From Candidatus Omnitrophota bacterium (GTDB lineage Bacteria > Omnitrophota > Gorgyraeia > Gygaellales > Profunditerraquicolaceae), in NCBI GenBank assembly GCA_026387355.1, contig JAPLLW010000008.1:1016-65015 (forward strand): a stretch of 64,000 nucleotides of DNA, in the 5' to 3' direction. The translations under genes were made by a program, and so were the position numbers. Under the pieces are notes generated by a model, which did not search any database, was not told the origin of the DNA, and saw only the letters and a program-made list of their open reading frames with translations. Positions 1 through 64,000 of the stretch are shown in pieces. Each line of letters opens with the position of its first letter. The stretch's first letter is position 1.

Positions 1-274
1 ATATATAGTTTTAATCTATCCAATAGGTTCATTCCTTTCATACGTCTATGCCCATTGTTCATTTAATCCCTCATATAAAATAGTTTTAGTAAATAACCTT
101 GTTTAATCTGAGCTTAAGCCGCTTAAGTCCACATTATAGGCCTTAACGCAAAGGATTAAATTTAGTCATAAAGTTCAAAAAAATATTCATTTTTTGATAT
201 TTTAAGGTATAATTAAATATAGCTCTTGCGTTGGCCTACTCAAGAATGATACTTAATCAAAAGAGGATATAAAG

Positions 275-2419
275 TTGCCAGCCGAAATAATAGAAAACCT
301 TGAACAGCAGATAGATATAGCTCTTTATCTGCGAATATTAAATAAAAGAAAAAACCAAATACTCTTAATTGCCGCACTTTTTACTTCCCTCGCAGTTTTA
401 CACTCATTTATCGCCAAGCCGATATACAGAGCTGAGACCAAAATTCTAATTCAGAAGAAGACGCCTAGGGCTAGTACTCTTCAAGACGCTGTAAGTGGGC
501 AGCCCTCTTCTTACGGCGCAGATTCCCAGTATGATTTCGAGTTTCTCCTAACCCAAATATCTATATTAAAAAGCAGTATTTTGGCCAAAAGGGTTGTTGA
601 TGTTATGGATTTTGCTAATCGGGCTAAATTACCCAGTAATTGTAATTCCACGGAAGTGCTTCAGAAGATGATGAATGCGGAAAACCCCAGAAAGACTTAT
701 GTAGTTAAATTATCAATAGAATCAACAGACCCCATTCTTGCTGCAGATGTAGCCAATAATTATACCAATGAGTATATTAAATTTGTTTTAAAAGAAAAAT
801 CCGCTGTTTCGGACAAGGCCTTAGGTATGCTTCAACAGCGTAGAGATGAACTTAGGAAGAAACTAGAAGAATCAGAATTGGAGCTTCAGAAATATGGGGC
901 AGAAAACAAGATAACCTCTTTTGAGGAAGAAAAACAAGATCAGATAAAAAGGATCTCTAATTTAAATGCGGATTTGACAGAGGCAAGGTCTAAAAGGCTA
1001 GAGTTGGAAGCGCTTTATAACAAATATCAGCGTTTGATTAATGATGGGGTGAGCCTGGAAGAATTGCCTTTAGTTAAAGATAACCCGGGTATCCAAGAAC
1101 TCAAATCAGATTATTTTAAGAAAGAAGCAATTTATACAGAAAATCTTCAGAAATTTACTGAAGATCATCCGATAATGGTTCAGCTTAAAACGGAACTCAG
1201 TAATTTAAGGGGAAGAATCAGGCAGCAGATTATTAAGGCTATAGAAGGGATTAAATCTGAATATGAAACATCTGCCTCGCGCGAAGAGGGATTAAGTAAG
1301 GCCTTAGAGGAAGAAAAAAAACTTAGTTGGGAGATTAACGATAAGACGGTAAAGTTGGAAGATTTACAAAGAGAAGTAAATGCAGATCGCGAGCTTTATA
1401 CTGATTTGGTGCAAAAGATGAAGGAGGTAGATTTAGGCAGCGAGTTTCTCATAAGCAGTATAACTGTATTAGATAAGGCAGAAGTTCCTTCTAGGCCGAT
1501 AAAACCTAAGAAATTAAGAGATATAATTTTGGCTTTATTCTTTGGTATTTCCGGGGGCATCGCGCTGGCATTTTCTCTAGAAAGAATTGACCTTTCTGTG
1601 AGAACCAGCGAAGATATAGATAATTATCTGGGATTACCATTCCTGGGATTCATCCCCGCATTAAATTTTAACAATAATATTGCTGAGAACCGGCTGATTA
1701 TTTATTCGGATTCCCAGTCAAGCGCCTCGGAAGCCCTGCGTAGCATCCGTGCGAATATTAACTTTATCTTCTCCGGCCAACCTAAGCCGCTTGCCTTTTT
1801 AATTTCATCAAGCTTTCCTCAAGAAGGAAAGAGCTTTAGCGCCGTGAATATAGCTATTGCTATGGCCAGTGCTAATGAAAAAGTTTTATTAGTTGATTGT
1901 GATTTACGCAGGCCGACCCTACATAAAATTTTAGAAGTCGATAATGGAGTCGGACTCACCGATTATTTATCTAAATCAGCTAAGTTGGAGCAGGTTATTC
2001 AAAATACAATTGTGGATAATTTATCAGTAGTTACCTGCGGTAAGCTTCCGAATAATCCCGTTGAGCTTCTTGAGTCGGAGGTGATGAAAAGGTTTATTGA
2101 AGAAGCAAAAAATAGTTATTTCCGTGTTATTATTGATTCGGCTCCGATTCTTTCGGTCACCGATTCGCTTATTTTATCCCACTTGGTCGATGGTGTCATT
2201 TTTGTGATCCGAAGCGGTAAGACTCCGTGCGGGATAGTCGTGGATGTAAAGAAGAAACTGTTGAACGCAAGTGCGAAAATTACAGGAGTAGTATTAAACA
2301 GGATCAATATGGAAAAAGAAAGCTACTACTATAATTATTATCAATATGAATCTGAAAAAAAAGATGGCCAGCATACTCATAAGCATAAAAAAAGTAGAAA
2401 TAGGCTTTCTGAGGACTAA
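275..2419 (+). CDS. Wzc-like polysaccharide co-polymerase / bacterial tyrosine autokinase (BY-kinase, PCP-2a type)
   Basis: TTG start at 275 with RBS aagagga at 261-267. N-terminal Wzz-like TM plus long coiled-coil periplasmic region, second TM, then C-terminal P-loop ATPase with Walker A 'PQEGKS', 'VLLVDCDLRRP', Walker B-like 'VIIDSAP', and Tyr-rich tail 'YYYNYYQY'. Confidence 0.85.
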   Translation: MPAEIIENLEQQIDIALYLRILNKRKNQILLIAALFTSLAVLHSFIAKPIYRAETKILIQKKTPRASTLQDAVSGQPSSYGADSQYDFEFLLTQISILKSSILAKRVVDVMDFANRAKLPSNCNSTEVLQKMMNAENPRKTYVVKLSIESTDPILAADVANNYTNEYIKFVLKEKSAVSDKALGMLQQRRDELRKKLEESELELQKYGAENKITSFEEEKQDQIKRISNLNADLTEARSKRLELEALYNKYQRLINDGVSLEELPLVKDNPGIQELKSDYFKKEAIYTENLQKFTEDHPIMVQLKTELSNLRGRIRQQIIKAIEGIKSEYETSASREEGLSKALEEEKKLSWEINDKTVKLEDLQREVNADRELYTDLVQKMKEVDLGSEFLISSITVLDKAEVPSRPIKPKKLRDIILALFFGISGGIALAFSLERIDLSVRTSEDIDNYLGLPFLGFIPALNFNNNIAENRLIIYSDSQSSASEALRSIRANINFIFSGQPKPLAFLISSSFPQEGKSFSAVNIAIAMASANEKVLLVDCDLRRPTLHKILEVDNGVGLTDYLSKSAKLEQVIQNTIVDNLSVVTCGKLPNNPVELLESEVMKRFIEEAKNSYFRVIIDSAPILSVTDSLILSHLVDGVIFVIRSGKTPCGIVVDVKKKLLNASAKITGVVLNRINMEKESYYYNYYQYESEKKDGQHTHKHKKSRNRLSED

Positions 2420-2557
2420 GGCCTTTTTTAATCCGGGATTCCGATTTGTTAAAAGATAATGAATTTCTAGATTTTGGTCAATTAGCTGCGTATCTTTTAC
2501 CGTTAAAAACCTTCCACGCCTTGCAAATAAGATTTATATACCCTAGAAGGAGGAAAA

Positions 2558-2938
2558 ATGTTCTTTAAAAAGTCTGATCCTACAGATAAAAGGGTACACA
2601 AAAGGTTAAAGGCTCGCCTTCTGGTTAAGTATCACCTCAAAGATGGTATGTCTGAGAATGTGGTAACCAATTTAAAGAATATTAGCGTTGGGGGCGTATC
2701 TTTTGCTACCGGAATTTCAGTAACAAAGAACAGTTTCTTAGAATTAGAGATATTATTTTTGCCCGAGGGATATCTTTTGAAAACTAAGGGAAAGGTTGTT
2801 TGGGTAAACTTGATAGCTAGGAGTAAGCAGTATCTGTTAGGAATCGAATTTGAGGGATTATCCGAGCAGGATAAAGAATTATTGAATCGGTACATTAACG
2901 AGGCCCTAAAATTTAATAGCAAAAAGAACTTTAAATAA
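2558..2938 (+). CDS. PilZ-domain (c-di-GMP receptor) protein
   Basis: 'KRVHKRLKAR' (RxxxR-type) followed by 'NISVGGVSF' (D/NxSxGG) PilZ signature; about 125 aa; immediately downstream of the Wzc-like gene. Confidence 0.7.
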   Translation: MFFKKSDPTDKRVHKRLKARLLVKYHLKDGMSENVVTNLKNISVGGVSFATGISVTKNSFLELEILFLPEGYLLKTKGKVVWVNLIARSKQYLLGIEFEGLSEQDKELLNRYINEALKFNSKKNFK

Positions 2939-2953
2939 GCTCTTATGTAAAGA

Positions 2954-4327
2954 ATGAACACTATAAAGTTATTAATTTTTATCATTTTTTTAGTTGTTAT
3001 GGTTTTAATGGCTTTAAACTCCCCTCTGCCACCTGCTTTAAGCTTGCTTACCATTTCGCTGTTACTTGCGGCTTTGATCTTAGTAATGATGATAAGCGTA
3101 GAACTTCCCATTGCTATCTTGATTCTTGCTATGCTTTTTTCTCCGGAAATAAGCGTTGGGGCAACCGTCTCAAGAGGGATAATTATACGTTTTGATGATA
3201 TCTTCATAATCCTTATTTTTATTATTTGGTTATTCAAAATGGCGGTTAATAAGCAATTAGGCCTCTTGAGACATACCTCGATTAATCTTCCCATTTGGAC
3301 ATATATTTTTATCTGTATTCTTTCTTCGATTAGTGCTTTTTACAACGGTATTGCGCAAAATCGCATTCTTTCAGGGGCATTTTTCATCTTAAAGTACTTG
3401 GAATATTTCTGTGTTTATTTTTTCGTACTCAACAACATAAAGACAGAGAAGCAGCTTAAACTCTTCTACAGTTTTCTTATGTTTACGTATCTGGCAGTAT
3501 GCGTTTATGGCTATATGCAGATTTTTACTTTTTTGCCTTCGGCAGAATCAGGCGCATTTAGGATAACCGCGCCTTTTGAGGGCAAGCCAGGAGAGCCAAA
3601 CACATTATCAGCATATTTAATGCTCTTAATGTCGCTTGCCCTGGGGGGTTTTCTTTATGAGAATAAGTATAGACTTAAGTTAACCTATCTAGCATTATTC
3701 CTATTGGGTATTTATCCGCTTTGCTATACGTTATCGCGTTCCGGGTATATGGGTTTCTTGACAATGTGCGTGGCTACGTTATTAATCGCTAGAAAAAAGA
3801 TTGTTTTTCTACTACCGGTCATCGTTATTCTTACGATGCTATTGTCGTATAATTTACCGGTCCAGGTAAAAAATAGAATTTCAGCTACTTTTGTTGGTAA
3901 GAAATATTCAGTTGGAGATGTTTCTATTGAGATTGATGGTTCGGCTAGGGAAAGAGTCACCAGCTACAAAGATGTGTTGGAGAAGAGGTATCCTTTGCAC
4001 CCGTTTTTAGGGACCGGCACCGCTTCGACCTTTATAGATGGACAATATTTTTCGGTATTAGCAGAGAATGGTTTATTCGGTTTGTTGGCTTTTTTTTGGA
4101 TTATCTTGGCTATTTTTGGTATTTGCAGAAAAAACTTAATTTTATTAAAAAAGGATAATTTCTCTCAGGGGTTAATCAGGGGTTTTTTGGCCGGCTTTAT
4201 TGGGTTATTAGTACATGCTTTGAGCGCAAATACTTTTATTTTGATACGGATTATGGAGCCATTCTGGTTTATAGTAGCTCTAATTGCTGCTTTACCTTTA
4301 GCTTTAGAGAAGAAAGTTAGTGTATAA
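2954..4327 (+). CDS. Wzy-like polysaccharide polymerase / O-antigen ligase family membrane protein
   Basis: About 11 predicted TM helices with a large periplasmic loop near the C-terminus; lies between Wzc and Wzx homologues. Confidence 0.55.
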   Translation: MNTIKLLIFIIFLVVMVLMALNSPLPPALSLLTISLLLAALILVMMISVELPIAILILAMLFSPEISVGATVSRGIIIRFDDIFIILIFIIWLFKMAVNKQLGLLRHTSINLPIWTYIFICILSSISAFYNGIAQNRILSGAFFILKYLEYFCVYFFVLNNIKTEKQLKLFYSFLMFTYLAVCVYGYMQIFTFLPSAESGAFRITAPFEGKPGEPNTLSAYLMLLMSLALGGFLYENKYRLKLTYLALFLLGIYPLCYTLSRSGYMGFLTMCVATLLIARKKIVFLLPVIVILTMLLSYNLPVQVKNRISATFVGKKYSVGDVSIEIDGSARERVTSYKDVLEKRYPLHPFLGTGTASTFIDGQYFSVLAENGLFGLLAFFWIILAIFGICRKNLILLKKDNFSQGLIRGFLAGFIGLLVHALSANTFILIRIMEPFWFIVALIAALPLALEKKVSV

Positions 4328-4333
4328 TAATCA

Positions 4334-5893
4334 ATGTCAGAAGAAAAAGAAAAATTAAGCTTTTCCCATGCAATGATTAGAAATACTACCTGGAATTTGT
4401 TCGGGCAGGGGTGTTTATTTCTTGTCGTTTTCTTTTCCACGCCATTTATCATTCGTACCTTGGGGGTAAATCTATACGGCATTTATGCTTTTGTCAGCGT
4501 AATTATAGGATATTTTTCCTTTCTCCAGCTGGGTCTGGGAGCGGCTTCAATAAAATACATATCTCAATATCTCGCGGCTAAAGAAGAAGAAAAAATAAGG
4601 AGTATATTCTGGGTATGCCTATTCACCAATATCTTTTTGGGGCTGGTAGGGATGGGAATAATCTTTTTGTCTGCTCCGTTCTTAGTGGGGAGGTTTTTAA
4701 AAATGCCCCAGGAGTTAAAAGAAACTTGTATCTTTGTTTTAAAAGCGGGATCGTTTGGATTCCTGATTGCTTTGATCCAAAGTGCGGTAGCTGGGGCAAT
4801 TCAGGCAGCGGGAAGATTCGATACACTAAATCGCGTAAGTGTTCTATTCGGCACGCTTCAGGCCCTCACGGCAGTCGCTATCTTAAAAATGGGTTTTTCA
4901 ATAAAAGGAATGATTATCTCAAACCTAGTAGTTAGTGCCGTAGCTGTGTATGTCTATTGGCTAAATACAAAAAAGATCTATCCGTTTCTAAGGAATCCGT
5001 TTTGGGATGGGAAAGCGTTAATTAAGCTATTCAAGTTTGGAAGCTTTGTTACCGTCTCTTCCGTGGTCAACCCGATATTACTCAATATCGAGAAAATTAT
5101 TTTGACCTCAATGCGCTCCGTAGCCAGCCTTGCTTATTATTCCGTACCATTTTCGCTGGTAGATAGGTTGACTATGATAAGGTCATCTTTTTCAGCTGTA
5201 TTATTTCCTGCTTTCAGCTCTTTGCAGGATTCTTATGAAGCCAAAAAAAGCGAAGTAAATAAAGACCTGCATTTTAGAAGTACCCTGTATATAATTTTTT
5301 TATACTCATTCTTCGCGTTGTTCTTTTTATACTTCGGTAAGGATTTTCTTAAGGTATGGTTAGGCAGTGATTTTGCAAATAATTCTACTAAGGCCCTAGT
5401 TATTTTAGCTTTCGCCGGACTAATTAACGCTTGCGCCGCTCCTTCGATGAATGCGCTTCAGGGGATGGACAGGCCGCATTTACCAGCTATATTCCACGTT
5501 TTTGAAACCGTATTGTATATACCTTTAGCTCTTATTTTAATTTATAAATTTGGCACAACTGGAGCAGCTCTGGCTTGGTTTCTACGTGTTTTATTAGACA
5601 TGCTACTTTTACATAAAGCTTCCTGTGATTTATTAGGAGAAAATATCTTTGTTTGGTATGCGAATATTCTTCGCCGAGCCCTGTCGCCAATACTATTTTC
5701 CGGCCTGTTGTTTTGGTGGCTTGAGAGCCTTAGACTACCTTTATTAAGTCCGTTAACCATCAGTCTTATCATTTGTGTTTTTATCCTTTATGTTTTTATG
5801 GTATGGAGGTGGGGGATGGATAATTTTGACAGAGTAAAAATATCGGATTTTTTAAACATTTATTTAAATAAGTTAATCCTGCGGAGGTCTTAA
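4334..5893 (+). CDS. Wzx-like polysaccharide flippase (MOP/MATE superfamily)
   Basis: About 14 TM helices with a Polysacc_synt-type N-terminus ('TTWNLFGQGCLFLVVFFSTPFIIRTLG'). Confidence 0.6.
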   Translation: MSEEKEKLSFSHAMIRNTTWNLFGQGCLFLVVFFSTPFIIRTLGVNLYGIYAFVSVIIGYFSFLQLGLGAASIKYISQYLAAKEEEKIRSIFWVCLFTNIFLGLVGMGIIFLSAPFLVGRFLKMPQELKETCIFVLKAGSFGFLIALIQSAVAGAIQAAGRFDTLNRVSVLFGTLQALTAVAILKMGFSIKGMIISNLVVSAVAVYVYWLNTKKIYPFLRNPFWDGKALIKLFKFGSFVTVSSVVNPILLNIEKIILTSMRSVASLAYYSVPFSLVDRLTMIRSSFSAVLFPAFSSLQDSYEAKKSEVNKDLHFRSTLYIIFLYSFFALFFLYFGKDFLKVWLGSDFANNSTKALVILAFAGLINACAAPSMNALQGMDRPHLPAIFHVFETVLYIPLALILIYKFGTTGAALAWFLRVLLDMLLLHKASCDLLGENIFVWYANILRRALSPILFSGLLFWWLESLRLPLLSPLTISLIICVFILYVFMVWRWGMDNFDRVKISDFLNIYLNKLILRRS

Positions 5894-6498
5894 TGAAGAG
5901 CGGAGGTTTGAGAAAATATATTAAATTAAAGATAAAAAAATGTTTTTGTATGTTTAAGGGGATTGGTAGTTCTAGGGATGGCGCGTATGTGTCTATATCG
6001 ACGGATTTGAAGAATCCTAGGTGTATCGTATTGGGCGAAGGAGCTGTTTTAGAAAAGCGTGCAAGGCTTTATGCAAACGGAAAGAATTCCCGGGTAGAGA
6101 TTGGAGACTATACTACGATTCTCCCTTTTGCGCTTCTTAAGGCAAATGGCGGAACAATCAAGCTGGGTAAGAGGTGTACTGTTAATGATTATGTCGTACT
6201 TAATGGTCTCGGAGGGATAAATATAGGAGACGATGTTCATATTGCTTCCCATGTAGCTATAGTGGCATCGGAGCACAGGATTGAGAAATTGGGAACCCCA
6301 TATTTTAGCAAGGATATGCAGGGTCAGGGGATTAAGATAGAAAATAGTGTTTGGATTGGAGCAAATGCCGTTATTTTAGACGGAGTTACAATTGGCGCGA
6401 TGTCTGTAATTGGGGCGGGGGCGGTTGTTACTAAAGATATACCTCCTCATTCACTGGCGGTAGGTGTTCCGGCAAGAGTAATTAAGCAATTAGGTTGA
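5893..6498 (+). CDS. Hexapeptide-repeat (left-handed beta-helix) sugar O-acetyltransferase
   Basis: Repeated [LIV]G-x4 hexapeptides: 'IGANAVILDGVTIGAMSVIGAGAVVTKDIPPHSLAVGVPARVI'. Confidence 0.75.
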   Translation: MKSGGLRKYIKLKIKKCFCMFKGIGSSRDGAYVSISTDLKNPRCIVLGEGAVLEKRARLYANGKNSRVEIGDYTTILPFALLKANGGTIKLGKRCTVNDYVVLNGLGGINIGDDVHIASHVAIVASEHRIEKLGTPYFSKDMQGQGIKIENSVWIGANAVILDGVTIGAMSVIGAGAVVTKDIPPHSLAVGVPARVIKQLG

Positions 6499-6504
6499 TT
6501 TAAC

Positions 6505-7587
6505 ATGAGAATCATTTTAGCTACACCTCAGGATAAAACAGTATTGGGCGTAATCGGTTCTTATTGTAAGGCGGCACTCCAGGCTCAAGGAAATGAAGTA
6601 TCGGTTTTTGATTTCCGGAAAGAGTTTTATGCAAAGAGCACATTAATGCAGCGCTTAAAATCGGCAGTCAGATCTGCTCTTCCTTTCCTGCCTTCTTTGC
6701 GCGAATTACCAGCGGTAAAATTGGTAATAGATGATAAGGTCAACCGAATGCTGCTGGATCGTTCTGTAAAATTCAAGCCGGATATATTACTGGTACTTTG
6801 CGGTGAGAACATATCTCTTGATACCCTGATTAAGATAAAGAATGTATCAGGCACATTTACAGTTAACTGGTTTTACGATACCTTAATCTCTCCGCATAGA
6901 GAAAGTTTAGTGAGATCAGTGCTGCCTTGTTACGATTATTTGTTTATAGTGGATTCTCTCGGTGTGTTAAAGCGAATAAAAGCAGACTTTAATAAAGTCG
7001 CTACCCTGCCTTTGGCCTGTGAACCCTTGGTGCACAAGCGCGTAGTTTTATCGGATAAAGAAGCTAGGATATACGGCAGTGATGTTGCTTTCGTTGGGAC
7101 AGTAACCCCGGAACGCGAAAAGATATTAGAAGAATTAAGCGGGTTTAACCTCAAGATTTGGGGGCGCTGGAGCCGTAAATCTGCTTGCTTAAATAGTTGT
7201 TACCAAAAGAAAGATGTATATGCAGAGGAAGCAGTTAAGATCTATAACTCTTCTAAAATAATACTTGATGTTCATTCGCTTTTCGGAAGAGAGAAAGAAA
7301 TCTATAATGTTACCCCGCGATTATTTGAGGTCCCTGCATCAGGAGCATTTTTATTAACAAACTATGTTTCTCAAGTGAGCGATTTTTATAAGATTGGTGA
7401 AGAAATTATCACCTATGGAGATGTAAATGAGTTAAAGAACCAGGTTTCTTATTATCTAAAGCATCCCGATGAACGGATAAACATAGCCGAAAGAGGCTAT
7501 CAGAGGGCGCATAAAGAGCATACTTACGCAAATCGCGTGACAAAGCTTCTGGAGACCGTAAAAAATATGTACACGAGTATTAACTAA
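6505..7587 (+). CDS. CgeB-like / GT1-like glycosyltransferase-family protein
   Basis: C-terminal region 'LFEVPASGAFLLTNY...GDVNELKNQVSYYLKHPDERINIAERGYQRAHKEHTY' resembles the C-terminal domain of CgeB/DUF3880 GT1-like proteins. Confidence 0.4.
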   Translation: MRIILATPQDKTVLGVIGSYCKAALQAQGNEVSVFDFRKEFYAKSTLMQRLKSAVRSALPFLPSLRELPAVKLVIDDKVNRMLLDRSVKFKPDILLVLCGENISLDTLIKIKNVSGTFTVNWFYDTLISPHRESLVRSVLPCYDYLFIVDSLGVLKRIKADFNKVATLPLACEPLVHKRVVLSDKEARIYGSDVAFVGTVTPEREKILEELSGFNLKIWGRWSRKSACLNSCYQKKDVYAEEAVKIYNSSKIILDVHSLFGREKEIYNVTPRLFEVPASGAFLLTNYVSQVSDFYKIGEEIITYGDVNELKNQVSYYLKHPDERINIAERGYQRAHKEHTYANRVTKLLETVKNMYTSIN

Positions 7588-8738
7588 TGAGTAAAATTAA
7601 TATTTTGTACTTGCATGAAGCATCTGAAGTAGCAGGGGCGGAGAATAGCCTGATTAACTTAACAGCTAAGCTGAGCCGCTTGGAGTTTAATCCGATATTT
7701 ATCTTACCCAAAGATGGACCACTATGCACAGAACTAAAGAAATTAGGCGTAGAGGTTAATTTTATTTCATTTCCTAAGATAAGAGAATTACGTGGTGTCT
7801 TAAAGAGCATTAAGCACATTTTTCAGCTGATCAATAAAAAAGGAATTGATATTATTCATTCAAATAGCATTCGTACTCATATTTATGGAGCCATAGCCGC
7901 GAAGCTTAAGAAAATACCTATTATCTGGCATCAGAGGAACTTAATTACTGATGAAAAGATCGATCTGGATAGGTTGCTATCTTTTATGCCGGATAAGATT
8001 ATTTGTAATTCTTTCGCTATAGCCAGGCGTTTTCTAAGAAGAAAAAGCCTTCCATGTAAGGTAGCGGTAATCCATAACGGGGTTGATACAGATAAATTTA
8101 ATTCCGTCATAGATGGTAAAAGTATACGTAATGAGTTTGGCATTAAGGATGATGAATTTGTTATCGGGATTGCCTCTAGGTTTAACTTTATGAAAGGCCA
8201 TGAAACTTTCTTCCAAGCCGCAAAAATCATACTTAATAAGAAAAACGTTTTTAGGGAGAATTTACGATTCTTGGTAGTTGGGAGTTCAGTTTTTAATGAA
8301 GATAAACCAAGAGAAGATTACCTTAAAAGGCTGATAAAAGAGCTAGGTATTGAAGACAGAGTAATCTTCACCGGGCTTAGGAGCGATATGCCTAAGGCTT
8401 ATGCGTCAATGGACATCTTTGTGTTGGCTACCGAAGCAGAGGCATGCGGCAGGGTAATTCTTGAGGCTATGGCATCAGGTAAGCCTGTGATAGCCACTGA
8501 TTCCGGGGGTAGCCCGGAGATGGTTAAAGACGGCGTTTCGGGGATTTTGTTTAAGCCGCATGATTCTAATGAGTTGGCAGAAAAGCTTTTATTTTTAATT
8601 GAAAATAAGGATCTGGCAAAGAAAATGGGGAGTAATGGGGTAAGGATAATTCAGGAGAGCTTTAGAATTGAAGATAATGTCAAGAAGACTGAAGTAATTT
8701 ACCATGAATTAATGCAAAAATATGATAGATCAAAATAA
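7587..8738 (+). CDS. Glycosyltransferase family 1 (GT4-type, retaining)
   Basis: 'EACGRVILEAMASGKPVIATDSGGSPEMV' E-x7-E-type GT1 C-terminal motif. Confidence 0.8.
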   Translation: MSKINILYLHEASEVAGAENSLINLTAKLSRLEFNPIFILPKDGPLCTELKKLGVEVNFISFPKIRELRGVLKSIKHIFQLINKKGIDIIHSNSIRTHIYGAIAAKLKKIPIIWHQRNLITDEKIDLDRLLSFMPDKIICNSFAIARRFLRRKSLPCKVAVIHNGVDTDKFNSVIDGKSIRNEFGIKDDEFVIGIASRFNFMKGHETFFQAAKIILNKKNVFRENLRFLVVGSSVFNEDKPREDYLKRLIKELGIEDRVIFTGLRSDMPKAYASMDIFVLATEAEACGRVILEAMASGKPVIATDSGGSPEMVKDGVSGILFKPHDSNELAEKLLFLIENKDLAKKMGSNGVRIIQESFRIEDNVKKTEVIYHELMQKYDRSK

Positions 8739-9906
8739 GACGTCTAGAGAAAGATCATTTTATTCGACCAAGTCGTCATGGTTTAAGAGCGCTCTTAAAA
8801 ACTTATATTTTTCCCTAAGAAGCTTGACTCTAACGCTTGTATTCCGAACCAGAAAGGCAGCAATTATCAGACAGGAGGATGTTCTTTCAATTGTAGTTAT
8901 TAGAATCGACAGGATAGGGGATCTGGTGGTTTCTTTTCCGGCGATCAAGGCCTTAAAAGAGATCTTTCCGCGCAGCCGCCTTGCGGTTATGGTTAGGCCT
9001 CAGCTAATGCCTCTCTTAAAGAATACACCCTGGATTGATGAGCGTATATCCTATAACGGTTTCTTGAATTCGATTGCAATTTTGCGTAGGAAGCATTTTT
9101 ACCTCGCAGTAGATTTGTTAATCGACTATCCGCTTAAGACTGCCTGGCTTTGTTTTTTTAGTGGGGCAAGATTAAGATTAGGTTTTGATATAGCCGGTAG
9201 GGGGAGATTGTTTAATCTCAGTCTGCGTCCAAGCCGCAAGGAGCAGAGACTTGGTGAACATACCCTAGAATTAGTTAAGTTCTTGGGAAGTGTTTTAGGT
9301 GTGTCTCAAGAGAAAATTCCTACTTCGGATTCGTGTATCTTGTTTTCTCGGGAAGATAAAGAATTTGCCGAAGAGTTTTTACGTGTTCGGGGGATAAAAA
9401 GTGATGACTTGATAATTGGCATACATCCGGGTGGGCAATTTCCTAGCCAGCATTGGATATTAGGCCGGTTTGCTGCATTAGCCGATGAAATTTACCAAAA
9501 ACATAGGGCAAAGATATTAATCTTGGGAAATTCCAACGAAAAAGAGCTGGTTGACAAGCTCAGTTCATTAATGAAGATAAAGCCAATTTTAACTGTAGGT
9601 CTTTCTTTGAATAAACTCGCCGCAATTATCGCACATTTTGATATACTGGTTTGTAATAATTCAGGGTTGTTGCATATTGCAGCCGCCTTAGAAATACCGA
9701 CTGTATCGACGATGGGTCCGACGCACCCGCAACTCTGGTCACCTAAAGGAGATAACCATATCGTACTAAGAAAAGAATTAGCCTGTAGCCCTTGTAACAG
9801 GCCTGTATGCGCCAGGCATGATTGCATGAAGTTAATTACTGTAGATGAAGTTTTGAGTGGGGTTGAGAACCAGATAAGTAAAATAGAAAATGCTAAAGTC
9901 AGTTAA
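8722..9906 (+). CDS. Glycosyltransferase family 9 (heptosyltransferase-like)
   Basis: 'ILSIVVIRIDRIGDLVVSFPAIKALKEIFP' N-terminus and 'LVCNNSGLLHIAAALEIPTVSTMGPTHP' C-terminus are typical of the RfaF/RfaC/WaaQ family. Confidence 0.7.
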   Translation: MIDQNKTSRERSFYSTKSSWFKSALKNLYFSLRSLTLTLVFRTRKAAIIRQEDVLSIVVIRIDRIGDLVVSFPAIKALKEIFPRSRLAVMVRPQLMPLLKNTPWIDERISYNGFLNSIAILRRKHFYLAVDLLIDYPLKTAWLCFFSGARLRLGFDIAGRGRLFNLSLRPSRKEQRLGEHTLELVKFLGSVLGVSQEKIPTSDSCILFSREDKEFAEEFLRVRGIKSDDLIIGIHPGGQFPSQHWILGRFAALADEIYQKHRAKILILGNSNEKELVDKLSSLMKIKPILTVGLSLNKLAAIIAHFDILVCNNSGLLHIAAALEIPTVSTMGPTHPQLWSPKGDNHIVLRKELACSPCNRPVCARHDCMKLITVDEVLSGVENQISKIENAKVS

Positions 9907-9908
9907 GG

Positions 9909-10976
9909 ATGTATATGAGTAAACCATTTTTTTACTGTCCAGATTGTAGAGGAGACCTATCGCTTCAGGATAACGCATATTTTTGCCTGCGGTGCTCTTC
10001 TCGTTGGCCCGTTAAGCAGGGTATCCCTGTTTTTATAAAGAATGAATTGCCTTATTGGGCGGAAATACCTAAGGCCGAAGCAATTCGATTTAATATTTTG
10101 GCGCAAGATTTAGGTTGGCGGGAAGCAATGAGAAAATCCCTTCCTGCTGGTTTGCAGGAATTCATATCAGATAAAGATAGGGTTGGCTGGAAATATTTTA
10201 TTGAATCCGATATCTCCGGTAAAGTTCTCGATGTCGGAAGCGGTTGGGGGGCTCTCGCCTTTTCTTTTGCGAAAAACTGTGAAGCAGTCTATGCCTTAGA
10301 GCCGGTCTGGGAAAGGGTAAATTTCATACGCATCAGAGCAGAGCAGGATAGAGAAGGTAATCTATTTCCGGTTTGCGCAGACGCTCTCAATTTGCCATTT
10401 CCGGATAATTACTTTGACCTAGTTATTTTTAACGGGGTCTTAGAGTGGCTAGGTTGTTCCGACTTAAGGCTTAAGCCAGATATTGCGCAGGAAAAAGGAT
10501 TAAAAGAGGCGCAAAGGGTATTAAGGCCCGGAGGATCTCTTTACATAGGCATCGAAAACAAGCTCTCTTTTTTTTATTTTCTTGGGGTTAAAGACCCGCA
10601 TAGCAGGTTGCGTTTCGCTACTTTAATGCCAAAGAAAATAGCAAATCTTTATTCGAAATTATTAAAAAAGAAGGAATATAGAACCTATATTTATTCCATG
10701 CCTGGTTACAGGGAATTGCTATCTAAGTCAGGGTTTAAGAGTGTATCTTTTTTTCTGCCTGCCCCAGGCTATATAAAATTTAAACATATTGTTGCCTTGG
10801 ATAAAGATAGAATTAACGATATAGATTATTTCTTCAGATTGATTAATTTCAGAATAATATTCTCACCAGCTTTATTCCGGATATTTTTTGTTCTTGTTAA
10901 AATGTTATTTAGTCCTTTTCTTAGGAATATTTTTAAGCTTTTTGTGCCTGACTATCTTATAATTGCTAAGAAATAA
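9909..10976 (+). CDS. Class I SAM-dependent methyltransferase with N-terminal Trm112-like zinc ribbon
   Basis: N-terminal 'CPDC...CLRC' followed by 'QGIPVF'; SAM motif I 'VLDVGSGWG'; motif post-I 'ALEPVWERV'; 'LRPGGSLYIGIEN'. Confidence 0.65.
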   Translation: MYMSKPFFYCPDCRGDLSLQDNAYFCLRCSSRWPVKQGIPVFIKNELPYWAEIPKAEAIRFNILAQDLGWREAMRKSLPAGLQEFISDKDRVGWKYFIESDISGKVLDVGSGWGALAFSFAKNCEAVYALEPVWERVNFIRIRAEQDREGNLFPVCADALNLPFPDNYFDLVIFNGVLEWLGCSDLRLKPDIAQEKGLKEAQRVLRPGGSLYIGIENKLSFFYFLGVKDPHSRLRFATLMPKKIANLYSKLLKKKEYRTYIYSMPGYRELLSKSGFKSVSFFLPAPGYIKFKHIVALDKDRINDIDYFFRLINFRIIFSPALFRIFFVLVKMLFSPFLRNIFKLFVPDYLIIAKK

Positions 10977-10996
10977 ATGCTAGGGTAAGAATTAAG

Positions 10997-12025
10997 ATGA
11001 AGAATGAATTAGCCAAGATTATTGTTGATCTCTATCGTAAAGACTGCGAAGTAGATATTGATATCCAAGATGTAAGTTTCTTATTTTTCTCAAGCAGAAT
11101 GAGCGATATACTGTTTGTATTCATTAAGGGGAATAAGCAACCGAAGTATGTATTAAAAGTCAGTCAAGACGAGATAAAAATTGAGCATATAAAAAAAGAG
11201 TGGGACATTTTAACTGGTATTAGCAGATTCAATGCCGGGATTTTACATAAAACTTTTCCTCTCCCGCTTTATAGCGGCGTGGTTAATGGGCATTATTTAT
11301 TCGTTGAAGAAGCTTGTAAAGGGATTCCTTTGGTTAATTTTATGTATTCTAAAAGAAATAAACGCAAAGAGATCTGCAATGTTTTACGTAGCACAACCGA
11401 ATGGATTTCGGAGCTACATCGCGTCTCATTCTTAGAAAATGTTTCAATCGATAATTTCTTATCAGCGGGATGGGTTATGAAAATAATAGAGTCATTCGGT
11501 AGTTTACATAATTTAACAGATCAGGAAAACCAGTTTATTAGGGAATTAATGCAGTTAAATAATTTGAAGGTCCCATTAGTAACGCAGCACAGTGATTTCT
11601 CGCCTTATAATATGTTTTGCGATAAAACTGGCAAAGCTTTATTTGTTTTAGATTGGCAATATTCAGTTTTAAGAGGTTCGCCGCTTGTAGATCTGTTAAA
11701 TTTTTTAGTGTTTTCTCAATCCCTACTTTCAAACCCAGGAAGATCAGCCAGGAAAAGAATTAACCTAAAATCATTTTTTGCCAACATTTATAATATACTT
11801 CCGGATCAGGACGACTTTATAAATACTTTCTACGGAAATGGCTGGTTCTCTAGGTTTGCCAGCGACTGCATTAAAGAATACTGCAACAAGATATCTCTGG
11901 ATAGAGGAGTATTGAGACTTATTTTTATTCTGTTTATCTTCCGGCACTTATATAATAAAAAAGATTTTTTTGCAACTTTTGTAGGAAAAGGTGATCCGGT
12001 TTTTATTAAAGCTATGAATACTTAA
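10997..12025 (+). CDS. Kinase-like protein (aminoglycoside phosphotransferase / choline-kinase fold)
   Basis: Brenner-type catalytic motif 'HSDFSPYNMF' and 'FVLDWQYS' (the DFG/IDxE equivalent). Confidence 0.5.
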   Translation: MKNELAKIIVDLYRKDCEVDIDIQDVSFLFFSSRMSDILFVFIKGNKQPKYVLKVSQDEIKIEHIKKEWDILTGISRFNAGILHKTFPLPLYSGVVNGHYLFVEEACKGIPLVNFMYSKRNKRKEICNVLRSTTEWISELHRVSFLENVSIDNFLSAGWVMKIIESFGSLHNLTDQENQFIRELMQLNNLKVPLVTQHSDFSPYNMFCDKTGKALFVLDWQYSVLRGSPLVDLLNFLVFSQSLLSNPGRSARKRINLKSFFANIYNILPDQDDFINTFYGNGWFSRFASDCIKEYCNKISLDRGVLRLIFILFIFRHLYNKKDFFATFVGKGDPVFIKAMNT

Positions 12026-12051
12026 GACAGTTTATATGTAAATTTAATACT

Positions 12052-13072
12052 ATGAAAGATGTATACAAGAAGATTCTGATAATTAATCTCGGCAGTATCG
12101 GCGATATACTTTTATCTACTCCGGCTTTAGGAGGAATGAAAACATGTTTTTCCGGATCTCAAATCTCCATGTTGGCTATAAAGAGAGCCCATTTTTTGAC
12201 AAGGGGCTTGCTTTATATAGAAAAATGCTCATTTTTTTGTACGGGGGGTTAGAAATTTCTTAAAAGATTTAAAGACGCTGCTAGGATTAAGAAAATAATC
12301 TTATGATTTAGCAGTGAATATGCGCACTCTTGTTTCATGATGGGGAGCTCAGAAGATTAGGCTGTTTTTAGCTATAATTAATCCGTACCTTAAGGCAAAA
12401 AGTAATGCTAGCGCAAGAGGTAGTTTCTTTGATATAAACATAAAATAGAGTGATATGGGTGATAAATACGAGATGGAGTATGGTATAGAAATTGTAGAAG
12501 CAATCGGAGCGGAGGTTAGAGATAAGAAAATAGATTTGTTTGTAAATAGCCTTGAAGCCCGTAAGATCGATCAAATTCTTGAGCAAGAAGGCTTAGCTAA
12601 AAGCGATACGCTTGTCGGTATACATCCGGGGGGGGCAATTTCCAAGCCAGCGTTGGATATTAGAGAGGGTTGCTGAATTAGCCGGTAAGATTGCTCAAAA
12701 ACATAAGGTAAAAATATTGATTTTGGGGCATTCTAGCATAAAGACCTGGCTGATAAGATTGTTGCATTAATGAAGATAAAGCCAATTTTAGCCTTAGGTA
12801 TTTCTTAAAATAGGCTTGTTGCGATTATCGCACATTTTGATATACTGGTTTGTAATAATTCAGGGCCTTTGCATATTGCTGCGAGCTTTAGGATGCCTAT
12901 AGTATCGACGATGGGGCCGACGCATCCTTATCTCTGGCTGCCTATGGAGGATAACTATATTGTGCTTAGGAAAGGACTTTCTTGCAGCTCTTGCAGCAGG
13001 CCTGTTTGTCACAGACATAAATGTATGGAGTTAATTTCGACAGATGAAGTCTTACAGGTGGTTGAAATTTAA
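12052..13072 (+). pseudogene. Degenerate duplicate of the GT9 heptosyltransferase gene at 8722..9906 (frameshifts and stops)
   Basis: Three short ORFs (12052-12252, 12455-12676, 12869-13072) each align to successive parts of the 8722..9906 product, e.g. 'PIVSTMGPTHPYLWLPMEDNYIVLRKGLSCSSCSRPVCHRHKCMELISTDEVL' versus 'PTVSTMGPTHPQLWSPKGDNHIVLRKELACSPCNRPVCARHDCMKLITVDEVL'. Nucleotide stretch 12769-12890 closely matches 9570-9690. An in-frame TAA and indels interrupt the reading frame. Confidence 0.75.
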
Positions 13073-13098
13073 ATCAACAGATTGAAGAAAAGTTAGGT

Positions 13099-14247
13099 TT
13101 GATTAGAATGAACAAGAGAACGCTTTTGGTTACCTATGATTTTCCTCCGATTGTAAGCGGCATAGGTAGTTTTTTTTACAATACCTGGAGATTTTTGCCT
13201 AGTGCTGATAATTTTATTTTAGCACCGAGGGTTAAGGGGGCAGAGGCCATCGATAATAGTGGCAGAGTTAAGGTATTTCGTTATATCAATTGGTTTTCCT
13301 CACCCGCGATTAGATCATTGATTCTATTATTTTATTTACCTCTTTTGTTAACGCGCGAAAGAATAAATACGCTTATTTGCGCTGTCCCGGTAAGTATAGG
13401 AGTTATCGGATTGGGATTTAAAAAGTTTTTTCACCTACCCTATTGCGTATTTTATTACGGAGGAGAATTTGACAAGTATAAGCGCAATAAAATATTTATG
13501 GGTATAATTAAAATGGTTGTTAGAAATGCAAGCTACGTTATTACGAATAGCGGATATTCCAGTAAAGAAGTAGAAAAGTTTGGAATAGATACGAGCAAAA
13601 TCATTAAGATTACTCCTGGAGTTGATACGGAAAAGTTCAGGCCGGGGATAGATTGTTTTTTATTAAAGAAGAGGTACGGGCTCGAGGGTAAGAAGGTGTT
13701 ACTTACAGTTGCAAGGCTGGTGAAGAGAAAAGGCGTAGAGGTGGTTATTCAGTCGCTACCTAAAATATTGGATGCATGTCCTGAGGTTATTTATTTAATC
13801 GTTGGAACGGGTGAAGAGGAAGTTTATTTGAAAAGGTTAGTAAAAGAAAAAGGGCTGGAGGAGAAGGTAATTTTTGTTGGTTTTGTCAGCGATGAAGAAT
13901 TGCCTAAATACTATAATTTGTGTGATATCTACGTTATGCCTAATATAATAACCGAAGGAGATGAGACATTAGAGGGTTTCGGTATCTCATTCGTTGAGGC
14001 CAGCGCTTGTGCAAAACCCTGTATTGGTGGTTTATCAGGGGGTGTTGAGGAAGCCGTGGAAGAAGGAAAGACGGGGTTTTTAGTCAATCCCAGTAATACC
14101 GATATATTAATTGGTAGAATCATTTGGCTGCTTAATGATGAGAAGTTAAGGCGCAGTATTGGTGATAATGGTCGACAGAAGACAGCTAGTGATTTTAAGT
14201 GGCAAGATAGAGCGCAAAAGCTAAGGGATATTGTTGATGCTATATAG
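13099..14247 (+). CDS. Glycosyltransferase family 1 (GT4-type)
   Basis: 'EGFGISFVEASACAKPCIGGLSGGVEEAV'; 'VARLVKRKGVEVVI'. Confidence 0.8.
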   Translation: MIRMNKRTLLVTYDFPPIVSGIGSFFYNTWRFLPSADNFILAPRVKGAEAIDNSGRVKVFRYINWFSSPAIRSLILLFYLPLLLTRERINTLICAVPVSIGVIGLGFKKFFHLPYCVFYYGGEFDKYKRNKIFMGIIKMVVRNASYVITNSGYSSKEVEKFGIDTSKIIKITPGVDTEKFRPGIDCFLLKKRYGLEGKKVLLTVARLVKRKGVEVVIQSLPKILDACPEVIYLIVGTGEEEVYLKRLVKEKGLEEKVIFVGFVSDEELPKYYNLCDIYVMPNIITEGDETLEGFGISFVEASACAKPCIGGLSGGVEEAVEEGKTGFLVNPSNTDILIGRIIWLLNDEKLRRSIGDNGRQKTASDFKWQDRAQKLRDIVDAI

Positions 14248-14264
14248 TTAAAGGACAGAAGCAT

Positions 14265-15332
14265 ATGGAGAATTTAGAAGATAAATTCAGGGATCATAAA
14301 TTTGTTTGCCCAGGGTGCAAGGGTAAGCTGGATTATAGCAATGATTTGTTTTCATGTCCTCAATGTAAAAATAGCTGGCCGCTTGTAGAAGGCTTAGCGG
14401 ATTTTAGGGTTTCAAAAGATAAATACTGGGGTGAGCATCCGGAAGAGGAGATAGACAGGCTAATCCTACGTTGTAAACAGGTAGGGTGGTCTCAGGCGCT
14501 GAGGGATTTCTTTACCGTAAGTGATCCGGAATATTATGATTCAATTATAGATAAAATGAGGGCGAATTGGCATTTTCTTGTTCCTCTAGATAAAGATGCG
14601 CGAATTCTAGATGCGGGATGTGGTTGGGGCCCGCTCTCTTTTGAGTTAGCTTCTGTATATAAGGAAGTTATTGCTTTTGATATTACAATGCAAAGATTAA
14701 GATTTATCGATTTACGTAGAGTTAGCGAAGATTTAAATAATCTTACACCAGTATGTGGTCAGGTTAATCATCTCCCTTTTCCTGATGGACATTTCGATCT
14801 GGTGATTTTTAATGGGATCCTAGAGTGGATACCGGTGATGGAAAGCAAAATAAATCCATATCTTGCTCAGCTTCAGGCACTTAAGGAAGCAGCGCGCGTT
14901 TTGAAGAAAAGCGGCTATCTGTATTTAGCTATAGAGAATAGATGGTCAGTGATAAATTTCTTGGGTTTTAAAGATGCGCATTCCCATTTGCGTTTCGCGC
15001 CTTTATTGCCGCGATTCCTGGCAGATATTTATAGTAGAGTTGTTCGGAAAAAAGACTTTCGGGAATATACCCATACATATTGGCAGCAGGAAAAGATTTT
15101 AAAGGAAGCAGGTTTTTCTGAAACTAAATTTTATTCTCCATTACCTGCTTATCGTCGTTTTCAATTTATCCTACCGCTAAATAGAGTTTCAAGAACTAAG
15201 TTTTTTGTAAGACACCTGTTTCGGCCGCGGGATAACTTACAGGTATTTTTTTCTAGGATAATAAGGCTACCTTTTGTTCTTAATCTTACAAAATATTTCG
15301 TCCCAGATTTCAGTATTTTTGCCAAAAAGTGA
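14265..15332 (+). CDS. Class I SAM-dependent methyltransferase with N-terminal zinc ribbon (paralogue of 9909..10976)
   Basis: 'CPGC...CPQC' ribbon followed by 'EGLADF'; 'ILDAGCGWGPLS'; same domain order and length as 9909..10976. Confidence 0.65.
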   Translation: MENLEDKFRDHKFVCPGCKGKLDYSNDLFSCPQCKNSWPLVEGLADFRVSKDKYWGEHPEEEIDRLILRCKQVGWSQALRDFFTVSDPEYYDSIIDKMRANWHFLVPLDKDARILDAGCGWGPLSFELASVYKEVIAFDITMQRLRFIDLRRVSEDLNNLTPVCGQVNHLPFPDGHFDLVIFNGILEWIPVMESKINPYLAQLQALKEAARVLKKSGYLYLAIENRWSVINFLGFKDAHSHLRFAPLLPRFLADIYSRVVRKKDFREYTHTYWQQEKILKEAGFSETKFYSPLPAYRRFQFILPLNRVSRTKFFVRHLFRPRDNLQVFFSRIIRLPFVLNLTKYFVPDFSIFAKK

Positions 15333-15333
15333 A

Positions 15334-16233
15334 ATGCTAAAATATCTTATTGAAGACTATAATAATTATGACTATATTCTGCATAACGGGCAATACAGAG
15401 TCACTCTTTTTGTTTTCGAAAAGAATAATTATTACCCTCAGTATCTATTAAAGATATATTCCCAAGAGAATGCAGGTAATTTGAAGCAGTTACAGGGATT
15501 GTTGCAAAAAATAAACCTGTACAGTTTGGCGATACTTAAGGATTCTGTTCCAAAGCTGTTAAATTTACAGGAGTTCGGTAAATCGTGTGTAATTAAGGAA
15601 GAGTATGTTCAGGGGATACTTCTGGCAAGGTATGCCGAAGGAAGAGGGCTTGTATGGGAAAAGGATTTTTTTCTTAACTTGAGCCTAATTGCTGAATGGT
15701 TGGTTGCTTTGCATAAAAACTTTACTGTGGGAGAAATTTCGTTCAGCAAGGATAAAGTCGCGCTTTTATTGAAAGATACGCAGCAGTTTTTAGATACGGG
15801 ATTTTTAAATTTAAAAGATGGCTTGATAACTATTCCTACGGTAATTTCACATGGTGACCTTATGCCGATGAATGTTATAAGAGTTAAAAACAAAATCTCC
15901 GTTTTAGATTGGGATAAGATGAAAACTGAGGGCTTGCCTTTATGGGACTTGCTTACCTTCATACTTCACTATCTCCATTCGCGCTATCGATTTCAAATAG
16001 AAGGCGTGTATTTGAAGCCAGAAGTTTTCTTAAAGTATTTTAGTTTGATCTACCAGAAAGATAACGCTATATCTAGATTTGTAAAAGAGAGAGTAGGGTA
16101 TTATTGCTCGAGTTTAAAATTGAATGATTCCCAAAGAGATCTTTTAATATTGCTCTGGATTTATGATATGCTTTATCTGTGCGGTGGTAAAACAAACAAT
16201 CCTGTTTCTTTGCCCAGGCTATTAAAACTATAA
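15334..16233 (+). CDS. Kinase-like protein (APH/ChoK fold; paralogue of 10997..12025)
   Basis: 'HGDLMPMNV' catalytic loop and 'VLDWDK'. The ATG at 15334 lies just after the upstream stop at 15330-15332, so it is preferred over the ORF-track start at 15274, which overlaps the previous gene by 59 nt. Confidence 0.5.
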   Translation: MLKYLIEDYNNYDYILHNGQYRVTLFVFEKNNYYPQYLLKIYSQENAGNLKQLQGLLQKINLYSLAILKDSVPKLLNLQEFGKSCVIKEEYVQGILLARYAEGRGLVWEKDFFLNLSLIAEWLVALHKNFTVGEISFSKDKVALLLKDTQQFLDTGFLNLKDGLITIPTVISHGDLMPMNVIRVKNKISVLDWDKMKTEGLPLWDLLTFILHYLHSRYRFQIEGVYLKPEVFLKYFSLIYQKDNAISRFVKERVGYYCSSLKLNDSQRDLLILLWIYDMLYLCGGKTNNPVSLPRLLKL

Positions 16234-16246
16234 TATATTTTAGAAT

Positions 16247-16909
16247 ATGATTAAAAAGTTTTATCTCTGGTTACTTAAAGCTACCTCTAAACCTAAGGAG
16301 AAAAATGAGTATTCTAAGGGGCATTGGCAGAATGCAATTAGAGAAAAAGTTACTTCTTTATGCGGGGGTATTAATGGCAAGATTTTAGAGGTCGGCTGCG
16401 GAGAGGGTTTATTTTTAGAACATTTAGCTCAAGAGAAACCTAATCTTGAGCTTTGGGGTATCGATAATAGTCAGATAAGAATTAATGAGGCACAGAGTAA
16501 AAAAAAGGCGGGAGATCTAACTAATTTAAACTTTGCTGTGGAGGATGCCACCAAGCTTTCTTTCTCCGACGGAAGTTTTGAAGCGGTAGTCTGTATCAAT
16601 GTTCTTTTTAACCTTCCTTCAATTGAACTGCTCAAGCAGGTACTTAAGGAGATGAGGCGGGTGTGTAAAACATCCGGGAAGATTTATTTTGATTTCCGTA
16701 ACGCGCTGAACCCGCTACTTTTTTTGAAATACCGTTTAGCTCCTTTTTATGATGAAACTGTTAAGGATCTTCCACTTAAGACATATTCACAAAAACAGAT
16801 TTCAGATATACTCAAGGATTTGGATATCAAGATTATTAATAAATCGTATATTGGTTTGCCTTTTAAATTATTTGCACCTATTGTTATCATTGAGGCAGAG
16901 AGATGTTAG
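16247..16909 (+). CDS. Class I SAM-dependent methyltransferase
   Basis: 'ILEVGCGEGLFLEHL' motif I; 'AVVCINVLFNL'. Confidence 0.7.
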   Translation: MIKKFYLWLLKATSKPKEKNEYSKGHWQNAIREKVTSLCGGINGKILEVGCGEGLFLEHLAQEKPNLELWGIDNSQIRINEAQSKKKAGDLTNLNFAVEDATKLSFSDGSFEAVVCINVLFNLPSIELLKQVLKEMRRVCKTSGKIYFDFRNALNPLLFLKYRLAPFYDETVKDLPLKTYSQKQISDILKDLDIKIINKSYIGLPFKLFAPIVIIEAERC

Positions 16910-18084
16910 CCAAAATTCCTATTGCCGGAACCCCCATAGAATTTATGGATATATTTCGTGCCATTACGCGAAGTATAAATAAAGGCGCAACCCATGATTT
17001 TATTACAATCATGGAGCAGTTTTTGGGCACAAGATTTATTCATTTTACAGATTCCGGTTTAGCTTCATTTTATATAATCCTTGAGGCGCTCAAAAAGATT
17101 AGTGGTAAAAAAGAGGTGATTTTGCCGTCGTATACTGCCGGAAATTTGATAGTAGCGATACAAAAAGCTGGCCTAGTCCCGGTGTTATGCGATATAAGCA
17201 TGGAAGATTTCAACCCAGACAGGGACTCTTTGCTGAAGGCCGTTACTTCAGAAACACTCGCCGTAGTTCTTGTGCATATGTTTGGGATTCCGATTAAAGA
17301 TATAGAAGGGCTTAGGAATAAAATCCCCAGAGATGTTTTTATTATCGAAGATTGTGCTCAATCTTTTGGGGCTAGAGTGGGAGGTAAAAGCGTAGGGCGC
17401 TTCGGCGACATAAGTTTTTTTAGTTTTAATCGGGGTAAAAATTTGCCGACTTGCGGCGGAGGGTGTTTTGCCACTAGTTCCGGGAATTTATTTGAAGCGC
17501 TAATTCATGAAACAGAAAGATTTACTGCTAAGGAGAATTCACGGGAGATTTCTAAGACTATTTTAAAGACTTTAGCCATTTCATTGGCTGTTAGGCCTTT
17601 GGTTTATGGAATGGGGTATTTTTTTATCTCTCGCTTTAAGGATTTGAGTCTGATTAGTGATTTTGAGGTTAAAGATTATTCAAGTTTTCAAGCCTCCCTG
17701 GGGCTTGAGTTATATAAGAAAGCGGCTAGCCTTTACCATTCAAGGAATAAAAACGGGATGTTTCTTATTAATAGCCTTAAGGTTAATCAAAACCTGATTA
17801 TACCAAACATATCAAAAGATATCTTTCCTGTTTTTAATCGGTTTCCTCTTGTTTTTAAAAACCCGGAAAAAGTTACTCTGGCGCAAAAAAAGCTCTGGCA
17901 GGTTGGCATAGAAAGTTCTCAGATGTATTGCAGGCCGCTTTATCAGATGTTTAATTTGGGTTGTAAATTAGAATCTTTTCCTAACACCGAATATTTTTAT
18001 CCACGGCTTTTGACTCTGCCTGTACATCCAGGGGTAAAAGAAAAAGATCTAGCTAATATGACAAGGGTAATTAATAACTTATGA
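16903..18084 (+). CDS. DegT/DnrJ/EryC1/StrS-family PLP-dependent sugar aminotransferase or dehydratase
   Basis: 'IIEDCAQSFGA' and 'SFFSFNRGKNLPTCGGG' (PLP-lysine region). Confidence 0.75.
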   Translation: MLAKIPIAGTPIEFMDIFRAITRSINKGATHDFITIMEQFLGTRFIHFTDSGLASFYIILEALKKISGKKEVILPSYTAGNLIVAIQKAGLVPVLCDISMEDFNPDRDSLLKAVTSETLAVVLVHMFGIPIKDIEGLRNKIPRDVFIIEDCAQSFGARVGGKSVGRFGDISFFSFNRGKNLPTCGGGCFATSSGNLFEALIHETERFTAKENSREISKTILKTLAISLAVRPLVYGMGYFFISRFKDLSLISDFEVKDYSSFQASLGLELYKKAASLYHSRNKNGMFLINSLKVNQNLIIPNISKDIFPVFNRFPLVFKNPEKVTLAQKKLWQVGIESSQMYCRPLYQMFNLGCKLESFPNTEYFYPRLLTLPVHPGVKEKDLANMTRVINNL

Positions 18085-19235
18085 TACCAAAGAGAAACTT
18101 AAAAAGGTTTTTAGGTAAAGCCATAAAGCAGCCGGGATATGCGCTTAAGGTTTTAAAAAAGCGTGTTGAGGCAAGCTTAAACTACAAATTGGGTGTGCCG
18201 GCAAAGGTTTTCCCGGAGTCGATTACTTTATTTTTAACCCATCAGTGTAATCTACGCTGCCGCATGTGTGGACAGTGGGGGGATAAAGGGGTTACCAGAA
18301 AGTTCTCCGTAGAGACCGCTAAAGAGCACCTTCAACCGGAGGAGCTGCGGCGTTTTATAGACGAGATTGCTGATTTTAGGCCGAGTATAACACTCTTTGG
18401 TGGAGAGCCATTGATTTATCCAGACTGTACCGAACTTATTAGATATATTAAACAGAAGAAGCTGCACTGTCTTATGATTACCAATGGTTCTCTTCTTGAG
18501 GCTCGTGCAGAAGAGATTGTTAAAAGCGGTTTAGATGAGCTGAATGTTTCTTTAGATGGCGCTTTAAGTCTGCATGATGAAATACGGGGGATGCCGGGGT
18601 TATTTGATAAGATTATGCGTGGATTGAAGCAAGTAGAGCATTATAAAGAAAAAGAGAAAAAGAATAAGCCACTTGTAAATTTACAATGCACGATCTCTAA
18701 GTACAATTATTTACATTTGGAAGAATTGCTTGGCGTAGCAGAAGAAGCAAAGGTTGATTCTTTAACATTTCATAATTTAATCTTTCTTGGAAATGAGTTA
18801 ATCCAAAAGCAAAAGGTTTTTGACGAATTGTTAAGTTCTAAATCCTGTGAGTGGGAGGGTTTTGTCTTTAATCCCGAGATAGACTCGGATATTTTATTTG
18901 AGAAGATCGAAAAGATAAGAGCCGGTCGTTACCGTTTTAATTTAGATTTTTACCCTAATTTCTCGCGCAGTGCCTTAAAGGAATACTATAATAATCCTAA
19001 TTATCTTCCTTCTGAATACTCAGCTCATTGTCTCAGCCCATGGATAGTTGCTTATGTTTTTCCCGATGGAGAAGTACGGCCGTGTTTAAATTTTAGTTAT
19101 TCTTTCGGGAATATCCACAAGAGAAGTTTTCGGGAGATTTGGTTTAGCGATGAGGCAATAAAATTCCGGCGCACACTTAAGCAAAACGGGCTTTTCCCGG
19201 TGTGCGTGCGTTGTACCGAATTGTACCGTTATTAA
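18081..19235 (+). CDS. Radical SAM protein with C-terminal SPASM/twitch-like Cys cluster
   Basis: 'CNLRCRMC' CxxxCxxC; 'FGGEPLI'; C-terminal Cys residues in 'HCLSPW', 'RPCLNF', 'CVRC'. Confidence 0.75.
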   Translation: MIPKRNLKRFLGKAIKQPGYALKVLKKRVEASLNYKLGVPAKVFPESITLFLTHQCNLRCRMCGQWGDKGVTRKFSVETAKEHLQPEELRRFIDEIADFRPSITLFGGEPLIYPDCTELIRYIKQKKLHCLMITNGSLLEARAEEIVKSGLDELNVSLDGALSLHDEIRGMPGLFDKIMRGLKQVEHYKEKEKKNKPLVNLQCTISKYNYLHLEELLGVAEEAKVDSLTFHNLIFLGNELIQKQKVFDELLSSKSCEWEGFVFNPEIDSDILFEKIEKIRAGRYRFNLDFYPNFSRSALKEYYNNPNYLPSEYSAHCLSPWIVAYVFPDGEVRPCLNFSYSFGNIHKRSFREIWFSDEAIKFRRTLKQNGLFPVCVRCTELYRY

Positions 19236-19243
19236 TTGCAAAT

Positions 19244-20419
19244 ATGCCTTACCAGAGAGAGAAAATTAAAATTGCCGAGGTGATCACCAGATTAGATCAG
19301 GGTGGATCGCCGGAAGTTGTTTTAGCGCTCTTAAGAGGTCTGGACCATGAACGTTACGCAGTAACATTAATTAGCGGTTTAACTATGAATATGGCAGATA
19401 ATTTGTCCGAAAACATTAAGGACAAAAGAATTAAGTTTATTTATCTCCCGTCTTTGGTTCGTAATATCAATCCCGTTCTCGATGCAATTGCTTTCTTTAA
19501 ACTTTACGGTATATTCAAAAGAGAAAGATTCGGCATAGTGCATACCCATACTTCAAAGGCAGGTGCATTAGGAAGATTGGCAGCAAAGTTAGCAGGAACT
19601 CCGGTTGTAATATACAATACCCATGGACATGTGTTTTATGGCTATTTTAACCAGTTTTTTAATAAACTAATTATGTATATTGAGAAATTTTTAGCTAATT
19701 TTTCGGATGCGATTATAACACTTTCGAAGAAAGAAAAAGATGATTTTGTCAGCCTAAAGATTGCCAAGCCGGATAAACTTAGAGTAATTTATAATGGAAT
19801 CGATTTAGATAAATTCGCAAATACGCAAGTTGATATTGAAAAGAATAAAAAGGAATTGGATTTGCCATTAGATTGTCCAGTGGTGGGTTTGATCAGTCGC
19901 TTGGAACCGGTTAAAGACCCGCTTGGTTTTATTGAAGCGGCTAAAATTATTTGTAGCGCTATACCTAATAGCTGTTTTCTAATTGTTGGTGATGGTTCTT
20001 TGCGTAGTAAGGTCGAGGAAAGGGCTAGGCAGCTTGGGATTAAAGAGAAGGTTATTTTTACTGGTTTTCGCGAAGACATTCCGGAAATCCTAAAGACGCT
20101 TGATTTGGTAGTGCTCTGTTCTCTAAATGAAGGCCTAGGTATTTTGCTAATTGAGGCTCAGGCAGCAGGAATACCCGTAATTGCTACGCAGGTAGGGGGA
20201 ATCCCAGAGGTGGTTATCGACGGAGAAACAGGGATTCTTGTATTACCTGGTAAACCTGAGGCGCTAGCAAAGGCAGTTATTGGATTATTACAGGATAGGC
20301 CTCGTCTTTTACGCATGGGAAGATCTGCACAGGCTTGGGTAAGATCAAGATTTAGTATTGCTTCTATGTTACGGGAATATTCAGATCTTTATGAAAAACT
20401 TATCCTTAAGAATGCTTAA
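19244..20419 (+). CDS. Glycosyltransferase family 1 (GT4-type)
   Basis: 'KIAEVITRLDQGGSPEVV' N-terminus; 'EGLGILLIEAQAAGIPVIATQVGGIPEVV'. The start at 19244 is chosen over the ORF-track start at 19202, which overlaps the upstream gene. Confidence 0.8.
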   Translation: MPYQREKIKIAEVITRLDQGGSPEVVLALLRGLDHERYAVTLISGLTMNMADNLSENIKDKRIKFIYLPSLVRNINPVLDAIAFFKLYGIFKRERFGIVHTHTSKAGALGRLAAKLAGTPVVIYNTHGHVFYGYFNQFFNKLIMYIEKFLANFSDAIITLSKKEKDDFVSLKIAKPDKLRVIYNGIDLDKFANTQVDIEKNKKELDLPLDCPVVGLISRLEPVKDPLGFIEAAKIICSAIPNSCFLIVGDGSLRSKVEERARQLGIKEKVIFTGFREDIPEILKTLDLVVLCSLNEGLGILLIEAQAAGIPVIATQVGGIPEVVIDGETGILVLPGKPEALAKAVIGLLQDRPRLLRMGRSAQAWVRSRFSIASMLREYSDLYEKLILKNA

Positions 20420-21845
20420 AAAAATCATTTTTATTATTCTTTTTGTTTTAGTTTTAACTCAAAGTGCATCTTTAGCCGAAGATTATTATAATCTAGCCGG
20501 ATGCATTCACGTAAATTCAAACGTCGGAAAAGGAAGATATTCGCTAGAAGAGATTATTGGTTTGGCTAGGTCTAATGGTATTCAGATAGTTATATTAGGA
20601 GATATACTTACTTCTAGGGTGGAGTACGGTATTTGGCCTTTGCGTAATATCTTAAAAGTCTTTGATGATAGCAGCTCTTTGTTAAATTACGGAGTAAGCA
20701 AATATTTAAATAAAATTAAAAGTTTTACTAATGATATATCGGATATTATTATAATGCCGGGAATAGAAGTGGCTCCTTTTTATTACTGGGCCGGTACTCT
20801 CCTTAAGAGGGATTTAGTTCTTCATGATCCTAGCAAGCATATGTTTATCGCTGGCTTAGATAAACCATCTGATTTATTGGGGATGCCTGTTATAGGTAAT
20901 CATAACGCAGGCAAATATGGTCTAATATCGATAATTCTAGCTTGGCCATTATTGGTTATGGGAATTGGCGTATATTTGTTTTTTAAAATACCCGTTAAAA
21001 AGGAAAGGAGAACGGTCGGCATTATCTTTTTATCTCTAGGGGTTATTTTCTTCATAAATAATTTTCCGTTTAAAAAGGCTATGTTCGATGCATATAGCAT
21101 AAAGAACCGGATTTTTTATTACCAGCAGCTGATAGATTATGTAAATAAAAAGGGGGGAGTTGTTTTTTGGCTCCAGCCTTGTGGGGAGTCAGGCGGTGTT
21201 TATAAGGGGGTTAAGTATGAGACATTGCCCTTTACGGAAGACCTGTTTTACACCCAAGGATATACCGGATTTTCCGTGTTTTACGAAGGAGAAGAAATGG
21301 TTAAGCCGATGGGCCCGTGGGATAAGCTATTACTTGAGTATTGTCTGGGCAAAAGAAATAGGCCTGTGTGGGCAATAGGCGATATGGATTACAGTTACGA
21401 GGAAGAAAACCATAAGAACTTCGGCGAGGTGCAGACGGTTTTTCTGGTAAAAGATAAAACCAAGGAAGCGGTAGTCAGGGCCCTTAAAAACGGGAATATG
21501 TATGCTTATTATTCCCGCGACCTGAAGAATCAATTGAGGCTGGATAAGTTTGAGGTCCGCGATAGGCTTACGGGGTCTTCTGCCATAATGGGCCAAGAGG
21601 TTTCTTGTTTTTCGCCTGCTGAAATAGCTATTAATATCTCAGGTCCTGAGGCTATTAGGGGGGGGTCTTCTTTAAGGCTTATTCGTAATGGTATGGTTAT
21701 CCAGGTCTTCCAGATAAAGAATTTACCCTTTAACACGGTTTTTATTGATGATTATTTCGTAAGCAGAGAGAAGTGTTATTACCGGTTGGAGGTAGAGGGG
21801 ATTGTGGCTAATCCTGTATTTGTTACTTTTAAAGACCTAAAATAA
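20391..21845 (+). CDS. Membrane-anchored hypothetical protein with a possible degenerate PHP-like region
   Basis: N-terminal signal/TM 'MKNLSLRMLKKIIFIILFVLVLTQSASLA' and a central TM pair. 'CIHVNSNVGKGRYSLEEIIGLARSNGIQIV' faintly resembles the start of a PHP phosphoesterase domain, but no full HxH motif is present. Confidence 0.35.
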   Translation: MKNLSLRMLKKIIFIILFVLVLTQSASLAEDYYNLAGCIHVNSNVGKGRYSLEEIIGLARSNGIQIVILGDILTSRVEYGIWPLRNILKVFDDSSSLLNYGVSKYLNKIKSFTNDISDIIIMPGIEVAPFYYWAGTLLKRDLVLHDPSKHMFIAGLDKPSDLLGMPVIGNHNAGKYGLISIILAWPLLVMGIGVYLFFKIPVKKERRTVGIIFLSLGVIFFINNFPFKKAMFDAYSIKNRIFYYQQLIDYVNKKGGVVFWLQPCGESGGVYKGVKYETLPFTEDLFYTQGYTGFSVFYEGEEMVKPMGPWDKLLLEYCLGKRNRPVWAIGDMDYSYEEENHKNFGEVQTVFLVKDKTKEAVVRALKNGNMYAYYSRDLKNQLRLDKFEVRDRLTGSSAIMGQEVSCFSPAEIAINISGPEAIRGGSSLRLIRNGMVIQVFQIKNLPFNTVFIDDYFVSREKCYYRLEVEGIVANPVFVTFKDLK

Positions 21846-21884
21846 ACCTGTTGATTAAAAGAGGCGTTAATATATAATAGTAAC

Positions 21885-22571
21885 ATGGTAGTTGCTGTCC
21901 ATCAGCCGAATTATTTGCCATGGCTAGGCTTTTTTCATAAAATAGATAAATGTGACACTTTTGTCTTTCTGGATAATGTCCAGTATGAGAAAAGAGAGTT
22001 TCAGAATAGAAATAAGATAAGAACCAAGGAAGATTTTCATTGGCTGACCGTGCCTGTGATTACAAAAGGCCTTTATACGCAAACTATAAGAGAGGTCTTG
22101 GTTGATAACACCCAGGAGTGGCAAAAGACGCATTGGGGGCTAATTTCAACGAATTACGGTAATTCCCCTTATTTTTCTGAGCATCGTAAATTCTTCTCAG
22201 AAGTCTATGCGCAAACATGGGTTAGATTGGTAGATTTAAACGTTTCGTGTATAAACTATATTTTAGATTACTTGGGTATTAAAAAGCCTGTGTGTTTTGA
22301 GTCCTCTATTGGTATTCAGTCTTTTCACACGCAGCGGATTATTGATATATGTAGAAAATTGAACGCGGATACATATTTATCCGGTCTCGGAGCTAAGGAG
22401 TATCTGGAAGAAGATAAGTTTAAAGAGGCAAGCATTAAGCTTGCCTATCAGGATTTTGTTCATCCCGAGTATAAGCAGGTCTATAGTCCGTTTATTCCGC
22501 AGATGTCTATAATTGACCTGATATTTAACTGCGGGAAGGAAGGCATAAATATCTTAAGGGGGCAAAAATGA
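21885..22571 (+). CDS. WbqC-like family protein
   Basis: 'VAVHQPNYLPWLGFFHKI' is the WbqC family signature. Confidence 0.75.
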   Translation: MVVAVHQPNYLPWLGFFHKIDKCDTFVFLDNVQYEKREFQNRNKIRTKEDFHWLTVPVITKGLYTQTIREVLVDNTQEWQKTHWGLISTNYGNSPYFSEHRKFFSEVYAQTWVRLVDLNVSCINYILDYLGIKKPVCFESSIGIQSFHTQRIIDICRKLNADTYLSGLGAKEYLEEDKFKEASIKLAYQDFVHPEYKQVYSPFIPQMSIIDLIFNCGKEGINILRGQK

Positions 22572-23182
22572 ATATTTTAGCTATCGGCGCGCATCCCGAT
22601 GATATCGAATTCGGTTGTGGTGGCACTTTGATTAAATGTAAGAAGGCTGGGCATAAAATATATACTTTAGTGCTTAGCAAGGGCTCAATGGGTGGCAGTG
22701 CATTTATACGCCAGAGAGAGCAGAAGGCAGCTGCCCGTTTTTTGAACGTAGCAAAGATTTATTGGGGGAATTTTTCCGATACCAACATTATATTGAACCA
22801 AAAGTTAATCCGGGTAATAGAGGATGTAGTTAAGGAGACTAAGCCGGATATAGTATTTTTTAATTATTTTTCGGATACTCACCAGGATCATCGTGCTCTC
22901 GCCGAAGGAGCGATATCTGCCACTAGATACGTAAAAAAAGTCTTATTTTATGAGACTCCTACTGCGCAATGTTTTGATCCGGATGTGTTTATGGATATCA
23001 CGGATTGCCTGACTGAGAAATTGAAATTGCTTATGTTGCACTCATCGCAGACCCATAAAACTCGCGTGCCTAAGCTAACCATACTTGAATCCGCCACCTC
23101 TTGCGCTAATTTCCGGGGATTCCAGGCACGGGTTAAATATGCCGAAGGCTTTAAATCTTTAAGGATGATGTTAGAAATATGA
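22568..23182 (+). CDS. PIG-L/LmbE-family N-acetylglucosaminyl deacetylase
   Basis: 'ILAIGAHPDDIEFGCGG' (AHPDDE motif) and 'HQDH'. Confidence 0.8.
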   Translation: MNILAIGAHPDDIEFGCGGTLIKCKKAGHKIYTLVLSKGSMGGSAFIRQREQKAAARFLNVAKIYWGNFSDTNIILNQKLIRVIEDVVKETKPDIVFFNYFSDTHQDHRALAEGAISATRYVKKVLFYETPTAQCFDPDVFMDITDCLTEKLKLLMLHSSQTHKTRVPKLTILESATSCANFRGFQARVKYAEGFKSLRMMLEI

Positions 23183-24216
23183 ACCTGATAATCGTTTTGC
23201 TAGCTGCCTTACTTATTACCATTTTATTAACTCCGCTTTGTCGAGGTGTTGCGATATCCTTGCGTATCGTAGATTATCCCAATGAAAGAAAAGTGCATCG
23301 TGTACCTACCCCATTATTGGGCGGTGTCTCTATTTTTATATCATTTGTTTTAATTCTTGCTTTTACGGGCCTTTTGAAAAATAAGGCAGTTCTCAGTATT
23401 ATTGCAGGGGCTACAATTATATCGGTTTTTGCTGTTTATGATGACGCCAAAAGAATAACCGCCGCCTCAAGGCTTCTTTCCCAGATTGTTGCCTCTTTCG
23501 TAATTATCAGATCAGGTATCGTTTTTACTTTTATGCCAAATACCGCATGGGGAAAGATTATCGAGATTATTCTCACCGTGATTTGGATCTTAGGGATTAC
23601 CAATGGTTTAAATTATCTGGATGGTTTGGATTGTTTGGCTGGAGGCCTGGTGGTTGTGAGCAGTTTTGGGTTTTTAGGCGTCGCCCTGCTTACCAATCAG
23701 TCTGTATTACAAATCTGTGCCGTAGCATTGGCGGGTGCGACCATAGGGTTCCTGCCGTTTAATTGCAAAAAAAGGATATTCCTAGGTGATATGAGCAGCA
23801 CTTTGGGCTTTATCCTTGCTGCCGTTGCTATTATGGGAACTTGGGCAGAGTATAGCCTAATCGATTTGACTATTCCTATACTTATCTTAGGTATTCCCGT
23901 ATTCGATATGATTTTTACTACTATCAGCCGTATTTATACCGGTAAGATTAAGTCCGCAGTACAATGGATGGAGTATGCCGGATTGGATCACTTCCACCAT
24001 CGTTTACTGAACTTAGGACTCAGCCCTGATTCAGTGGTTGTTTTTATCTGGGCAACGAACGTTGTATTATGCGCAAGCGCCCTGGTTCTTTGGGGGACGA
24101 GGAACTATCATTCAGTATTAATGCCGCTTTTGCTCGTTTTCCAGGCGGTGATAGTTTTTATTTTGATTAGCGTTTTGATGGTTTTCGGTAAACATAAGAA
24201 AATTAAGATTAAATAA
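23179..24216 (+). CDS. Polyprenyl-phosphate sugar-1-phosphate transferase (MraY/WecA, GT4 family); candidate initiating transferase
   Basis: 'VHRVPTPLLGGVSIF' and 'NGLNYLDGLDCLAGG'; multi-TM protein. Confidence 0.8.
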   Translation: MNLIIVLLAALLITILLTPLCRGVAISLRIVDYPNERKVHRVPTPLLGGVSIFISFVLILAFTGLLKNKAVLSIIAGATIISVFAVYDDAKRITAASRLLSQIVASFVIIRSGIVFTFMPNTAWGKIIEIILTVIWILGITNGLNYLDGLDCLAGGLVVVSSFGFLGVALLTNQSVLQICAVALAGATIGFLPFNCKKRIFLGDMSSTLGFILAAVAIMGTWAEYSLIDLTIPILILGIPVFDMIFTTISRIYTGKIKSAVQWMEYAGLDHFHHRLLNLGLSPDSVVVFIWATNVVLCASALVLWGTRNYHSVLMPLLLVFQAVIVFILISVLMVFGKHKKIKIK

Positions 24217-24224
24217 AGACAGAT

Positions 24225-25046
24225 ATGTATGAACGATATTGGCAGTTAAAAGAAAAGCCTTTTGAAAATACCCCTAACCCGCACTTCGCATATTATTCTC
24301 CAAAACACGAAGAGGCTTTAATGCGCATGCTCTATGCTATAAATGAGCATAAAGGTTTTGCCGTGCTTACCGGAGACTACGGTAGCGGGAAAACCTTATT
24401 GAGTAGGCTATTGCTTCAGGAGCTAAGTAAAGATGAGAAGAGGTGTAATGTTGCTTTGATAGTTAATCCACTGCTTTCAGCCATAGAGTTCTTAAGAGAG
24501 ATTATTTATCAGCTTGACGGTAGCGACCACAAAGAAGATAAGCTTACTCTTTTACATATGCTTAATGACTACCTCTACCAGGGCCTGAAAAATAAGAAGG
24601 AGACAGTAGTTATCGTTGACGAAGCGCAGCTAATCCCTGAGAGCTTGTTTGACGAATTAAGGTTACTGCTCAATTTTCAGTTAGATGACAGGTATCTTTT
24701 GAGCCTTATCTTTATAGGACAGCCAGAACTTATCAATATTATAAAAAAAGTAAAACAATTAGAACAGCGTATTGCTGTTAGATATCATTTAACCGGGCTT
24801 GAAGAGGCAGAGGTTAAGAGCTATATAGCGCATCGTTTGCAGGTCGCAGGATGTGAAAAACAGATTTTTGAGGATGACGTTTGTAAAACTATCTATAACC
24901 GTACTGCGGGTATACCTAGAAAAATAAATATGATTTGCGATATGAGCTTAATGATTGGCATGATTAAGAAGAGTGCTATAATTAATAATGAGATAGTTTT
25001 GGAAGTGATCGCGGATTATAATGATCAATTTAGAAACGATATTTAG
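24225..25046 (+). CDS. ExeA/GspA-like AAA ATPase (resembles the ATPases associated with exosortase/PEP-CTERM EPS loci)
   Basis: Walker A 'GDYGSGKT'; Walker B 'VVIVDEAQ'. Confidence 0.6.
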   Translation: MYERYWQLKEKPFENTPNPHFAYYSPKHEEALMRMLYAINEHKGFAVLTGDYGSGKTLLSRLLLQELSKDEKRCNVALIVNPLLSAIEFLREIIYQLDGSDHKEDKLTLLHMLNDYLYQGLKNKKETVVIVDEAQLIPESLFDELRLLLNFQLDDRYLLSLIFIGQPELINIIKKVKQLEQRIAVRYHLTGLEEAEVKSYIAHRLQVAGCEKQIFEDDVCKTIYNRTAGIPRKINMICDMSLMIGMIKKSAIINNEIVLEVIADYNDQFRNDI

Positions 25047-25055
25047 GGGTAATAT

Positions 25056-26123
25056 ATGGTAAGACTTGCTGATTTAATAAAGCAAAAGATGGAGGAGGCT
25101 CGTAAGGCTGGCGAGTATCCGGATAAGCCACAGGAGAAGCTTAAAAATAAGGCCGAGTTAGCTAAGGCAATCTGCGAAATAAATAAAGCTAAGTCGGAGG
25201 AGTCCTGCGCTTATTATGAGGATGTACGCAAGCTAATTAAGGAAGCATTTTTTCAGCTTAGTAAAGATAGCAATTTTGAGCTTGCGTCTATCAAGGATAT
25301 TGTTAGCAAGGTAGTCGACCAGCTGGTTATCGATGGATCAAAATTATTGAAATTAGCTATCTCTAAGCCTGCGCCCGAAGATTATATCATATGCCATTCT
25401 GTCAATGTTTGTATTTTCTCCATAGAAATTGGTTTGTCGATGAAATACAATAAATCAGACCTCAACACAATAGGATTGGGCGCTTTATTGCATGATATAG
25501 GCCTGGCTAAGATGACCAGTATTTTTCTAACCGACCCCACAAAATTATCTTCAACCGATGTGAATCTGTTGAAGTCTCATCCTCTGGTCGGGTTTGAGAT
25601 AGCGGGCAAATATGTGGATATCGCAGAGGACGCAAAGAAAATAATTGCTCAGCATCATGAAAGATATAATGGCTCAGGTTATCCGCAAGCTCTTAAAGGA
25701 GACGCTATAAGCAAATTTAGCCAGATCGTGGGGTTAGCTAATTTATTTGAGTCGAAGACCCATCCGCGTCCAGGAAGAAAGAAGATGGTCCCCTATGAAT
25801 TTATGAAGGAGCTATTCACTCACGAAGAGAATCTGTTTGCTACGGATATTATTAAGGCTATGGTTAAAAGGTTTGGTATTTATCCTATCAGCAGCTGGGT
25901 TATGTTAAACAGTAACCAGATCTGCCAGGTTTGCGACGTTAATGAGAACTTCCCCTTAAGGCCTATAGTAAATGTGCTATTTGACGCTGAAGGCAAAAGG
26001 TTGTCGCAGCCTAAGATATTAAACCTGGCTGAGCAGAAGAGTGGTGTCCATATAAAAGAGGCTTTTGGCGAAACAGATCTTATTATCGGCGAAAAAGACA
26101 TAAAAAAGAGGGAGGTGAGGTAG
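25056..26123 (+). CDS. HD-GYP domain c-di-GMP phosphodiesterase
   Basis: 'HDIGL' and 'HHERYNGSGYP' (HD and GYP motifs). Confidence 0.8.
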   Translation: MVRLADLIKQKMEEARKAGEYPDKPQEKLKNKAELAKAICEINKAKSEESCAYYEDVRKLIKEAFFQLSKDSNFELASIKDIVSKVVDQLVIDGSKLLKLAISKPAPEDYIICHSVNVCIFSIEIGLSMKYNKSDLNTIGLGALLHDIGLAKMTSIFLTDPTKLSSTDVNLLKSHPLVGFEIAGKYVDIAEDAKKIIAQHHERYNGSGYPQALKGDAISKFSQIVGLANLFESKTHPRPGRKKMVPYEFMKELFTHEENLFATDIIKAMVKRFGIYPISSWVMLNSNQICQVCDVNENFPLRPIVNVLFDAEGKRLSQPKILNLAEQKSGVHIKEAFGETDLIIGEKDIKKREVR

Positions 26124-26125
26124 AT

Positions 26126-26308
26126 ATGAAGATTCTTATGAAAGGGCTTTTATTTTTAGCGACCATATCCGTGTTTGTTGGTATGGTTTCCCGGGTTACT
26201 TTGAAACCGATTTTTTCTATCGAAGCGAATGCTTTTTTGCGTTTCGCCGCTCTTTGCATTCTTTTTGTTATTGGTTTGGCGGCATTAAAATTAGCTGAGA
26301 AACAATAA
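26126..26308 (+). CDS. Small membrane protein (hypothetical)
   Basis: 60-aa ORF with two hydrophobic helices, directly after the HD-GYP gene; RBS 'agggaggtgagg' upstream. Confidence 0.3.
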   Translation: MKILMKGLLFLATISVFVGMVSRVTLKPIFSIEANAFLRFAALCILFVIGLAALKLAEKQ

Positions 26309-26370
26309 CAGTTAATAAAACTTTAGAAATCCAGGACATCGTTTTTTTTGCTATAAAGGAACCTAAGAAT

Positions 26371-26715
26371 ATGATAAAGGATAGATTCGAAGAAAAAAGA
26401 AAATATCCGCGCGTTAACAAGGATGCTTACATTGATTATTCTTTTAAGACTCCTAAGGGTCAGGTTAACGAAGGGTTACGTTTAAGCGTAAATATAAGCG
26501 CCGGCGGACTGATGTTTGTGACTTCTAGATGCTTAAAGAAAGGAATAAAATTAAAGTTAAATATTAATATCGGGAGCGTTTCAAAGCCGATTAAGGCTTT
26601 TGCTAAGGTGGCTTGGGTTAAAAGGCGTGAAGACGGGGAATATGCCGTCGGAGTTGTTTTTTATCGTATCAGTGAGGCAGGCAGAAAGAAAATACTTCTT
26701 TATTCTTTATTCTAA
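26371..26715 (+). CDS. PilZ-domain protein
   Basis: 'RKYPRV' (RxxxR) followed by 'NISAGGLMF' (DxSxGG); 114 aa. Confidence 0.7.
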   Translation: MIKDRFEEKRKYPRVNKDAYIDYSFKTPKGQVNEGLRLSVNISAGGLMFVTSRCLKKGIKLKLNINIGSVSKPIKAFAKVAWVKRREDGEYAVGVVFYRISEAGRKKILLYSLF

Positions 26716-26729
26716 AGTTCTCGCCGTTA

Positions 26730-28820
26730 TTATCTGGGATTTTCTTCTTCGGAATAGTATTGTTTATACTGGTAATATTTGTAATAATAGTCGGAATCCG
26801 TTCGGAATAGGCTGGAGATATCATTTAGAACAATTCCCGTAACATTTGCCTTCAAGGTCACAAACTCTTCCTTTGTGCGTATTAAGACCTGGCGGGATAT
26901 TTTTCCGAGCTTATGCACTAATAATACCGAGTCTACTTTAGGAGCTAAAACTAAAGCGTCTGCTAGAGGCAAAGCAGGAGGGGTGTCTAGGATTATAACC
27001 TCAAAATTGGCGCTTAAATCTTTCAATAAATTATCCATTTCCTCAGAACTTAATAATTCGGTAGAGTTCGGTGTTCTTGACCCGGAAGTGATGATGCTTA
27101 AGTTGTCTAGCCCTGTAGTTTTTAAGGCTTGATCCCAATCAGCCTCCATCAGGATGTCGACTAGATTTCTGGCTGTTTCTTCCCATGGCGCAGAAGCGGT
27201 TAAAATTTCCGTAAGCCCAGGGTAACTTTTCTTGAAACCAAAGGCTTTATGTATAGAAGGTTTTCTTAGGTCTGCATCAATAAGCATAACTTTATGCCCC
27301 ATTTGAGCAATAATGATGGCAAGATTTATGCTGGTCATGCTTTTACCTTCCATGGGGCTGGAGCTAGAAACAAGAATTTTTTTACCCAGTTCTTTATCGA
27401 TCCCGAGTTTCTGAAATAAATTTGCTTGAAGCATGCGGAAGGCTTCTTTTACTATAGATTTCTCTTCATAATTAATAAGCAATCTCTTGGTGGCCTGCAC
27501 AGGGTTCGCTGTTCTTTCTTTTCTGAGTATGTAATGCCGCAGGTTTTCTAATAAAGTTTCCTTAAAAGATTTCTTTTTTTCATCGGGCAATTCGAAATAC
27601 GGTATGAGCCCGATTACCTGTATCCCGGTAACTTTTTCCACCTCTTCTATGGTTCTTACCGAAAAGTCAAGTTGTTCGAAGATGAAGGCAGCAATAATAC
27701 CGGCAAGTGCTCCTGTGAGAAGGCCAAAGATTATTATCAAGGGTAAGTTAATGTTGATAGGGGTGCGAGATTCTACCGCCCGGTCCACGATAGTGACCGA
27801 TTGCGCCTTTTTGCTCTCCTCATTAATCCGGGCATCATCAAGTTTGCTTTTTAGAAGGGTGTAGAGTTTCTCATCGTTAGTAATTTCTCTTTTTAGGCGC
27901 ATCTCCTCTAGTTGTAGATTAGGAGGAATCTCGATAGTAGAAATGACCTCGGAATCCTGAATATCGTCTTTTTTCTGGAAGGTCTCCAACTGCTTCTTTA
28001 AAGACTCGTTTTCGCTTTTTATTGCGATTACATTTGGGTGGGATTCTGTATAAACTGTCAGCAGTTCCCGTAATTTATCTTCATTGCTTGTGAGTTTATT
28101 TTTTAAGGATAGATAGGGAAGGTTCGCCTGTTGTCTTTTTTTGATTTCGATAAGCTGTTCCCGCTTATATTTGTCAATCCCCTCGTTATGTTTCTTTAAT
28201 GCCTCCTCTGAAGCGGCTAGCCTTTTTGAGATCTCTGCCAGGCGTCCTTCTATGAAATTTACTACCATAGCCGCCTGTCTGGATATTTCATTTTTTGCCT
28301 CTGTAACATAGACTTCGGCGATTTTATTAGCAATATCCTTTGCTTTCTTGGGATCAGTATTTTTTACAGTGATCTTAACCACGTTGCTTTCCGGTAAGGC
28401 CTCTGCGGAAATATTGCTCACTAAAGAGCCGACGATTGCGTTAATGCTGTTTTGATCGGAATCTTGAGGTATAAGATTTAATTCTCTGGCTACTTTTTCA
28501 ATAAGTTGTCTGCTTGTGATAATCGTTGCTTGAGAATTAAGTAAATCTGCGGCCGGCTGTTTAGAAAGGCCCGGCATATTGATGTCAGCATTGGAAAACT
28601 CGATGACTATTTTTACGGTTGTGCTTGCTTGGAAGATGGGGGTGCGGGTATTGCCGTAGATGATATTTATCAGAAAGACAACCAGAAAGACGGAGAGGAT
28701 TACCGTTTTTCTTTTACGAAAGATCCGGATATAATCTCTGAGGTTTAATTCGTATTCAGGCATAGTTTTCTTGCTTTTTACTATATCATAGTATAAAATT
28801 AATGTCAAGGAGCCCCACAT
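26730..28820 (-). CDS. Wzc-like polysaccharide co-polymerase / BY-kinase (second paralogue)
   Basis: Two TMs plus coiled-coil periplasmic domain; Walker A 'SPMEGKS'; 'VMLIDADLRKP'; 'VIILDTPP'; C-terminal 'DYYYKYYQYKQYY'. Confidence 0.85.
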   Translation of the reverse strand: MWGSLTLILYYDIVKSKKTMPEYELNLRDYIRIFRKRKTVILSVFLVVFLINIIYGNTRTPIFQASTTVKIVIEFSNADINMPGLSKQPAADLLNSQATIITSRQLIEKVARELNLIPQDSDQNSINAIVGSLVSNISAEALPESNVVKITVKNTDPKKAKDIANKIAEVYVTEAKNEISRQAAMVVNFIEGRLAEISKRLAASEEALKKHNEGIDKYKREQLIEIKKRQQANLPYLSLKNKLTSNEDKLRELLTVYTESHPNVIAIKSENESLKKQLETFQKKDDIQDSEVISTIEIPPNLQLEEMRLKREITNDEKLYTLLKSKLDDARINEESKKAQSVTIVDRAVESRTPININLPLIIIFGLLTGALAGIIAAFIFEQLDFSVRTIEEVEKVTGIQVIGLIPYFELPDEKKKSFKETLLENLRHYILRKERTANPVQATKRLLINYEEKSIVKEAFRMLQANLFQKLGIDKELGKKILVSSSSPMEGKSMTSINLAIIIAQMGHKVMLIDADLRKPSIHKAFGFKKSYPGLTEILTASAPWEETARNLVDILMEADWDQALKTTGLDNLSIITSGSRTPNSTELLSSEEMDNLLKDLSANFEVIILDTPPALPLADALVLAPKVDSVLLVHKLGKISRQVLIRTKEEFVTLKANVTGIVLNDISSLFRTDSDYYYKYYQYKQYYSEEENPR

Positions 28821-28821
28821 T

Positions 28822-29418
28822 ATGAGAATAATGAGTTTATTTTTGGTTTTTCTTCTGGTTTTCTTTTGCTACGGGGCAAGTTTTGCTCAGGATCCAGTTG
28901 CTAAACAATATTTTGACGAAGGTCAGATGCATCTTGAAGCGGGTAACTATAATCAGGCGATTGAAAGTTTCCGGATGGCAGTATCCCTGGAAGATGATTA
29001 TACTGATGCTTATATTGAAATGGGTGTTGCCTATAAAGAAAAGGGTGATTTTGATAAGGCAATAATATATTTGGAGAAAGCTATTTCTATAGTAGGTAAT
29101 GTTTTTGAACCAGCCTATCTTTCTGATGCCTTCACTAATCTAGGCGTAATTTATTTAAAGAAAGGCAATTTTGACCGGGCTTTTAAGTATTTAAAGCAGG
29201 CGGTTTTCATAAATCCAAGTTCAAGTCTTACCTATAATAATTTGGGCCTGTTTTATCTAGCAAAAGGATCTTTTGATGAGGCTATAGATAATTTTTATAA
29301 AGCCATTTCTTTGAATCCGGATCCTTCCAATGAGGCAAATCGTAATTTAGCTATCGCTTACGAAGAAAAGAAGAATGCCTTAGAAGGTAAGCCAGCGCAG
29401 GCACATTTAAACAAATAG
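28822..29418 (+). CDS. Secreted TPR-repeat protein
   Basis: Signal peptide followed by 4-5 TPR-like 34-aa repeats (AxxxLxxAxxxxP pattern with conserved G/Y/N positions). Confidence 0.7.
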   Translation: MRIMSLFLVFLLVFFCYGASFAQDPVAKQYFDEGQMHLEAGNYNQAIESFRMAVSLEDDYTDAYIEMGVAYKEKGDFDKAIIYLEKAISIVGNVFEPAYLSDAFTNLGVIYLKKGNFDRAFKYLKQAVFINPSSSLTYNNLGLFYLAKGSFDEAIDNFYKAISLNPDPSNEANRNLAIAYEEKKNALEGKPAQAHLNK

Positions 29419-29450
29419 CCCGATTGCTATCTAAAAAAGTTGATTTTTAA

Positions 29451-30638
29451 ATGAGGTGTGCTATAATAAAAACAATGAAATTGCCGTTACCTATTGTTCT
29501 ATTAACCTGCGTTTTACTTTTAACTTTTTCTAGCGTAGTGTTAGGTGAAAGTAACCCCGTCATTAAGGATTCATCAGTAGCTATTCCTATTGGGCAGGAA
29601 GTCATTGCCCCAGCAGATAAAATATTAATTACTATTTGGAGAAAGCCGGATCATTCTGAAATAGAGCTCGACGGTAATTTCGCAGTAGATAAAGATGGAT
29701 TTGTAAATCTCTCTACCATTGGCCAGATTAAGGCCGCAGGCCTGTCTATCCCGCAATTAAAAGAAGAGCTTATTAAGCAGGCAGGTCGGTTTCTAAAGTC
29801 TCCTGAGGTTGCTGTAAGCCCGGCGAAAATCCAGGATAGCGAACCAGGTGTGTTTTCTAAAAAGGAAGAGATAGATAAGCTAGTTGCAGAACAATCAAGA
29901 GATAGAAGGAAGCAGATGGCCAGGGATAGGGATGATATAGTAGAGGCGCAAGAGGGTTATGATATTGGTATTAAAAAGAATAAGTCCCGCACGGCTAAGG
30001 TTAAGCCAAATGTTGTAAGATATACCTCTATCTTAGAAGAAAGAAAGCCTGCAGAGTACACTATTAATATAGATGATGTTTTGGATGTTACGGTTTGGCA
30101 AAACCCGGAACTTTCCAAAGAAGTCACCGTGCGTTCTGACGGAAGGATTACCCTGCTTCTGGCCGGGGATGTTCAGGCAGCGGGGCTTACGACTACACAA
30201 TTAAAAGACGAGATAGCTAAGAAACTCGGCACTTATGTAATTAATCCGCAGGTAGCAGTAACATTAAAGAAATTCGGCGGTAAAAGGATAGTGGTTTTAG
30301 GTGAAGTCAGGCAGCCGGGTACCTATAAGCTTGATGCAAATGCGCGTTTAATGGAGGCTATCGGGATGGCTGAAGGGTTTACGGACAAATCTTTTACAGG
30401 AAGCGTTCTTTTGGCAAGAGCCGATTCTTATGGTAATCCGCGCATTTTTATTATTGATACTTATGATATCATGGGTAGGGGCAGGGTTGACAAAAATATA
30501 ATTCTTCAACAGTTTGATGTAGTCTATGTACCTCGTACAAAGATTTGGAATGTTGTAAACTTGCTAAAGCCTTTCGCTGATCTGATTGCCGAGGTTAAGA
30601 CAGCCTCTAACAACTCTCAGATGATGTTTGTTGAATAA
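29451..30638 (+). CDS. wza: Wza-like outer-membrane polysaccharide export protein (Poly_export plus SLBB domains)
   Basis: Two 'DxL...(I/V)...DGx(I/V)xLxxxGx(I/V)xAAGL(S/T)xxQL' export modules, e.g. 'DVLDVTVWQNPELSKEVTVRSDGRITLLLAGDVQAAGLTTTQLK'; signal peptide present. Confidence 0.8.
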   Translation: MRCAIIKTMKLPLPIVLLTCVLLLTFSSVVLGESNPVIKDSSVAIPIGQEVIAPADKILITIWRKPDHSEIELDGNFAVDKDGFVNLSTIGQIKAAGLSIPQLKEELIKQAGRFLKSPEVAVSPAKIQDSEPGVFSKKEEIDKLVAEQSRDRRKQMARDRDDIVEAQEGYDIGIKKNKSRTAKVKPNVVRYTSILEERKPAEYTINIDDVLDVTVWQNPELSKEVTVRSDGRITLLLAGDVQAAGLTTTQLKDEIAKKLGTYVINPQVAVTLKKFGGKRIVVLGEVRQPGTYKLDANARLMEAIGMAEGFTDKSFTGSVLLARADSYGNPRIFIIDTYDIMGRGRVDKNIILQQFDVVYVPRTKIWNVVNLLKPFADLIAEVKTASNNSQMMFVE

Positions 30639-30670
30639 ATTACAGGTGTAGTTCTATATCTAACTATTTT

Positions 30671-30765
30671 GGTCCAGGTTCCAGTATTGTATTTTCTGCG
30701 ATATATGTCGGTAAGAATTGTTTTAATCCCCGCTAGATCTTTAATCGCCATAGATATTTTTAATA
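30671..30765. repeat. Degenerate about 95-nt copy of the comM 3' coding end (direct repeat of 32127..32221)
   Basis: About 70% nucleotide identity to 32127-32221 in the same orientation, with the shared blocks 'taagaattg' and 'atatttttaata'. The minus-strand translation still shows remnants ('I.KI', 'IQY', 'LD') of the ComM C-terminus but is interrupted by stops. Confidence 0.6.
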
Positions 30766-30903
30766 AATAAAGTAATTAACGTTTAATATAGGCAGTATAG
30801 TATCCGCAAGGGGCGAATTACCTTAAGTTACGATTAGAATCAATCTCCGTACCACTTGTTTGTGTTATAATTATAAACAAAAATTGTATAAACTTAAAGC
30901 AAT

Positions 30904-32118
30904 ATGAATATCGATAAAGCAAGAAGAATTGACTATTGGATTGGGGTGCCTTTGTGTTTTTTGCTAAGTTGCCTAAATTTTGTTCAAAGATTAGTTTGTT
31001 TTAAGCAAAAAAATGCGGGCCCACCCAAGAGAATTCTCTTGATAAAACTTTCAGAGTTGGGCACCATCATTCTGGCATATCCGCTTTTAAATCGGATAAA
31101 AAAAGAATATCCCTGTGCAGAGTTATTTTTTGTAACGTTCAGCAGAAACCGGGGTATTTTTAAATTATTAGGAGGGATAGTTCCCGACAAGAATATCTTG
31201 GGGATACGGGAAGAGAGGCGCTTTCTTATATTAGATACATTAAGTGCGATTAAGAGATTACGTCAAGAAGGGATAGATGTTACTTTTGATTTGGAGTTTT
31301 TCTCGCGATTTTCGGCAGCATTAGCTTATCTTGTTAAATCTAGCAAAAGAATAGGTTTTTATCACTATGCTTTTGAAGGGTTATATAGAGGAAATCTTTT
31401 AACCCATAAAATACAGTACAATCCTTTAAGTCACATAACTAAGAATTATTTATCTCTAGTTCAAGACATCGAGCAGTCAGGTAAGAACATGCCTCAATTG
31501 GCAGAAACAATAGAAGAAAGAGAAGTAGTATTTCCAAAATATGCTTCGCACAATGAAGTAAAAGATAAGGTATTGAAGAAAATCAGAGAGGCCGGGGTGG
31601 ATCCAGACAAAAATAAGCTGTTGCTTATTAATCCTGGTGAAGGTATGTTGCCGTTAAGAGAATGGCCTATAGAGAACTTCATTCTTTTGTCAAAGCTAAT
31701 CCTAGAAAATAACAATAATTCTGTAATCTTAATTGGTACAGAAGGAGTATCTGGGAAAGCTTGCGCAATTTTAAGGGCGATAAATAACCCAAGGTGCATA
31801 AGCTTGGTTAAACAGACACAACTCGACGAACTCTTAGAACTTTTTAATATTTCACAAGCTTTAATCTCCAATGATTGCGGTCTAGCGCATTTAGCGATGC
31901 TCTCCCCTATTAGGAAATTCATTATTTTTGGTCCGGAAAGTCCGCAAATATTTGGTCCGCTAGGAATTAATAACCGGATAATATATGCGAATTGGCCTTG
32001 CTCTCCGTGTTTATCAGTGCTTAACCATAGGGGCTCTTTATGCAAGGATAATTGGTGCTTAAGGAATATAAAAACTGAAGATGTTTATGGATTGATTAAG
32101 AATGAAGTGAAATTTTAA
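30904..32118 (+). CDS. Glycosyltransferase family 9 (heptosyltransferase-like), distinct from the 8722 copy
   Basis: 'ILLIKLSELGTIILAYPLLNRIKKEYP' and 'ISNDCGLAHLAMLSPIRKFIIFGPESPQIFGP'. Confidence 0.7.
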   Translation: MNIDKARRIDYWIGVPLCFLLSCLNFVQRLVCFKQKNAGPPKRILLIKLSELGTIILAYPLLNRIKKEYPCAELFFVTFSRNRGIFKLLGGIVPDKNILGIREERRFLILDTLSAIKRLRQEGIDVTFDLEFFSRFSAALAYLVKSSKRIGFYHYAFEGLYRGNLLTHKIQYNPLSHITKNYLSLVQDIEQSGKNMPQLAETIEEREVVFPKYASHNEVKDKVLKKIREAGVDPDKNKLLLINPGEGMLPLREWPIENFILLSKLILENNNNSVILIGTEGVSGKACAILRAINNPRCISLVKQTQLDELLELFNISQALISNDCGLAHLAMLSPIRKFIIFGPESPQIFGPLGINNRIIYANWPCSPCLSVLNHRGSLCKDNWCLRNIKTEDVYGLIKNEVKF

Positions 32119-33671
32119 ATTCGGTGGTCTAGGCTTCTGTACTGTATTGCCTCAGAAATATGCTCGATAAGAATTGCTTCAGCTCCCGTTAAATCCGCAA
32201 TCGTTCTGGATATTTTTAATATCTTATCATAGGCTCGCGCAGATAATCCTAACTCATGCATAGCCTGTTTTAGTAATTCTTTAGCCGGCGTATCCAGGAT
32301 ACAGTATTTTCGGATCAACTTCGCGTTCATTGCCGCATTACAAAATATTCCATCAGTTTTTAATCTCTCCCTTTGAACCTCACGGGATTTCTCAACGCGG
32401 TTTTTGATTGCTACGGAAGGTTCCGCATCTTTTGTATCAGTTAAATCTCGGTACTTTATGGAAGATAATTCAATGTGTATATCAATTCTATCTAAGAGAG
32501 GTCCGGATATTTTAGCCATGTAATTTGCAATCTTATTTGGATTGCAATGGCAGGTTTTACGAGGGTCACTGTAATAACCGCAGGGGCAGGGGTTCATTGC
32601 GGCCACTAAAGTAAATGTTGCCGGAAAGGTAAGTGATTTGAATATCCGCGATACGCGTATTGAACCGTCTTCCAAGGGTTGTCTTAGGCTCTCTAAACAG
32701 TCGCGCCGGAATTCTGGCAATTCGTCCAGGAAAAGTACTCCTTGATGCGCCAGGCTTATTTCTCCCGGCATAGGTACCGAGCCTCCGCCAATCAGCGCTA
32801 CGCTGGATATACTGTGGTGTAGAGAACGAAACGGCCGGGTAGCTATAATACCATCTTTATTTGGCAAGATTCCCATAACCGAGTGGATCTTGCTTATTTC
32901 TAGCGCTTCTTCTAATGTTAGGTCCGGCATAATGGTGGGTACTCTTTTTGCAAGCATGGTCTTGCCGCTTCCTGGAGGGCCAATCATCAGAATATTATGT
33001 CCTCCGGCAACAGCTACCTCCATCGCCCTTTTTGCAAGGTATTGGCCTTTTACTTCCGAGAAATCAATATTATAACGGTTGTTTTCTTTGAATAAATCTT
33101 CTAAGTCTAGCTTAAATGGCTTAAGCATACTCGGATTGCTAAGAAACTCCACGCTTTCTTTAAGCGATTTAAGCGAGAATACAGATGTTCTCGAGACTAT
33201 AGATGCTTCTTTGGCGTTTAGTTCGGGAATGATTATATTATTGGTTGATGGGTTGTTTAATCTTGCTATAGCCATAGCTATGGGCAAGGCGCCTTTAATT
33301 GATTTGAGTGAGCCGTCCAAGGAAAGCTCTCCTAAAACAAAATAGTTTTTAAGTCCTTCTTTATTTAGCTGTTCAGTTGCTGCAAGAATGCCTAAAGCGA
33401 TGGGTAAGTCAAAGCAAGCGCCCTCTTTTTTAACCCCCGAAGGTGCTAAGCTTACGGTAATTCTCTCCGGTGGCCAGTAGAATCCGGAATTCTTAATTGC
33501 TGACCGGACTCGCTCCTTGCTTTCTTTGACTGCTGAATCAGGAAGCCCGACCAGGTTTAGGGCTGGTAGTCCACCTGAAACATCAACCTCAATCTCTACC
33601 GGGTAGCCTTCTATCCCTTGTAAGCCAAAACTCAATACTTTAGCAAGCATCAGCTCCTCCATGTTTACCAT
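32115..33671 (-). CDS. comM: ComM/YifB-family Mg-chelatase-like AAA+ ATPase
   Basis: N-terminal Lon-like domain; Walker A 'GPPGSGKT'; 'VLFLDELPEF'; C-terminal 'HHSISSVALIGGG'-type ChlI region. Confidence 0.85.
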   Translation of the reverse strand: MVNMEELMLAKVLSFGLQGIEGYPVEIEVDVSGGLPALNLVGLPDSAVKESKERVRSAIKNSGFYWPPERITVSLAPSGVKKEGACFDLPIALGILAATEQLNKEGLKNYFVLGELSLDGSLKSIKGALPIAMAIARLNNPSTNNIIIPELNAKEASIVSRTSVFSLKSLKESVEFLSNPSMLKPFKLDLEDLFKENNRYNIDFSEVKGQYLAKRAMEVAVAGGHNILMIGPPGSGKTMLAKRVPTIMPDLTLEEALEISKIHSVMGILPNKDGIIATRPFRSLHHSISSVALIGGGSVPMPGEISLAHQGVLFLDELPEFRRDCLESLRQPLEDGSIRVSRIFKSLTFPATFTLVAAMNPCPCGYYSDPRKTCHCNPNKIANYMAKISGPLLDRIDIHIELSSIKYRDLTDTKDAEPSVAIKNRVEKSREVQRERLKTDGIFCNAAMNAKLIRKYCILDTPAKELLKQAMHELGLSARAYDKILKISRTIADLTGAEAILIEHISEAIQYRSLDHRI

Positions 33672-33818
33672 TTATCAGCAAGCTTCCAATCTAATAGACG
33701 CAAAAAACAATGAAATCTAACCAAAATTTCATAAATAATGCTGAATTTGGGATAAATTAGCAGGAGGCGAGAGAAGAAATTACTTGCAATTTAATGCCGA
33801 GATTATATAATAACTCTC

Positions 33819-34376
33819 ATGCATAAGAATGTATTGCGCAATATTATTATACTGCTTTTGGCAAGCAGCTTGGTTTTTTTGGTAGTCAGGTATATTTCTT
33901 CTCTTAAGGGTCAGGTTAGAACGCTTGAAAATCAGAAGCAAAACTTATTGCAGGAACTAGAGAAAGAAAAAATTGTTGTGCAGGACTTGAATATAAAAAA
34001 TACGGGTTTAAAGAAGAATCTAAAAGCTACATATAAAAGATTAAACAAATCATTCCAGGAGCTAGATGTGCAGGAGACTAAATTTGAGCAGTTAAGCTCA
34101 AAGTTCTCTTTATTAAAAGCAGAGAATAGCGCGCTTTTAACGGAAAAAGATGGGCTGGTTAAAGAAAACGAAGGTTTGAAAGTAAAATTAAGTTCAGTTA
34201 AAGAGCTTAAGAAGGCTATCCAAGAGCTTAAGCATGGCAAGGTGCTGATGGATGGGAATCGCGGATTTCTAGTAAAAGATGGCCAGTCAACCGCTGTTTC
34301 AAGGGTTAAGATAGAAGTGATCCCCGCCACAGAGAGCAATAATGAAAGAAATACTCTTCCAGTTATCTCAAAATAA
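33819..34376 (+). CDS. Membrane-anchored coiled-coil protein (hypothetical)
   Basis: N-terminal TM followed by heptad-rich sequence (LQELEKEK..., LKAENSALLTEKDGLVKENEGLKVKL). Confidence 0.4.
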   Translation: MHKNVLRNIIILLLASSLVFLVVRYISSLKGQVRTLENQKQNLLQELEKEKIVVQDLNIKNTGLKKNLKATYKRLNKSFQELDVQETKFEQLSSKFSLLKAENSALLTEKDGLVKENEGLKVKLSSVKELKKAIQELKHGKVLMDGNRGFLVKDGQSTAVSRVKIEVIPATESNNERNTLPVISK

Positions 34377-34788
34377 GATTTTTCTTACCACTCTCTCTGC
34401 CTGGTTTATTGCTCAGGCGATTAAGGTGTTTTTGGGGGTGTTGCGAAATAAAAGGTTTGATTTTCGTTTGTTTGTAGGAACCGGCGGCATGCCCTCAAGC
34501 CATGCGGCAGGCGCATCCTGTTTGGCTACCGCAGTAGGTCTCGAATATGGATTTAACAGCGCTTACTTTGCTTTAGCTGCTTCATTCGCAATTGTGGTTA
34601 TGTTTGATGCTCAAGGGGTTCGCAGGGCGACAGGAAGGCAGGCGCGTATTCTAAATAAAATAACAGATGATATTTATTGGCAAGGTAAAATTCACGATGG
34701 TCGGCTGCGTGAACTTATTGGGCATACGCCAATTGAGGTTATCGCCGGGTTTTTGCTCGGTATTTTAATAGCAATATTAGCACAATAG
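34342..34788 (+). CDS. Divergent PAP2 / DUF212 family membrane protein
   Basis: 'GGMPSSHAA' phosphatase-like motif; about 4 TM helices. Confidence 0.6.
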   Translation: MKEILFQLSQNKIFLTTLSAWFIAQAIKVFLGVLRNKRFDFRLFVGTGGMPSSHAAGASCLATAVGLEYGFNSAYFALAASFAIVVMFDAQGVRRATGRQARILNKITDDIYWQGKIHDGRLRELIGHTPIEVIAGFLLGILIAILAQ

Positions 34789-34801
34789 GAGGGGGAGTAG
34801 A

Positions 34802-35617
34802 GTGAATAAGAAAATCTTAATAATTGTTGGCGTAGTAGTAATCGGGTTAATTTTATTCTTATTTTTTGCCGCGAATAAGAATAGTTCTGGGTTATCTTTA
34901 CAGAAGTCCATCACCCCTTCTGCGCAAGTTTTATTAAATCAGGCAAAGGACTTACAGAATAAAGGAGATCTTTTAGGAGCAAAAGATGTTTACCAGAGAT
35001 TAGTAAATGATTTCTCGAATTCTTCGGAGGCGATGAATTGGCAGAAGAAGTCGGAAGAGATTAATGTGAAGCTCTTATTCTCTGCGAATATAACTCCTAA
35101 AAGCGTACTTTATGAAATTAAACCCGGAGATACTCTTAATAAAATCGCCAGAGAATTTAAGACTACCTCGGATTTGATAAAAAAGAGTAATGATCTAGCC
35201 GGCGATCGGATTATCCCGGGTAGAAAGATTAAGGTTTGGAATGCGCCATTTAGTATCCTGGTTGATAAATCACAAAATATCCTGATTCTCAAGAGCGACG
35301 AAGAGATAATTAAGACTTATATTGTTTCTACCGGTAAGAATAATTCAACTCCCGTTGGTAATTTTAAAATTAACTCTAAGTTAATTAATCCTACCTGGTT
35401 TAAGGCTGGTGCAGTTGTTCCGGCTGGCACCCCTGAAAATATCCTTGGTACCCGCTGGTTGGGTATAGATGTACCTAGCTACGGGATACATGGGACAACC
35501 GAACCGCAGAGCTTAGGTAGGCAGGTAACCCAGGGTTGCGTGCGCATGAGCAACCCGGAAGTTGAAGAACTGTATACCATTGTCCCCATCGGAACAGAAG
35601 TAACTATTGTCGATTAA
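34802..35617 (+). CDS. LysM-domain L,D-transpeptidase (YkuD family)
   Basis: LysM 'YEIKPGDTLNKIAREFKTTSDLIKKSNDL'; catalytic 'HGT...SLGRQVTQGCVRM'. Confidence 0.8.
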   Translation: MNKKILIIVGVVVIGLILFLFFAANKNSSGLSLQKSITPSAQVLLNQAKDLQNKGDLLGAKDVYQRLVNDFSNSSEAMNWQKKSEEINVKLLFSANITPKSVLYEIKPGDTLNKIAREFKTTSDLIKKSNDLAGDRIIPGRKIKVWNAPFSILVDKSQNILILKSDEEIIKTYIVSTGKNNSTPVGNFKINSKLINPTWFKAGAVVPAGTPENILGTRWLGIDVPSYGIHGTTEPQSLGRQVTQGCVRMSNPEVEELYTIVPIGTEVTIVD

Positions 35618-35624
35618 ATAACTT

Positions 35625-36572
35625 ATGGCCGGATTAGACTTCGAAAAACCTATTGTTGAGTTAGAAAAGAAGATCCAAGAGCTAAAGAATTTTATCTCGG
35701 AAAAGAAGATAGATCTTTCATCTGAGGTTAAGCGCCTTGAAGATAAGCTGGAGCATCTTAAAAAAGATACCTATAGCAATATTTCTGCTTGGCAAAGAGT
35801 TCAGCTTTCTCGTCATCCGCAGAGGCCCTATACGCTGGATTATATCGGATTACTTATGTCTGATTTTATAGAGCTGCACGGCGATAGATTATTTTCGGAT
35901 GATTTAGCAATCATCTCAGGATTTGCTAAGCTCGACAAACAAAAAATAGCGGTTATTGGTCATCAGAAGGGCAGGGATACTAAGGAAAATCTAAAGCGCA
36001 ATTTTGGTTGCGCCCATCCCGAAGGTTACCGTAAGGCCTTACGTGTAATGCATATGGCTGAAAGATTTGATTTACCGGTTGTGATTTTTATTGATACCCC
36101 CGGAGCATATCCTGGGATAGGAGCTGAAGAACGCGGTCAATCGCAGGCAATAGCTGAAAATTTAAGAGAGATGATTTTGATAGCTACGCCAATTGTCTCT
36201 GTAGTTATAGGAGAAGGTGGTTCCGGAGGCGCCCTGGGTGTTGGGGTGGCTGACCGGGTATGTGTTTTAGAGAATTCTTATTATTCAGTTATCTCTCCTG
36301 AAGGTTGCGCGGCAATTCTCTGGAAGGACGGATCAAAAGCGCCTCATGCAGCAGAGGTGCTTAAGCTTACTGGAGAAGACCTGCTTAAGCTCGGCGTTAT
36401 TGATGAAATTATACCTGAGCCTTTGGGTGGCGCGCATCGCAATCCTAAAGAAACATCCGAGAATCTAAAGAATACGCTTCTTAAGAATCTTAAAGAGCTT
36501 AAGTCTTTTTCTAAGGAAGAACTTTTAAAATTGCGGTATAGTAAATTCCGCGATATGGGTATAGTAGCATGA
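35625..36572 (+). CDS. accA: Acetyl-CoA carboxylase carboxyltransferase alpha subunit
   Basis: 'ARHPQRPYTLDYI', 'FIDTPGAYPGIGAEERGQSQAIAENL', 'VIGEGGSGGALG'. Confidence 0.9.
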   Translation: MAGLDFEKPIVELEKKIQELKNFISEKKIDLSSEVKRLEDKLEHLKKDTYSNISAWQRVQLSRHPQRPYTLDYIGLLMSDFIELHGDRLFSDDLAIISGFAKLDKQKIAVIGHQKGRDTKENLKRNFGCAHPEGYRKALRVMHMAERFDLPVVIFIDTPGAYPGIGAEERGQSQAIAENLREMILIATPIVSVVIGEGGSGGALGVGVADRVCVLENSYYSVISPEGCAAILWKDGSKAPHAAEVLKLTGEDLLKLGVIDEIIPEPLGGAHRNPKETSENLKNTLLKNLKELKSFSKEELLKLRYSKFRDMGIVA

Positions 36573-37084
36573 TTGAGCAGGAGCTATTACTATTAGGTTT
36601 GCTTCGCGAAAGCCCTAAGCACGGCTATAACATTAAGATTGAAATTAAGAGAATCTTGTCACTGTTTGCCGGAGTGGAGTTAAAATCTATTTATTATCCA
36701 TTGCGTATACTTGAAAATAAGGGATTAGTGGTTAAGCGGGTATTAAAACCTGGAAAAAGGCCCAAGCGTATTGTCTATGCCTTGACCAAGAAGGGTCTTG
36801 AGCGCTTTGACGAACTTTTAAGTAAAAGCCTGCTTAATTTCAAAAGGCCGCAGTTTAGTTTAGACTTAAGTTTATATTTTCTGCATTATTTGAAGCCGAC
36901 AGTTGCCCGGCGTAGACTGCGGGCACGGTTGCATATATTAAATAAGATCTCGCTTGAACTGGAGAAGATGTTTCATACCCAAGAGAGGAGAAAGAATCTT
37001 TCCTTACGCAGAATATTAGAGCATAATTTTAAGGCCCTTGAAGCGGAGGAGATTTTTCTCTCTAATTTGATTAAAACGATTTAA
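36569..37084 (+). CDS. PadR-like transcriptional regulator
   Basis: Winged-helix N-terminus 'LLLGLLRESPKHGYNIKIEIKRIL...YYPLRILENKGLV'. Confidence 0.5.
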   Translation: MIEQELLLLGLLRESPKHGYNIKIEIKRILSLFAGVELKSIYYPLRILENKGLVVKRVLKPGKRPKRIVYALTKKGLERFDELLSKSLLNFKRPQFSLDLSLYFLHYLKPTVARRRLRARLHILNKISLELEKMFHTQERRKNLSLRRILEHNFKALEAEEIFLSNLIKTI

Positions 37085-37096
37085 CCCTCATTTAGC

Positions 37097-37150
37097 TTGA
37101 CAGAGGGTAATTTTTGTGGCATATTATTAATGGCATTAATATTTAATGCC
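37097..37150 (+). promoter_or_regulatory. Putative sigma70-type promoter (TTGACA-17 nt-CATATT) with an overlapping perfect palindrome GGCATTAA-TAT-TTAATGCC; likely MarR operator
   Basis: TTGACA at 37097-37102, 17-nt spacer, CATATT at 37120-37125; 8-bp inverted repeat with 3-nt spacer at 37132-37150, directly upstream of RBS GGGGG and the ATG at 37173. Confidence 0.4.
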
Positions 37151-37172
37151 TTTAATAATAAAGGGGGTTAAT

Positions 37173-37625
37173 ATGAAACTTTCTGCTCATGATTTTGCAG
37201 ACCAAATGAACGAAGTTATGCCTGTGATCTTAAAAAGATTTGTGCGCATGCAAGCTGAGGAATTGAATAAAGGCCAGATTACCCCGCCTCAAATATTGAT
37301 ATTAGAATTTCTAAACAGAAAAGGACCCTCAAAGATGACGGATATCGCCCGTTTTATGGGTACAAGTACAGCTGCTTCAACCGGGATTGTGAATAGACTG
37401 GTTAAGTCTGGTTATGTAATCAGGTCTTTTGACGAAAATGACCGTAGAATTGTTAAGATAAAGATAAATCCTAAGGGGTTGGATTTAGCAAAAAAGATAT
37501 CTTTTAACCGGCGGAATATGTTAATTAATATTTTCGGTAGGATTTCAGAGCAAGACCGTTTTGATTATTTGCGCATACTTAAAAAGATTAAAGATAATTT
37601 AATTGAGGAAGGCGATCAAGGATAA
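37173..37625 (+). CDS. MarR-family transcriptional regulator
   Basis: 'ITPPQILILEFLNRKGPSKMTDIARFMGTSTAASTGIVNRLVKSGYV...DRR' winged HTH. The start is moved to the ATG at 37173 (RBS aaggggg at 37161-37167) because the ORF-track start at 37146 falls inside the operator palindrome. Confidence 0.75.
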   Translation: MKLSAHDFADQMNEVMPVILKRFVRMQAEELNKGQITPPQILILEFLNRKGPSKMTDIARFMGTSTAASTGIVNRLVKSGYVIRSFDENDRRIVKIKINPKGLDLAKKISFNRRNMLINIFGRISEQDRFDYLRILKKIKDNLIEEGDQG

Positions 37626-38923
37626 TGCAAAGAAGAATTATTTATATAATGATTATTTTATTATTAAGTTTTGGGCTAAAATCCGCATTTTCATTTGATA
37701 TTGGTCAGCCTGCTCCAAATACTTCTCCTTTGACGCTTGTTGAGTGTTACAACCTTACGCTTAAGCAGAGTGAGAAAATCGGTATTAATACTGAACTTAT
37801 CAAAGAAGCACAGGCGCGTTTTTCTCAGGCAATGGGAACGCTTATGCCGCATGTTACTTTTTACTCGGAAAATAGCTGGAAAGATGCTTTAGATAGCGGG
37901 GGTACTTCTGTGAGTTCGGGAGGGGGACTTGAGCAAAGATTCAATTTTCAGCAGACGCTCTTTAAGGGATTTAGAGAATTTGCAGCAATGAAAGGTGCCA
38001 AGTTTGAGCAGGCACAGCGGATAAATGAGAAGCTACGCGCAGAACAATTACTCTTATTGGATGTAACGAACTCATTTTATCTGTTACTTGAAGAGAAAGA
38101 TGATTTAAACTCTCTCTTATCAATCAAGAAGGCATTAATCAATAGGATTCACGATCTTATGGATAGGGAAAAACTTGGTCGATCCAGACGTAGTGAAGTG
38201 GTTAGTACAGAATCAGAGTTATATAGTGTGAATGCTGATATTGAGTTGGCTAAGAGTCGGGTAATACTTGCGCGTCAGATGCTAGAGTTTTTGACTGGGG
38301 TTACCATTACAGAAGTCATAGATTCAGATAAGGATTTTCCTATTTTAGATTCCGAAGAGAGTTATCTTGCTAATTCAGGGGTACGACCGGATGTTTTAGC
38401 CACCGAAAATGCTTGGGAGGTTTCCAAGCAGAATAAGAAAATTGCAGTTAGTGGTTTATTGCCCGAAATAACCGTAGAAGGTAATATTTATACTCATCGT
38501 ATTCAAGCTTTGGAAGGAAGCACTTGGGATGCTGCATTAAATGTAAGTATCCCGATTTTTGAAGGTACTGAAGTCTATGGACTGATTCAAGAAGCGGCTA
38601 TTAAGGCTACTGAAGCAGAGCTTGAGTATAGGCATACAAGACGCAAGACCTATGCGGATATCCGCGATGCCTATGTTAAAATACAAACAGGCATTCCACG
38701 CACCTTGGCTTTCAAAAAGGCTTTAATGGCCAGCGAAATGAATTATACTTTACAGAAATCTGATTACAAGTTAAACTTAGTTAATAATTTAGATGTTTTA
38801 GCTGCGATAAGGACGCTGGAGAATACGCGACGTAATTTTATAAATTCTTATTACACAACCAAGCGTTCTTATTGGCAGTTGCAGGTAGCTGTAGGTCAAC
38901 TGAAGGCTGGAGAAATTAAATGA
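37625..38923 (+). CDS. TolC-like outer-membrane efflux protein (OMF family)
   Basis: Signal peptide; 'LTLVECYNLTLKQSEKIGINTELIKEAQARF' OMF N-terminal repeat; two-repeat alpha-helical architecture; about 430 aa. Confidence 0.7.
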   Translation: MQRRIIYIMIILLLSFGLKSAFSFDIGQPAPNTSPLTLVECYNLTLKQSEKIGINTELIKEAQARFSQAMGTLMPHVTFYSENSWKDALDSGGTSVSSGGGLEQRFNFQQTLFKGFREFAAMKGAKFEQAQRINEKLRAEQLLLLDVTNSFYLLLEEKDDLNSLLSIKKALINRIHDLMDREKLGRSRRSEVVSTESELYSVNADIELAKSRVILARQMLEFLTGVTITEVIDSDKDFPILDSEESYLANSGVRPDVLATENAWEVSKQNKKIAVSGLLPEITVEGNIYTHRIQALEGSTWDAALNVSIPIFEGTEVYGLIQEAAIKATEAELEYRHTRRKTYADIRDAYVKIQTGIPRTLAFKKALMASEMNYTLQKSDYKLNLVNNLDVLAAIRTLENTRRNFINSYYTTKRSYWQLQVAVGQLKAGEIK

Positions 38924-41900
38924 GTCTCTCTGATATATCTATAAAAAATCCAGTATTCGCCTGGATGCTTATGGCGGCACTTATGATTTTTGGTATCATA
39001 AGTTATAGTCGTCTTGGCGTAAGCCAGCTTCCTGATATAGACTTTCCTGTCGTTTCAGTTAGCCTTACCTGGGAGGGTGCGGCCCCTGAAGTTATGGAAT
39101 CAGATGTTGTGGATATTGTTGAGGATTCCATAATGAGCATACAAGGAGTGCGCGATGTCTCCTCATCTATCCGCCAGGGGTCAGCCAACATAACTATTGA
39201 ATTTGATTTGGGCCGGGATATAGACGTAGCAGTCCAGGATGTGCAGAATAAAATCCAACAGGTTCAAAAACGTCTCCCCAATGATATAGACCCAGCGACA
39301 ATAAGCAAGGTAAATCCCGAAGACCAGCCAATTGTTATGATTACGTTCTCTTCCGCGACCATGCCCTTACGCGATCTAATGACTTATGTTCAGGATCATC
39401 TAAAAGATCAGTTTGCAACCATCAGTGGAGTAGGAGAGATTTATTTGGGAGGTTATGTAGACAGGAATTTAAGAATTTGGGTTGATTCCTCTAAGCTAGA
39501 GGCTTATCAACTTACGGTGCAGGATGTGATTGATGCGGTTGAAAAACAGCATGAAGAGATACCCGCTGGTCGTCTGGAGACAAGTAAAGATGAGCGAAAT
39601 ATCCGCGTTATGGGAGAGGCAGGGACTCCTGAAGAGTTTGGAAATATTATTATACCCAAGCGTAATGGTCTGCCTGTTTTTAGGCCCATTTATATAAAGA
39701 ATGTGGCGACTATAGAAGATGGTTTAGCCGATATAAGAAGGATTGCGCGCACTAATGGTAAACAAACGGTGGCTCTTGGTATCCGTAAACAGCGCGGGGC
39801 AAACGAGGTTGAAGCAGCTCATGGTGTATTAAAAAGATTGGAAGAGGTGAATAAGTCGCTCCCCAAGGAGATCGAAGCAAATGTGCGTTATAACCGGACA
39901 AAATTCAGCGAGGATTCAATCCACGAGTTAGTTTTTACGTTGTTACTGTCAGCCTTGGTTACTTCTCTTGTGTGCTGGGCATTTTTAGGTTCCTGGAGCG
40001 CTACGTTAAATATACTGCTTGCCATTCCTACTTCTATTCTGGGTACTTTTATTATTATTTATTTTATGGGTTTTACATTAAATACCTTTACAGTTTTAGG
40101 ATTATCCTTGGCAATAGGTATAGTTGTAGATGATGCAATTATGGTTTTAGAGAATATTGTGCGTCGCAAAGAAGAAGGAGAGGAACAGATTATCGCTGCC
40201 AGAGAGGGGGCGCGCCAGATCTCTTTTGCTGCAGGAGCTGCAACCGCTGCCCTTATCGCCATATTCTTGCCGGTTGCTTTTATGATTGGAATCATCGGGA
40301 AATTCTTTTATCAATACGGAGTAACTATTTCAGTGGCTGTAGCGCTCTCTTTACTGGAAGCGCTTACGCTTACCCCTATGCGTTGTTCGCAATTTCTGCA
40401 AGTGGGAGAGCGTAGCACTGTATTCGGCCGTTTCATAGAGAAGAGTTTTCGTTGGTCGGCAGAAAAATACAAAAAATTGCTTACCCATGCACTTCATTTT
40501 CGAGTATGGGTTTTAATAATAACTACTCTTTTATTCTTCGGTTCCCTTTATTTAGTTAAGATATTACGTAAAGAATTCCTGCCTTCTCAAGACCAGAGTA
40601 TGTTTATATGCCGTATGCAGACACCGGTTGGTTCATCTATTGATTTTACCGCAGAGCATTTCAAGCTTGCAGAAGATTTTATCTCTAAGCGCCCGGAGGT
40701 TCAAGGTTACACTTCTTTAATCGGAGGTTTTTCTGGAGGAGAGGTCAATTCAGGGATAATTTTTGTTACTTTTAAGGACCCCAAAGAAAGACCGGTTGTG
40801 CCTCCTAATAAACGTCCGCTTTCTCAAAACCAATTAATGATAATTTTTCGTCAAGAGTTGAATAAGATTCCGGATGTTCGGGCGACTATTCAAGATCTTT
40901 CTTTATCCGGTTTTTCAGCGCAACGAGGTTTTCCTATTGAAATTTCCCTAAGAGGTCCTGATTGGGACAAGTTAGCGATTTATTCCGAAAAAATGCGTAA
41001 ACTTATGAGTGAAAGTCCACTTATGGTAGACGTGGATACAGATTATTTGGAGAGGGTTCCCGAGATAGAGATTATTCCTTTTCGTGAAAGGGCTTCCAGC
41101 CGCGGTGTAAGTATTACGACTATTGGTAATGCTATTGATGCCCTTATTGGAGGAAAACGCATTGGGAAATACACCAAAGATGGTCGTCGCTATGACGTTA
41201 GGATTCGTGTTGTGCCTAATCAGCGTAACGATCTTGAGGATATAGAAAATATCTGGGTCTGGAATAATCTGGGAGAATTGGTGCAATTAAAAGAAGTGGT
41301 AACTATAATTCAGAAACCAAAACCCATAACCATAACTCGGCGTAACCGTGAAAGGGCGATATCTCTTTTTTCTAATGTAGCCCAAGGTAAATCCCAGACA
41401 GATGCGCTTAAAGAAGTTGAGCGTATTGCCAAAGAGGTTCTTCCGGAAGGTTACCGTATAGTTCTTACCGGTAGCACGCAGACTTTTAAAGAGTCATTCT
41501 CTAGCCTTATTTTTGCCTTACTCTTGGGAATTCTTATAGCATATATGGTTTTAGCTTCGCAGTTTAATAGTTATATACACCCAATAGTCGTTCTTTTGGC
41601 GCTACCTTTTAGTATCTCCGGGGCCTTAGTTACTTTGTGGATAGGTAATCAATCCTTGAATATCTTTAGTCTTATCGGCTTAATTCTGCTTATGGGTATT
41701 GTCAAAAAGAATTCTATTCTCTTGGTAGATTTTACAAATCAGATGCGTAATGATAACTTAGATTTGCACTCGGCCTTACTCAAAGCCTGCCCCATAAGAC
41801 TAAGGCCCATACTAATGACTTCAATAGCGACTATTGCAGCAGCTATTCCTCCTGCTTTGGCCCTTGGTCCGGGCGCAGAAACGCGCATTCCTATGGCTAT

Positions 41901-42042
41901 TACCATAATTGGAGGAGTAACTCTTTCGACGGTGCTAACACTTTTTGTCGTTCCTTGCGCCTATTCTCTTTTCAGTAAAATTGAGCGTAAGAAATTCGGT
42001 ATTTCCAGAAAAGATTCTAAAAGAGTAGGTGAGTTAAAATGA
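38920..42042 (+). CDS. RND efflux transporter (AcrB/HAE1-like)
   Basis: 1040 aa with 12-TM pseudo-symmetric architecture; 'FAWMLMAALMIFGIISY', 'GLSLAIGIVVDDAIMVLENI', 'LGLILLMGIVKKNSILLVDF'. Confidence 0.9.
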   Translation: MSLSDISIKNPVFAWMLMAALMIFGIISYSRLGVSQLPDIDFPVVSVSLTWEGAAPEVMESDVVDIVEDSIMSIQGVRDVSSSIRQGSANITIEFDLGRDIDVAVQDVQNKIQQVQKRLPNDIDPATISKVNPEDQPIVMITFSSATMPLRDLMTYVQDHLKDQFATISGVGEIYLGGYVDRNLRIWVDSSKLEAYQLTVQDVIDAVEKQHEEIPAGRLETSKDERNIRVMGEAGTPEEFGNIIIPKRNGLPVFRPIYIKNVATIEDGLADIRRIARTNGKQTVALGIRKQRGANEVEAAHGVLKRLEEVNKSLPKEIEANVRYNRTKFSEDSIHELVFTLLLSALVTSLVCWAFLGSWSATLNILLAIPTSILGTFIIIYFMGFTLNTFTVLGLSLAIGIVVDDAIMVLENIVRRKEEGEEQIIAAREGARQISFAAGAATAALIAIFLPVAFMIGIIGKFFYQYGVTISVAVALSLLEALTLTPMRCSQFLQVGERSTVFGRFIEKSFRWSAEKYKKLLTHALHFRVWVLIITTLLFFGSLYLVKILRKEFLPSQDQSMFICRMQTPVGSSIDFTAEHFKLAEDFISKRPEVQGYTSLIGGFSGGEVNSGIIFVTFKDPKERPVVPPNKRPLSQNQLMIIFRQELNKIPDVRATIQDLSLSGFSAQRGFPIEISLRGPDWDKLAIYSEKMRKLMSESPLMVDVDTDYLERVPEIEIIPFRERASSRGVSITTIGNAIDALIGGKRIGKYTKDGRRYDVRIRVVPNQRNDLEDIENIWVWNNLGELVQLKEVVTIIQKPKPITITRRNRERAISLFSNVAQGKSQTDALKEVERIAKEVLPEGYRIVLTGSTQTFKESFSSLIFALLLGILIAYMVLASQFNSYIHPIVVLLALPFSISGALVTLWIGNQSLNIFSLIGLILLMGIVKKNSILLVDFTNQMRNDNLDLHSALLKACPIRLRPILMTSIATIAAAIPPALALGPGAETRIPMAITIIGGVTLSTVLTLFVVPCAYSLFSKIERKKFGISRKDSKRVGELK

Positions 42043-42533
42043 AGAGCGTCTTAGTTTATTATTCACATTACGGTAATACTGCGAATGTTGCAAGCGAGGT
42101 ACAAGACTATTTGAGAAAACTGGGAACAGTGGATAAGCTAGAGATAGAATATTTTTCTAAGAATAAGGGGTTGCTTGAGAGGGTATTCTATAGGTTATTA
42201 CCTAACTTAGTTAACATAGCTTCGATAAAAACAGATTTAAAGGAATACGACCTTATATGTTTTGGAATACCGGTTTGGGGCGGCAGACCTTCTGCTCCAA
42301 TAATAAGATACCTGAAGCTTTGCAAAAATATTCAAAATAAGAAGATAATATGTTTTTACATCTTTGGTGTTGATGCGAGCGCTAAGATTTGCGCTGAGTA
42401 CGTCGGTAAGGCTTTAGGCAAAAAAACCCATAGGACAATAGTAAATGTCTTTATCCCGTGGGCAAATGTGCACGATGATAATTTTATAAAGGATTCATTT
42501 AGAGAAGTCTTTAAGGACGAAAAAACTACCTAA
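42039..42533 (+). CDS. Flavodoxin-like fold protein
   Basis: 'MKSVLVYYSHYGNTANVA' N-terminal flavodoxin-type phosphate-binding loop; 'ICFGIPVWGG'. Confidence 0.5.
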   Translation: MKSVLVYYSHYGNTANVASEVQDYLRKLGTVDKLEIEYFSKNKGLLERVFYRLLPNLVNIASIKTDLKEYDLICFGIPVWGGRPSAPIIRYLKLCKNIQNKKIICFYIFGVDASAKICAEYVGKALGKKTHRTIVNVFIPWANVHDDNFIKDSFREVFKDEKTT

Positions 42534-42654
42534 CTATAGGCCTTTCTTATATTTTTAATCCAAAAATAATTTGCTTGACAGGTATGAATTTATTTAATAA
42601 AATGGTTTCAGGTTAGATTAGTAAAATTTTACTATATTTTAAGGAGCGTTTAGA

Positions 42655-42927
42655 ATGGATTGGGATAATCTTGTTAAAGATAAATTTCAGAAAATGATTA
42701 TTAAGATTCCTTTATTTCATCGCCGGATTACCGAAGAAGCGGTAAATAAAAGGGCGCAAGAGAATGCTTTGGCTAGAAAATCGACAAAGATTGAAGAAGT
42801 TGATGTAATTACTGCTTTCTTTTCGGATGTGCCGTCTCCTTTTTATAGTATGATGATTCGATTGCTTGAGCAGGCTGGATTTGATTATAGGAGATATGGT
42901 TTTCCTAAGGGAGAAAAAACAAGATGA
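42655..42927 (+). CDS. Hypothetical small protein
   Basis: 90-aa ORF with RBS 'aaggag' upstream; no recognisable motif. Confidence 0.3.
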   Translation: MDWDNLVKDKFQKMIIKIPLFHRRITEEAVNKRAQENALARKSTKIEEVDVITAFFSDVPSPFYSMMIRLLEQAGFDYRRYGFPKGEKTR

Positions 42928-43931
42928 AAATAGCAGTAATAGGCGCAGGGGCAATAGGAAGTCTTGTCGCCGGTTATTTAAAACTAAAAGGCGAAGATGT
43001 CTATTTGGTAGGCCGCCCAGCTACTGTTAAGGCAATAAAGGAGAATGGCTTAAAGATTAGCGGTTGCCGCGGAGAATTTAAGGCGTCGGTGGATATTTAC
43101 GAAATGCTTGTTTCTAGTCCCAAGCTGCTTATTCTGGCAACAAAAACTCAAGATATTAATCAGTTTTTAAGGGATAACTTAAGTTTAATTAAAGATTCAA
43201 TAATCTTAACTACGCAGAATGGGGTCCAGGCGGATAATATCGTTGCTAAGGTTCTTCCTAAAAAGAATATAGTCTCTAGCATAATTATGTTTGGGGCCAC
43301 ATATTTGGATCCGGGTAAGGTTGTGCATAATTTTGAAGGGAGCTGGATTTTAGGTAATATATTTGGCCAGGGGACTAATACAAATACGATTTCCTTAAGT
43401 TTGTCTTTAAATAAATCATTTAACATTATGATAAGCGAAGATATATTAGGGATGAAATATCTAAAAATATTTGTTAATGCAAATAATTGTATCCCCGCCA
43501 TTCTGGGGGTGAGTATGCAGGAGGCTTTTTGCGACCCCGAGGTTAGCCGCATTAGTATTGCTATATGGAAAGAGGGATTTGACATAATTGATAAGCTAGG
43601 GATTAAATTAACTTCTTTGCCGGGTTTTCCGATAGAGAATATAACTAAGCTTATTGCGCTTGCTCCTCAAGAGGCAGCACAAGTTTTTTCAGGGATTATG
43701 ACTAAATTAAGCAAAGATCCTCTTTATGGATCTATATTGCAGAGCATTAAAAGGGGGAGATCTTCTGAGATTGATTATTTAAACGGTGAATTTGTAAGCC
43801 TGGCCAAGCAGAATAAGCTCGAGGCAGACTTAAATAAAAAGATGGTTGAGATGGTACATACAGTTGAACAGAATGGTAAATTCTTCAGCAAAGCTGAATT
43901 ATTAGCCGCGACAAAGGAATTCCTGAACTAA
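42924..43931 (+). CDS. 2-dehydropantoate 2-reductase family (PanE/ApbA-like) NAD(P)-dependent ketoreductase
   Basis: 'MKIAVIGAGAIGSLVAGYL' Rossmann N-terminus; family-typical length and 'QNG' region; C-terminal 'SILQSIKRGRSSEIDYLNG'. Confidence 0.75.
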   Translation: MKIAVIGAGAIGSLVAGYLKLKGEDVYLVGRPATVKAIKENGLKISGCRGEFKASVDIYEMLVSSPKLLILATKTQDINQFLRDNLSLIKDSIILTTQNGVQADNIVAKVLPKKNIVSSIIMFGATYLDPGKVVHNFEGSWILGNIFGQGTNTNTISLSLSLNKSFNIMISEDILGMKYLKIFVNANNCIPAILGVSMQEAFCDPEVSRISIAIWKEGFDIIDKLGIKLTSLPGFPIENITKLIALAPQEAAQVFSGIMTKLSKDPLYGSILQSIKRGRSSEIDYLNGEFVSLAKQNKLEADLNKKMVEMVHTVEQNGKFFSKAELLAATKEFLN

Positions 43932-43932
43932 A

Positions 43933-44532
43933 ATGTCTGAAGTGAATACCCCATTTCCAAAATTAAAACTAACTGTAACCGGTGTATTTGGCGTTTGTTA
44001 TCATGGTTACAAAAATGGTGATGAGATTATCTTAGAGGATTTTACTCATGCCCCTAAACATTTTTGTCTAGGATTAGCGCACGCTTTATTTCCGGTAATC
44101 TACGCTTTAAGTTTTGGCGCTAAATTCGGTTTTCGCGATAACCAGCGTTCACTTTTGGTTACCTGTCCTGATGGAGGAAAATTGGAGTTTCAGGCAGAGA
44201 TCCTGGATAAAAACGGTCAGGTAGAAACTCTAGCCCGCGATCCTAATCATAAGGGCCCTAACCCTAAGAAGATGGTCATTGAGGTAGTGCAGGCAAAGGG
44301 GAAATGTAGTTTTGGCTATAAAGTCGGAGACAAATGGGAGACTACGGGATTAAAATGTATCCCCGGTTTCTGCGGAGCGGCATTTCATACTGCCTTTCCG
44401 GCCTTGTTTGCTTTAAACTTTGGAGCAAAGTTTTTCTTTATGCAAGATCCAAATTCAATCGATACAGTTACCTGTCCCGATGGAGGAAATATAATTTTTA
44501 AAGTAACGCGAGTAGAAGAGGAGAGAAAATAA
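43933..44532 (+). CDS. Tandem-duplicated Cys/His-rich domain protein (two ~95-aa repeats each ending in CPDGG)
   Basis: Half 1 'GVCYHGYKNGDEI...HFCLGLAHALFPVIYALSFGAKFGF...VTCPDGGKLEF'; half 2 'GKCSFGYKVGDKW...GFCGAAFHTAFPALFALNFGAKFFF...VTCPDGGNIIF'. Confidence 0.5.
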   Translation: MSEVNTPFPKLKLTVTGVFGVCYHGYKNGDEIILEDFTHAPKHFCLGLAHALFPVIYALSFGAKFGFRDNQRSLLVTCPDGGKLEFQAEILDKNGQVETLARDPNHKGPNPKKMVIEVVQAKGKCSFGYKVGDKWETTGLKCIPGFCGAAFHTAFPALFALNFGAKFFFMQDPNSIDTVTCPDGGNIIFKVTRVEEERK

Positions 44533-45798
44533 TTGATGAACAAGCGTAGAGTTGTTATTACAGGTATCGGAGTAGTTTCTCCGAATGGCATTGGTAAGGA
44601 GAATTGTTTTAAGGGGATGATTTCTGGAAAGTCTGGGATTAAGCGTGTTGACGGATTTGATGTGGCAATCTTTAATACTAAAATTGCTGCTGAGGTGCGT
44701 GATTTCGATCCTTTTAAATTAGGGCTTAACCATGATGAAGCTATGCGTATGGATAGATATGTTCAGTTTGGCGTGGTCGCAGGAAACATGGCGATTAAAG
44801 ATAGTGGATTAGACCTTTCTAAAGAGGATCCAGAGCGTATCGGAGTATGTCTTGCCAATGCTATTTGCGGGACAAAATACATGGAAGAGGAGTTTGCCCT
44901 AGTTACTGATGATGGGAAGAAACCTATTGATCCAGCTTTAGTGCGGCCGGACCTATATGATGCTGCCATGTTTAATACTCCCTCAATTGAATTAAGCGCT
45001 AAGTATGGTTTCAAAGGCAATTGCAATACGCTTTCAACGGGTTGTACCGCCGGGACAGATTCACTTGGGTTTGGTTTAGAGACAATTCAGGATGGGGAGC
45101 AGGATATAATGATTTGTGGCGCAGCCGAAGCGCCGATTACGCCGATCACCTTTGGCGCGTTTGATGTGGTAAATGTCTTATCAGTAAGAAATGATGAGCC
45201 TGAAAAGGCCTCGCGGCCTTTTGATAATAAACGCGACGGATTTGTTTTATCGGAAGGGGCCGGGATTTTAGTTTTGGAAGAATTAAACCATGCGTTAAAA
45301 CGAAATGCCAGGATTTATTGCGAGGTTTTAGGATTTGGCACTAGCTGCAACGCCTTTCATATGACTGATCTTCCTTCAGATGGAGGGGCAATGGTTAGTT
45401 GTATTTCTCTAGCTTTAAAAGACTCAGGCGTAAGGCCTGAGGAAGTAGATTACATCAGCGCTCATGGATCATCTACGCGCATGAATGATATCTTTGAGAC
45501 AAGCGCTTATAAGACTATATTCGGAGAGTATGCATATAAATTACCGATAAGCTCCTTAAAGTCTATGATTGGCCACCCCTTAGCTGCGGCTAATGCAATA
45601 GAGATGACAGTCTGCTCTATGATTTTTGAAAGGAATATCTTGCCTCCTACCATTAATCAAGAAGAAAAAGATCCTCTTTGCGATTTGCATTATATACCGA
45701 ATAAGGCAATTGATAAAAAGGTAGATATGATTTTGAAAACAAGTAGTGGATTTTCAGGAATTCACTCTTCATTAGTCTTGAGGAGATATAATGGATAA
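44533..45798 (+). CDS. Beta-ketoacyl-ACP synthase (KAS I/II-like ketosynthase, catalytically complete)
   Basis: Cys-His-His triad present: 'LSTGCTAGTDS', 'YISAHGSSTRMND', 'KSMIGHPLAAANAIE'. Confidence 0.9.
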   Translation: MMNKRRVVITGIGVVSPNGIGKENCFKGMISGKSGIKRVDGFDVAIFNTKIAAEVRDFDPFKLGLNHDEAMRMDRYVQFGVVAGNMAIKDSGLDLSKEDPERIGVCLANAICGTKYMEEEFALVTDDGKKPIDPALVRPDLYDAAMFNTPSIELSAKYGFKGNCNTLSTGCTAGTDSLGFGLETIQDGEQDIMICGAAEAPITPITFGAFDVVNVLSVRNDEPEKASRPFDNKRDGFVLSEGAGILVLEELNHALKRNARIYCEVLGFGTSCNAFHMTDLPSDGGAMVSCISLALKDSGVRPEEVDYISAHGSSTRMNDIFETSAYKTIFGEYAYKLPISSLKSMIGHPLAAANAIEMTVCSMIFERNILPPTINQEEKDPLCDLHYIPNKAIDKKVDMILKTSSGFSGIHSSLVLRRYNG

Positions 45799-47032
45799 GA
45801 TAGCTGTAACTGGTATAGGGGTAGTTTCACCGTCCGGGATAGGTAAGCGCCAGCTTTGGGCAAATATCAAAAGCGGCCGTTCATTTATTAAAGAGATCAC
45901 TCGTTTCGATGCCTCTAAATACCCATCGCGCATTGCCGGGCAAATCGATGATTTGGAGAAATATAGCACTATCTCTGAGCGCTTGCTTAAGAAAATCGAC
46001 GCTTTCTCGCATATGGCCTTAATTGCTTCAGAGCTAGCTTTGCAGGATGCTGGAATAGATATTAAAAATGAAGATCCGAGTTTAGTAGGTATATTTCTGG
46101 GAAATGCTATCGGCGGATGGCTTTATGCCGAGACAGAACTGCGCGATATGTATATCGAAGGACGCGAAGGAGTTTCTCCTTATATGGCCTCAGCTTGGTT
46201 TCCGGCTGCGCCACAAGGCCAGGTCTCTATTTATTATGGTATAAAAGGATTCAGTAAGACAGTTGTCGCAGACAGGGCTAGTTCTTTAATGGCGCTAGGT
46301 TATGCCAGAAAAGTTTTAGCTAAAAATAAATTAAATATGATTTTAGGTGGAGGGATGGAAGCCCCAGTTACACCCTATGCGCTTTTATGCTGCAATACTT
46401 ACGGCGCATTATCAAAAGACAATTCTCATCCGCAAGAGGCATACCGGCCGCATGATAAAAAGAGGAATGGTTTTGTAATCGGCGAGGGTTCAGGTATTGT
46501 AGTTATGGAGAGTATTGAACGTGCAAAAAAGCGTCAGGCAAATATTTTAGCTTTAATCTCCGGATATGGCACAACCTGCGATGGGGTAGACCGGATTAAT
46601 TCTGCTAAAGACGGAAAAGAGCTTGCCCGGGCAATAAATATTGCACTTGTTGATGCAAAGGCAAATATCAATGAAATCAATTATATCAGTTTAGATGGAT
46701 TAGCAGTAGATATTTGGGATAATTCTGAAGTGTTGGCTTTAAAAGAAGTCTTTGGTAGCCGCATAAAAGAGATCCCGGTAAGCTGTCCTAAGTCCATGTT
46801 TGGTAATCTGCTCGGTGCTTCCGGGGCATTGGATATGATTATTGCTATACAGGCAATGGAGCACGCTTTAGTTCCTCCGACATTAAATTTAGATGAGCCG
46901 GCATCAAACGGGCTTAATTATATAGGTAAGCAGGCAAAAGAACATACAATCAGAAAAGCTCTGATTATATCACGCGGCAGAGGAGGGATTAATTCTGCGC
47001 TGGTAGTTGAGAAAGGGAGTAACAATGCTTAA
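45791..47032 (+). CDS. Ketosynthase-like partner lacking catalytic residues (chain-length-factor-like)
   Basis: Thiolase-fold homologue of the upstream KS, with the active-site Cys replaced ('TVVADRASS'), the first His absent ('YISLDGLAVD') and the second His replaced by Asn ('KSMFGNLLGASGA'). Its start overlaps the upstream stop (ATGGATAA). Confidence 0.75.
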   Translation: MDKIAVTGIGVVSPSGIGKRQLWANIKSGRSFIKEITRFDASKYPSRIAGQIDDLEKYSTISERLLKKIDAFSHMALIASELALQDAGIDIKNEDPSLVGIFLGNAIGGWLYAETELRDMYIEGREGVSPYMASAWFPAAPQGQVSIYYGIKGFSKTVVADRASSLMALGYARKVLAKNKLNMILGGGMEAPVTPYALLCCNTYGALSKDNSHPQEAYRPHDKKRNGFVIGEGSGIVVMESIERAKKRQANILALISGYGTTCDGVDRINSAKDGKELARAINIALVDAKANINEINYISLDGLAVDIWDNSEVLALKEVFGSRIKEIPVSCPKSMFGNLLGASGALDMIIAIQAMEHALVPPTLNLDEPASNGLNYIGKQAKEHTIRKALIISRGRGGINSALVVEKGSNNA

Positions 47033-47219
47033 GAAAATAGTATGTGCAGCTTCGTTTGTAGTTTTCGTATTGTGCGTTTATTCTTTTTTGGGTGGTAACA
47101 AAGTATTTGAAGGTAAATTTGAGAACGATTATGTTGCTTGGTATTTTCTGGCCAAAGGAATCTTTTGTTCTTTAGCGCTTTATTTATTAGTTTTAATTCT
47201 AGAGAAATTAAAAAAATAA
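47007..47219 (+). CDS. Small two-TM membrane protein (hypothetical)
   Basis: 70-aa hydrophobic ORF between the KS-like gene and the radical SAM gene. Confidence 0.3.
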   Translation: MRKGVTMLKKIVCAASFVVFVLCVYSFLGGNKVFEGKFENDYVAWYFLAKGIFCSLALYLLVLILEKLKK

Positions 47220-47229
47220 GGGAGGGGTA

Positions 47230-48693
47230 ATGAAGATTTTATTTGTTATGCCGAAAGTCGGAGCTTGGGCAACACACGGGATACATAGGTCTCCTAACCA
47301 GCTTTATGCACATTGGGCCTCATACGTTAGGGAGACACGCGGTTACGCAGATGTCGCAGTTATTGACGGTAAAGCTGACCAGCTTTCTATGGATGAGCTG
47401 ATTGAACAGGTAAAAAGCAAAAATCCTGATGTTGTGGTTATGGGAGAGCAGTTGCATGGTTACGGCGGATACGGTGTTTTGCGTCATTTTAAAGACGCAG
47501 CTGTTAGGATTAAGACAGTTTTACCTAAGACAAAGATAGTTTTGGGCGGGCTATGGTATTCTGCAATGCCCGTTCCTACACTCGAAGAGAATCCTGCGGT
47601 TGATTTTGTAGTTATGGGAGAAGAGGAATCATTTGGAGATTTGATTGAGGCGCTCGATAAGAATAAGCCCTTGAAAGACGTGGGTGGAGTTACTTCGCGC
47701 ATTGACGGCCAAATTGTTATGGGGCCACATAAGCCGCTTATGATGGATTTGGATAAGTTACCTCTTCCAGCGTACGATTTATTCCCTATGGATAAATATG
47801 TGGGGCATACTTACTGGAAACCGTTTGTAGATATGGTTACCTCGAGGGGTTGTCCATCTGCTTGCACATTTTGCTATGAATGGGATCAGTTTGATCCACG
47901 CTCACCGTCTGATTTTCTGAAATGGCGCGCGAAGTCTCCGGAGAGAGTTATGGAGGAGTTAAATCTCTTACATAAAAAATACGGGGTAAAGGTTGTGGTT
48001 ATTCAGGATGATAATTTTAATGTTGACCCTAAAAGAGTGCAGAAGTTCTGCGAACTTAAAAAAGCAGCAAATAATCCGATTAAGTGGGTATCTTTAGGTC
48101 GTGCCATTGATTGGGTTAACTGCGAATCAATCCTGCCGCTTATGAAAGAGAATGGTTTGTTTATGGGCGTATTCGGTATTGAGGTCACGACACAGTCGGA
48201 ACTCAAAAAAATCGCTAAAGGTATTACTCTAGACCAGATTAAAAAGACGATTGAGATCCTGCGCAGAAATGATATCGCGATTGTCGCAGATATTATGATG
48301 GGTTTTGATTATGATACCGAAGAGATCATTAAGCAGCGTTTTGAGTTTACTGATCAAGTGGACCCGGATATTTTGTGGGTGGGATACGTTACCCCTGCTC
48401 CGAATTCACCGATGTGGAGAATTGCTTTAAAGAAAAACTGGATTGATCCTAAGAAGGTAGATTTTAGCACATGGGATTTTCTACATCCGGTAATTCCCAC
48501 GGATCATTTAACTACTGAAGATTTAGGTAGGCTTGGTTCATGGTGTATGCGTGAGTTTTTCTCAAAACCCGGAAGAATCAACCGGATTATGGAGAGTGAT
48601 TTTGACCCGCTTGCAAAACTTTGTTTCCAGGATGTTATGAACGGTATTAATAAGTGGGAAGCAGCCGCGACTAAGGGAGAAGTGCAGATATAG
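47230..48693 (+). CDS. B12-binding-domain radical SAM protein (class B rSAM)
   Basis: N-terminal B12-binding-like region 'KILFVMPKV...VVVMGEQLHG', then the radical SAM cluster 'VTSRGCPSACTFC' (CxxxCxxC). Confidence 0.75.
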   Translation: MKILFVMPKVGAWATHGIHRSPNQLYAHWASYVRETRGYADVAVIDGKADQLSMDELIEQVKSKNPDVVVMGEQLHGYGGYGVLRHFKDAAVRIKTVLPKTKIVLGGLWYSAMPVPTLEENPAVDFVVMGEEESFGDLIEALDKNKPLKDVGGVTSRIDGQIVMGPHKPLMMDLDKLPLPAYDLFPMDKYVGHTYWKPFVDMVTSRGCPSACTFCYEWDQFDPRSPSDFLKWRAKSPERVMEELNLLHKKYGVKVVVIQDDNFNVDPKRVQKFCELKKAANNPIKWVSLGRAIDWVNCESILPLMKENGLFMGVFGIEVTTQSELKKIAKGITLDQIKKTIEILRRNDIAIVADIMMGFDYDTEEIIKQRFEFTDQVDPDILWVGYVTPAPNSPMWRIALKKNWIDPKKVDFSTWDFLHPVIPTDHLTTEDLGRLGSWCMREFFSKPGRINRIMESDFDPLAKLCFQDVMNGINKWEAAATKGEVQI

Positions 48694-48771
48694 ATTTTGC
48701 GGGTCCTGGCACGGGAGGCGCTTCTCGCGCTAAAACGCGCTTCGAAACATCCCCGTGCCACCCGTAAAATT
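48692..48771. repeat. Structured intergenic element (about 80 nt, nested hairpins); shares a 30-nt core with 49846..49895
   Basis: 'ttttgcgggtcc tggcacggg agg cgcttctcgcgc ... cccgtgcca cccgtaaaa': a 9-bp outer stem (ttttgcggg / cccgtaaaa with one G-U), a 9-bp inner stem (tggcacggg / cccgtgcca), and the GC hairpin ggcgc-ttctc-gcgc. Confidence 0.55.
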
Positions 48772-48812
48772 ATTTATTATTAATTGTTATTTATATTGCA
48801 GCAGGAGGGTTT

Positions 48813-49049
48813 ATGGATACAAAATCAAAAGTAAGAGACGTATTAGTAAATTTATTAAAAGTAAAGCCAGATGAATTAAAGGATGATTTGACTCTGCAGG
48901 AGAGTATTGGGGTTGATTCTACTGAGATGGTAGAGTCAGTGATTGCTTTAGAAAAATCGTTCGGGGTAAAGCTTAGCCCGAAGGAGATTACCAAGAATTC
49001 AACAGTTAATGATATTGCTAACAATATCCAATCAAAATTAGCCAAATGA
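48813..49049 (+). CDS. Acyl carrier protein
   Basis: 78 aa; 'LTLQESIGVDSTEMVESVIALEKSFGV' carries the DSxE phosphopantetheine-attachment motif; RBS 'ggaggg'. Confidence 0.8.
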   Translation: MDTKSKVRDVLVNLLKVKPDELKDDLTLQESIGVDSTEMVESVIALEKSFGVKLSPKEITKNSTVNDIANNIQSKLAK

Positions 49050-49843
49050 AGATAGTTGATTTAAGTCTACCGATTGACGAAAAAGCCTTTGAAGTGCATA
49101 AGGTTGATATCGAGCGGGTAACTCATAAAGCCGGTGTTGAGAAATTTAACCGCGTAATTATGGGTAAGACTTTAATCGGTAAAATCAAATACCTTTTGGG
49201 TCAGCGCATAATTAAGCCTCAAGATTTACCGGATGAGGAATTCCTCTCGCTTGAAATCGTGCATTCTCCGGTACATATCGGTACCCACCTGGATTATTCA
49301 TTCCATTACGGTTCAAAATCAGAAGGCCGCGCCTCTAAGACTGCAGATGAGATTCCTTTAGATTGGTGCTATTCTGACGGAGTAAAACTGGATTTATCTC
49401 ATAAGAAACCTAATGAAACGATAAAGGCGCTTGATTTAGCAGAAGCGCTTAAGAAGATAAATTATTTGCTTAAAGCAAATGATATTGTGTTGATCCGTAC
49501 TGGTGCAGATGAATTATACGGCGGACCAAAATATTTTATGGATTACCCCGGGATTGATACATCGTCTATAGATTTTCTTCTGGATAAAGGAATTAAAATA
49601 TTTGGCGTGGATACCATGGGAATTGACCGACCATACCGTTTTATGCTTAAAGAATTTATGGATACAAAAGATATAAAATGTTTTTACCCTGCGCATTTCT
49701 ACGGCAGGAAGCGTGAATTTATTCATATTGAGCGTTTAGCCAATTTAGAGAAATTGCCGGATTATGGATTTAAGGTAATCTGTTTCCCGATTAGAATAAA
49801 GAATACAGGTGCTGCCTGGGCAAGGGTTGTAGCATTATTATAG
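49046..49843 (+). CDS. Cyclase-family protein (kynurenine-formamidase-like metal-dependent hydrolase/cyclase fold)
   Basis: 'HSPVHIGTHLDYSFHYG' HxGTHxDxPxH signature. Confidence 0.7.
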   Translation: MKIVDLSLPIDEKAFEVHKVDIERVTHKAGVEKFNRVIMGKTLIGKIKYLLGQRIIKPQDLPDEEFLSLEIVHSPVHIGTHLDYSFHYGSKSEGRASKTADEIPLDWCYSDGVKLDLSHKKPNETIKALDLAEALKKINYLLKANDIVLIRTGADELYGGPKYFMDYPGIDTSSIDFLLDKGIKIFGVDTMGIDRPYRFMLKEFMDTKDIKCFYPAHFYGRKREFIHIERLANLEKLPDYGFKVICFPIRIKNTGAAWARVVALL

Positions 49844-49845
49844 AA

Positions 49846-49895
49846 TTTTTACTGGTCCTGGCACGGGCGCTTCTCGCGCCAAGCCCCGCAAAGTT
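49846..49895. repeat. Second copy (partial, rearranged) of the structured intergenic element
   Basis: 'ggtcctggcacggg-cgcttctcgcgcc' core is identical to 48702-48730 apart from a 3-nt indel. Its 3' flank 'ccccgcaaag' is the reverse complement of the other copy's 5' flank 'ttttgcgggt'. A GC hairpin ggcgc-ttctc-gcgcc is present. Confidence 0.5.
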
Positions 49896-49913
49896 AGATA
49901 AAAGGAGAATGTT

Positions 49914-50357
49914 ATGGCTGGACATACTTGTAATTCGATTGTTATCAATGCGCCTTATGAGAAGATCTTTGATATTTCAAATGATATTACTCGTTGGACA
50001 GAATTATTCGGCACGGAGTATAAGAAGGCAGAAGTAGTAAAAAAAGAGGCAAACAAAATCACTTTCCGTCTTACGGATGAGGATGACAAGAGCTGGCAGT
50101 CCTGGCGCCTGCTTTTTAAAGATAAATATTTTGCCTATGCCGAACGCGAAGAGCCGAAATTTCCTTTTAAGTATATGAAGATCGTCTGGCTTTATACCCC
50201 TAAGCCCGAAGGCATCGAAATGACCTGGATTCAGCACTTTGAAATGGAAAAAGATTTTAAGTTCAATGACCAGCAGATTGAAGGTTTTATTAATGAAGGC
50301 TCTAAAGAAAACCTTAAGATCTTTAAGCGGATTATTGAAAAAGAAGCTGCTAAGTGA
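49914..50357 (+). CDS. SRPBCC-superfamily protein (polyketide cyclase/dehydrase-like, Polyketide_cyc2 type)
   Basis: 147 aa; 'SIVINAPYEKIFDISNDITRWTELF' START/Bet v1-like N-terminus typical of the TcmN/SnoaL-adjacent cyclase family. Confidence 0.5.
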   Translation: MAGHTCNSIVINAPYEKIFDISNDITRWTELFGTEYKKAEVVKKEANKITFRLTDEDDKSWQSWRLLFKDKYFAYAEREEPKFPFKYMKIVWLYTPKPEGIEMTWIQHFEMEKDFKFNDQQIEGFINEGSKENLKIFKRIIEKEAAK

Positions 50358-51481
50358 AGAAGTCGACTTTTGTTATTTTATGTCTGGAAGGCGCGGTTTT
50401 ATCTTTTAACGTTGCCGCCGCAGCTGCTTTAATACCTTCAATCGCACAAGATTTTGCTCTTTCTCAATTTCTGGTTGGTAATATTGTATGGCTATATATG
50501 ATCCCTTATGGACTGGCTGCGTTTTTCTACGGTCCTCTGATTAGGGCTTTTGACGCAAGGCGCGTAGAATTAATCTGCATGTTTTTGTTTTCCGTAGCAA
50601 ATCTAGTTGCCGGTTTGTCACATAATATTACAACTTTATTTATTGCGCGATTTTTAATGGGGTTATTCGGGGCATCAGTTATACCGCTGGGGTTAATCTT
50701 AATCGGCCAGCGCATATCTCAGGATAGGCGTGGTCGTTTTATCGGAGTATTTTTTAGCACTACCTTTGTTGCGTCTTTGGCGGGACTATTCTTAAGTGGG
50801 ATAATCTCTTGGCGTTTGATTTTCTTGATCCCGGCGGCCCTAGGGTTTCTTCTTTGGGTAGGCATGTATTTTTATCTCCCAAGCTTTAAGGAAGAAAACA
50901 GGATCTTTCGCATGGATTATATTTTGGCTTTTAAGAATAAGAATGTCGTACGCATATTTACCTATATTCTTTTTATCAGCCTTATTTATCATGGTATACA
51001 GCAGTGGTTGGGGGTCTATTTCTCAACCCAGTTAAATTTAAGTCAGTTTATGATCAGTATGCTTATAACATTAACTAGCTTAAGCGGGATTGTGGGAGAG
51101 GTCTGGGGGGGAAGCCTTGCGGATTCGCTAGGTAGACAAAGAGTAGTTAATATAGGTATTATTGCCATGATTGTTTGTATCGGTATCTTAATATTAAAAT
51201 TACCTTTAGCCATTATAGCTTTAGCGATGATTATTTGGGGGTTGGGTTGGACCTTTAACCACGTGGGGTTAGCGACTATGCTTACTGATCTACCGAAAGA
51301 ATTATTAAATGAGGCAGCGAGCTTAAATAGCGGAGTGCGTTTTCTTGCGGGTGGCATAGGAGTTAGTCTGGGTGGTTTGATTATGCATAAGAGTTTTAGT
51401 CTCGGGTTTATTATTTTCGGAAGCGCGTTAACCATGCTTTTATTATCAGGTAAATTAATTAATATAAAAAATAGGGGGTAA
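50354..51481 (+). CDS. MFS transporter
   Basis: 12 TM helices; 'GPLIRAFDARR' MFS loop 2-3-like motif. Confidence 0.75.
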   Translation: MKKSTFVILCLEGAVLSFNVAAAAALIPSIAQDFALSQFLVGNIVWLYMIPYGLAAFFYGPLIRAFDARRVELICMFLFSVANLVAGLSHNITTLFIARFLMGLFGASVIPLGLILIGQRISQDRRGRFIGVFFSTTFVASLAGLFLSGIISWRLIFLIPAALGFLLWVGMYFYLPSFKEENRIFRMDYILAFKNKNVVRIFTYILFISLIYHGIQQWLGVYFSTQLNLSQFMISMLITLTSLSGIVGEVWGGSLADSLGRQRVVNIGIIAMIVCIGILILKLPLAIIALAMIIWGLGWTFNHVGLATMLTDLPKELLNEAASLNSGVRFLAGGIGVSLGGLIMHKSFSLGFIIFGSALTMLLLSGKLINIKNRG

Positions 51482-51483
51482 CT

Positions 51484-52260
51484 ATGAACCAGGACTTAAA
51501 AGGTAAAGTTGCGATTCTAACAGGAGCTAGTCGAGGTATTGGTAAGGCACTTGCTTGCACAGCTGCAGGCTTAGGGATCAACTTAACTCTTGCTGCGCGC
51601 GGAGAGGGTCCCTTGAAGGAGACAGCTGATGAGATTGCCAAGAAATATAAAGTTCAGGTTTTACCTGTTTCTTGCGATGTTACAAAGTTAGAAGATTTGG
51701 AGAATCTGGTGAATAAGACAAAAGAAAAATACGGTAAAATTGATATTCTGATTAATTGCGCAGGTGTATCCAGTCAGTTTCCTTTTCAGTTGCAGCCGAT
51801 AGAGGATTTTGAGAGATTGGCGTATACCAATTATCTAGGTTATGTGCGGCTTATCCGTTTAGTGATCAATGATATGATCGAGCAGAAATACGGGGCAATT
51901 ATAAATATAGTCTCAGGTTCCACCCTGGTCGACCCTGTTCCGAGAAACTTTATTGTTTATAGCTCTTTAAAGGTAGGGTTACGTGCTTTTTCTAAGGGGC
52001 TCTTCTGGGAATTACGCGATCATGGGATTAAAGTAACTTCAATATTGCCGGGGGTAACAGATACTGATCTTACCGGGAAGTTGAAAGATATCACTAATGA
52101 TACATCGCGTTTAATGAGTACTCAGGCAATCGAAGATGCGGTTAAGTTTGCTTTGACCGTGCCGCAGAATGTCTGCCCGCTTGAGATTTCTGTAATCAAT
52201 CAGCAAACGCCATGGACTGCGCCGGTTATACCATTTAAACAAGCGCACCCGGGTAAATAA
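51484..52260 (+). CDS. Short-chain dehydrogenase/reductase (SDR; ketoreductase-like)
   Basis: 'TGASRGIGKALA' and 'NCAG' motifs; catalytic 'YSSLK'. Confidence 0.85.
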   Translation: MNQDLKGKVAILTGASRGIGKALACTAAGLGINLTLAARGEGPLKETADEIAKKYKVQVLPVSCDVTKLEDLENLVNKTKEKYGKIDILINCAGVSSQFPFQLQPIEDFERLAYTNYLGYVRLIRLVINDMIEQKYGAIINIVSGSTLVDPVPRNFIVYSSLKVGLRAFSKGLFWELRDHGIKVTSILPGVTDTDLTGKLKDITNDTSRLMSTQAIEDAVKFALTVPQNVCPLEISVINQQTPWTAPVIPFKQAHPGK

Positions 52261-52280
52261 AACAACGGGAAAGTTAAGAA

Positions 52281-52676
52281 ATGATGCAAGAAAATGATTT
52301 AAAGAACTTGAAAAAACGCTATCTTATCTGGTTTTACAAAGTCAGTAAAGAGGCTTTGGATAAAATTGAGCGTAAATTCTCGCAGGTTGATATCGACCGC
52401 TTTATCTTAAAAAAGCTGAAGAGATCAGATAAGCATGAAGCCATAGAATTTTTTATCGCGCAGTTTTCTGATTATATCGAGAAAAAAGAACAGGATGGCT
52501 TGAATCTCAAGTTCGAAAATAAAAAGTTAAAACCGGAGTATTTATTCTTGGTTTTGAAATTACAGGCGATTGAGAAGGCGATAGTAAAAGAGTTGGGAAA
52601 GAAAGCTCTTGTTGAGATTAAGCGGCTTTATGAGACAGAGATGACTGAGCGCATTTTAAGGAGCACAGAACACTAA
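52281..52676 (+). CDS. Hypothetical protein
   Basis: 131-aa Lys/Glu-rich ORF, co-directional within the cluster. Confidence 0.3.
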   Translation: MMQENDLKNLKKRYLIWFYKVSKEALDKIERKFSQVDIDRFILKKLKRSDKHEAIEFFIAQFSDYIEKKEQDGLNLKFENKKLKPEYLFLVLKLQAIEKAIVKELGKKALVEIKRLYETEMTERILRSTEH

Positions 52677-53582
52677 ATGTTAGTTGATAGCCACTCACAT
52701 TGGTTACCAGAGGCAATAATCAGCAATGCCCATTTTTATCATAAAGGTTGGGGGGATATTGAGGCTCAACTAAAGATGATGGATGAAGCGGGTATTGATA
52801 AGGCAGTCTTATCTTATCCGACTTCGGATGCGCATCTAAAATTAGGAAGTATCTCAGAAGTCGTACGTATTTTTAACGACCATGTGGCAAGGGTTTTAAA
52901 GAAATATCCGGAGAGATTTATCGGCGCAGCAATTCTACCGATTGATCATGAGCAGGATATGATTAAAGAATTTAAACGCGCAACCGAAGAGCTAGGTTTT
53001 AAGGCAATTTCATTAGCTACAAGTTATAACGGGGTTTACCTAGACGACGCTAGATTCCTTAATATTTATAAATTAGCCCAAGATGAGAATATTCCTATCT
53101 TTGTGCATTCGCAAATTGTAAAACCTATTGGTATTGAACGAGTGGAAGATCCGTTACTTACCCCAGTGATCGAGTATGTTTTTGATACGACTATATGCAT
53201 CGGTAAGCTTTTAATGTCGGATATTCTGCGCGATTATCAGGCGAAGTTTATCTTTGGTTATTTTGGAGGTGTGACTCCGTTTTTAGCAAATCGCTTTGAC
53301 ACAACCTATGCAATGTTGCGGGGGGTGAATTTTGTTAAGGATTTAAAAGGTAATCCTACAGATTTCTTAAAGAATATTTATGTTGATACTAGCGGAGATA
53401 AAACTAAGGCCAATTTTGCTGCGGCTTTAGAGCTGGTTGGGCCAAAACATATTCTATGGGGGAGCGACTATCCGGCAAAGAAAGATACCTCCTCAGGCAT
53501 TCAGGCAATTAAAGAATTAGGTATATCAGTAGATGATAAGAATAATATTTTGGGAGGCAATTTAGAAAGGATGCTAAAATGA
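52677..53582 (+). CDS. Amidohydrolase-2 family (TIM-barrel metal-dependent hydrolase/decarboxylase)
   Basis: 'MLVDSHSHWLP' N-terminal HxH; 'FVHS'; 'WGSDYP' C-terminal Asp motif. Confidence 0.65.
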   Translation: MLVDSHSHWLPEAIISNAHFYHKGWGDIEAQLKMMDEAGIDKAVLSYPTSDAHLKLGSISEVVRIFNDHVARVLKKYPERFIGAAILPIDHEQDMIKEFKRATEELGFKAISLATSYNGVYLDDARFLNIYKLAQDENIPIFVHSQIVKPIGIERVEDPLLTPVIEYVFDTTICIGKLLMSDILRDYQAKFIFGYFGGVTPFLANRFDTTYAMLRGVNFVKDLKGNPTDFLKNIYVDTSGDKTKANFAAALELVGPKHILWGSDYPAKKDTSSGIQAIKELGISVDDKNNILGGNLERMLK

Positions 53583-54046
53583 AGCTGGAAATTACGGTTT
53601 TAACTTTATTTTTAGCGGTATTTTATATGAATCTATTAACTGCTGAGCCAATGCCCGAGGCAATTGCAGTAAATGATCAGACAAAGGAGTGCGCAGTATT
53701 TTTTCTAGGTGATGAATGCACGGATTGTAGTGTACCAGAGGGGTGGAGGCAGACAGGCTATTCTAATCAGTCTGATTGCCCGGATGGATATAAGAAGATT
53801 GATACTGTTGAATCAGTATGCACCCCGAGAAAAACAGCTTTTTGTTGTTCAGAAAATCATTCCGGGACTAATGGTAATTGCCGGGATTTAGTTATTAATG
53901 AAACAAGTAAAGAATGCGCTTTTTTAGAAGATGTAAATAGTTGTTTAAGTTTGTCGCAAGGATGGAAAACAGGAGACTTGTGTCCGGGTAATTTTCAGTG
54001 GCAACAGGATCCCCTTGATTGTGGAACAAGAAGTAAACAAAATTAA
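53579..54046 (+). CDS. Secreted Cys-rich protein with an internal repeat
   Basis: Signal peptide; 12 Cys residues; two repeats '[ST]KECA...C...GW(R/K)(Q)TG...CP(D)G(Y/N)(K/F)'. Confidence 0.45.
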   Translation: MKLEITVLTLFLAVFYMNLLTAEPMPEAIAVNDQTKECAVFFLGDECTDCSVPEGWRQTGYSNQSDCPDGYKKIDTVESVCTPRKTAFCCSENHSGTNGNCRDLVINETSKECAFLEDVNSCLSLSQGWKTGDLCPGNFQWQQDPLDCGTRSKQN

Positions 54047-54134
54047 TGTATTTATAGCGGGTGGCTGCTGATATGGGATGGATCAGCAGACAGGACCCGC
54101 TAAGAAAAGAATAAAAATAAAAAGGAGAAATAAG

Positions 54135-54884
54135 ATGCAGATGGTTAAAGATGTACATTTAACGGGTAAAGATTTAACTGATATGGTGCAACTCAGGCCG
54201 CAGGATGTGGGCAAATATGCGATTGTCCCGGGCCCTCGCGATAGGCTGGACGTCTTATTGAAGAAATTCGATAATCCGGTGAAGAATTTTACTTTTATGG
54301 AATATTCCATGTATACAGGTATGGTCGAAGGAGTAAGAATAAGCGCGATTAACGGCGGAAGGTTTTCGACGGATACCTCAATTACGACAGAAGTTATCTG
54401 TAATGCGCAAATCCAGAATATTATCCGCGTAGGTACTTGCGGTTCACTCGATGAAAATATCAAAATTGGAGATATATTCGTGGTTGATGAGATAATCCGC
54501 GGAGACGGGGTTACTCCATATTATGTGGATAAGGATTTCAAGACCGTAGCGGATAAAAAGATCTCCGATACCTTATATGAAATAGGTAAAGGTATGGGTT
54601 TAAATATCCATCGCGGTAAAGCCTGGACTACTGATGCTCTTTTGCGAGAGACTCGAGAAATAGTTGAAGCCAAACGCAAGGAAGGAGCCAAGGTAGTAGA
54701 TATGGTTTCATCAACCCTGCTTACCATTGCCCAGACTTATAAAATTAAAGCCGGATCAATCCTTGCGGTAAGCGATAATGTAGTAACAGGCGAGATGGGC
54801 TTTATGAACCCTTTGTATTATATGGCAGAAGCAAATATTTTAAAGATTGCTTTGGAAGCTGTCAATAAGCTAGAATTAAAATAA
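54135..54884 (+). CDS. Nucleoside phosphorylase (PNP/UDP family 1; purine/uridine/MTA phosphorylase-like)
   Basis: 'HLTGKDL...YAIVPGPRDRLDVL' and 'IRVGTCGSL' are family signatures. The start is set at the ATG at 54135 with RBS aaaggag at 54121-54127. Confidence 0.75.
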   Translation: MQMVKDVHLTGKDLTDMVQLRPQDVGKYAIVPGPRDRLDVLLKKFDNPVKNFTFMEYSMYTGMVEGVRISAINGGRFSTDTSITTEVICNAQIQNIIRVGTCGSLDENIKIGDIFVVDEIIRGDGVTPYYVDKDFKTVADKKISDTLYEIGKGMGLNIHRGKAWTTDALLRETREIVEAKRKEGAKVVDMVSSTLLTIAQTYKIKAGSILAVSDNVVTGEMGFMNPLYYMAEANILKIALEAVNKLELK

Positions 54885-55207
54885 TGCATACACTTTCGAG
54901 AGTTATAGGAATCTGGTTTATTTTACTGGGGTTAGGATTGACTATGGGGTATGGTCTTAACAATCCAGAGGAAAGCAGGAAAGGGATTCTCTTTTTTATA
55001 TTTATGACTTTCATTATTTTGGGGATTGGGGTTACTGGTTTAAGGAACTGGGCAAGAATCGCCTTAACTTTTGCTACAGCTTTTGCAGTAGTTGTTTCTC
55101 TTATGTATAATCTTCGCGAAGGTTTAGTAATGCTGATACTTTTTTCACCGGTTATCGTTTTGCAGCTAAAGAGTGCTAAGAAGCAGTTTACTCTTTGGAA
55201 ACCATGA
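54884..55207 (+). CDS. Small membrane protein (hypothetical)
   Basis: 107 aa with 3-4 hydrophobic helices. Confidence 0.3.
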   Translation: MHTLSRVIGIWFILLGLGLTMGYGLNNPEESRKGILFFIFMTFIILGIGVTGLRNWARIALTFATAFAVVVSLMYNLREGLVMLILFSPVIVLQLKSAKKQFTLWKP

Positions 55208-56130
55208 AATTTTCACCACTATTCTGGCCAATTCAATTAAAGGGCAACACAATCTACATACTTGATGAGACTTTGTTGCCCCAGAAGCTTAGCTACATAA
55301 AAGCTAAGGATTATAAGCAGGCATGCCGCGCAATAAGAGAGATGAAGACGCGCGCTGTGGGTCAAGTTTTATTGGTAATGTATATTTTTCTGCAGTTAAT
55401 TAAGCAGGGCAGACAGAATGAGATAGCAAAAGTAGCCAATGCGATCAACGCTACGCGGCCGACACTTTCGTTTAAATCTTTAACCGACATGGTCTTAGGT
55501 TGGTCAAAAAGCAAAGCGCCTTTAGAAAAATGTATACTTGGTTTCTTGGAAGGCTTAAAATATAGCCGCATAAAGCAGGCAGAAGAGGCCAGCAAGTTAA
55601 TTAAAGACAAAGATGTAATTCTTACTCATTGTAATGTCAGTGGGCTCCTACCTTTAATCGGAGAAATTTGCCTTAAACAAAATAAGAAAATAAGCTTCTT
55701 TGCTACAGAGACTCGTCCTTACCTGCAGGGTTCACGTCTTACCGCGTGGGAATTAAAGAGGGCAGGTTTTGATGTAACCATTATTACTGATGGAATGACC
55801 GCTTCAGTAATCTCGCAGGGTAAAGTAAATAAGGTAATAGTAGGAGCAGATCATTTAGCGCTTAATGGCGATATTGCTAATAAAGTAGGAACTTATGCCA
55901 TTGCGGTCATCGCAAAATACTTCGGCATTCCTTTTTATGTACTCTGCCCTCCCGCATCGGGGTTAAAGTCCGGAAAAGATATTAAGATTGAAATAAGGCC
56001 GGATATTGAGATGTTGGAATATCAGGGATTACGCCTTGCGCCCAAAGGTGTAAAGGGATATTATCCTGCGTTTGATGTTACCCCAGCGGAATTAATTACT
56101 AAACATATACATTTGGAGATAAAAAGATGA
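55195..56130 (+). CDS. eIF-2B alpha/beta/delta-family sugar-phosphate isomerase (MtnA-like)
   Basis: 'ATETRPYLQGSRLTAWEL', 'VIVGADHLALNGDIANKVGTY', 'GIPFYVLCP'. Confidence 0.8.
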   Translation: METMKFSPLFWPIQLKGNTIYILDETLLPQKLSYIKAKDYKQACRAIREMKTRAVGQVLLVMYIFLQLIKQGRQNEIAKVANAINATRPTLSFKSLTDMVLGWSKSKAPLEKCILGFLEGLKYSRIKQAEEASKLIKDKDVILTHCNVSGLLPLIGEICLKQNKKISFFATETRPYLQGSRLTAWELKRAGFDVTIITDGMTASVISQGKVNKVIVGADHLALNGDIANKVGTYAIAVIAKYFGIPFYVLCPPASGLKSGKDIKIEIRPDIEMLEYQGLRLAPKGVKGYYPAFDVTPAELITKHIHLEIKR

Positions 56131-57128
56131 TTTTCTGTAAAGAGAGAGCTCTAAAGAAGGAAATTATAAATGTCGGCAAGCGGCTTTATCAAACAGGCCT
56201 GGCTGTTGCTAAATCCGGCAACATTAGCGCCCGGTTAGACGATGAGCATATTTTGATTACGGCAACTGGAACTTCTTTAGGTAATTTGAAATATCAGGAT
56301 ATAGTTAAAGTAGATTTAGAAACAGGCAGGGTTTGTGGAAATATTAATCCTAGTTCTGAGTTACTGCTGCATTCTTTGGTCTATAAGAATTTTAAAGCAA
56401 AAACCGCGATTCATTGTCACCCTCCGTTAATTAACGGATATTTTGCGGTGACTGATGACTTAAAGGCGTTGACTTTTGAAACTAAATTCTATTTAGGCAA
56501 CGTTCCTGTAGTTGCGCAGGAGACACCTACTGTAACTAAGCCCGAAGCAGTAATCGCGGCTCTTAAAACAAATAACCTGGTTGTACTTAAGAATCACGGT
56601 ACAGTTGCTATTGCTGATAAGTTTTCAGATGGCCTTAGTCTTACTGAAGCCTTAGAAGAGGCAGTGCGTACAACCGCGCTAGCCAGGATCTTTAAGAAAG
56701 ATATTCTTGATGACTTGGATAAAGCTACGAAAGATGACCTAAGTAAGTCTATTGCTTTCCCGATGTTTTCCCGTGAGCATATTCAGGCGATTGTTGATCT
56801 GGTGAATAAGGATGAGTTTATCGCCCAGAAGGGGAGAGAGTTGGATTTAACCTTAAAGCTAGCTATAAAGTTAGATGGAAGCGATAAAGCTTACAAATTT
56901 AACTTTGAAAAAGGAAAGATTGTTAAGTTGGATTTTAATGCTGATGCGCCATTTGTTATCTCTGCGCCAGCAGCTGTCTGGGAGCAGGTTTTCCTGGGTA
57001 AGCTAGATTCATTTGTAGCAGTTACGCAGGGTAAGATGAAATTAACAGGCCAGTTAGGGCAGCTATCTAAATGGTATGTTCCGTTTTCGCGGCTTTTTGG
57101 GATATTTAAGGAAGTAAGGATAAAGTAA
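56127..57128 (+). CDS. Class II aldolase/adducin-domain protein fused to a C-terminal SCP2 sterol-carrier-like domain
   Basis: 'AKSGNISARLDDEHILITATGTSLG' and 'HSLVYKNFKAKTAIHCHP' (class II aldolase metal site). C-terminal 'KFNFEKGKIVKLDFNADAPFVISAPAAVWEQVFLGKLDSFVAVTQGKMKLTGQLGQL' is SCP2-like. Confidence 0.75.
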   Translation: MIFCKERALKKEIINVGKRLYQTGLAVAKSGNISARLDDEHILITATGTSLGNLKYQDIVKVDLETGRVCGNINPSSELLLHSLVYKNFKAKTAIHCHPPLINGYFAVTDDLKALTFETKFYLGNVPVVAQETPTVTKPEAVIAALKTNNLVVLKNHGTVAIADKFSDGLSLTEALEEAVRTTALARIFKKDILDDLDKATKDDLSKSIAFPMFSREHIQAIVDLVNKDEFIAQKGRELDLTLKLAIKLDGSDKAYKFNFEKGKIVKLDFNADAPFVISAPAAVWEQVFLGKLDSFVAVTQGKMKLTGQLGQLSKWYVPFSRLFGIFKEVRIK

Positions 57129-57130
57129 AT

Positions 57131-58615
57131 ATGAATAAATACCAACTATTTATTAACGGAAAGTTTGTTGAGACTAAAGAGAAACAGAATATTCTTAATC
57201 CTTCAACGGGCAAAGTTATTGCTGATACAGGGATTGCTTCTCTTAGTGAAGTTGATTTAGCTATTACCAGCGCGCGTAAGGCTTTTGATGAAGGAGAGTG
57301 GCCTAAGCTTTCCCTGGAAGAACGCAAGGGTTTTCTCATAAAGATTAAACAGGGAATCTTAGATTGCGCGGCAGAGCTTGCCAGCATCGAGAGTGCAAAT
57401 TCCGGTAAGCCGATCAAAGAAACAACTTTTATGGACATCCCATCAAGTGCCAAGGCATTTGAAGATATTGCCAATAAATTCGAAAGTTATCTGCATGATG
57501 AGAATATAAATGTTTCAGAAGCTGCAAAAGCGAATTTAAGGCGTGAGCCGGCCGGTGTAGTAGTTTTAATTGTCCCCTGGAACTATCCTTTATTGATTGC
57601 CTCTTGGAAATTGGCGCAGGCACTTGCCGCGGGTAACACAGTGGTAATAAAACCTTCCAGCCTTACTCCTTTAAGTCTGCTTATCTTAGCCAGGATTATA
57701 AAAGAAGCAGGTCTACCCGAAGGGGTAGTAAATATTATTAACGGTAGCGGAAGTGTTATAGGAGAAGCATTGTGTTCGGATAAGAGGGTGGATATGGTTT
57801 CGTTTACCGGGAGTAATGAAGTGGGAAGGCAGATTCTTAATTATTCCTCCAAGAATATCAAGAAATTAACTATGGAGTTAGGAGGAAAATCTGCAAGTTT
57901 AGTATTCTCAGATATGGATATTGATACTGCAGTGAATGCCTCGCTCTGCTCTATATTTTTGAACCAGGGGCAGATGTGTACTGCTATGTCGCGCATATTT
58001 GTTGAGGAAGGTATTTTTGATAAATTCACCAAAGATTTTGTGGCTAAGGCTATGCGTATTAAATTGGGCCTTGCCGATGATTACGAAACGCAGATGGGTC
58101 CGTTAATTAGCGATGCTCAGCGTAAAAGAGTTATCGCATTCTTAGAGAAGGCCAAGGCTGAGGGTGCAAAACTTTTATGCGGCGGGAAGATTCCTAAGGC
58201 ACAAGATTTAATAAACGGGTATTTTTTTGAACCCACAGTTGTCGTTAATGTTAACACGCACTCACATATATTCAAAGAAGAGGTTTTTGGGCCGGTAGTT
58301 ATAATTAATGAATTTTCCAGCACTGAGGAAGCTGTGCGTCTGGCGAATGATTCTGATTTTGGCTTAGCCAGCTGTATATGGACTAAAGACTTAAGTTTAG
58401 CAGAAGATTTAGCTAAGAGGATAAATGCCGGGACCATCTGGATTAATACTTACGGTATGTTTTATAATGAGCTTCCATACGGTGGATTTAAGCAGAGCGG
58501 TTTCGGTAAAGAATTAGGCAGGGAGGGATTCCTAGAATATACCAGGCTTAAGAATATAGTTATTGATCAGACGCCCGATGCTAAACCTCTTGTAAATTAT
58601 TGGTATGGATTCTAG
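57131..58615 (+). CDS. NAD(P)-dependent aldehyde dehydrogenase
   Basis: 'ELGGKSASLVF' and catalytic 'FLNQGQMCTAMSRIFV'; 494 aa. Confidence 0.9.
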   Translation: MNKYQLFINGKFVETKEKQNILNPSTGKVIADTGIASLSEVDLAITSARKAFDEGEWPKLSLEERKGFLIKIKQGILDCAAELASIESANSGKPIKETTFMDIPSSAKAFEDIANKFESYLHDENINVSEAAKANLRREPAGVVVLIVPWNYPLLIASWKLAQALAAGNTVVIKPSSLTPLSLLILARIIKEAGLPEGVVNIINGSGSVIGEALCSDKRVDMVSFTGSNEVGRQILNYSSKNIKKLTMELGGKSASLVFSDMDIDTAVNASLCSIFLNQGQMCTAMSRIFVEEGIFDKFTKDFVAKAMRIKLGLADDYETQMGPLISDAQRKRVIAFLEKAKAEGAKLLCGGKIPKAQDLINGYFFEPTVVVNVNTHSHIFKEEVFGPVVIINEFSSTEEAVRLANDSDFGLASCIWTKDLSLAEDLAKRINAGTIWINTYGMFYNELPYGGFKQSGFGKELGREGFLEYTRLKNIVIDQTPDAKPLVNYWYGF

Positions 58616-58628
58616 CGGATAAGATAAA

Positions 58629-59342
58629 ATGAAGGCGCTTATATCTTTATGGGTTTGGGTAGCTACAGCCGTATTAACAATTACGTTATATTTTGTCGTT
58701 TTTTTTGTCGTAATTATATCCTGGCCTTTTGACAAAAGTAGAAAGCTTGCCCACGCGCAATGTTTTTGGTGGTCAAATTGCATATTGCGTATGAATCCTT
58801 TCTGGAAGCTAGAAGTTAATGGGCTTGAAAATATTGACCATAAAAAGACGTATGTGATTATCTCTAATCACCAGAGTATGGCAGATATCGTCGTGCTTTA
58901 TAAGATCCATACGCAATTTAAGTGGGTATCCAAGGAAAGTCTTTTTCGGGTTCCTTTTATAGGATGGTGTTTATCACTTACTAAACATATAAAGCTTGCG
59001 CGCGGAGAATTCTCAAGTATAAAAAAGATTTATCGCGAAGCCGCAGAATGGCTTAGGAAAGATATGTCGGTATTATTTTTCCCTGAAGGAACTCGCAGCG
59101 AAACCGATGAGATGAATGTTTTTCAGAACGGAGCCTTCAAATTAGCCATAAAAGAAAAGAAACCCATTCTCCCGATTTGTTTAAAAGGCACCCGGGAAAC
59201 TATTCCTAAGGGTAGTTGGGTCTTCAGAGCAACAGTTAAAGCCAGCCTCACAGTATTACCTGCCATTGAAACCAGCCAGTTGTCGCCAGGTGATTTCGTT
59301 TTATTAAGGGATGAAGTTTTTGCCAAGATTAATAGCGCCTAA
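58629..59342 (+). CDS. 1-acyl-sn-glycerol-3-phosphate acyltransferase-like (PlsC family)
   Basis: 'NHQSMADIVV' (HX4D) and 'FPEGTRS' motifs; N-terminal TM. Confidence 0.8.
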   Translation: MKALISLWVWVATAVLTITLYFVVFFVVIISWPFDKSRKLAHAQCFWWSNCILRMNPFWKLEVNGLENIDHKKTYVIISNHQSMADIVVLYKIHTQFKWVSKESLFRVPFIGWCLSLTKHIKLARGEFSSIKKIYREAAEWLRKDMSVLFFPEGTRSETDEMNVFQNGAFKLAIKEKKPILPICLKGTRETIPKGSWVFRATVKASLTVLPAIETSQLSPGDFVLLRDEVFAKINSA

Positions 59343-59389
59343 GCTAATTTTTATTGACCGCTAGTCACTCTGGAAGTAAAATATAGACG

Positions 59390-60460
59390 ATGAAAAGCAA
59401 GGTTTACTTTATAGGCGTAAGCGAATCGGATTATTCGTTAACCATTCAAAGTAAGCTCAAGCATCTTCTTGATAAAGCCGGGTTGTTTGACCATATCAAG
59501 GCAAATGACAGAGTTTGCGTGAAATTACATTTTGGTGAGGAAGGCAATACCGGATTTGTTAAACCTGAATACCTGCGTATTATCTGTGATAAGTTAAAAG
59601 GAAAGCTCGCCCGCCCGATATTGAGCGATACGAATACCCTTTATAAGGGCTTGCGTACTAATTCCAAGGATCATCTTAAGCTTGCACATGAACATGGTTT
59701 TACTCCTGAAAATACTGGCGTAGAAGTGATTATCCCTGATGACAAAATAAAAGATAATTGTAAAGAGATAGAGATCAATCAGAAGTTTATAAAGTTTGCA
59801 AAAGTCTCCAGCCTTTTTATAGATGCAGATGCTTTAGTGGGCGTCGCCCATTTTAAAGGCCATATTATGACTGGTTTTGGCGGTGCGCTTAAGAATATCG
59901 GAATGGGTTGCGCTATTCGCGAAGGAAAACTTCAGCAGCATTCAAATATTGCGCCGATTATTTATTTGGATGCTTGTGTTGCTTGCGGCGCCTGCGTGGA
60001 GGCCTGTCCGGTAAAGGCGATAACTCTAAAAGACAAAAAAGCGTATATTGATAGCGCTACGTGTATTGGTTGCGCTAGTTGTCTCGCCGCATGTAATTAT
60101 CATGCAATTGATGTGCATTGGGCATCAGGAGGAGATACGATTCAGGAAAAAATGATTGAATATGCCTCTGCTGTCTTGGGAAAACAAAAAAATAAACCCG
60201 TTTTCATTAATTTCTGCATTAAGATTACCAAAGAATGCGACTGTTTGGCTAAGGATGATCCCAGGGTTGTTTCGGATATCGGGATATTAGCTTCACTAGA
60301 TCCGGTGAGTCTTGATAAGGCCTGTTTGGATATGATTGAGAAAAGAGCAGGCAGGGATATATTCAAAGAATTACATCCTGACCGGGATGGTTATAAGCAG
60401 CTTAAATATGCCGCTGCTTTAGGATTAGGTAATCTCGACTATGATTTATTATCGGTTTAG
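59390..60460 (+). CDS. DUF362-domain protein with 2x[4Fe-4S] ferredoxin insert
   Basis: 'CVACGACVEACP' and 'CIGCASCLAACNYH'. Confidence 0.7.
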   Translation: MKSKVYFIGVSESDYSLTIQSKLKHLLDKAGLFDHIKANDRVCVKLHFGEEGNTGFVKPEYLRIICDKLKGKLARPILSDTNTLYKGLRTNSKDHLKLAHEHGFTPENTGVEVIIPDDKIKDNCKEIEINQKFIKFAKVSSLFIDADALVGVAHFKGHIMTGFGGALKNIGMGCAIREGKLQQHSNIAPIIYLDACVACGACVEACPVKAITLKDKKAYIDSATCIGCASCLAACNYHAIDVHWASGGDTIQEKMIEYASAVLGKQKNKPVFINFCIKITKECDCLAKDDPRVVSDIGILASLDPVSLDKACLDMIEKRAGRDIFKELHPDRDGYKQLKYAAALGLGNLDYDLLSV

Positions 60461-60486
60461 TATTCTTTGGATTAGGGGAGGTTGAT

Positions 60487-61074
60487 ATGAAGAAAAAGAT
60501 TTTGATTGGCGTCTTGGCTATTTTCTGCGCCGCGTTAATATTTGAAACCGGTTATTTAATAGGCTTAAACAGCAAAATAAAGATCAGGCGAGGTTGGTAC
60601 AGCCAGCGTCGACCTGTAGTGCCGATGAGAAACTTATCTATCCCGGAGTGGGAAGATTCTCGCGATATTGCATTTCTGCAAAGAAGCCTTGAGCGCGGGC
60701 AGCCGATTAGGCCGCCAATTCAAAAGAGTGGGTACTTCTTTGTTACCGCAATGACTTCTAAAGATATCGGGAATGAGCGTATAATTAGCATTAATCTTCC
60801 TGGTTTGAATAAGGATGCGATTAAGGTTGAGGTTAAGGGCAAGCAGTTAACCATTCAGGCGCTGCAAAAACAAGCCGAAAGAATTGATAAAAAGGGTTTT
60901 CACCAGGAATCTTCCAGCGCAACTAATTTTTTGCAGGTAATCCCTTTACCCGAGAATGCTATAGCGCATAAAATTCGCGCAGAGTATATGCAGGAAGTGC
61001 TTACCATTACCATCCCTATGGCCAAAGAGGTGAGAAAGCCGAAAGCAGCCGTAGTTAAAATCGACGTAAAGTAG
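60487..61074 (+). CDS. Hsp20/alpha-crystallin-domain protein with N-terminal signal/TM segment
   Basis: 'ISINLPGLNKDAIKVEVKGKQLTIQA...FLQVIPLPENAIAHKIRAEYMQEVLTITIP' alpha-crystallin domain; N-terminal 'MKKKILIGVLAIFCAALIF'. Confidence 0.6.
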   Translation: MKKKILIGVLAIFCAALIFETGYLIGLNSKIKIRRGWYSQRRPVVPMRNLSIPEWEDSRDIAFLQRSLERGQPIRPPIQKSGYFFVTAMTSKDIGNERIISINLPGLNKDAIKVEVKGKQLTIQALQKQAERIDKKGFHQESSSATNFLQVIPLPENAIAHKIRAEYMQEVLTITIPMAKEVRKPKAAVVKIDVK

Positions 61075-61155
61075 ATACAATATAATTAGACAGTTTTAAG
61101 ATTTATTTATTAATCTTTAATTGATTAGTTTTTCATTAGCGGTAAAATAGTATCA

Positions 61156-62511
61156 ATGGAGAGAATGGCAATAGCAAAACATCCGCGCCCACCTTATAAA
61201 ACTGTTTTCTTCCTTTGTTGTATCCTTTTAAGCCTTGTCTTTATCCAATCTTTGATTGCTGACGATGTAATTGATAAGCCGGTCTGCCTAACTTCGGTTA
61301 AAGACGCTATCCTTTTAGCTTTCAAGAATAACCTCGCTATCCAGATTCAAGAGAAAGAAGTTGACGCTACCCGTGCCGGAATAATGCAGGCGCGTAGCGC
61401 TATTTTGCCCCAGGTAGATTTTCAAGCCGCTTATACACATAATGAAAAAGTTCCTGCGCAGGATATTTTCTTTGGTTATGAAAATAATAAAATGGTTGGA
61501 CTATCAGCTTCCCAGGTTATCTATGACGGCGGCGCAAGTATTGCCGCGATTAAACAAGCTAAACTTAATTTAAATATCCAGGTTCAGACACTTACTGCGC
61601 AAAAGTTAGATGTTGAGTTTGAAGCCAAAAGGCTTTATTACGGTTTGCTTCTAGCCTATGAAACTGAGCGTATAACTAAAGAGCTCTTTGGTCAGGCTAA
61701 GGCTCATTATGAAGATGTAAAAAATAAATTTGAGCAGGGGACTTCTTCAAAGTTTGATCTTTTGCAGTCCAAGATTCAGGTTGCAAAAGTTGTTCCGGAA
61801 TTAATCAAGGCCAAGAACGCAATTGATTTAATCAAGGCAGAATTTAAGAAATTATTAAAGATTAAAATGGAAGATGAGCTTAAAGTAACTGATCAGTTAG
61901 CTTATTTACCAGTAGAAATTAATGAACCGGAATTTTTAAGAATTGCTTATTTAAGCCAACCCCAGATGAATATACGCGCTCTCGGTATTGATGTAAATAA
62001 ATGGGCGATCCAAGTAGCCAGGGCGAGCAACCGGCCGCAGATTAATGCATCAGGAAATTTAGCGTATAATACAAATAAATTAGACAAAATGTTTGATGCA
62101 TCCCAGCGCAATTGGAACGCCGGAATCAGCGTAAGTATACCTATCTTTGACGGGTTTTCTTCCAAGGCAAAGGTTGATGCCGCCAAGTCGCGTTACGAAG
62201 AATCTCGCCTGCAGAAAGAAGATACAGGAGATCAGATTGCCGTGGATATCCGCCAGGGTTGTCTGGACCTAAGGCAGTCACAAGCGATTATTGATTACAC
62301 AAAAGATAATATTGATGAGGCGAAGGAAGCCTTAAAGATCTCTGAAGTTAGTTACGATATCGGAGAAGGGACAAATCTTGATGTATTGGATTCACAGGTA
62401 TCTTTAAGTCAAGTAGAAGAGAATTTAGCCAGTGCTGTTTATGATTATCTTATGGCAGATGCATTTTTAAATAAAACTATGGGCAGGCTTTTAGAAGGAG
62501 ATAAAAAATGA
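61156..62511 (+). CDS. TolC-like outer-membrane efflux protein (OMF)
   Basis: Signal peptide; duplicated alpha-helical-barrel repeats; 'LTSVKDAILLAFKNNLAIQIQEKEVDA'. Confidence 0.75.
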   Translation: MERMAIAKHPRPPYKTVFFLCCILLSLVFIQSLIADDVIDKPVCLTSVKDAILLAFKNNLAIQIQEKEVDATRAGIMQARSAILPQVDFQAAYTHNEKVPAQDIFFGYENNKMVGLSASQVIYDGGASIAAIKQAKLNLNIQVQTLTAQKLDVEFEAKRLYYGLLLAYETERITKELFGQAKAHYEDVKNKFEQGTSSKFDLLQSKIQVAKVVPELIKAKNAIDLIKAEFKKLLKIKMEDELKVTDQLAYLPVEINEPEFLRIAYLSQPQMNIRALGIDVNKWAIQVARASNRPQINASGNLAYNTNKLDKMFDASQRNWNAGISVSIPIFDGFSSKAKVDAAKSRYEESRLQKEDTGDQIAVDIRQGCLDLRQSQAIIDYTKDNIDEAKEALKISEVSYDIGEGTNLDVLDSQVSLSQVEENLASAVYDYLMADAFLNKTMGRLLEGDKK

Positions 62512-63344
62512 AGAATAAGAAGAATGTTATTATATTTATTACGTTGATCGCAGTAATTATCCTAGGGGTATTATTATATATTCACATAAAGCAAGGCGAG
62601 AATCGTCATGCGGTTAAGGTTTCCGGGAACATTGAAGGCGATGACGTGCGCATATCTTTTCGAGTGGAAGGCCAGATTGAAGAGTTGCTTGTTGACGAAG
62701 GTTACGTAGTCAAAAAAGGTGACACGGTTGCAAAATTAAAGACTGATGAGTTATCAAAGACCCGGGATAATGCCGCAGGGGCATTGAAAGCGGCAGAATA
62801 TGAGTATGTCCTTGCCAAGATTGATTATGAGCGTGCTGAAAATCTGCTTGCCGCAGGAGGAACCACTACTCAAAAAAGGGACTCAGCTAAGACCAATCGA
62901 GATTCTCTAATGGCGGATGTAGAAAAACTTAAAGCATCTTTGGATTTGGCGCAGACGCGACTGGATTTTACAACCCTAACTTCTCCTCTTAACGGTTATA
63001 TATTAGTTAAAAGCGCTTTAGGCGGCGAGGTTGTTCAAATAGGCGCTCCTGTTTTTACCGCAGTTGATTTGAATAATATCTGGGTAACTGCGTATATCAA
63101 TGAATCAGATTTAGGCAAGGTTAAGCTGGGGCAGAAGGCATACGTAGAAACAGATAGTTACCCCGGTAAGAAATATAACGGCACCGTTTCATTCATATCT
63201 TCCCAAGCAGAATTTACACCTAAATACATCCAGACTACTGAAGAAAGAGTAAAGTATGTTTACAGGATAAAGGTAAGGGTTGATAATTCTAGCCTAGACC
63301 TTAAGCCCGGGATGCCCGCAGACGCCTACATAACGTTTGAATAG
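62508..63344 (+). CDS. HlyD-family periplasmic adaptor (membrane fusion protein)
   Basis: N-terminal TM, coiled-coil hairpin, beta-barrel 'LTSPLNGYILVKSALGGEVVQIGAPVFT', C-terminal 'LKPGMPADAYI'. Confidence 0.8.
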   Translation: MKNKKNVIIFITLIAVIILGVLLYIHIKQGENRHAVKVSGNIEGDDVRISFRVEGQIEELLVDEGYVVKKGDTVAKLKTDELSKTRDNAAGALKAAEYEYVLAKIDYERAENLLAAGGTTTQKRDSAKTNRDSLMADVEKLKASLDLAQTRLDFTTLTSPLNGYILVKSALGGEVVQIGAPVFTAVDLNNIWVTAYINESDLGKVKLGQKAYVETDSYPGKKYNGTVSFISSQAEFTPKYIQTTEERVKYVYRIKVRVDNSSLDLKPGMPADAYITFE

Positions 63345-63347
63345 ATA

Positions 63348-64000
63348 ATGATTACAATTAAGACCGAGAATCTCACTCGTAAATTCGGGACTTTAACAGC
63401 TTTGGATTCTTTGAATCTCGAGGTTAATGAGGGTGAGATTTTTGGTTTAGTCGGCCCGGATGGCGCAGGAAAGACTACAACCATGCGTCTTTTAACTGGG
63501 ATAATGGATCCTACTTCGGGGAATGCCTGGGTTTATAATAAACACACCGTTAAGGAAGCTGAAAGCTTAAAAGAGCAAATTGCATATATGTCTCAGCGCT
63601 TCGGTCTTTATGAAGAATTAAGCGTAATGGAGAATATTAATTTTTACGCTGATGTATACGGGGTTACGAAAGAAAAACGCGAGGCGGATATTGAGCGCCT
63701 GCTTAAATTTTCCGGGCTCCTGCCTTTTAAAGAGCGTTTTGCCGGCAAGCTTTCCGGAGGGATGAAACAAAAGTTAGGGCTAGCCTGTGCTCTTATACAC
63801 ACGCCAAAGGTTTTATTCCTTGATGAGCCTACCAATGGAGTTGATCCTGTCTCGCGAAGAGACTTTTGGAGCATTCTTTACGAACTATTAAAAGAAAAGG
63901 TCACAATATTCTGTTCAACTTGTTATCTTGATGAGGCAGAGCGTTGTGGCAGGGTGGGGCTAATGCATAAAGGAAAGTTATTACGCTGCGAGACGCCGAA
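63348..64000 (+). CDS. ABC transporter ATP-binding protein (partial; runs off the window end)
   Basis: Walker A 'GPDGAGKTT', Q-loop, signature 'LSGGMKQKL', Walker B 'LFLDEPT'. Absent from the ORF track only because no stop codon lies within the window. Confidence 0.85.
   Translation, partial: MITIKTENLTRKFGTLTALDSLNLEVNEGEIFGLVGPDGAGKTTTMRLLTGIMDPTSGNAWVYNKHTVKEAESLKEQIAYMSQRFGLYEELSVMENINFYADVYGVTKEKREADIERLLKFSGLLPFKERFAGKLSGGMKQKLGLACALIHTPKVLFLDEPTNGVDPVSRRDFWSILYELLKEKVTIFCSTCYLDEAERCGRVGLMHKGKLLRCETP

Follow-up and report, generated by a model that had tools for sequence, protein, structure and literature searches.

An aldolase-SCP2 fusion and DHAP-shunt-type enzymes form a fixed part of a conserved lipid/polyketide-type gene cluster in Omnitrophota

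The 5-deoxyribose/DHAP shunt is defined by a trio of enzymes, namely a phosphorylase, an aldose-1-phosphate/ketose-1-phosphate isomerase and a DHAP-type class II aldolase (PMC6079011, PMC10986504), and assays of DrdA established that such a class II DHAP aldolase performs aldol addition with many aldehydes (PMC6079011). A further precedent comes from hopanoid side-chain synthesis, where, in the HpnH/HpnG pair, a homologue of the nucleoside phosphorylases works on a lipid bearing an adenosyl group (PMC13459092). The same enzyme types as in the shunt trio are encoded in a 64,000-nucleotide stretch of an Omnitrophota genome (hereafter the window), where the initial annotation had described a salvage cluster of four consecutive genes. 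All four were recovered where it placed them, on the forward strand and with strong Pfam matches: a DeoD/Udp-type nucleoside phosphorylase (54135-54884; 249 aa; PF01048, PNP_UDP_1, E 1e-32, 113.8 bits), an MtnA-like isomerase (55204-56130; 308 aa; PF01008, IF-2B, E 2e-53, 181.9 bits), a class II aldolase fused to an SCP2-fold domain (56127-57128; PF00596, Aldolase_II, and PF02036, SCP2), and an NAD(P)-dependent aldehyde dehydrogenase (ALDH) of the hydrolytic type (57131-58615; 494 aa; PF00171, Aldedh, E 3e-165, 550.7 bits). They are neither strictly consecutive, as a 107-aa ORF intervenes between the phosphorylase and the isomerase, nor a free-standing unit: they constitute the 3' part of a far longer co-directional, tightly packed cluster (intergenic gaps of ≤70 bp from 49046 to 59342) and are integral to its conserved KS/CLF-ACP-B12-radical-SAM organization. 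The DHAP-shunt assignment itself stands as far as the enzyme logic, the MtnA-like isomerase and the intact metal-binding and catalytic residues are concerned; on the other side, all three core proteins score below the curated equivalog level of the family they would belong to (NCBIfam models), and the substrate-contact motifs of the phosphorylase and isomerase are altered family-wide. These motif changes, together with the cluster linkage and the neighbours of the SCP2 family, argue against acetaldehyde or 2-methylthioacetaldehyde as the sole product.

The phosphorylase is a homologue of the hexameric-type (NP-I) purine nucleoside phosphorylases. Its longest ORF spans 54078-54884, and a start at 54135 (Met20 of that ORF) gives a product of 249 aa, as in the homologues. 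In NCBIfam it scores highest against Udp (106 bits; cut-off 280), then DeoD (90 bits; cut-off 230), the closest solved structure is the Udp of S. pyogenes (3qpb, 99 bits), and the HpnG model scores 41.3 bits; with just 21.7 bits to the MTAP model TIGR01694 (cut-off 274.85), the protein is DeoD/Udp-like rather than MtnP-like, as had been proposed. It retains the DeoD 'SD..TGE' base-pocket motif, the phosphate ligands R24, R87 and T90, and the N-terminal His, which in Udp contacts the ribose 5'-OH; the Udp-specific Gln/Arg insertion is absent. Aligned to the E. coli DeoD and Udp reference sequences, the canonical 'EME' is replaced by 'DMV', with the consequent loss of the ribose-binding (2'/3'-OH) Glu, and a Met replaces the phosphate-binding Arg43 (DeoD)/Arg48 (Udp). 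These changes are seen in six aligned members drawn from both Omnitrophota clades and a Syntrophaceae-labelled MAG, and 'DMVS' is essentially invariant among 61 clade-1 phosphorylase sequences. The intervening hydrophobic 107-aa ORF (54884-55207, forward strand) is lineage-specific, with no Pfam or NCBIfam match and no tblastn counterpart in 80 related loci; it is annotated as a gene on a contig of the same species (L005), and its predicted product may or may not be expressed.

The isomerase, for which a TTG at 55195 is an alternative start, exceeds the cut-off of the subfamily model TIGR00524 (192.5 versus 185.85 bits) and falls under the MtnA equivalog cut-offs (221.8 versus 279 bits, and 236 versus 271 bits for NF004326). 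Its affinity is nevertheless with MtnA rather than with ribose-1,5-bisphosphate isomerase, both by model (236 bits versus 110 bits to TIGR00511) and by structure (175 bits to T. maritima MtnA, 1t9k, versus 86 bits to 5yfj), and in alignments its catalytic Cys ('THCN') and Asp ('VGAD') fall on those of solved MtnAs. However, it lacks the 5-residue post-Cys loop displayed by all five solved MtnAs compared (T. maritima, A. fulgidus, 4ldq/4ldr, and B. subtilis), and its 'RGAPAIG' motif is shorter than that of T. maritima MtnA.

The third protein comprises a class II (metal-dependent, DHAP-type) aldolase domain (residues 1-190, 56127-56696; PF00596 over residues 12-182, E 1e-33, 117.2 bits), a flexible interdomain linker (56697-56759; pLDDT <50 for residues 196-207), and a domain of the sterol carrier protein 2 (SCP2) type (residues ~212-333, 56760-57128). 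Foldseek searches with the aldolase domain recover YgbL, FucA, and DrdA (TM(target) 0.77-0.84). G31, N32, S34, E78, H96, H98, E118, and H157 are invariant in 26 aligned fusion proteins sharing 22-59% identity with the one in the window; the metal-binding His and the catalytic Glu of the aldolase are among them. The invariant set includes the equivalents of FucA N29, E73, H92, H94, and H155, with a Phe at the position of FucA Tyr113. The C-terminal domain passes the Pfam gathering score (PF02036, residues 245-312; 23.2 bits versus 21.3), and the AlphaFold model of residues 205-333 (pLDDT 92.3) matches Thermus SCP2 (2cx7/1wfr; TM 0.77-0.79, E 1e-9), as well as UbiJ-SCP2, eukaryotic SCP2, and the alkylsulfatase C-terminal domain; MFE-2 and alkylsulfatases, whose SCP2 domains are among its structural neighbours, act on hydrophobic substrates. 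The predicted structure thus indicates that the SCP2 fold suspected earlier is genuine, although its position relative to the aldolase active site is not confidently modelled (pTM 0.56 for the fusion despite two confident domains). The domain is kept in every full-length member of the family, and 15 of its positions, a good number of them aromatic or hydrophobic, do not vary among Omnitrophota, Syntrophaceae-labelled, and other lineages. Because full-length fusions account for >120 clusters at 90% identity (331-335 aa) and for ~27 representatives at 50% identity, the fusion is no assembly artefact; it defines a family that occurs in three phyla. As to the ALDH, the best models are betaine-aldehyde (509 bits) and aminobutyraldehyde (502 bits) dehydrogenases, all under cut-off, and the Glu and Cys of hydrolytic ALDHs ('MELGGKS', Glu249; 'GQMCTA', Cys283) are kept in 71 orthologues, in keeping with its proposed role as an aldehyde oxidiser; this argues for the cleavage direction.

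The upstream part of the cluster (42924-53582, all on the forward strand) is headed by an ApbA/PanE-family reductase (42924-43931) and a tandem TIGR04076-domain protein (43933-44532), followed by two FabF-like proteins, a ketosynthase (KS1, 44533-45798) and a chain-length-factor-like partner (KS2, 45791-47032). Aligned to E. coli FabF, KS1 retains the Cys/His/His positions, which KS2 occupies with Arg/Asp/Asn. Next come a B12-binding radical SAM enzyme (47230-48693; PF02310 and PF04055) and a 78-aa acyl carrier protein (48813-49049) with a 'GVDS' phosphopantetheine attachment motif, present in 39/41 eligible loci, with PP-binding genes at the equivalent place in L001, L003, L087, and L090. Pfam matches, along with the annotations of L001 and L003, then identify a PF04199 cyclase (49046-49843; 40/41 eligible loci), an SRPBCC/polyketide-cyclase-like protein (49914-50357; 43/43), an MFS transporter (50354-51481), an SDR/ketoreductase (51484-52260; 46/46), and, beyond a 131-aa ORF (52281-52676), an Amidohydro_2 protein (52677-53582; 50/51). 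The radical SAM gene is the most conserved of the cluster (median 90% identity, up to 96%; 36 of 40 eligible loci); its best NCBIfam scores, 206 bits for BchE and 158 bits for HpnJ, are both under the cut-offs, and its product probably supplies 5'-deoxyadenosine or an adenosyl adduct.

The four-gene module is a fixed part of this lipid/polyketide-type cluster, comprising KS/CLF, ACP, B12-binding radical SAM, two cyclase-like proteins, ketoreductase, and an amidohydrolase-family enzyme: the two are co-linear in 80 Omnitrophota species, with the isomerase in 70/71 and the phosphorylase in 57/64 eligible loci, and the ALDH lies downstream of the aldolase in 65/65. A second Omnitrophota clade, only ~40% identical, has the same gene content in shuffled order (ligase-PNP-IF2B-aldolase-ALDH-radical SAM-ApbA-KS-CLF-ACP-cyclases), such that the radical SAM gene directly follows the ALDH and ApbA again adjoins the KS genes. 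The clusters of relatives additionally contain a long-chain-type acyl-CoA ligase or an acyltransferase; the FadD-like ligases beside the module reach 420-463 bits with the long-chain-fatty-acid-CoA ligase subfamily (cut-off 476), compared with just 245-271 bits for acetate-CoA ligase (cut-off 729). The aldolase-SCP2 family extends to a Syntrophaceae-labelled MAG, in which an LpxL-like acyltransferase gene lies 2 bp upstream of the phosphorylase (L089), and to Pseudomonadota MAGs with the layout MarR-MMPL-LolA-like-DUF1302-ZnADH-LsrF-like-aldolase·SCP2-ligase-LpxL-like. Its neighbours in the recovered layouts are long-chain-type acyl-CoA ligases, lipid acyltransferases, or MMPL/LolA-like exporters, with one locus (L091) devoid of lipid-handling neighbours. 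Some of the lipid-export operons lack any gene for a phosphorylase, an isomerase, or a radical SAM enzyme within 10 kb, and an unfused relative (45% identical) has such a ligase on one side and a hydrophobic ORF, possibly MMPL-like, on the other. In some loci (L003/L055) the aldolase is accompanied by a Zn-ADH and by a protein that exceeds the equivalog threshold for LsrF.

From the observed gene content, domain folds, catalytic residues, and conserved linkage we infer the substrates, which way the flux runs, and where the nucleoside comes from; on balance, we give an even chance to DHAP-shunt-type chemistry on a pentose phosphate with a hydrophobic tail. The DeoD-like phosphorylase would release the purine base from a 5'-modified (5'-deoxy-type) nucleoside by phosphorolysis, and the resulting 5-substituted pentose-1-phosphate would be converted via the Cys/Asp pair of the MtnA-like isomerase to a pentulose-1-phosphate. 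The aldolase, with its three metal-binding His and its Glu, would cleave the latter between C3 and C4 to yield DHAP and an aldehyde carrying C4, C5, and the C5 substituent, which the ALDH would oxidise to a carboxylate for activation, in relatives, by the adjacent FadD-like ligase. As the C5 substituent we favour a hydrophobic chain gripped by the SCP2 domain, in which case the module would trim an adenosyl or ribosyl group linked to a lipid or polyketide, a role beyond the disposal of free 5'-deoxyadenosine. A lipid tail is suggested by the genuine and universally kept SCP2 fold, by the recurrence of lipid-handling neighbours in independent layouts, among them the PlsC homologue behind the ALDH in the window, and by the divergence of the phosphorylase ('DMV', Met) and isomerase (loop) from small-substrate enzymes, with HpnH/HpnG as precedent. 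The support from gene neighbourhood is circumstantial, and several points run against a lipid tail: these organisms are not known to contain adenosylated or ribosylated lipids; the radical SAM enzyme, B12-binding and BchE/HpnJ-like, is unlike the known adenosyl-adding enzymes HpnH and MqnE; the retained N-terminal His would fit a small polar 5' group; and the Zn-ADH and LsrF pair fits a small (methyl) substituent, since 5-deoxyribulose-1-phosphate oxidised at C4 is exactly the known substrate of LsrF.

A serious rival, albeit one we hold to be rather unlikely, is essentially the initial annotation's reading linked to the neighbouring genes: a plain DHAP shunt serving the cluster's radical SAM enzyme, in which free 5'-deoxyadenosine (perhaps MTA) would give adenine, DHAP, and acetaldehyde (or 2-methylthioacetaldehyde). 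The ALDH would then form acetate, which the ligase could return as acetyl-CoA to the AccA/KS system (AccA is encoded upstream in the window and in L090), and the SCP2 domain would have a role away from the substrate, e.g., docking to the membrane or to a lipid-synthesising complex. The combination of phosphorylase, MtnA-like isomerase, and class II aldolase is the established signature of the shunt, phosphorylase variants included (PMC6079011, PMC10986504). In addition, the module is always accompanied by a radical SAM enzyme, for which release of 5'-deoxyadenosine is obligatory, the phosphorylase keeps its purine-type base pocket, and the Zn-ADH/LsrF pair would take 5-deoxyribulose-1-phosphate to DHAP and acetyl-CoA. 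However, this reading offers no reason why an enzyme acting on small soluble molecules should conserve an SCP2 domain, and sits poorly with the lipid-export operons bearing the fusion alone, the tightly linked LpxL-like gene, ligases of the long-chain rather than the acetate type, and three core enzymes with sub-equivalog scores and altered substrate-contact motifs.

More doubtful still is a biosynthetic direction, which we consider improbable: here the fusion would join DHAP and a fatty aldehyde into a long-chain ketose-1-phosphate, from which, in Omnitrophota, the isomerase and phosphorylase running in reverse would make a 5'-alkyl nucleoside or a polyol-phosphate lipid head, to be acylated by the neighbouring acyltransferases and moved out by the exporters. 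Nucleoside phosphorylases are reversible, the aldol addition seen with DrdA would suit it, and the Pseudomonadota and Syntrophaceae-labelled layouts contain only genes for building and exporting (ligase, LpxL-like, MMPL/LolA-like/DUF1302); yet the hydrolytic-type ALDH invariably following the aldolase in Omnitrophota fits aldehyde removal rather than supply, Pfam and NCBIfam searches recognised no thioester reductase in the cluster as a source of fatty aldehyde, and no such nucleolipid is known to us. Ordinary ribonucleoside catabolism, a short-cut of the haloarchaeal non-carboxylating pentose bisphosphate route taking a purine nucleoside via ribose-1-phosphate directly to ribulose-1-phosphate and on to DHAP, glycolaldehyde, and glycolate, is hardly credible: the N-terminal His, a weak hit on the model for the haloarchaeal ribulose-1-phosphate aldolase (65 bits against a cut-off of 300), and the possible oxidation of glycolaldehyde by an ALDH speak for it, but the isomerase is MtnA-like, the canonical 2'/3'-OH-binding Glu is gone, no kinase, phosphatase, or RuBisCO-type gene lies near the module nor any RuBisCO motif in the window, consistent with the initial choice of the shunt over a RuBisCO-based route, and both the SCP2 domain and the fixed KS/ACP/radical SAM linkage would go unexplained.

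Beginning 13 bp past the ALDH, the window also encodes a homologue of the PlsC-type 1-acyl-glycerol-3-phosphate acyltransferases (58629-59342, forward strand; PF01553, 101 bits), which passes TIGR00530 (107.9 bits; cut-off 102.95) and is found behind the ALDH in just 13 of the 57 eligible loci.

The four genes of the module lie where the initial annotation had placed them, with clear family matches, in a window of about 40% G+C in which nearly all genes are on the forward strand. They code for a PNP_UDP_1 phosphorylase (54135-54884, +), an IF-2B/MtnA-family isomerase (55204-56130, +), a 333-aa protein uniting a class II aldolase domain (Aldolase_II, residues 12-182) with a C-terminal SCP2 domain (residues 245-312; 56127-57128, +), and a 494-aa aldehyde dehydrogenase (ALDH; 57131-58615, +). 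The longest phosphorylase ORF begins at 54078; we place the start at 54135 because the homologs are 249 aa long and agree with it. Intergenic gaps are at most 70 bp from 49046 to 59342, with several genes overlapping, and the phosphorylase, isomerase, and aldolase genes (54135-57128) are encoded together, adjacent or overlapping, an arrangement that is kept in the relatives. Two ORFs are insertions in this otherwise conserved gene order: a hydrophobic one of 107 aa between the phosphorylase and isomerase genes (54884-55207, +), which is annotated as a gene on a contig of the same species and for which tblastn found no counterpart in 80 related loci, and a Cys-rich one of 155 aa with a signal-peptide-like N-terminus (53579-54046), a counterpart of which is likewise absent from those loci. 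A search of the whole window for RNA regulators and riboswitches found nothing that reached an Rfam gathering score, and promoter and terminator scans between 42 and 61.5 kb returned the same counts as shuffled sequence and are therefore uninformative on operon boundaries.

Fold comparisons superpose the N-terminal domain of the fusion protein on YgbL, FucA, and DrdA, an aldolase of 5-deoxyribulose-1-phosphate. Across 26 aligned fusion proteins with only 22-59% identity to that of the window, G31, N32, S34, E78, H82, H96, H98, E118, H157, G158, and E177 are invariant; N32, E78, H96, H98, and H157 correspond to Asn29, Glu73, His92, His94, and His155 of FucA, and the same correspondence is found in the alignment to 6voq. 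The class II aldolase residue set is complete, with three metal-binding histidines (H96, H98, H157), the catalytic Glu (E78), and the phosphate-binding N32/S34. The invariance of the histidines disposes of the concern, raised in the initial annotation, that a careful alignment might reveal their loss. The position of the second acid/base residue of FucA, Tyr113, is Phe in 23 of the 26 fusions, followed by the invariant Glu118. An identity as MtnB dehydratase (TIGR03328: 55.7 bits, cut-off 137, residues 13-101 only), OtnC decarboxylase, or AraD epimerase appears less likely, all of these scoring under their cut-offs while the FucA/DrdA-type Glu is kept.

By score (Pfam, 23.2 bits; gathering threshold 21.3) and by fold, the C-terminal domain is a predicted SCP2 sterol/lipid carrier domain. 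Modelled alone, it reaches a pLDDT of 92.3 and TM-scores of 0.77-0.79 to bacterial SCP2 (2cx7/1wfr), with further structural matches to archaeal AF1534, UbiJ-SCP2, animal and yeast SCP2, the SCP-2L domain of MFE-2, and an alkylsulfatase C-terminal domain. The full-length AlphaFold model is confident for both domains but not for the linker, which is disordered at residues 196-207. Closest in structure are uncharacterized SCP2 proteins from bacteria and archaea that consist of this domain by itself (2cx7, 3bn8). The SCP2 domains of MFE-2, the alkylsulfatases SdsA1/Pisa1, and the helper protein UbiJ share this fold and bind or recruit lipidic substrates, but in no case is a class II aldolase the fusion partner. 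Structure comparison likewise recovered no solved structure carrying such a fusion, and in the literature we found no paper naming both SCP2 and class II aldolase. Across at least three phyla, the family comprises about 1,300 clusters at 90% identity (window query, E <= 1e-5) plus about 570 obtained with a query from a second Omnitrophota clade (E <= 1e-20). The fusion protein of the window is 100% identical to a GenBank entry from a 'Candidatus Omnitrophica bacterium' MAG, and its source is accordingly placed among uncultured Omnitrophota. The full-length fusions form about 27 clusters at 50% identity, all full-length members retain the SCP2 domain, and a search for a cultured host turned up solely MAG and metagenome sequences.

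The phosphorylase is DeoD/Udp-like rather than MtnP-like, as the initial annotation had proposed: its best NCBIfam models are Udp (106 bits, cut-off 280) and DeoD (81-90 bits, cut-offs 230-232), both far under threshold, and the MTA phosphorylase model TIGR01694 (MtnP) gives only 21.7 bits where 274.85 would be required. The closest solved structure is S. pyogenes uridine phosphorylase (99 bits), followed by E. coli Udp and Bacillus DeoD at about 75 bits. The DeoD-type 'SD...TGE' base-pocket motif is kept, with the Asp204 equivalent present, and the Udp-specific insertion bearing Gln166/Arg168 is missing in the alignment to 1k3f, features that together make a purine the likely base. Also retained are the phosphate ligands (equivalents of Arg24, Arg87, and Ser/Thr90) and the N-terminal His, which lies within 'VHLTGKDL', a motif resembling that of Udp. 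Where 'E-M-E' is canonical, with a second Glu that binds the ribose 2'/3'-hydroxyls in DeoD, Udp, and the MTA nucleosidases, the sequence reads 'D-M-V', with Val at the position of Glu181 of DeoD. Arg43 of DeoD (Arg48 of Udp), which reaches the phosphate site from the neighboring subunit, is replaced by Met. Along with 'NGGRFSxDT', a conserved motif that is new, these changes are common to both Omnitrophota clades and a Syntrophaceae-labelled MAG, and, judged from sequence, the phosphorylase is a distinct subfamily and no ordinary DeoD, Udp, or MtnP. E. coli DeoD, Udp, FabF, and FucA served as references for the residue comparisons, and the key DeoD/Udp points were confirmed against PDB alignments. 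Scores to HpnG (41.3 bits, cut-off 187.1) and futalosine hydrolase (26.4 bits, cut-off 124.7) are low, which would count against an identity as HpnG but not against an HpnG-like mode of working.

The isomerase falls on the MtnA side of its family (NF004326, 236 bits, cut-off 271; TIGR00512, 221.8 bits, cut-off 279) and passes only the broad subfamily model TIGR00524 (192.5 bits versus 185.85). Its catalytic Cys and Asp (Cys160 and Asp240 in B. subtilis numbering) align with those of all five solved MtnAs compared; each of these five has a five-residue loop right after the Cys motif that the window protein lacks, and the 'RGAPAIG' motif is shorter than in T. maritima MtnA. The initial annotation had named as an alternative a ribose-1,5-bisphosphate isomerase acting with a nearby RuBisCO in a pentose bisphosphate pathway. 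This is rejected on the HMM scores (TIGR00511, 110 bits, cut-off 314), on the structural matches (175 bits to T. maritima MtnA, only 86 to 5yfj), and on the absence of a RuBisCO active-site motif from every frame of the window. The ALDH (Aldedh domain, 550.7 bits; typical class 1/2/9-like) conserves the general-base Glu of 'MELGGKS' and the catalytic Cys of 'GQMCTA', reaches no substrate-specific equivalog, and is a predicted hydrolytic-type aldehyde dehydrogenase.

Taken as a set, these enzymes recall the DHAP shunt or 5-deoxyribose salvage (MtnP or MtnN+MtnK, MtnA/DrdI, Ald2/DrdA), in which base release to a pentose-1-phosphate is followed by 1-phosphate aldose-ketose isomerization and metal-dependent aldol cleavage to DHAP and an aldehyde (PMC6079011, PMC10986504); the module encodes the same three reaction types side by side, with an isomerase nearest to MtnA and an aldolase matching FucA/DrdA in fold and residues. 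We adopt these reaction types, which the initial annotation had proposed and which are natural for the trio. The differences are nonetheless several: the phosphorylase is of the DeoD/Udp type with an altered sugar pocket instead of MtnP, the isomerase scores under the MtnA equivalogs and lacks a conserved loop, the aldolase bears an SCP2 domain, which our literature and structure searches never found described for the DHAP shunt, the aldehyde would be oxidized via a dedicated ALDH rather than reduced, and the module is hard-wired into a cluster centered on ketosynthases, an acyl carrier protein (ACP), and a radical SAM enzyme. The module probably works like the DHAP shunt, yet its phosphorylase falls outside MtnP, DeoD, and Udp and its isomerase does not reach the MtnA equivalog scores.

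Upstream of the module, the forward strand encodes AccA, PadR, MarR, an RND efflux set, a flavodoxin-like protein, an ApbA-family reductase, a tandem TIGR04076 protein, two FabF-like ketosynthases, a B12-binding radical SAM enzyme, ACP, a PF04199 cyclase, an SRPBCC protein, an MFS transporter, an SDR, a 131-aa ORF, and an Amidohydro_2 protein; a PlsC-type acyltransferase follows directly after the ALDH. In the second ketosynthase (45791-47032), Arg, Asp, and Asn replace the Cys/His/His triad of FabF, and for this reason the pair at 44533-47032 would represent a heterodimer of the ketosynthase/chain-length-factor (KS/CLF) type; a 2026 preprint reports a KS/CLF-type pair for anammox ladderane clusters. 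The radical SAM enzyme (47230-48693) matches BchE best and HpnJ second, both far under cut-off. Its identity across species has a median of 90% and rises to 96%, against 60-85% for the other cluster proteins, which suggests unusually strong constraint on this enzyme. Lipid clusters of a 'ladderane-type' with KS and B12-radical-SAM genes, of unknown function, have been reported by antiSMASH beyond the anammox bacteria, including in Omnitrophota (PMC9902471, PMC2649909), and they share with the window the KS/CLF-like pair, the ACP, and the B12-binding radical SAM enzyme. The window genes belong to this kind of cluster, which antiSMASH labels 'ladderane' in Omnitrophota and other anaerobes, although the window radical SAM enzyme matches TIGR04072, the model for ladderane clusters, with no more than 71 bits (cut-off 360). 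One of the two papers makes no mention of a phosphorylase or aldolase, and our literature search found none linking the Omnitrophota clusters with the phosphorylase-isomerase-aldolase-ALDH module. The TIGR04076 protein (43933-44532; 199 aa, two tandem copies of this Cys-containing, uncharacterized domain) lies directly 5' of the KS genes and also occurs in two other Omnitrophota loci (L053, L090).

A survey of one genome per species yielded 328 loci with a relative of the fusion, the best 80 of which were used; all 80 are from Omnitrophota and, wherever the flank suffices, tblastn with the window proteins recovers the same order and strand as in the window. Counted as present among eligible loci, the isomerase occurs in 70/71, the ALDH in 65/65, and the phosphorylase in 57/64, and the neighbors are similarly persistent (Amidohydro_2, 50/51; SDR, 46/46; SRPBCC, 43/43; cyclase, 40/41; ACP, 39/41; radical SAM, 36/40). 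In sequence, no cluster protein is more conserved than the radical SAM enzyme; the median identity of the ALDH is 70%. A second Omnitrophota clade, with an aldolase about 40% identical to that of the window, has the same gene content in a different order: PadR, an acyl-CoA-ligase-like protein, the phosphorylase in one or two copies, the isomerase, a short isomerase paralog, the fusion, and the ALDH, followed by the radical SAM enzyme, ApbA, KS, CLF, ACP, the cyclase, SRPBCC, and MFS. Retention of content through such rearrangement is good evidence that these genes form a functional unit.

The short paralog, corresponding to the C-terminal half of the isomerase (141-172 aa), sits between the isomerase and aldolase genes in the second clade (L087, 9583-10008; L088, 9481-9999; L090, 9306-9785) and in the Syntrophaceae-labelled MAG (L089, 9361-9879), and is missing from the clade of the window. 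The window (at 32115-37084) and the distantly related locus L090 (at 580-5751) share a left boundary comprising a ComM/Mg-chelatase-like gene (-), a LysM-YkuD transpeptidase, AccA, and PadR. As the phosphorylase-to-ALDH block of L090 comes straight after PadR and a ligase, this shared boundary suggests that the block moved to the 3' end in the lineage of the window. In an Omnitrophota subgroup the phosphorylase gene is missing from its place, with a class IV aminotransferase (IlvE/PabC-like, under cut-offs) replacing it in L086 (8245-9051); in L086 and those other members whose flank suffices (L053, L060, L071, L072, L081) the radical SAM gene is relocated between SDR and Amidohydro_2.

Outside Omnitrophota, the operon of the Syntrophaceae-labelled MAG encodes an LpxL-like acyltransferase, which stops 2 bp before the phosphorylase, followed by the isomerase, the short paralog, and the fusion; KS, radical SAM, and ALDH genes were not found nearby. 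In Pseudomonadota MAGs (L103, 2171-13691; also L098) the operon runs MarR, MMPL, LolA-like/DUF1329, DUF1302, a Zn-dependent alcohol dehydrogenase (Zn-ADH), an LsrF-like protein of the DeoC family, the fusion, an acyl-CoA-ligase-like protein, and an LpxL-like protein, with no phosphorylase, isomerase, or radical SAM gene within 10 kb. From its gene content this operon looks like a self-contained system for the making and export of an outer-membrane lipid. The neighboring ligases score 420-463 bits to the long-chain-fatty-acid-CoA ligase subfamily (cut-off 476) and 245-271 to acetate-CoA ligase (cut-off 729). In one lineage the fusion occurs alone, and an unfused relative of 45% identity lies on a 1.3-kb contig between a long-chain-type ligase and a hydrophobic, possibly MMPL-like ORF, both neighbors being partial.

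The Zn-ADH, of the secondary-alcohol type, and the LsrF-like protein also adjoin the fusion in an Omnitrophota locus (L003, 9013-10843, the same in L055), in addition to L098 (7562-9900) and L103 (8323-9940), and in the Omnitrophota genome GCA_030650425.1 they are inserted between the aldolase and the ALDH; the window itself has neither gene. The DeoC-family proteins pass the LsrF equivalog threshold of 297 with 356 and 500 bits, and in L003/L055, L098, and L103 they occur without lsrK, lsrG, or genes for an lsr transporter. LsrF is a thiolase of AI-2 degradation that converts 3-hydroxy-5-phosphonooxypentane-2,4-dione to DHAP and acetyl-CoA, and thus releases DHAP as the aldolase does. The pair might accordingly offer a thiolytic route from a pentulose-1-phosphate to DHAP and an acyl-CoA; our literature search found no paper joining LsrF with the DHAP shunt or methionine salvage.

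Our functional statements on the module draw on homology, conserved residues, and gene neighborhood. The free-standing housekeeping salvage cluster for small 5'-deoxynucleosides envisaged in the initial annotation is unsupported, given the SCP2 domain, the lipid-gene neighbors, and the divergent contact motifs. We favor instead, at about an even chance, a module that would process a pentose phosphate bearing a lipid or polyketide chain at position 5. Three independent lines point to such a hydrophobic partner: every full-length family member conserves the SCP2 domain; acyl-CoA ligases, lipid acyltransferases, and lipid exporters recur beside the fusion in four gene layouts and three phyla; and the phosphorylase and isomerase diverge family-wide at substrate-contact motifs. 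To these may be added the precedents of HpnH/HpnG and MqnE/MqnB, in which a PNP-family enzyme acts on the lipid-linked or aromatic adenosyl adduct of a radical SAM enzyme (PMC13459092).

In the hopanoid side-chain pathway, a radical SAM enzyme and a PNP_UDP_1-family enzyme are likewise combined within one lipid pathway, HpnG being a nucleoside-phosphorylase homolog that removes adenine from lipid-linked adenosine (PMC13459092), and HpnJ is the second-best match of the cluster radical SAM enzyme. However, the window phosphorylase is no HpnG, the radical SAM enzyme is of the B12-binding kind and does not resemble HpnH, and hopanoid synthesis retains all five ribose carbons, three of which the module would lose as DHAP. 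The futalosine route (MqnE, MqnB, MqnC, MqnD) combines adenosyl radical addition and base removal by a PNP_UDP_1-family enzyme with loss of part of the ribose, some carbons staying in the product; the low futalosine hydrolase score sets the window phosphorylase apart from it. MqnE is described in PMC13459092.

The main rival, doubtful in our estimate but to be taken seriously, is that the module is dedicated to recycling free 5'-deoxyadenosine from the cluster's own radical SAM enzyme. It draws on a strong prior for the phosphorylase-isomerase-aldolase trio, on the N-terminal His retained in the phosphorylase, and on the radical SAM enzyme itself, which is BchE/HpnJ-like, B12-binding, and unlike the known adenosyl-adding enzymes; moreover, by our reasoning, the Zn-ADH acting on C4 of 5-deoxyribulose-1-phosphate would yield exactly the known substrate of LsrF. 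It is the three lines for a hydrophobic partner that lead us to prefer the lipid or polyketide substituent. A biosynthetic direction of the module is rather improbable, and the presence of the ALDH supports cleavage. Plain ribonucleoside catabolism to glycolaldehyde is scarcely credible, and it is very improbable that none of these four readings applies.

A bolder and categorically new proposal, which we consider unlikely, is that the 5'-deoxyadenosyl group of SAM supplies a two-carbon unit from which a lipid or polyketide is built. A radical SAM enzyme of the cluster would join the adenosyl C5' to an unsaturated acyl or ACP-bound intermediate; the phosphorylase, the MtnA-like isomerase, and the SCP2-tethered aldolase would then remove adenine and DHAP to leave a -CH2-CHO stub, which the ALDH would convert to -CH2-COOH, e.g., as a branch or an omega-carboxyl, for use by the FadD-like ligase and the acyltransferases. 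If true, this would be a phosphorolytic/aldolase counterpart to the futalosine pathway's use of ribose carbons and a new route of chain extension. Under the favored substrate, a pentose phosphate with a lipid or polyketide chain, the DHAP-shunt enzyme set would have been recruited for a lipid-linked nucleoside or pentose phosphate, the class II aldolase-SCP2 protein would be a new enzyme family, and there would be a concrete handle on the unexplained 'ladderane-like' KS and B12-radical-SAM clusters mined in many anaerobes. Recycling of 5'-deoxyadenosine, if it holds, would be, to our knowledge, the first such salvage inside a biosynthetic cluster, beside the radical SAM enzyme feeding it, with oxidation rather than reduction of the aldehyde. 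This would point to a core lipid of Omnitrophota whose synthesis entails an unusually high flux through radical SAM chemistry. Whichever reading holds, the occurrence of the cluster in no fewer than 80 species of Omnitrophota, and probably in over 300, together with a radical SAM enzyme about 90% identical among them, suggests that it encodes something of central importance to this phylum, hardly any member of which has been cultured.

On the 3' side of the PlsC gene the window encodes a DUF362 protein with an inserted 2x[4Fe-4S] ferredoxin (59390-60460), and the Syntrophaceae-labelled locus likewise has a DUF362 gene, a few kb upstream of its module. The opposite end of the window (275-32118) is occupied by a large polysaccharide/O-antigen-type cluster with two Wzz/GNVR tyrosine-kinase-like proteins (275-2419, +; 26730-28820, -), a Wzy-like ligase, a flippase, a hexapeptide acyltransferase, several GT1/GT4 and GT9 (heptosyltransferase-like) genes, SAM methyltransferases, a DegT aminotransferase, and a Poly_export/SLBB protein.
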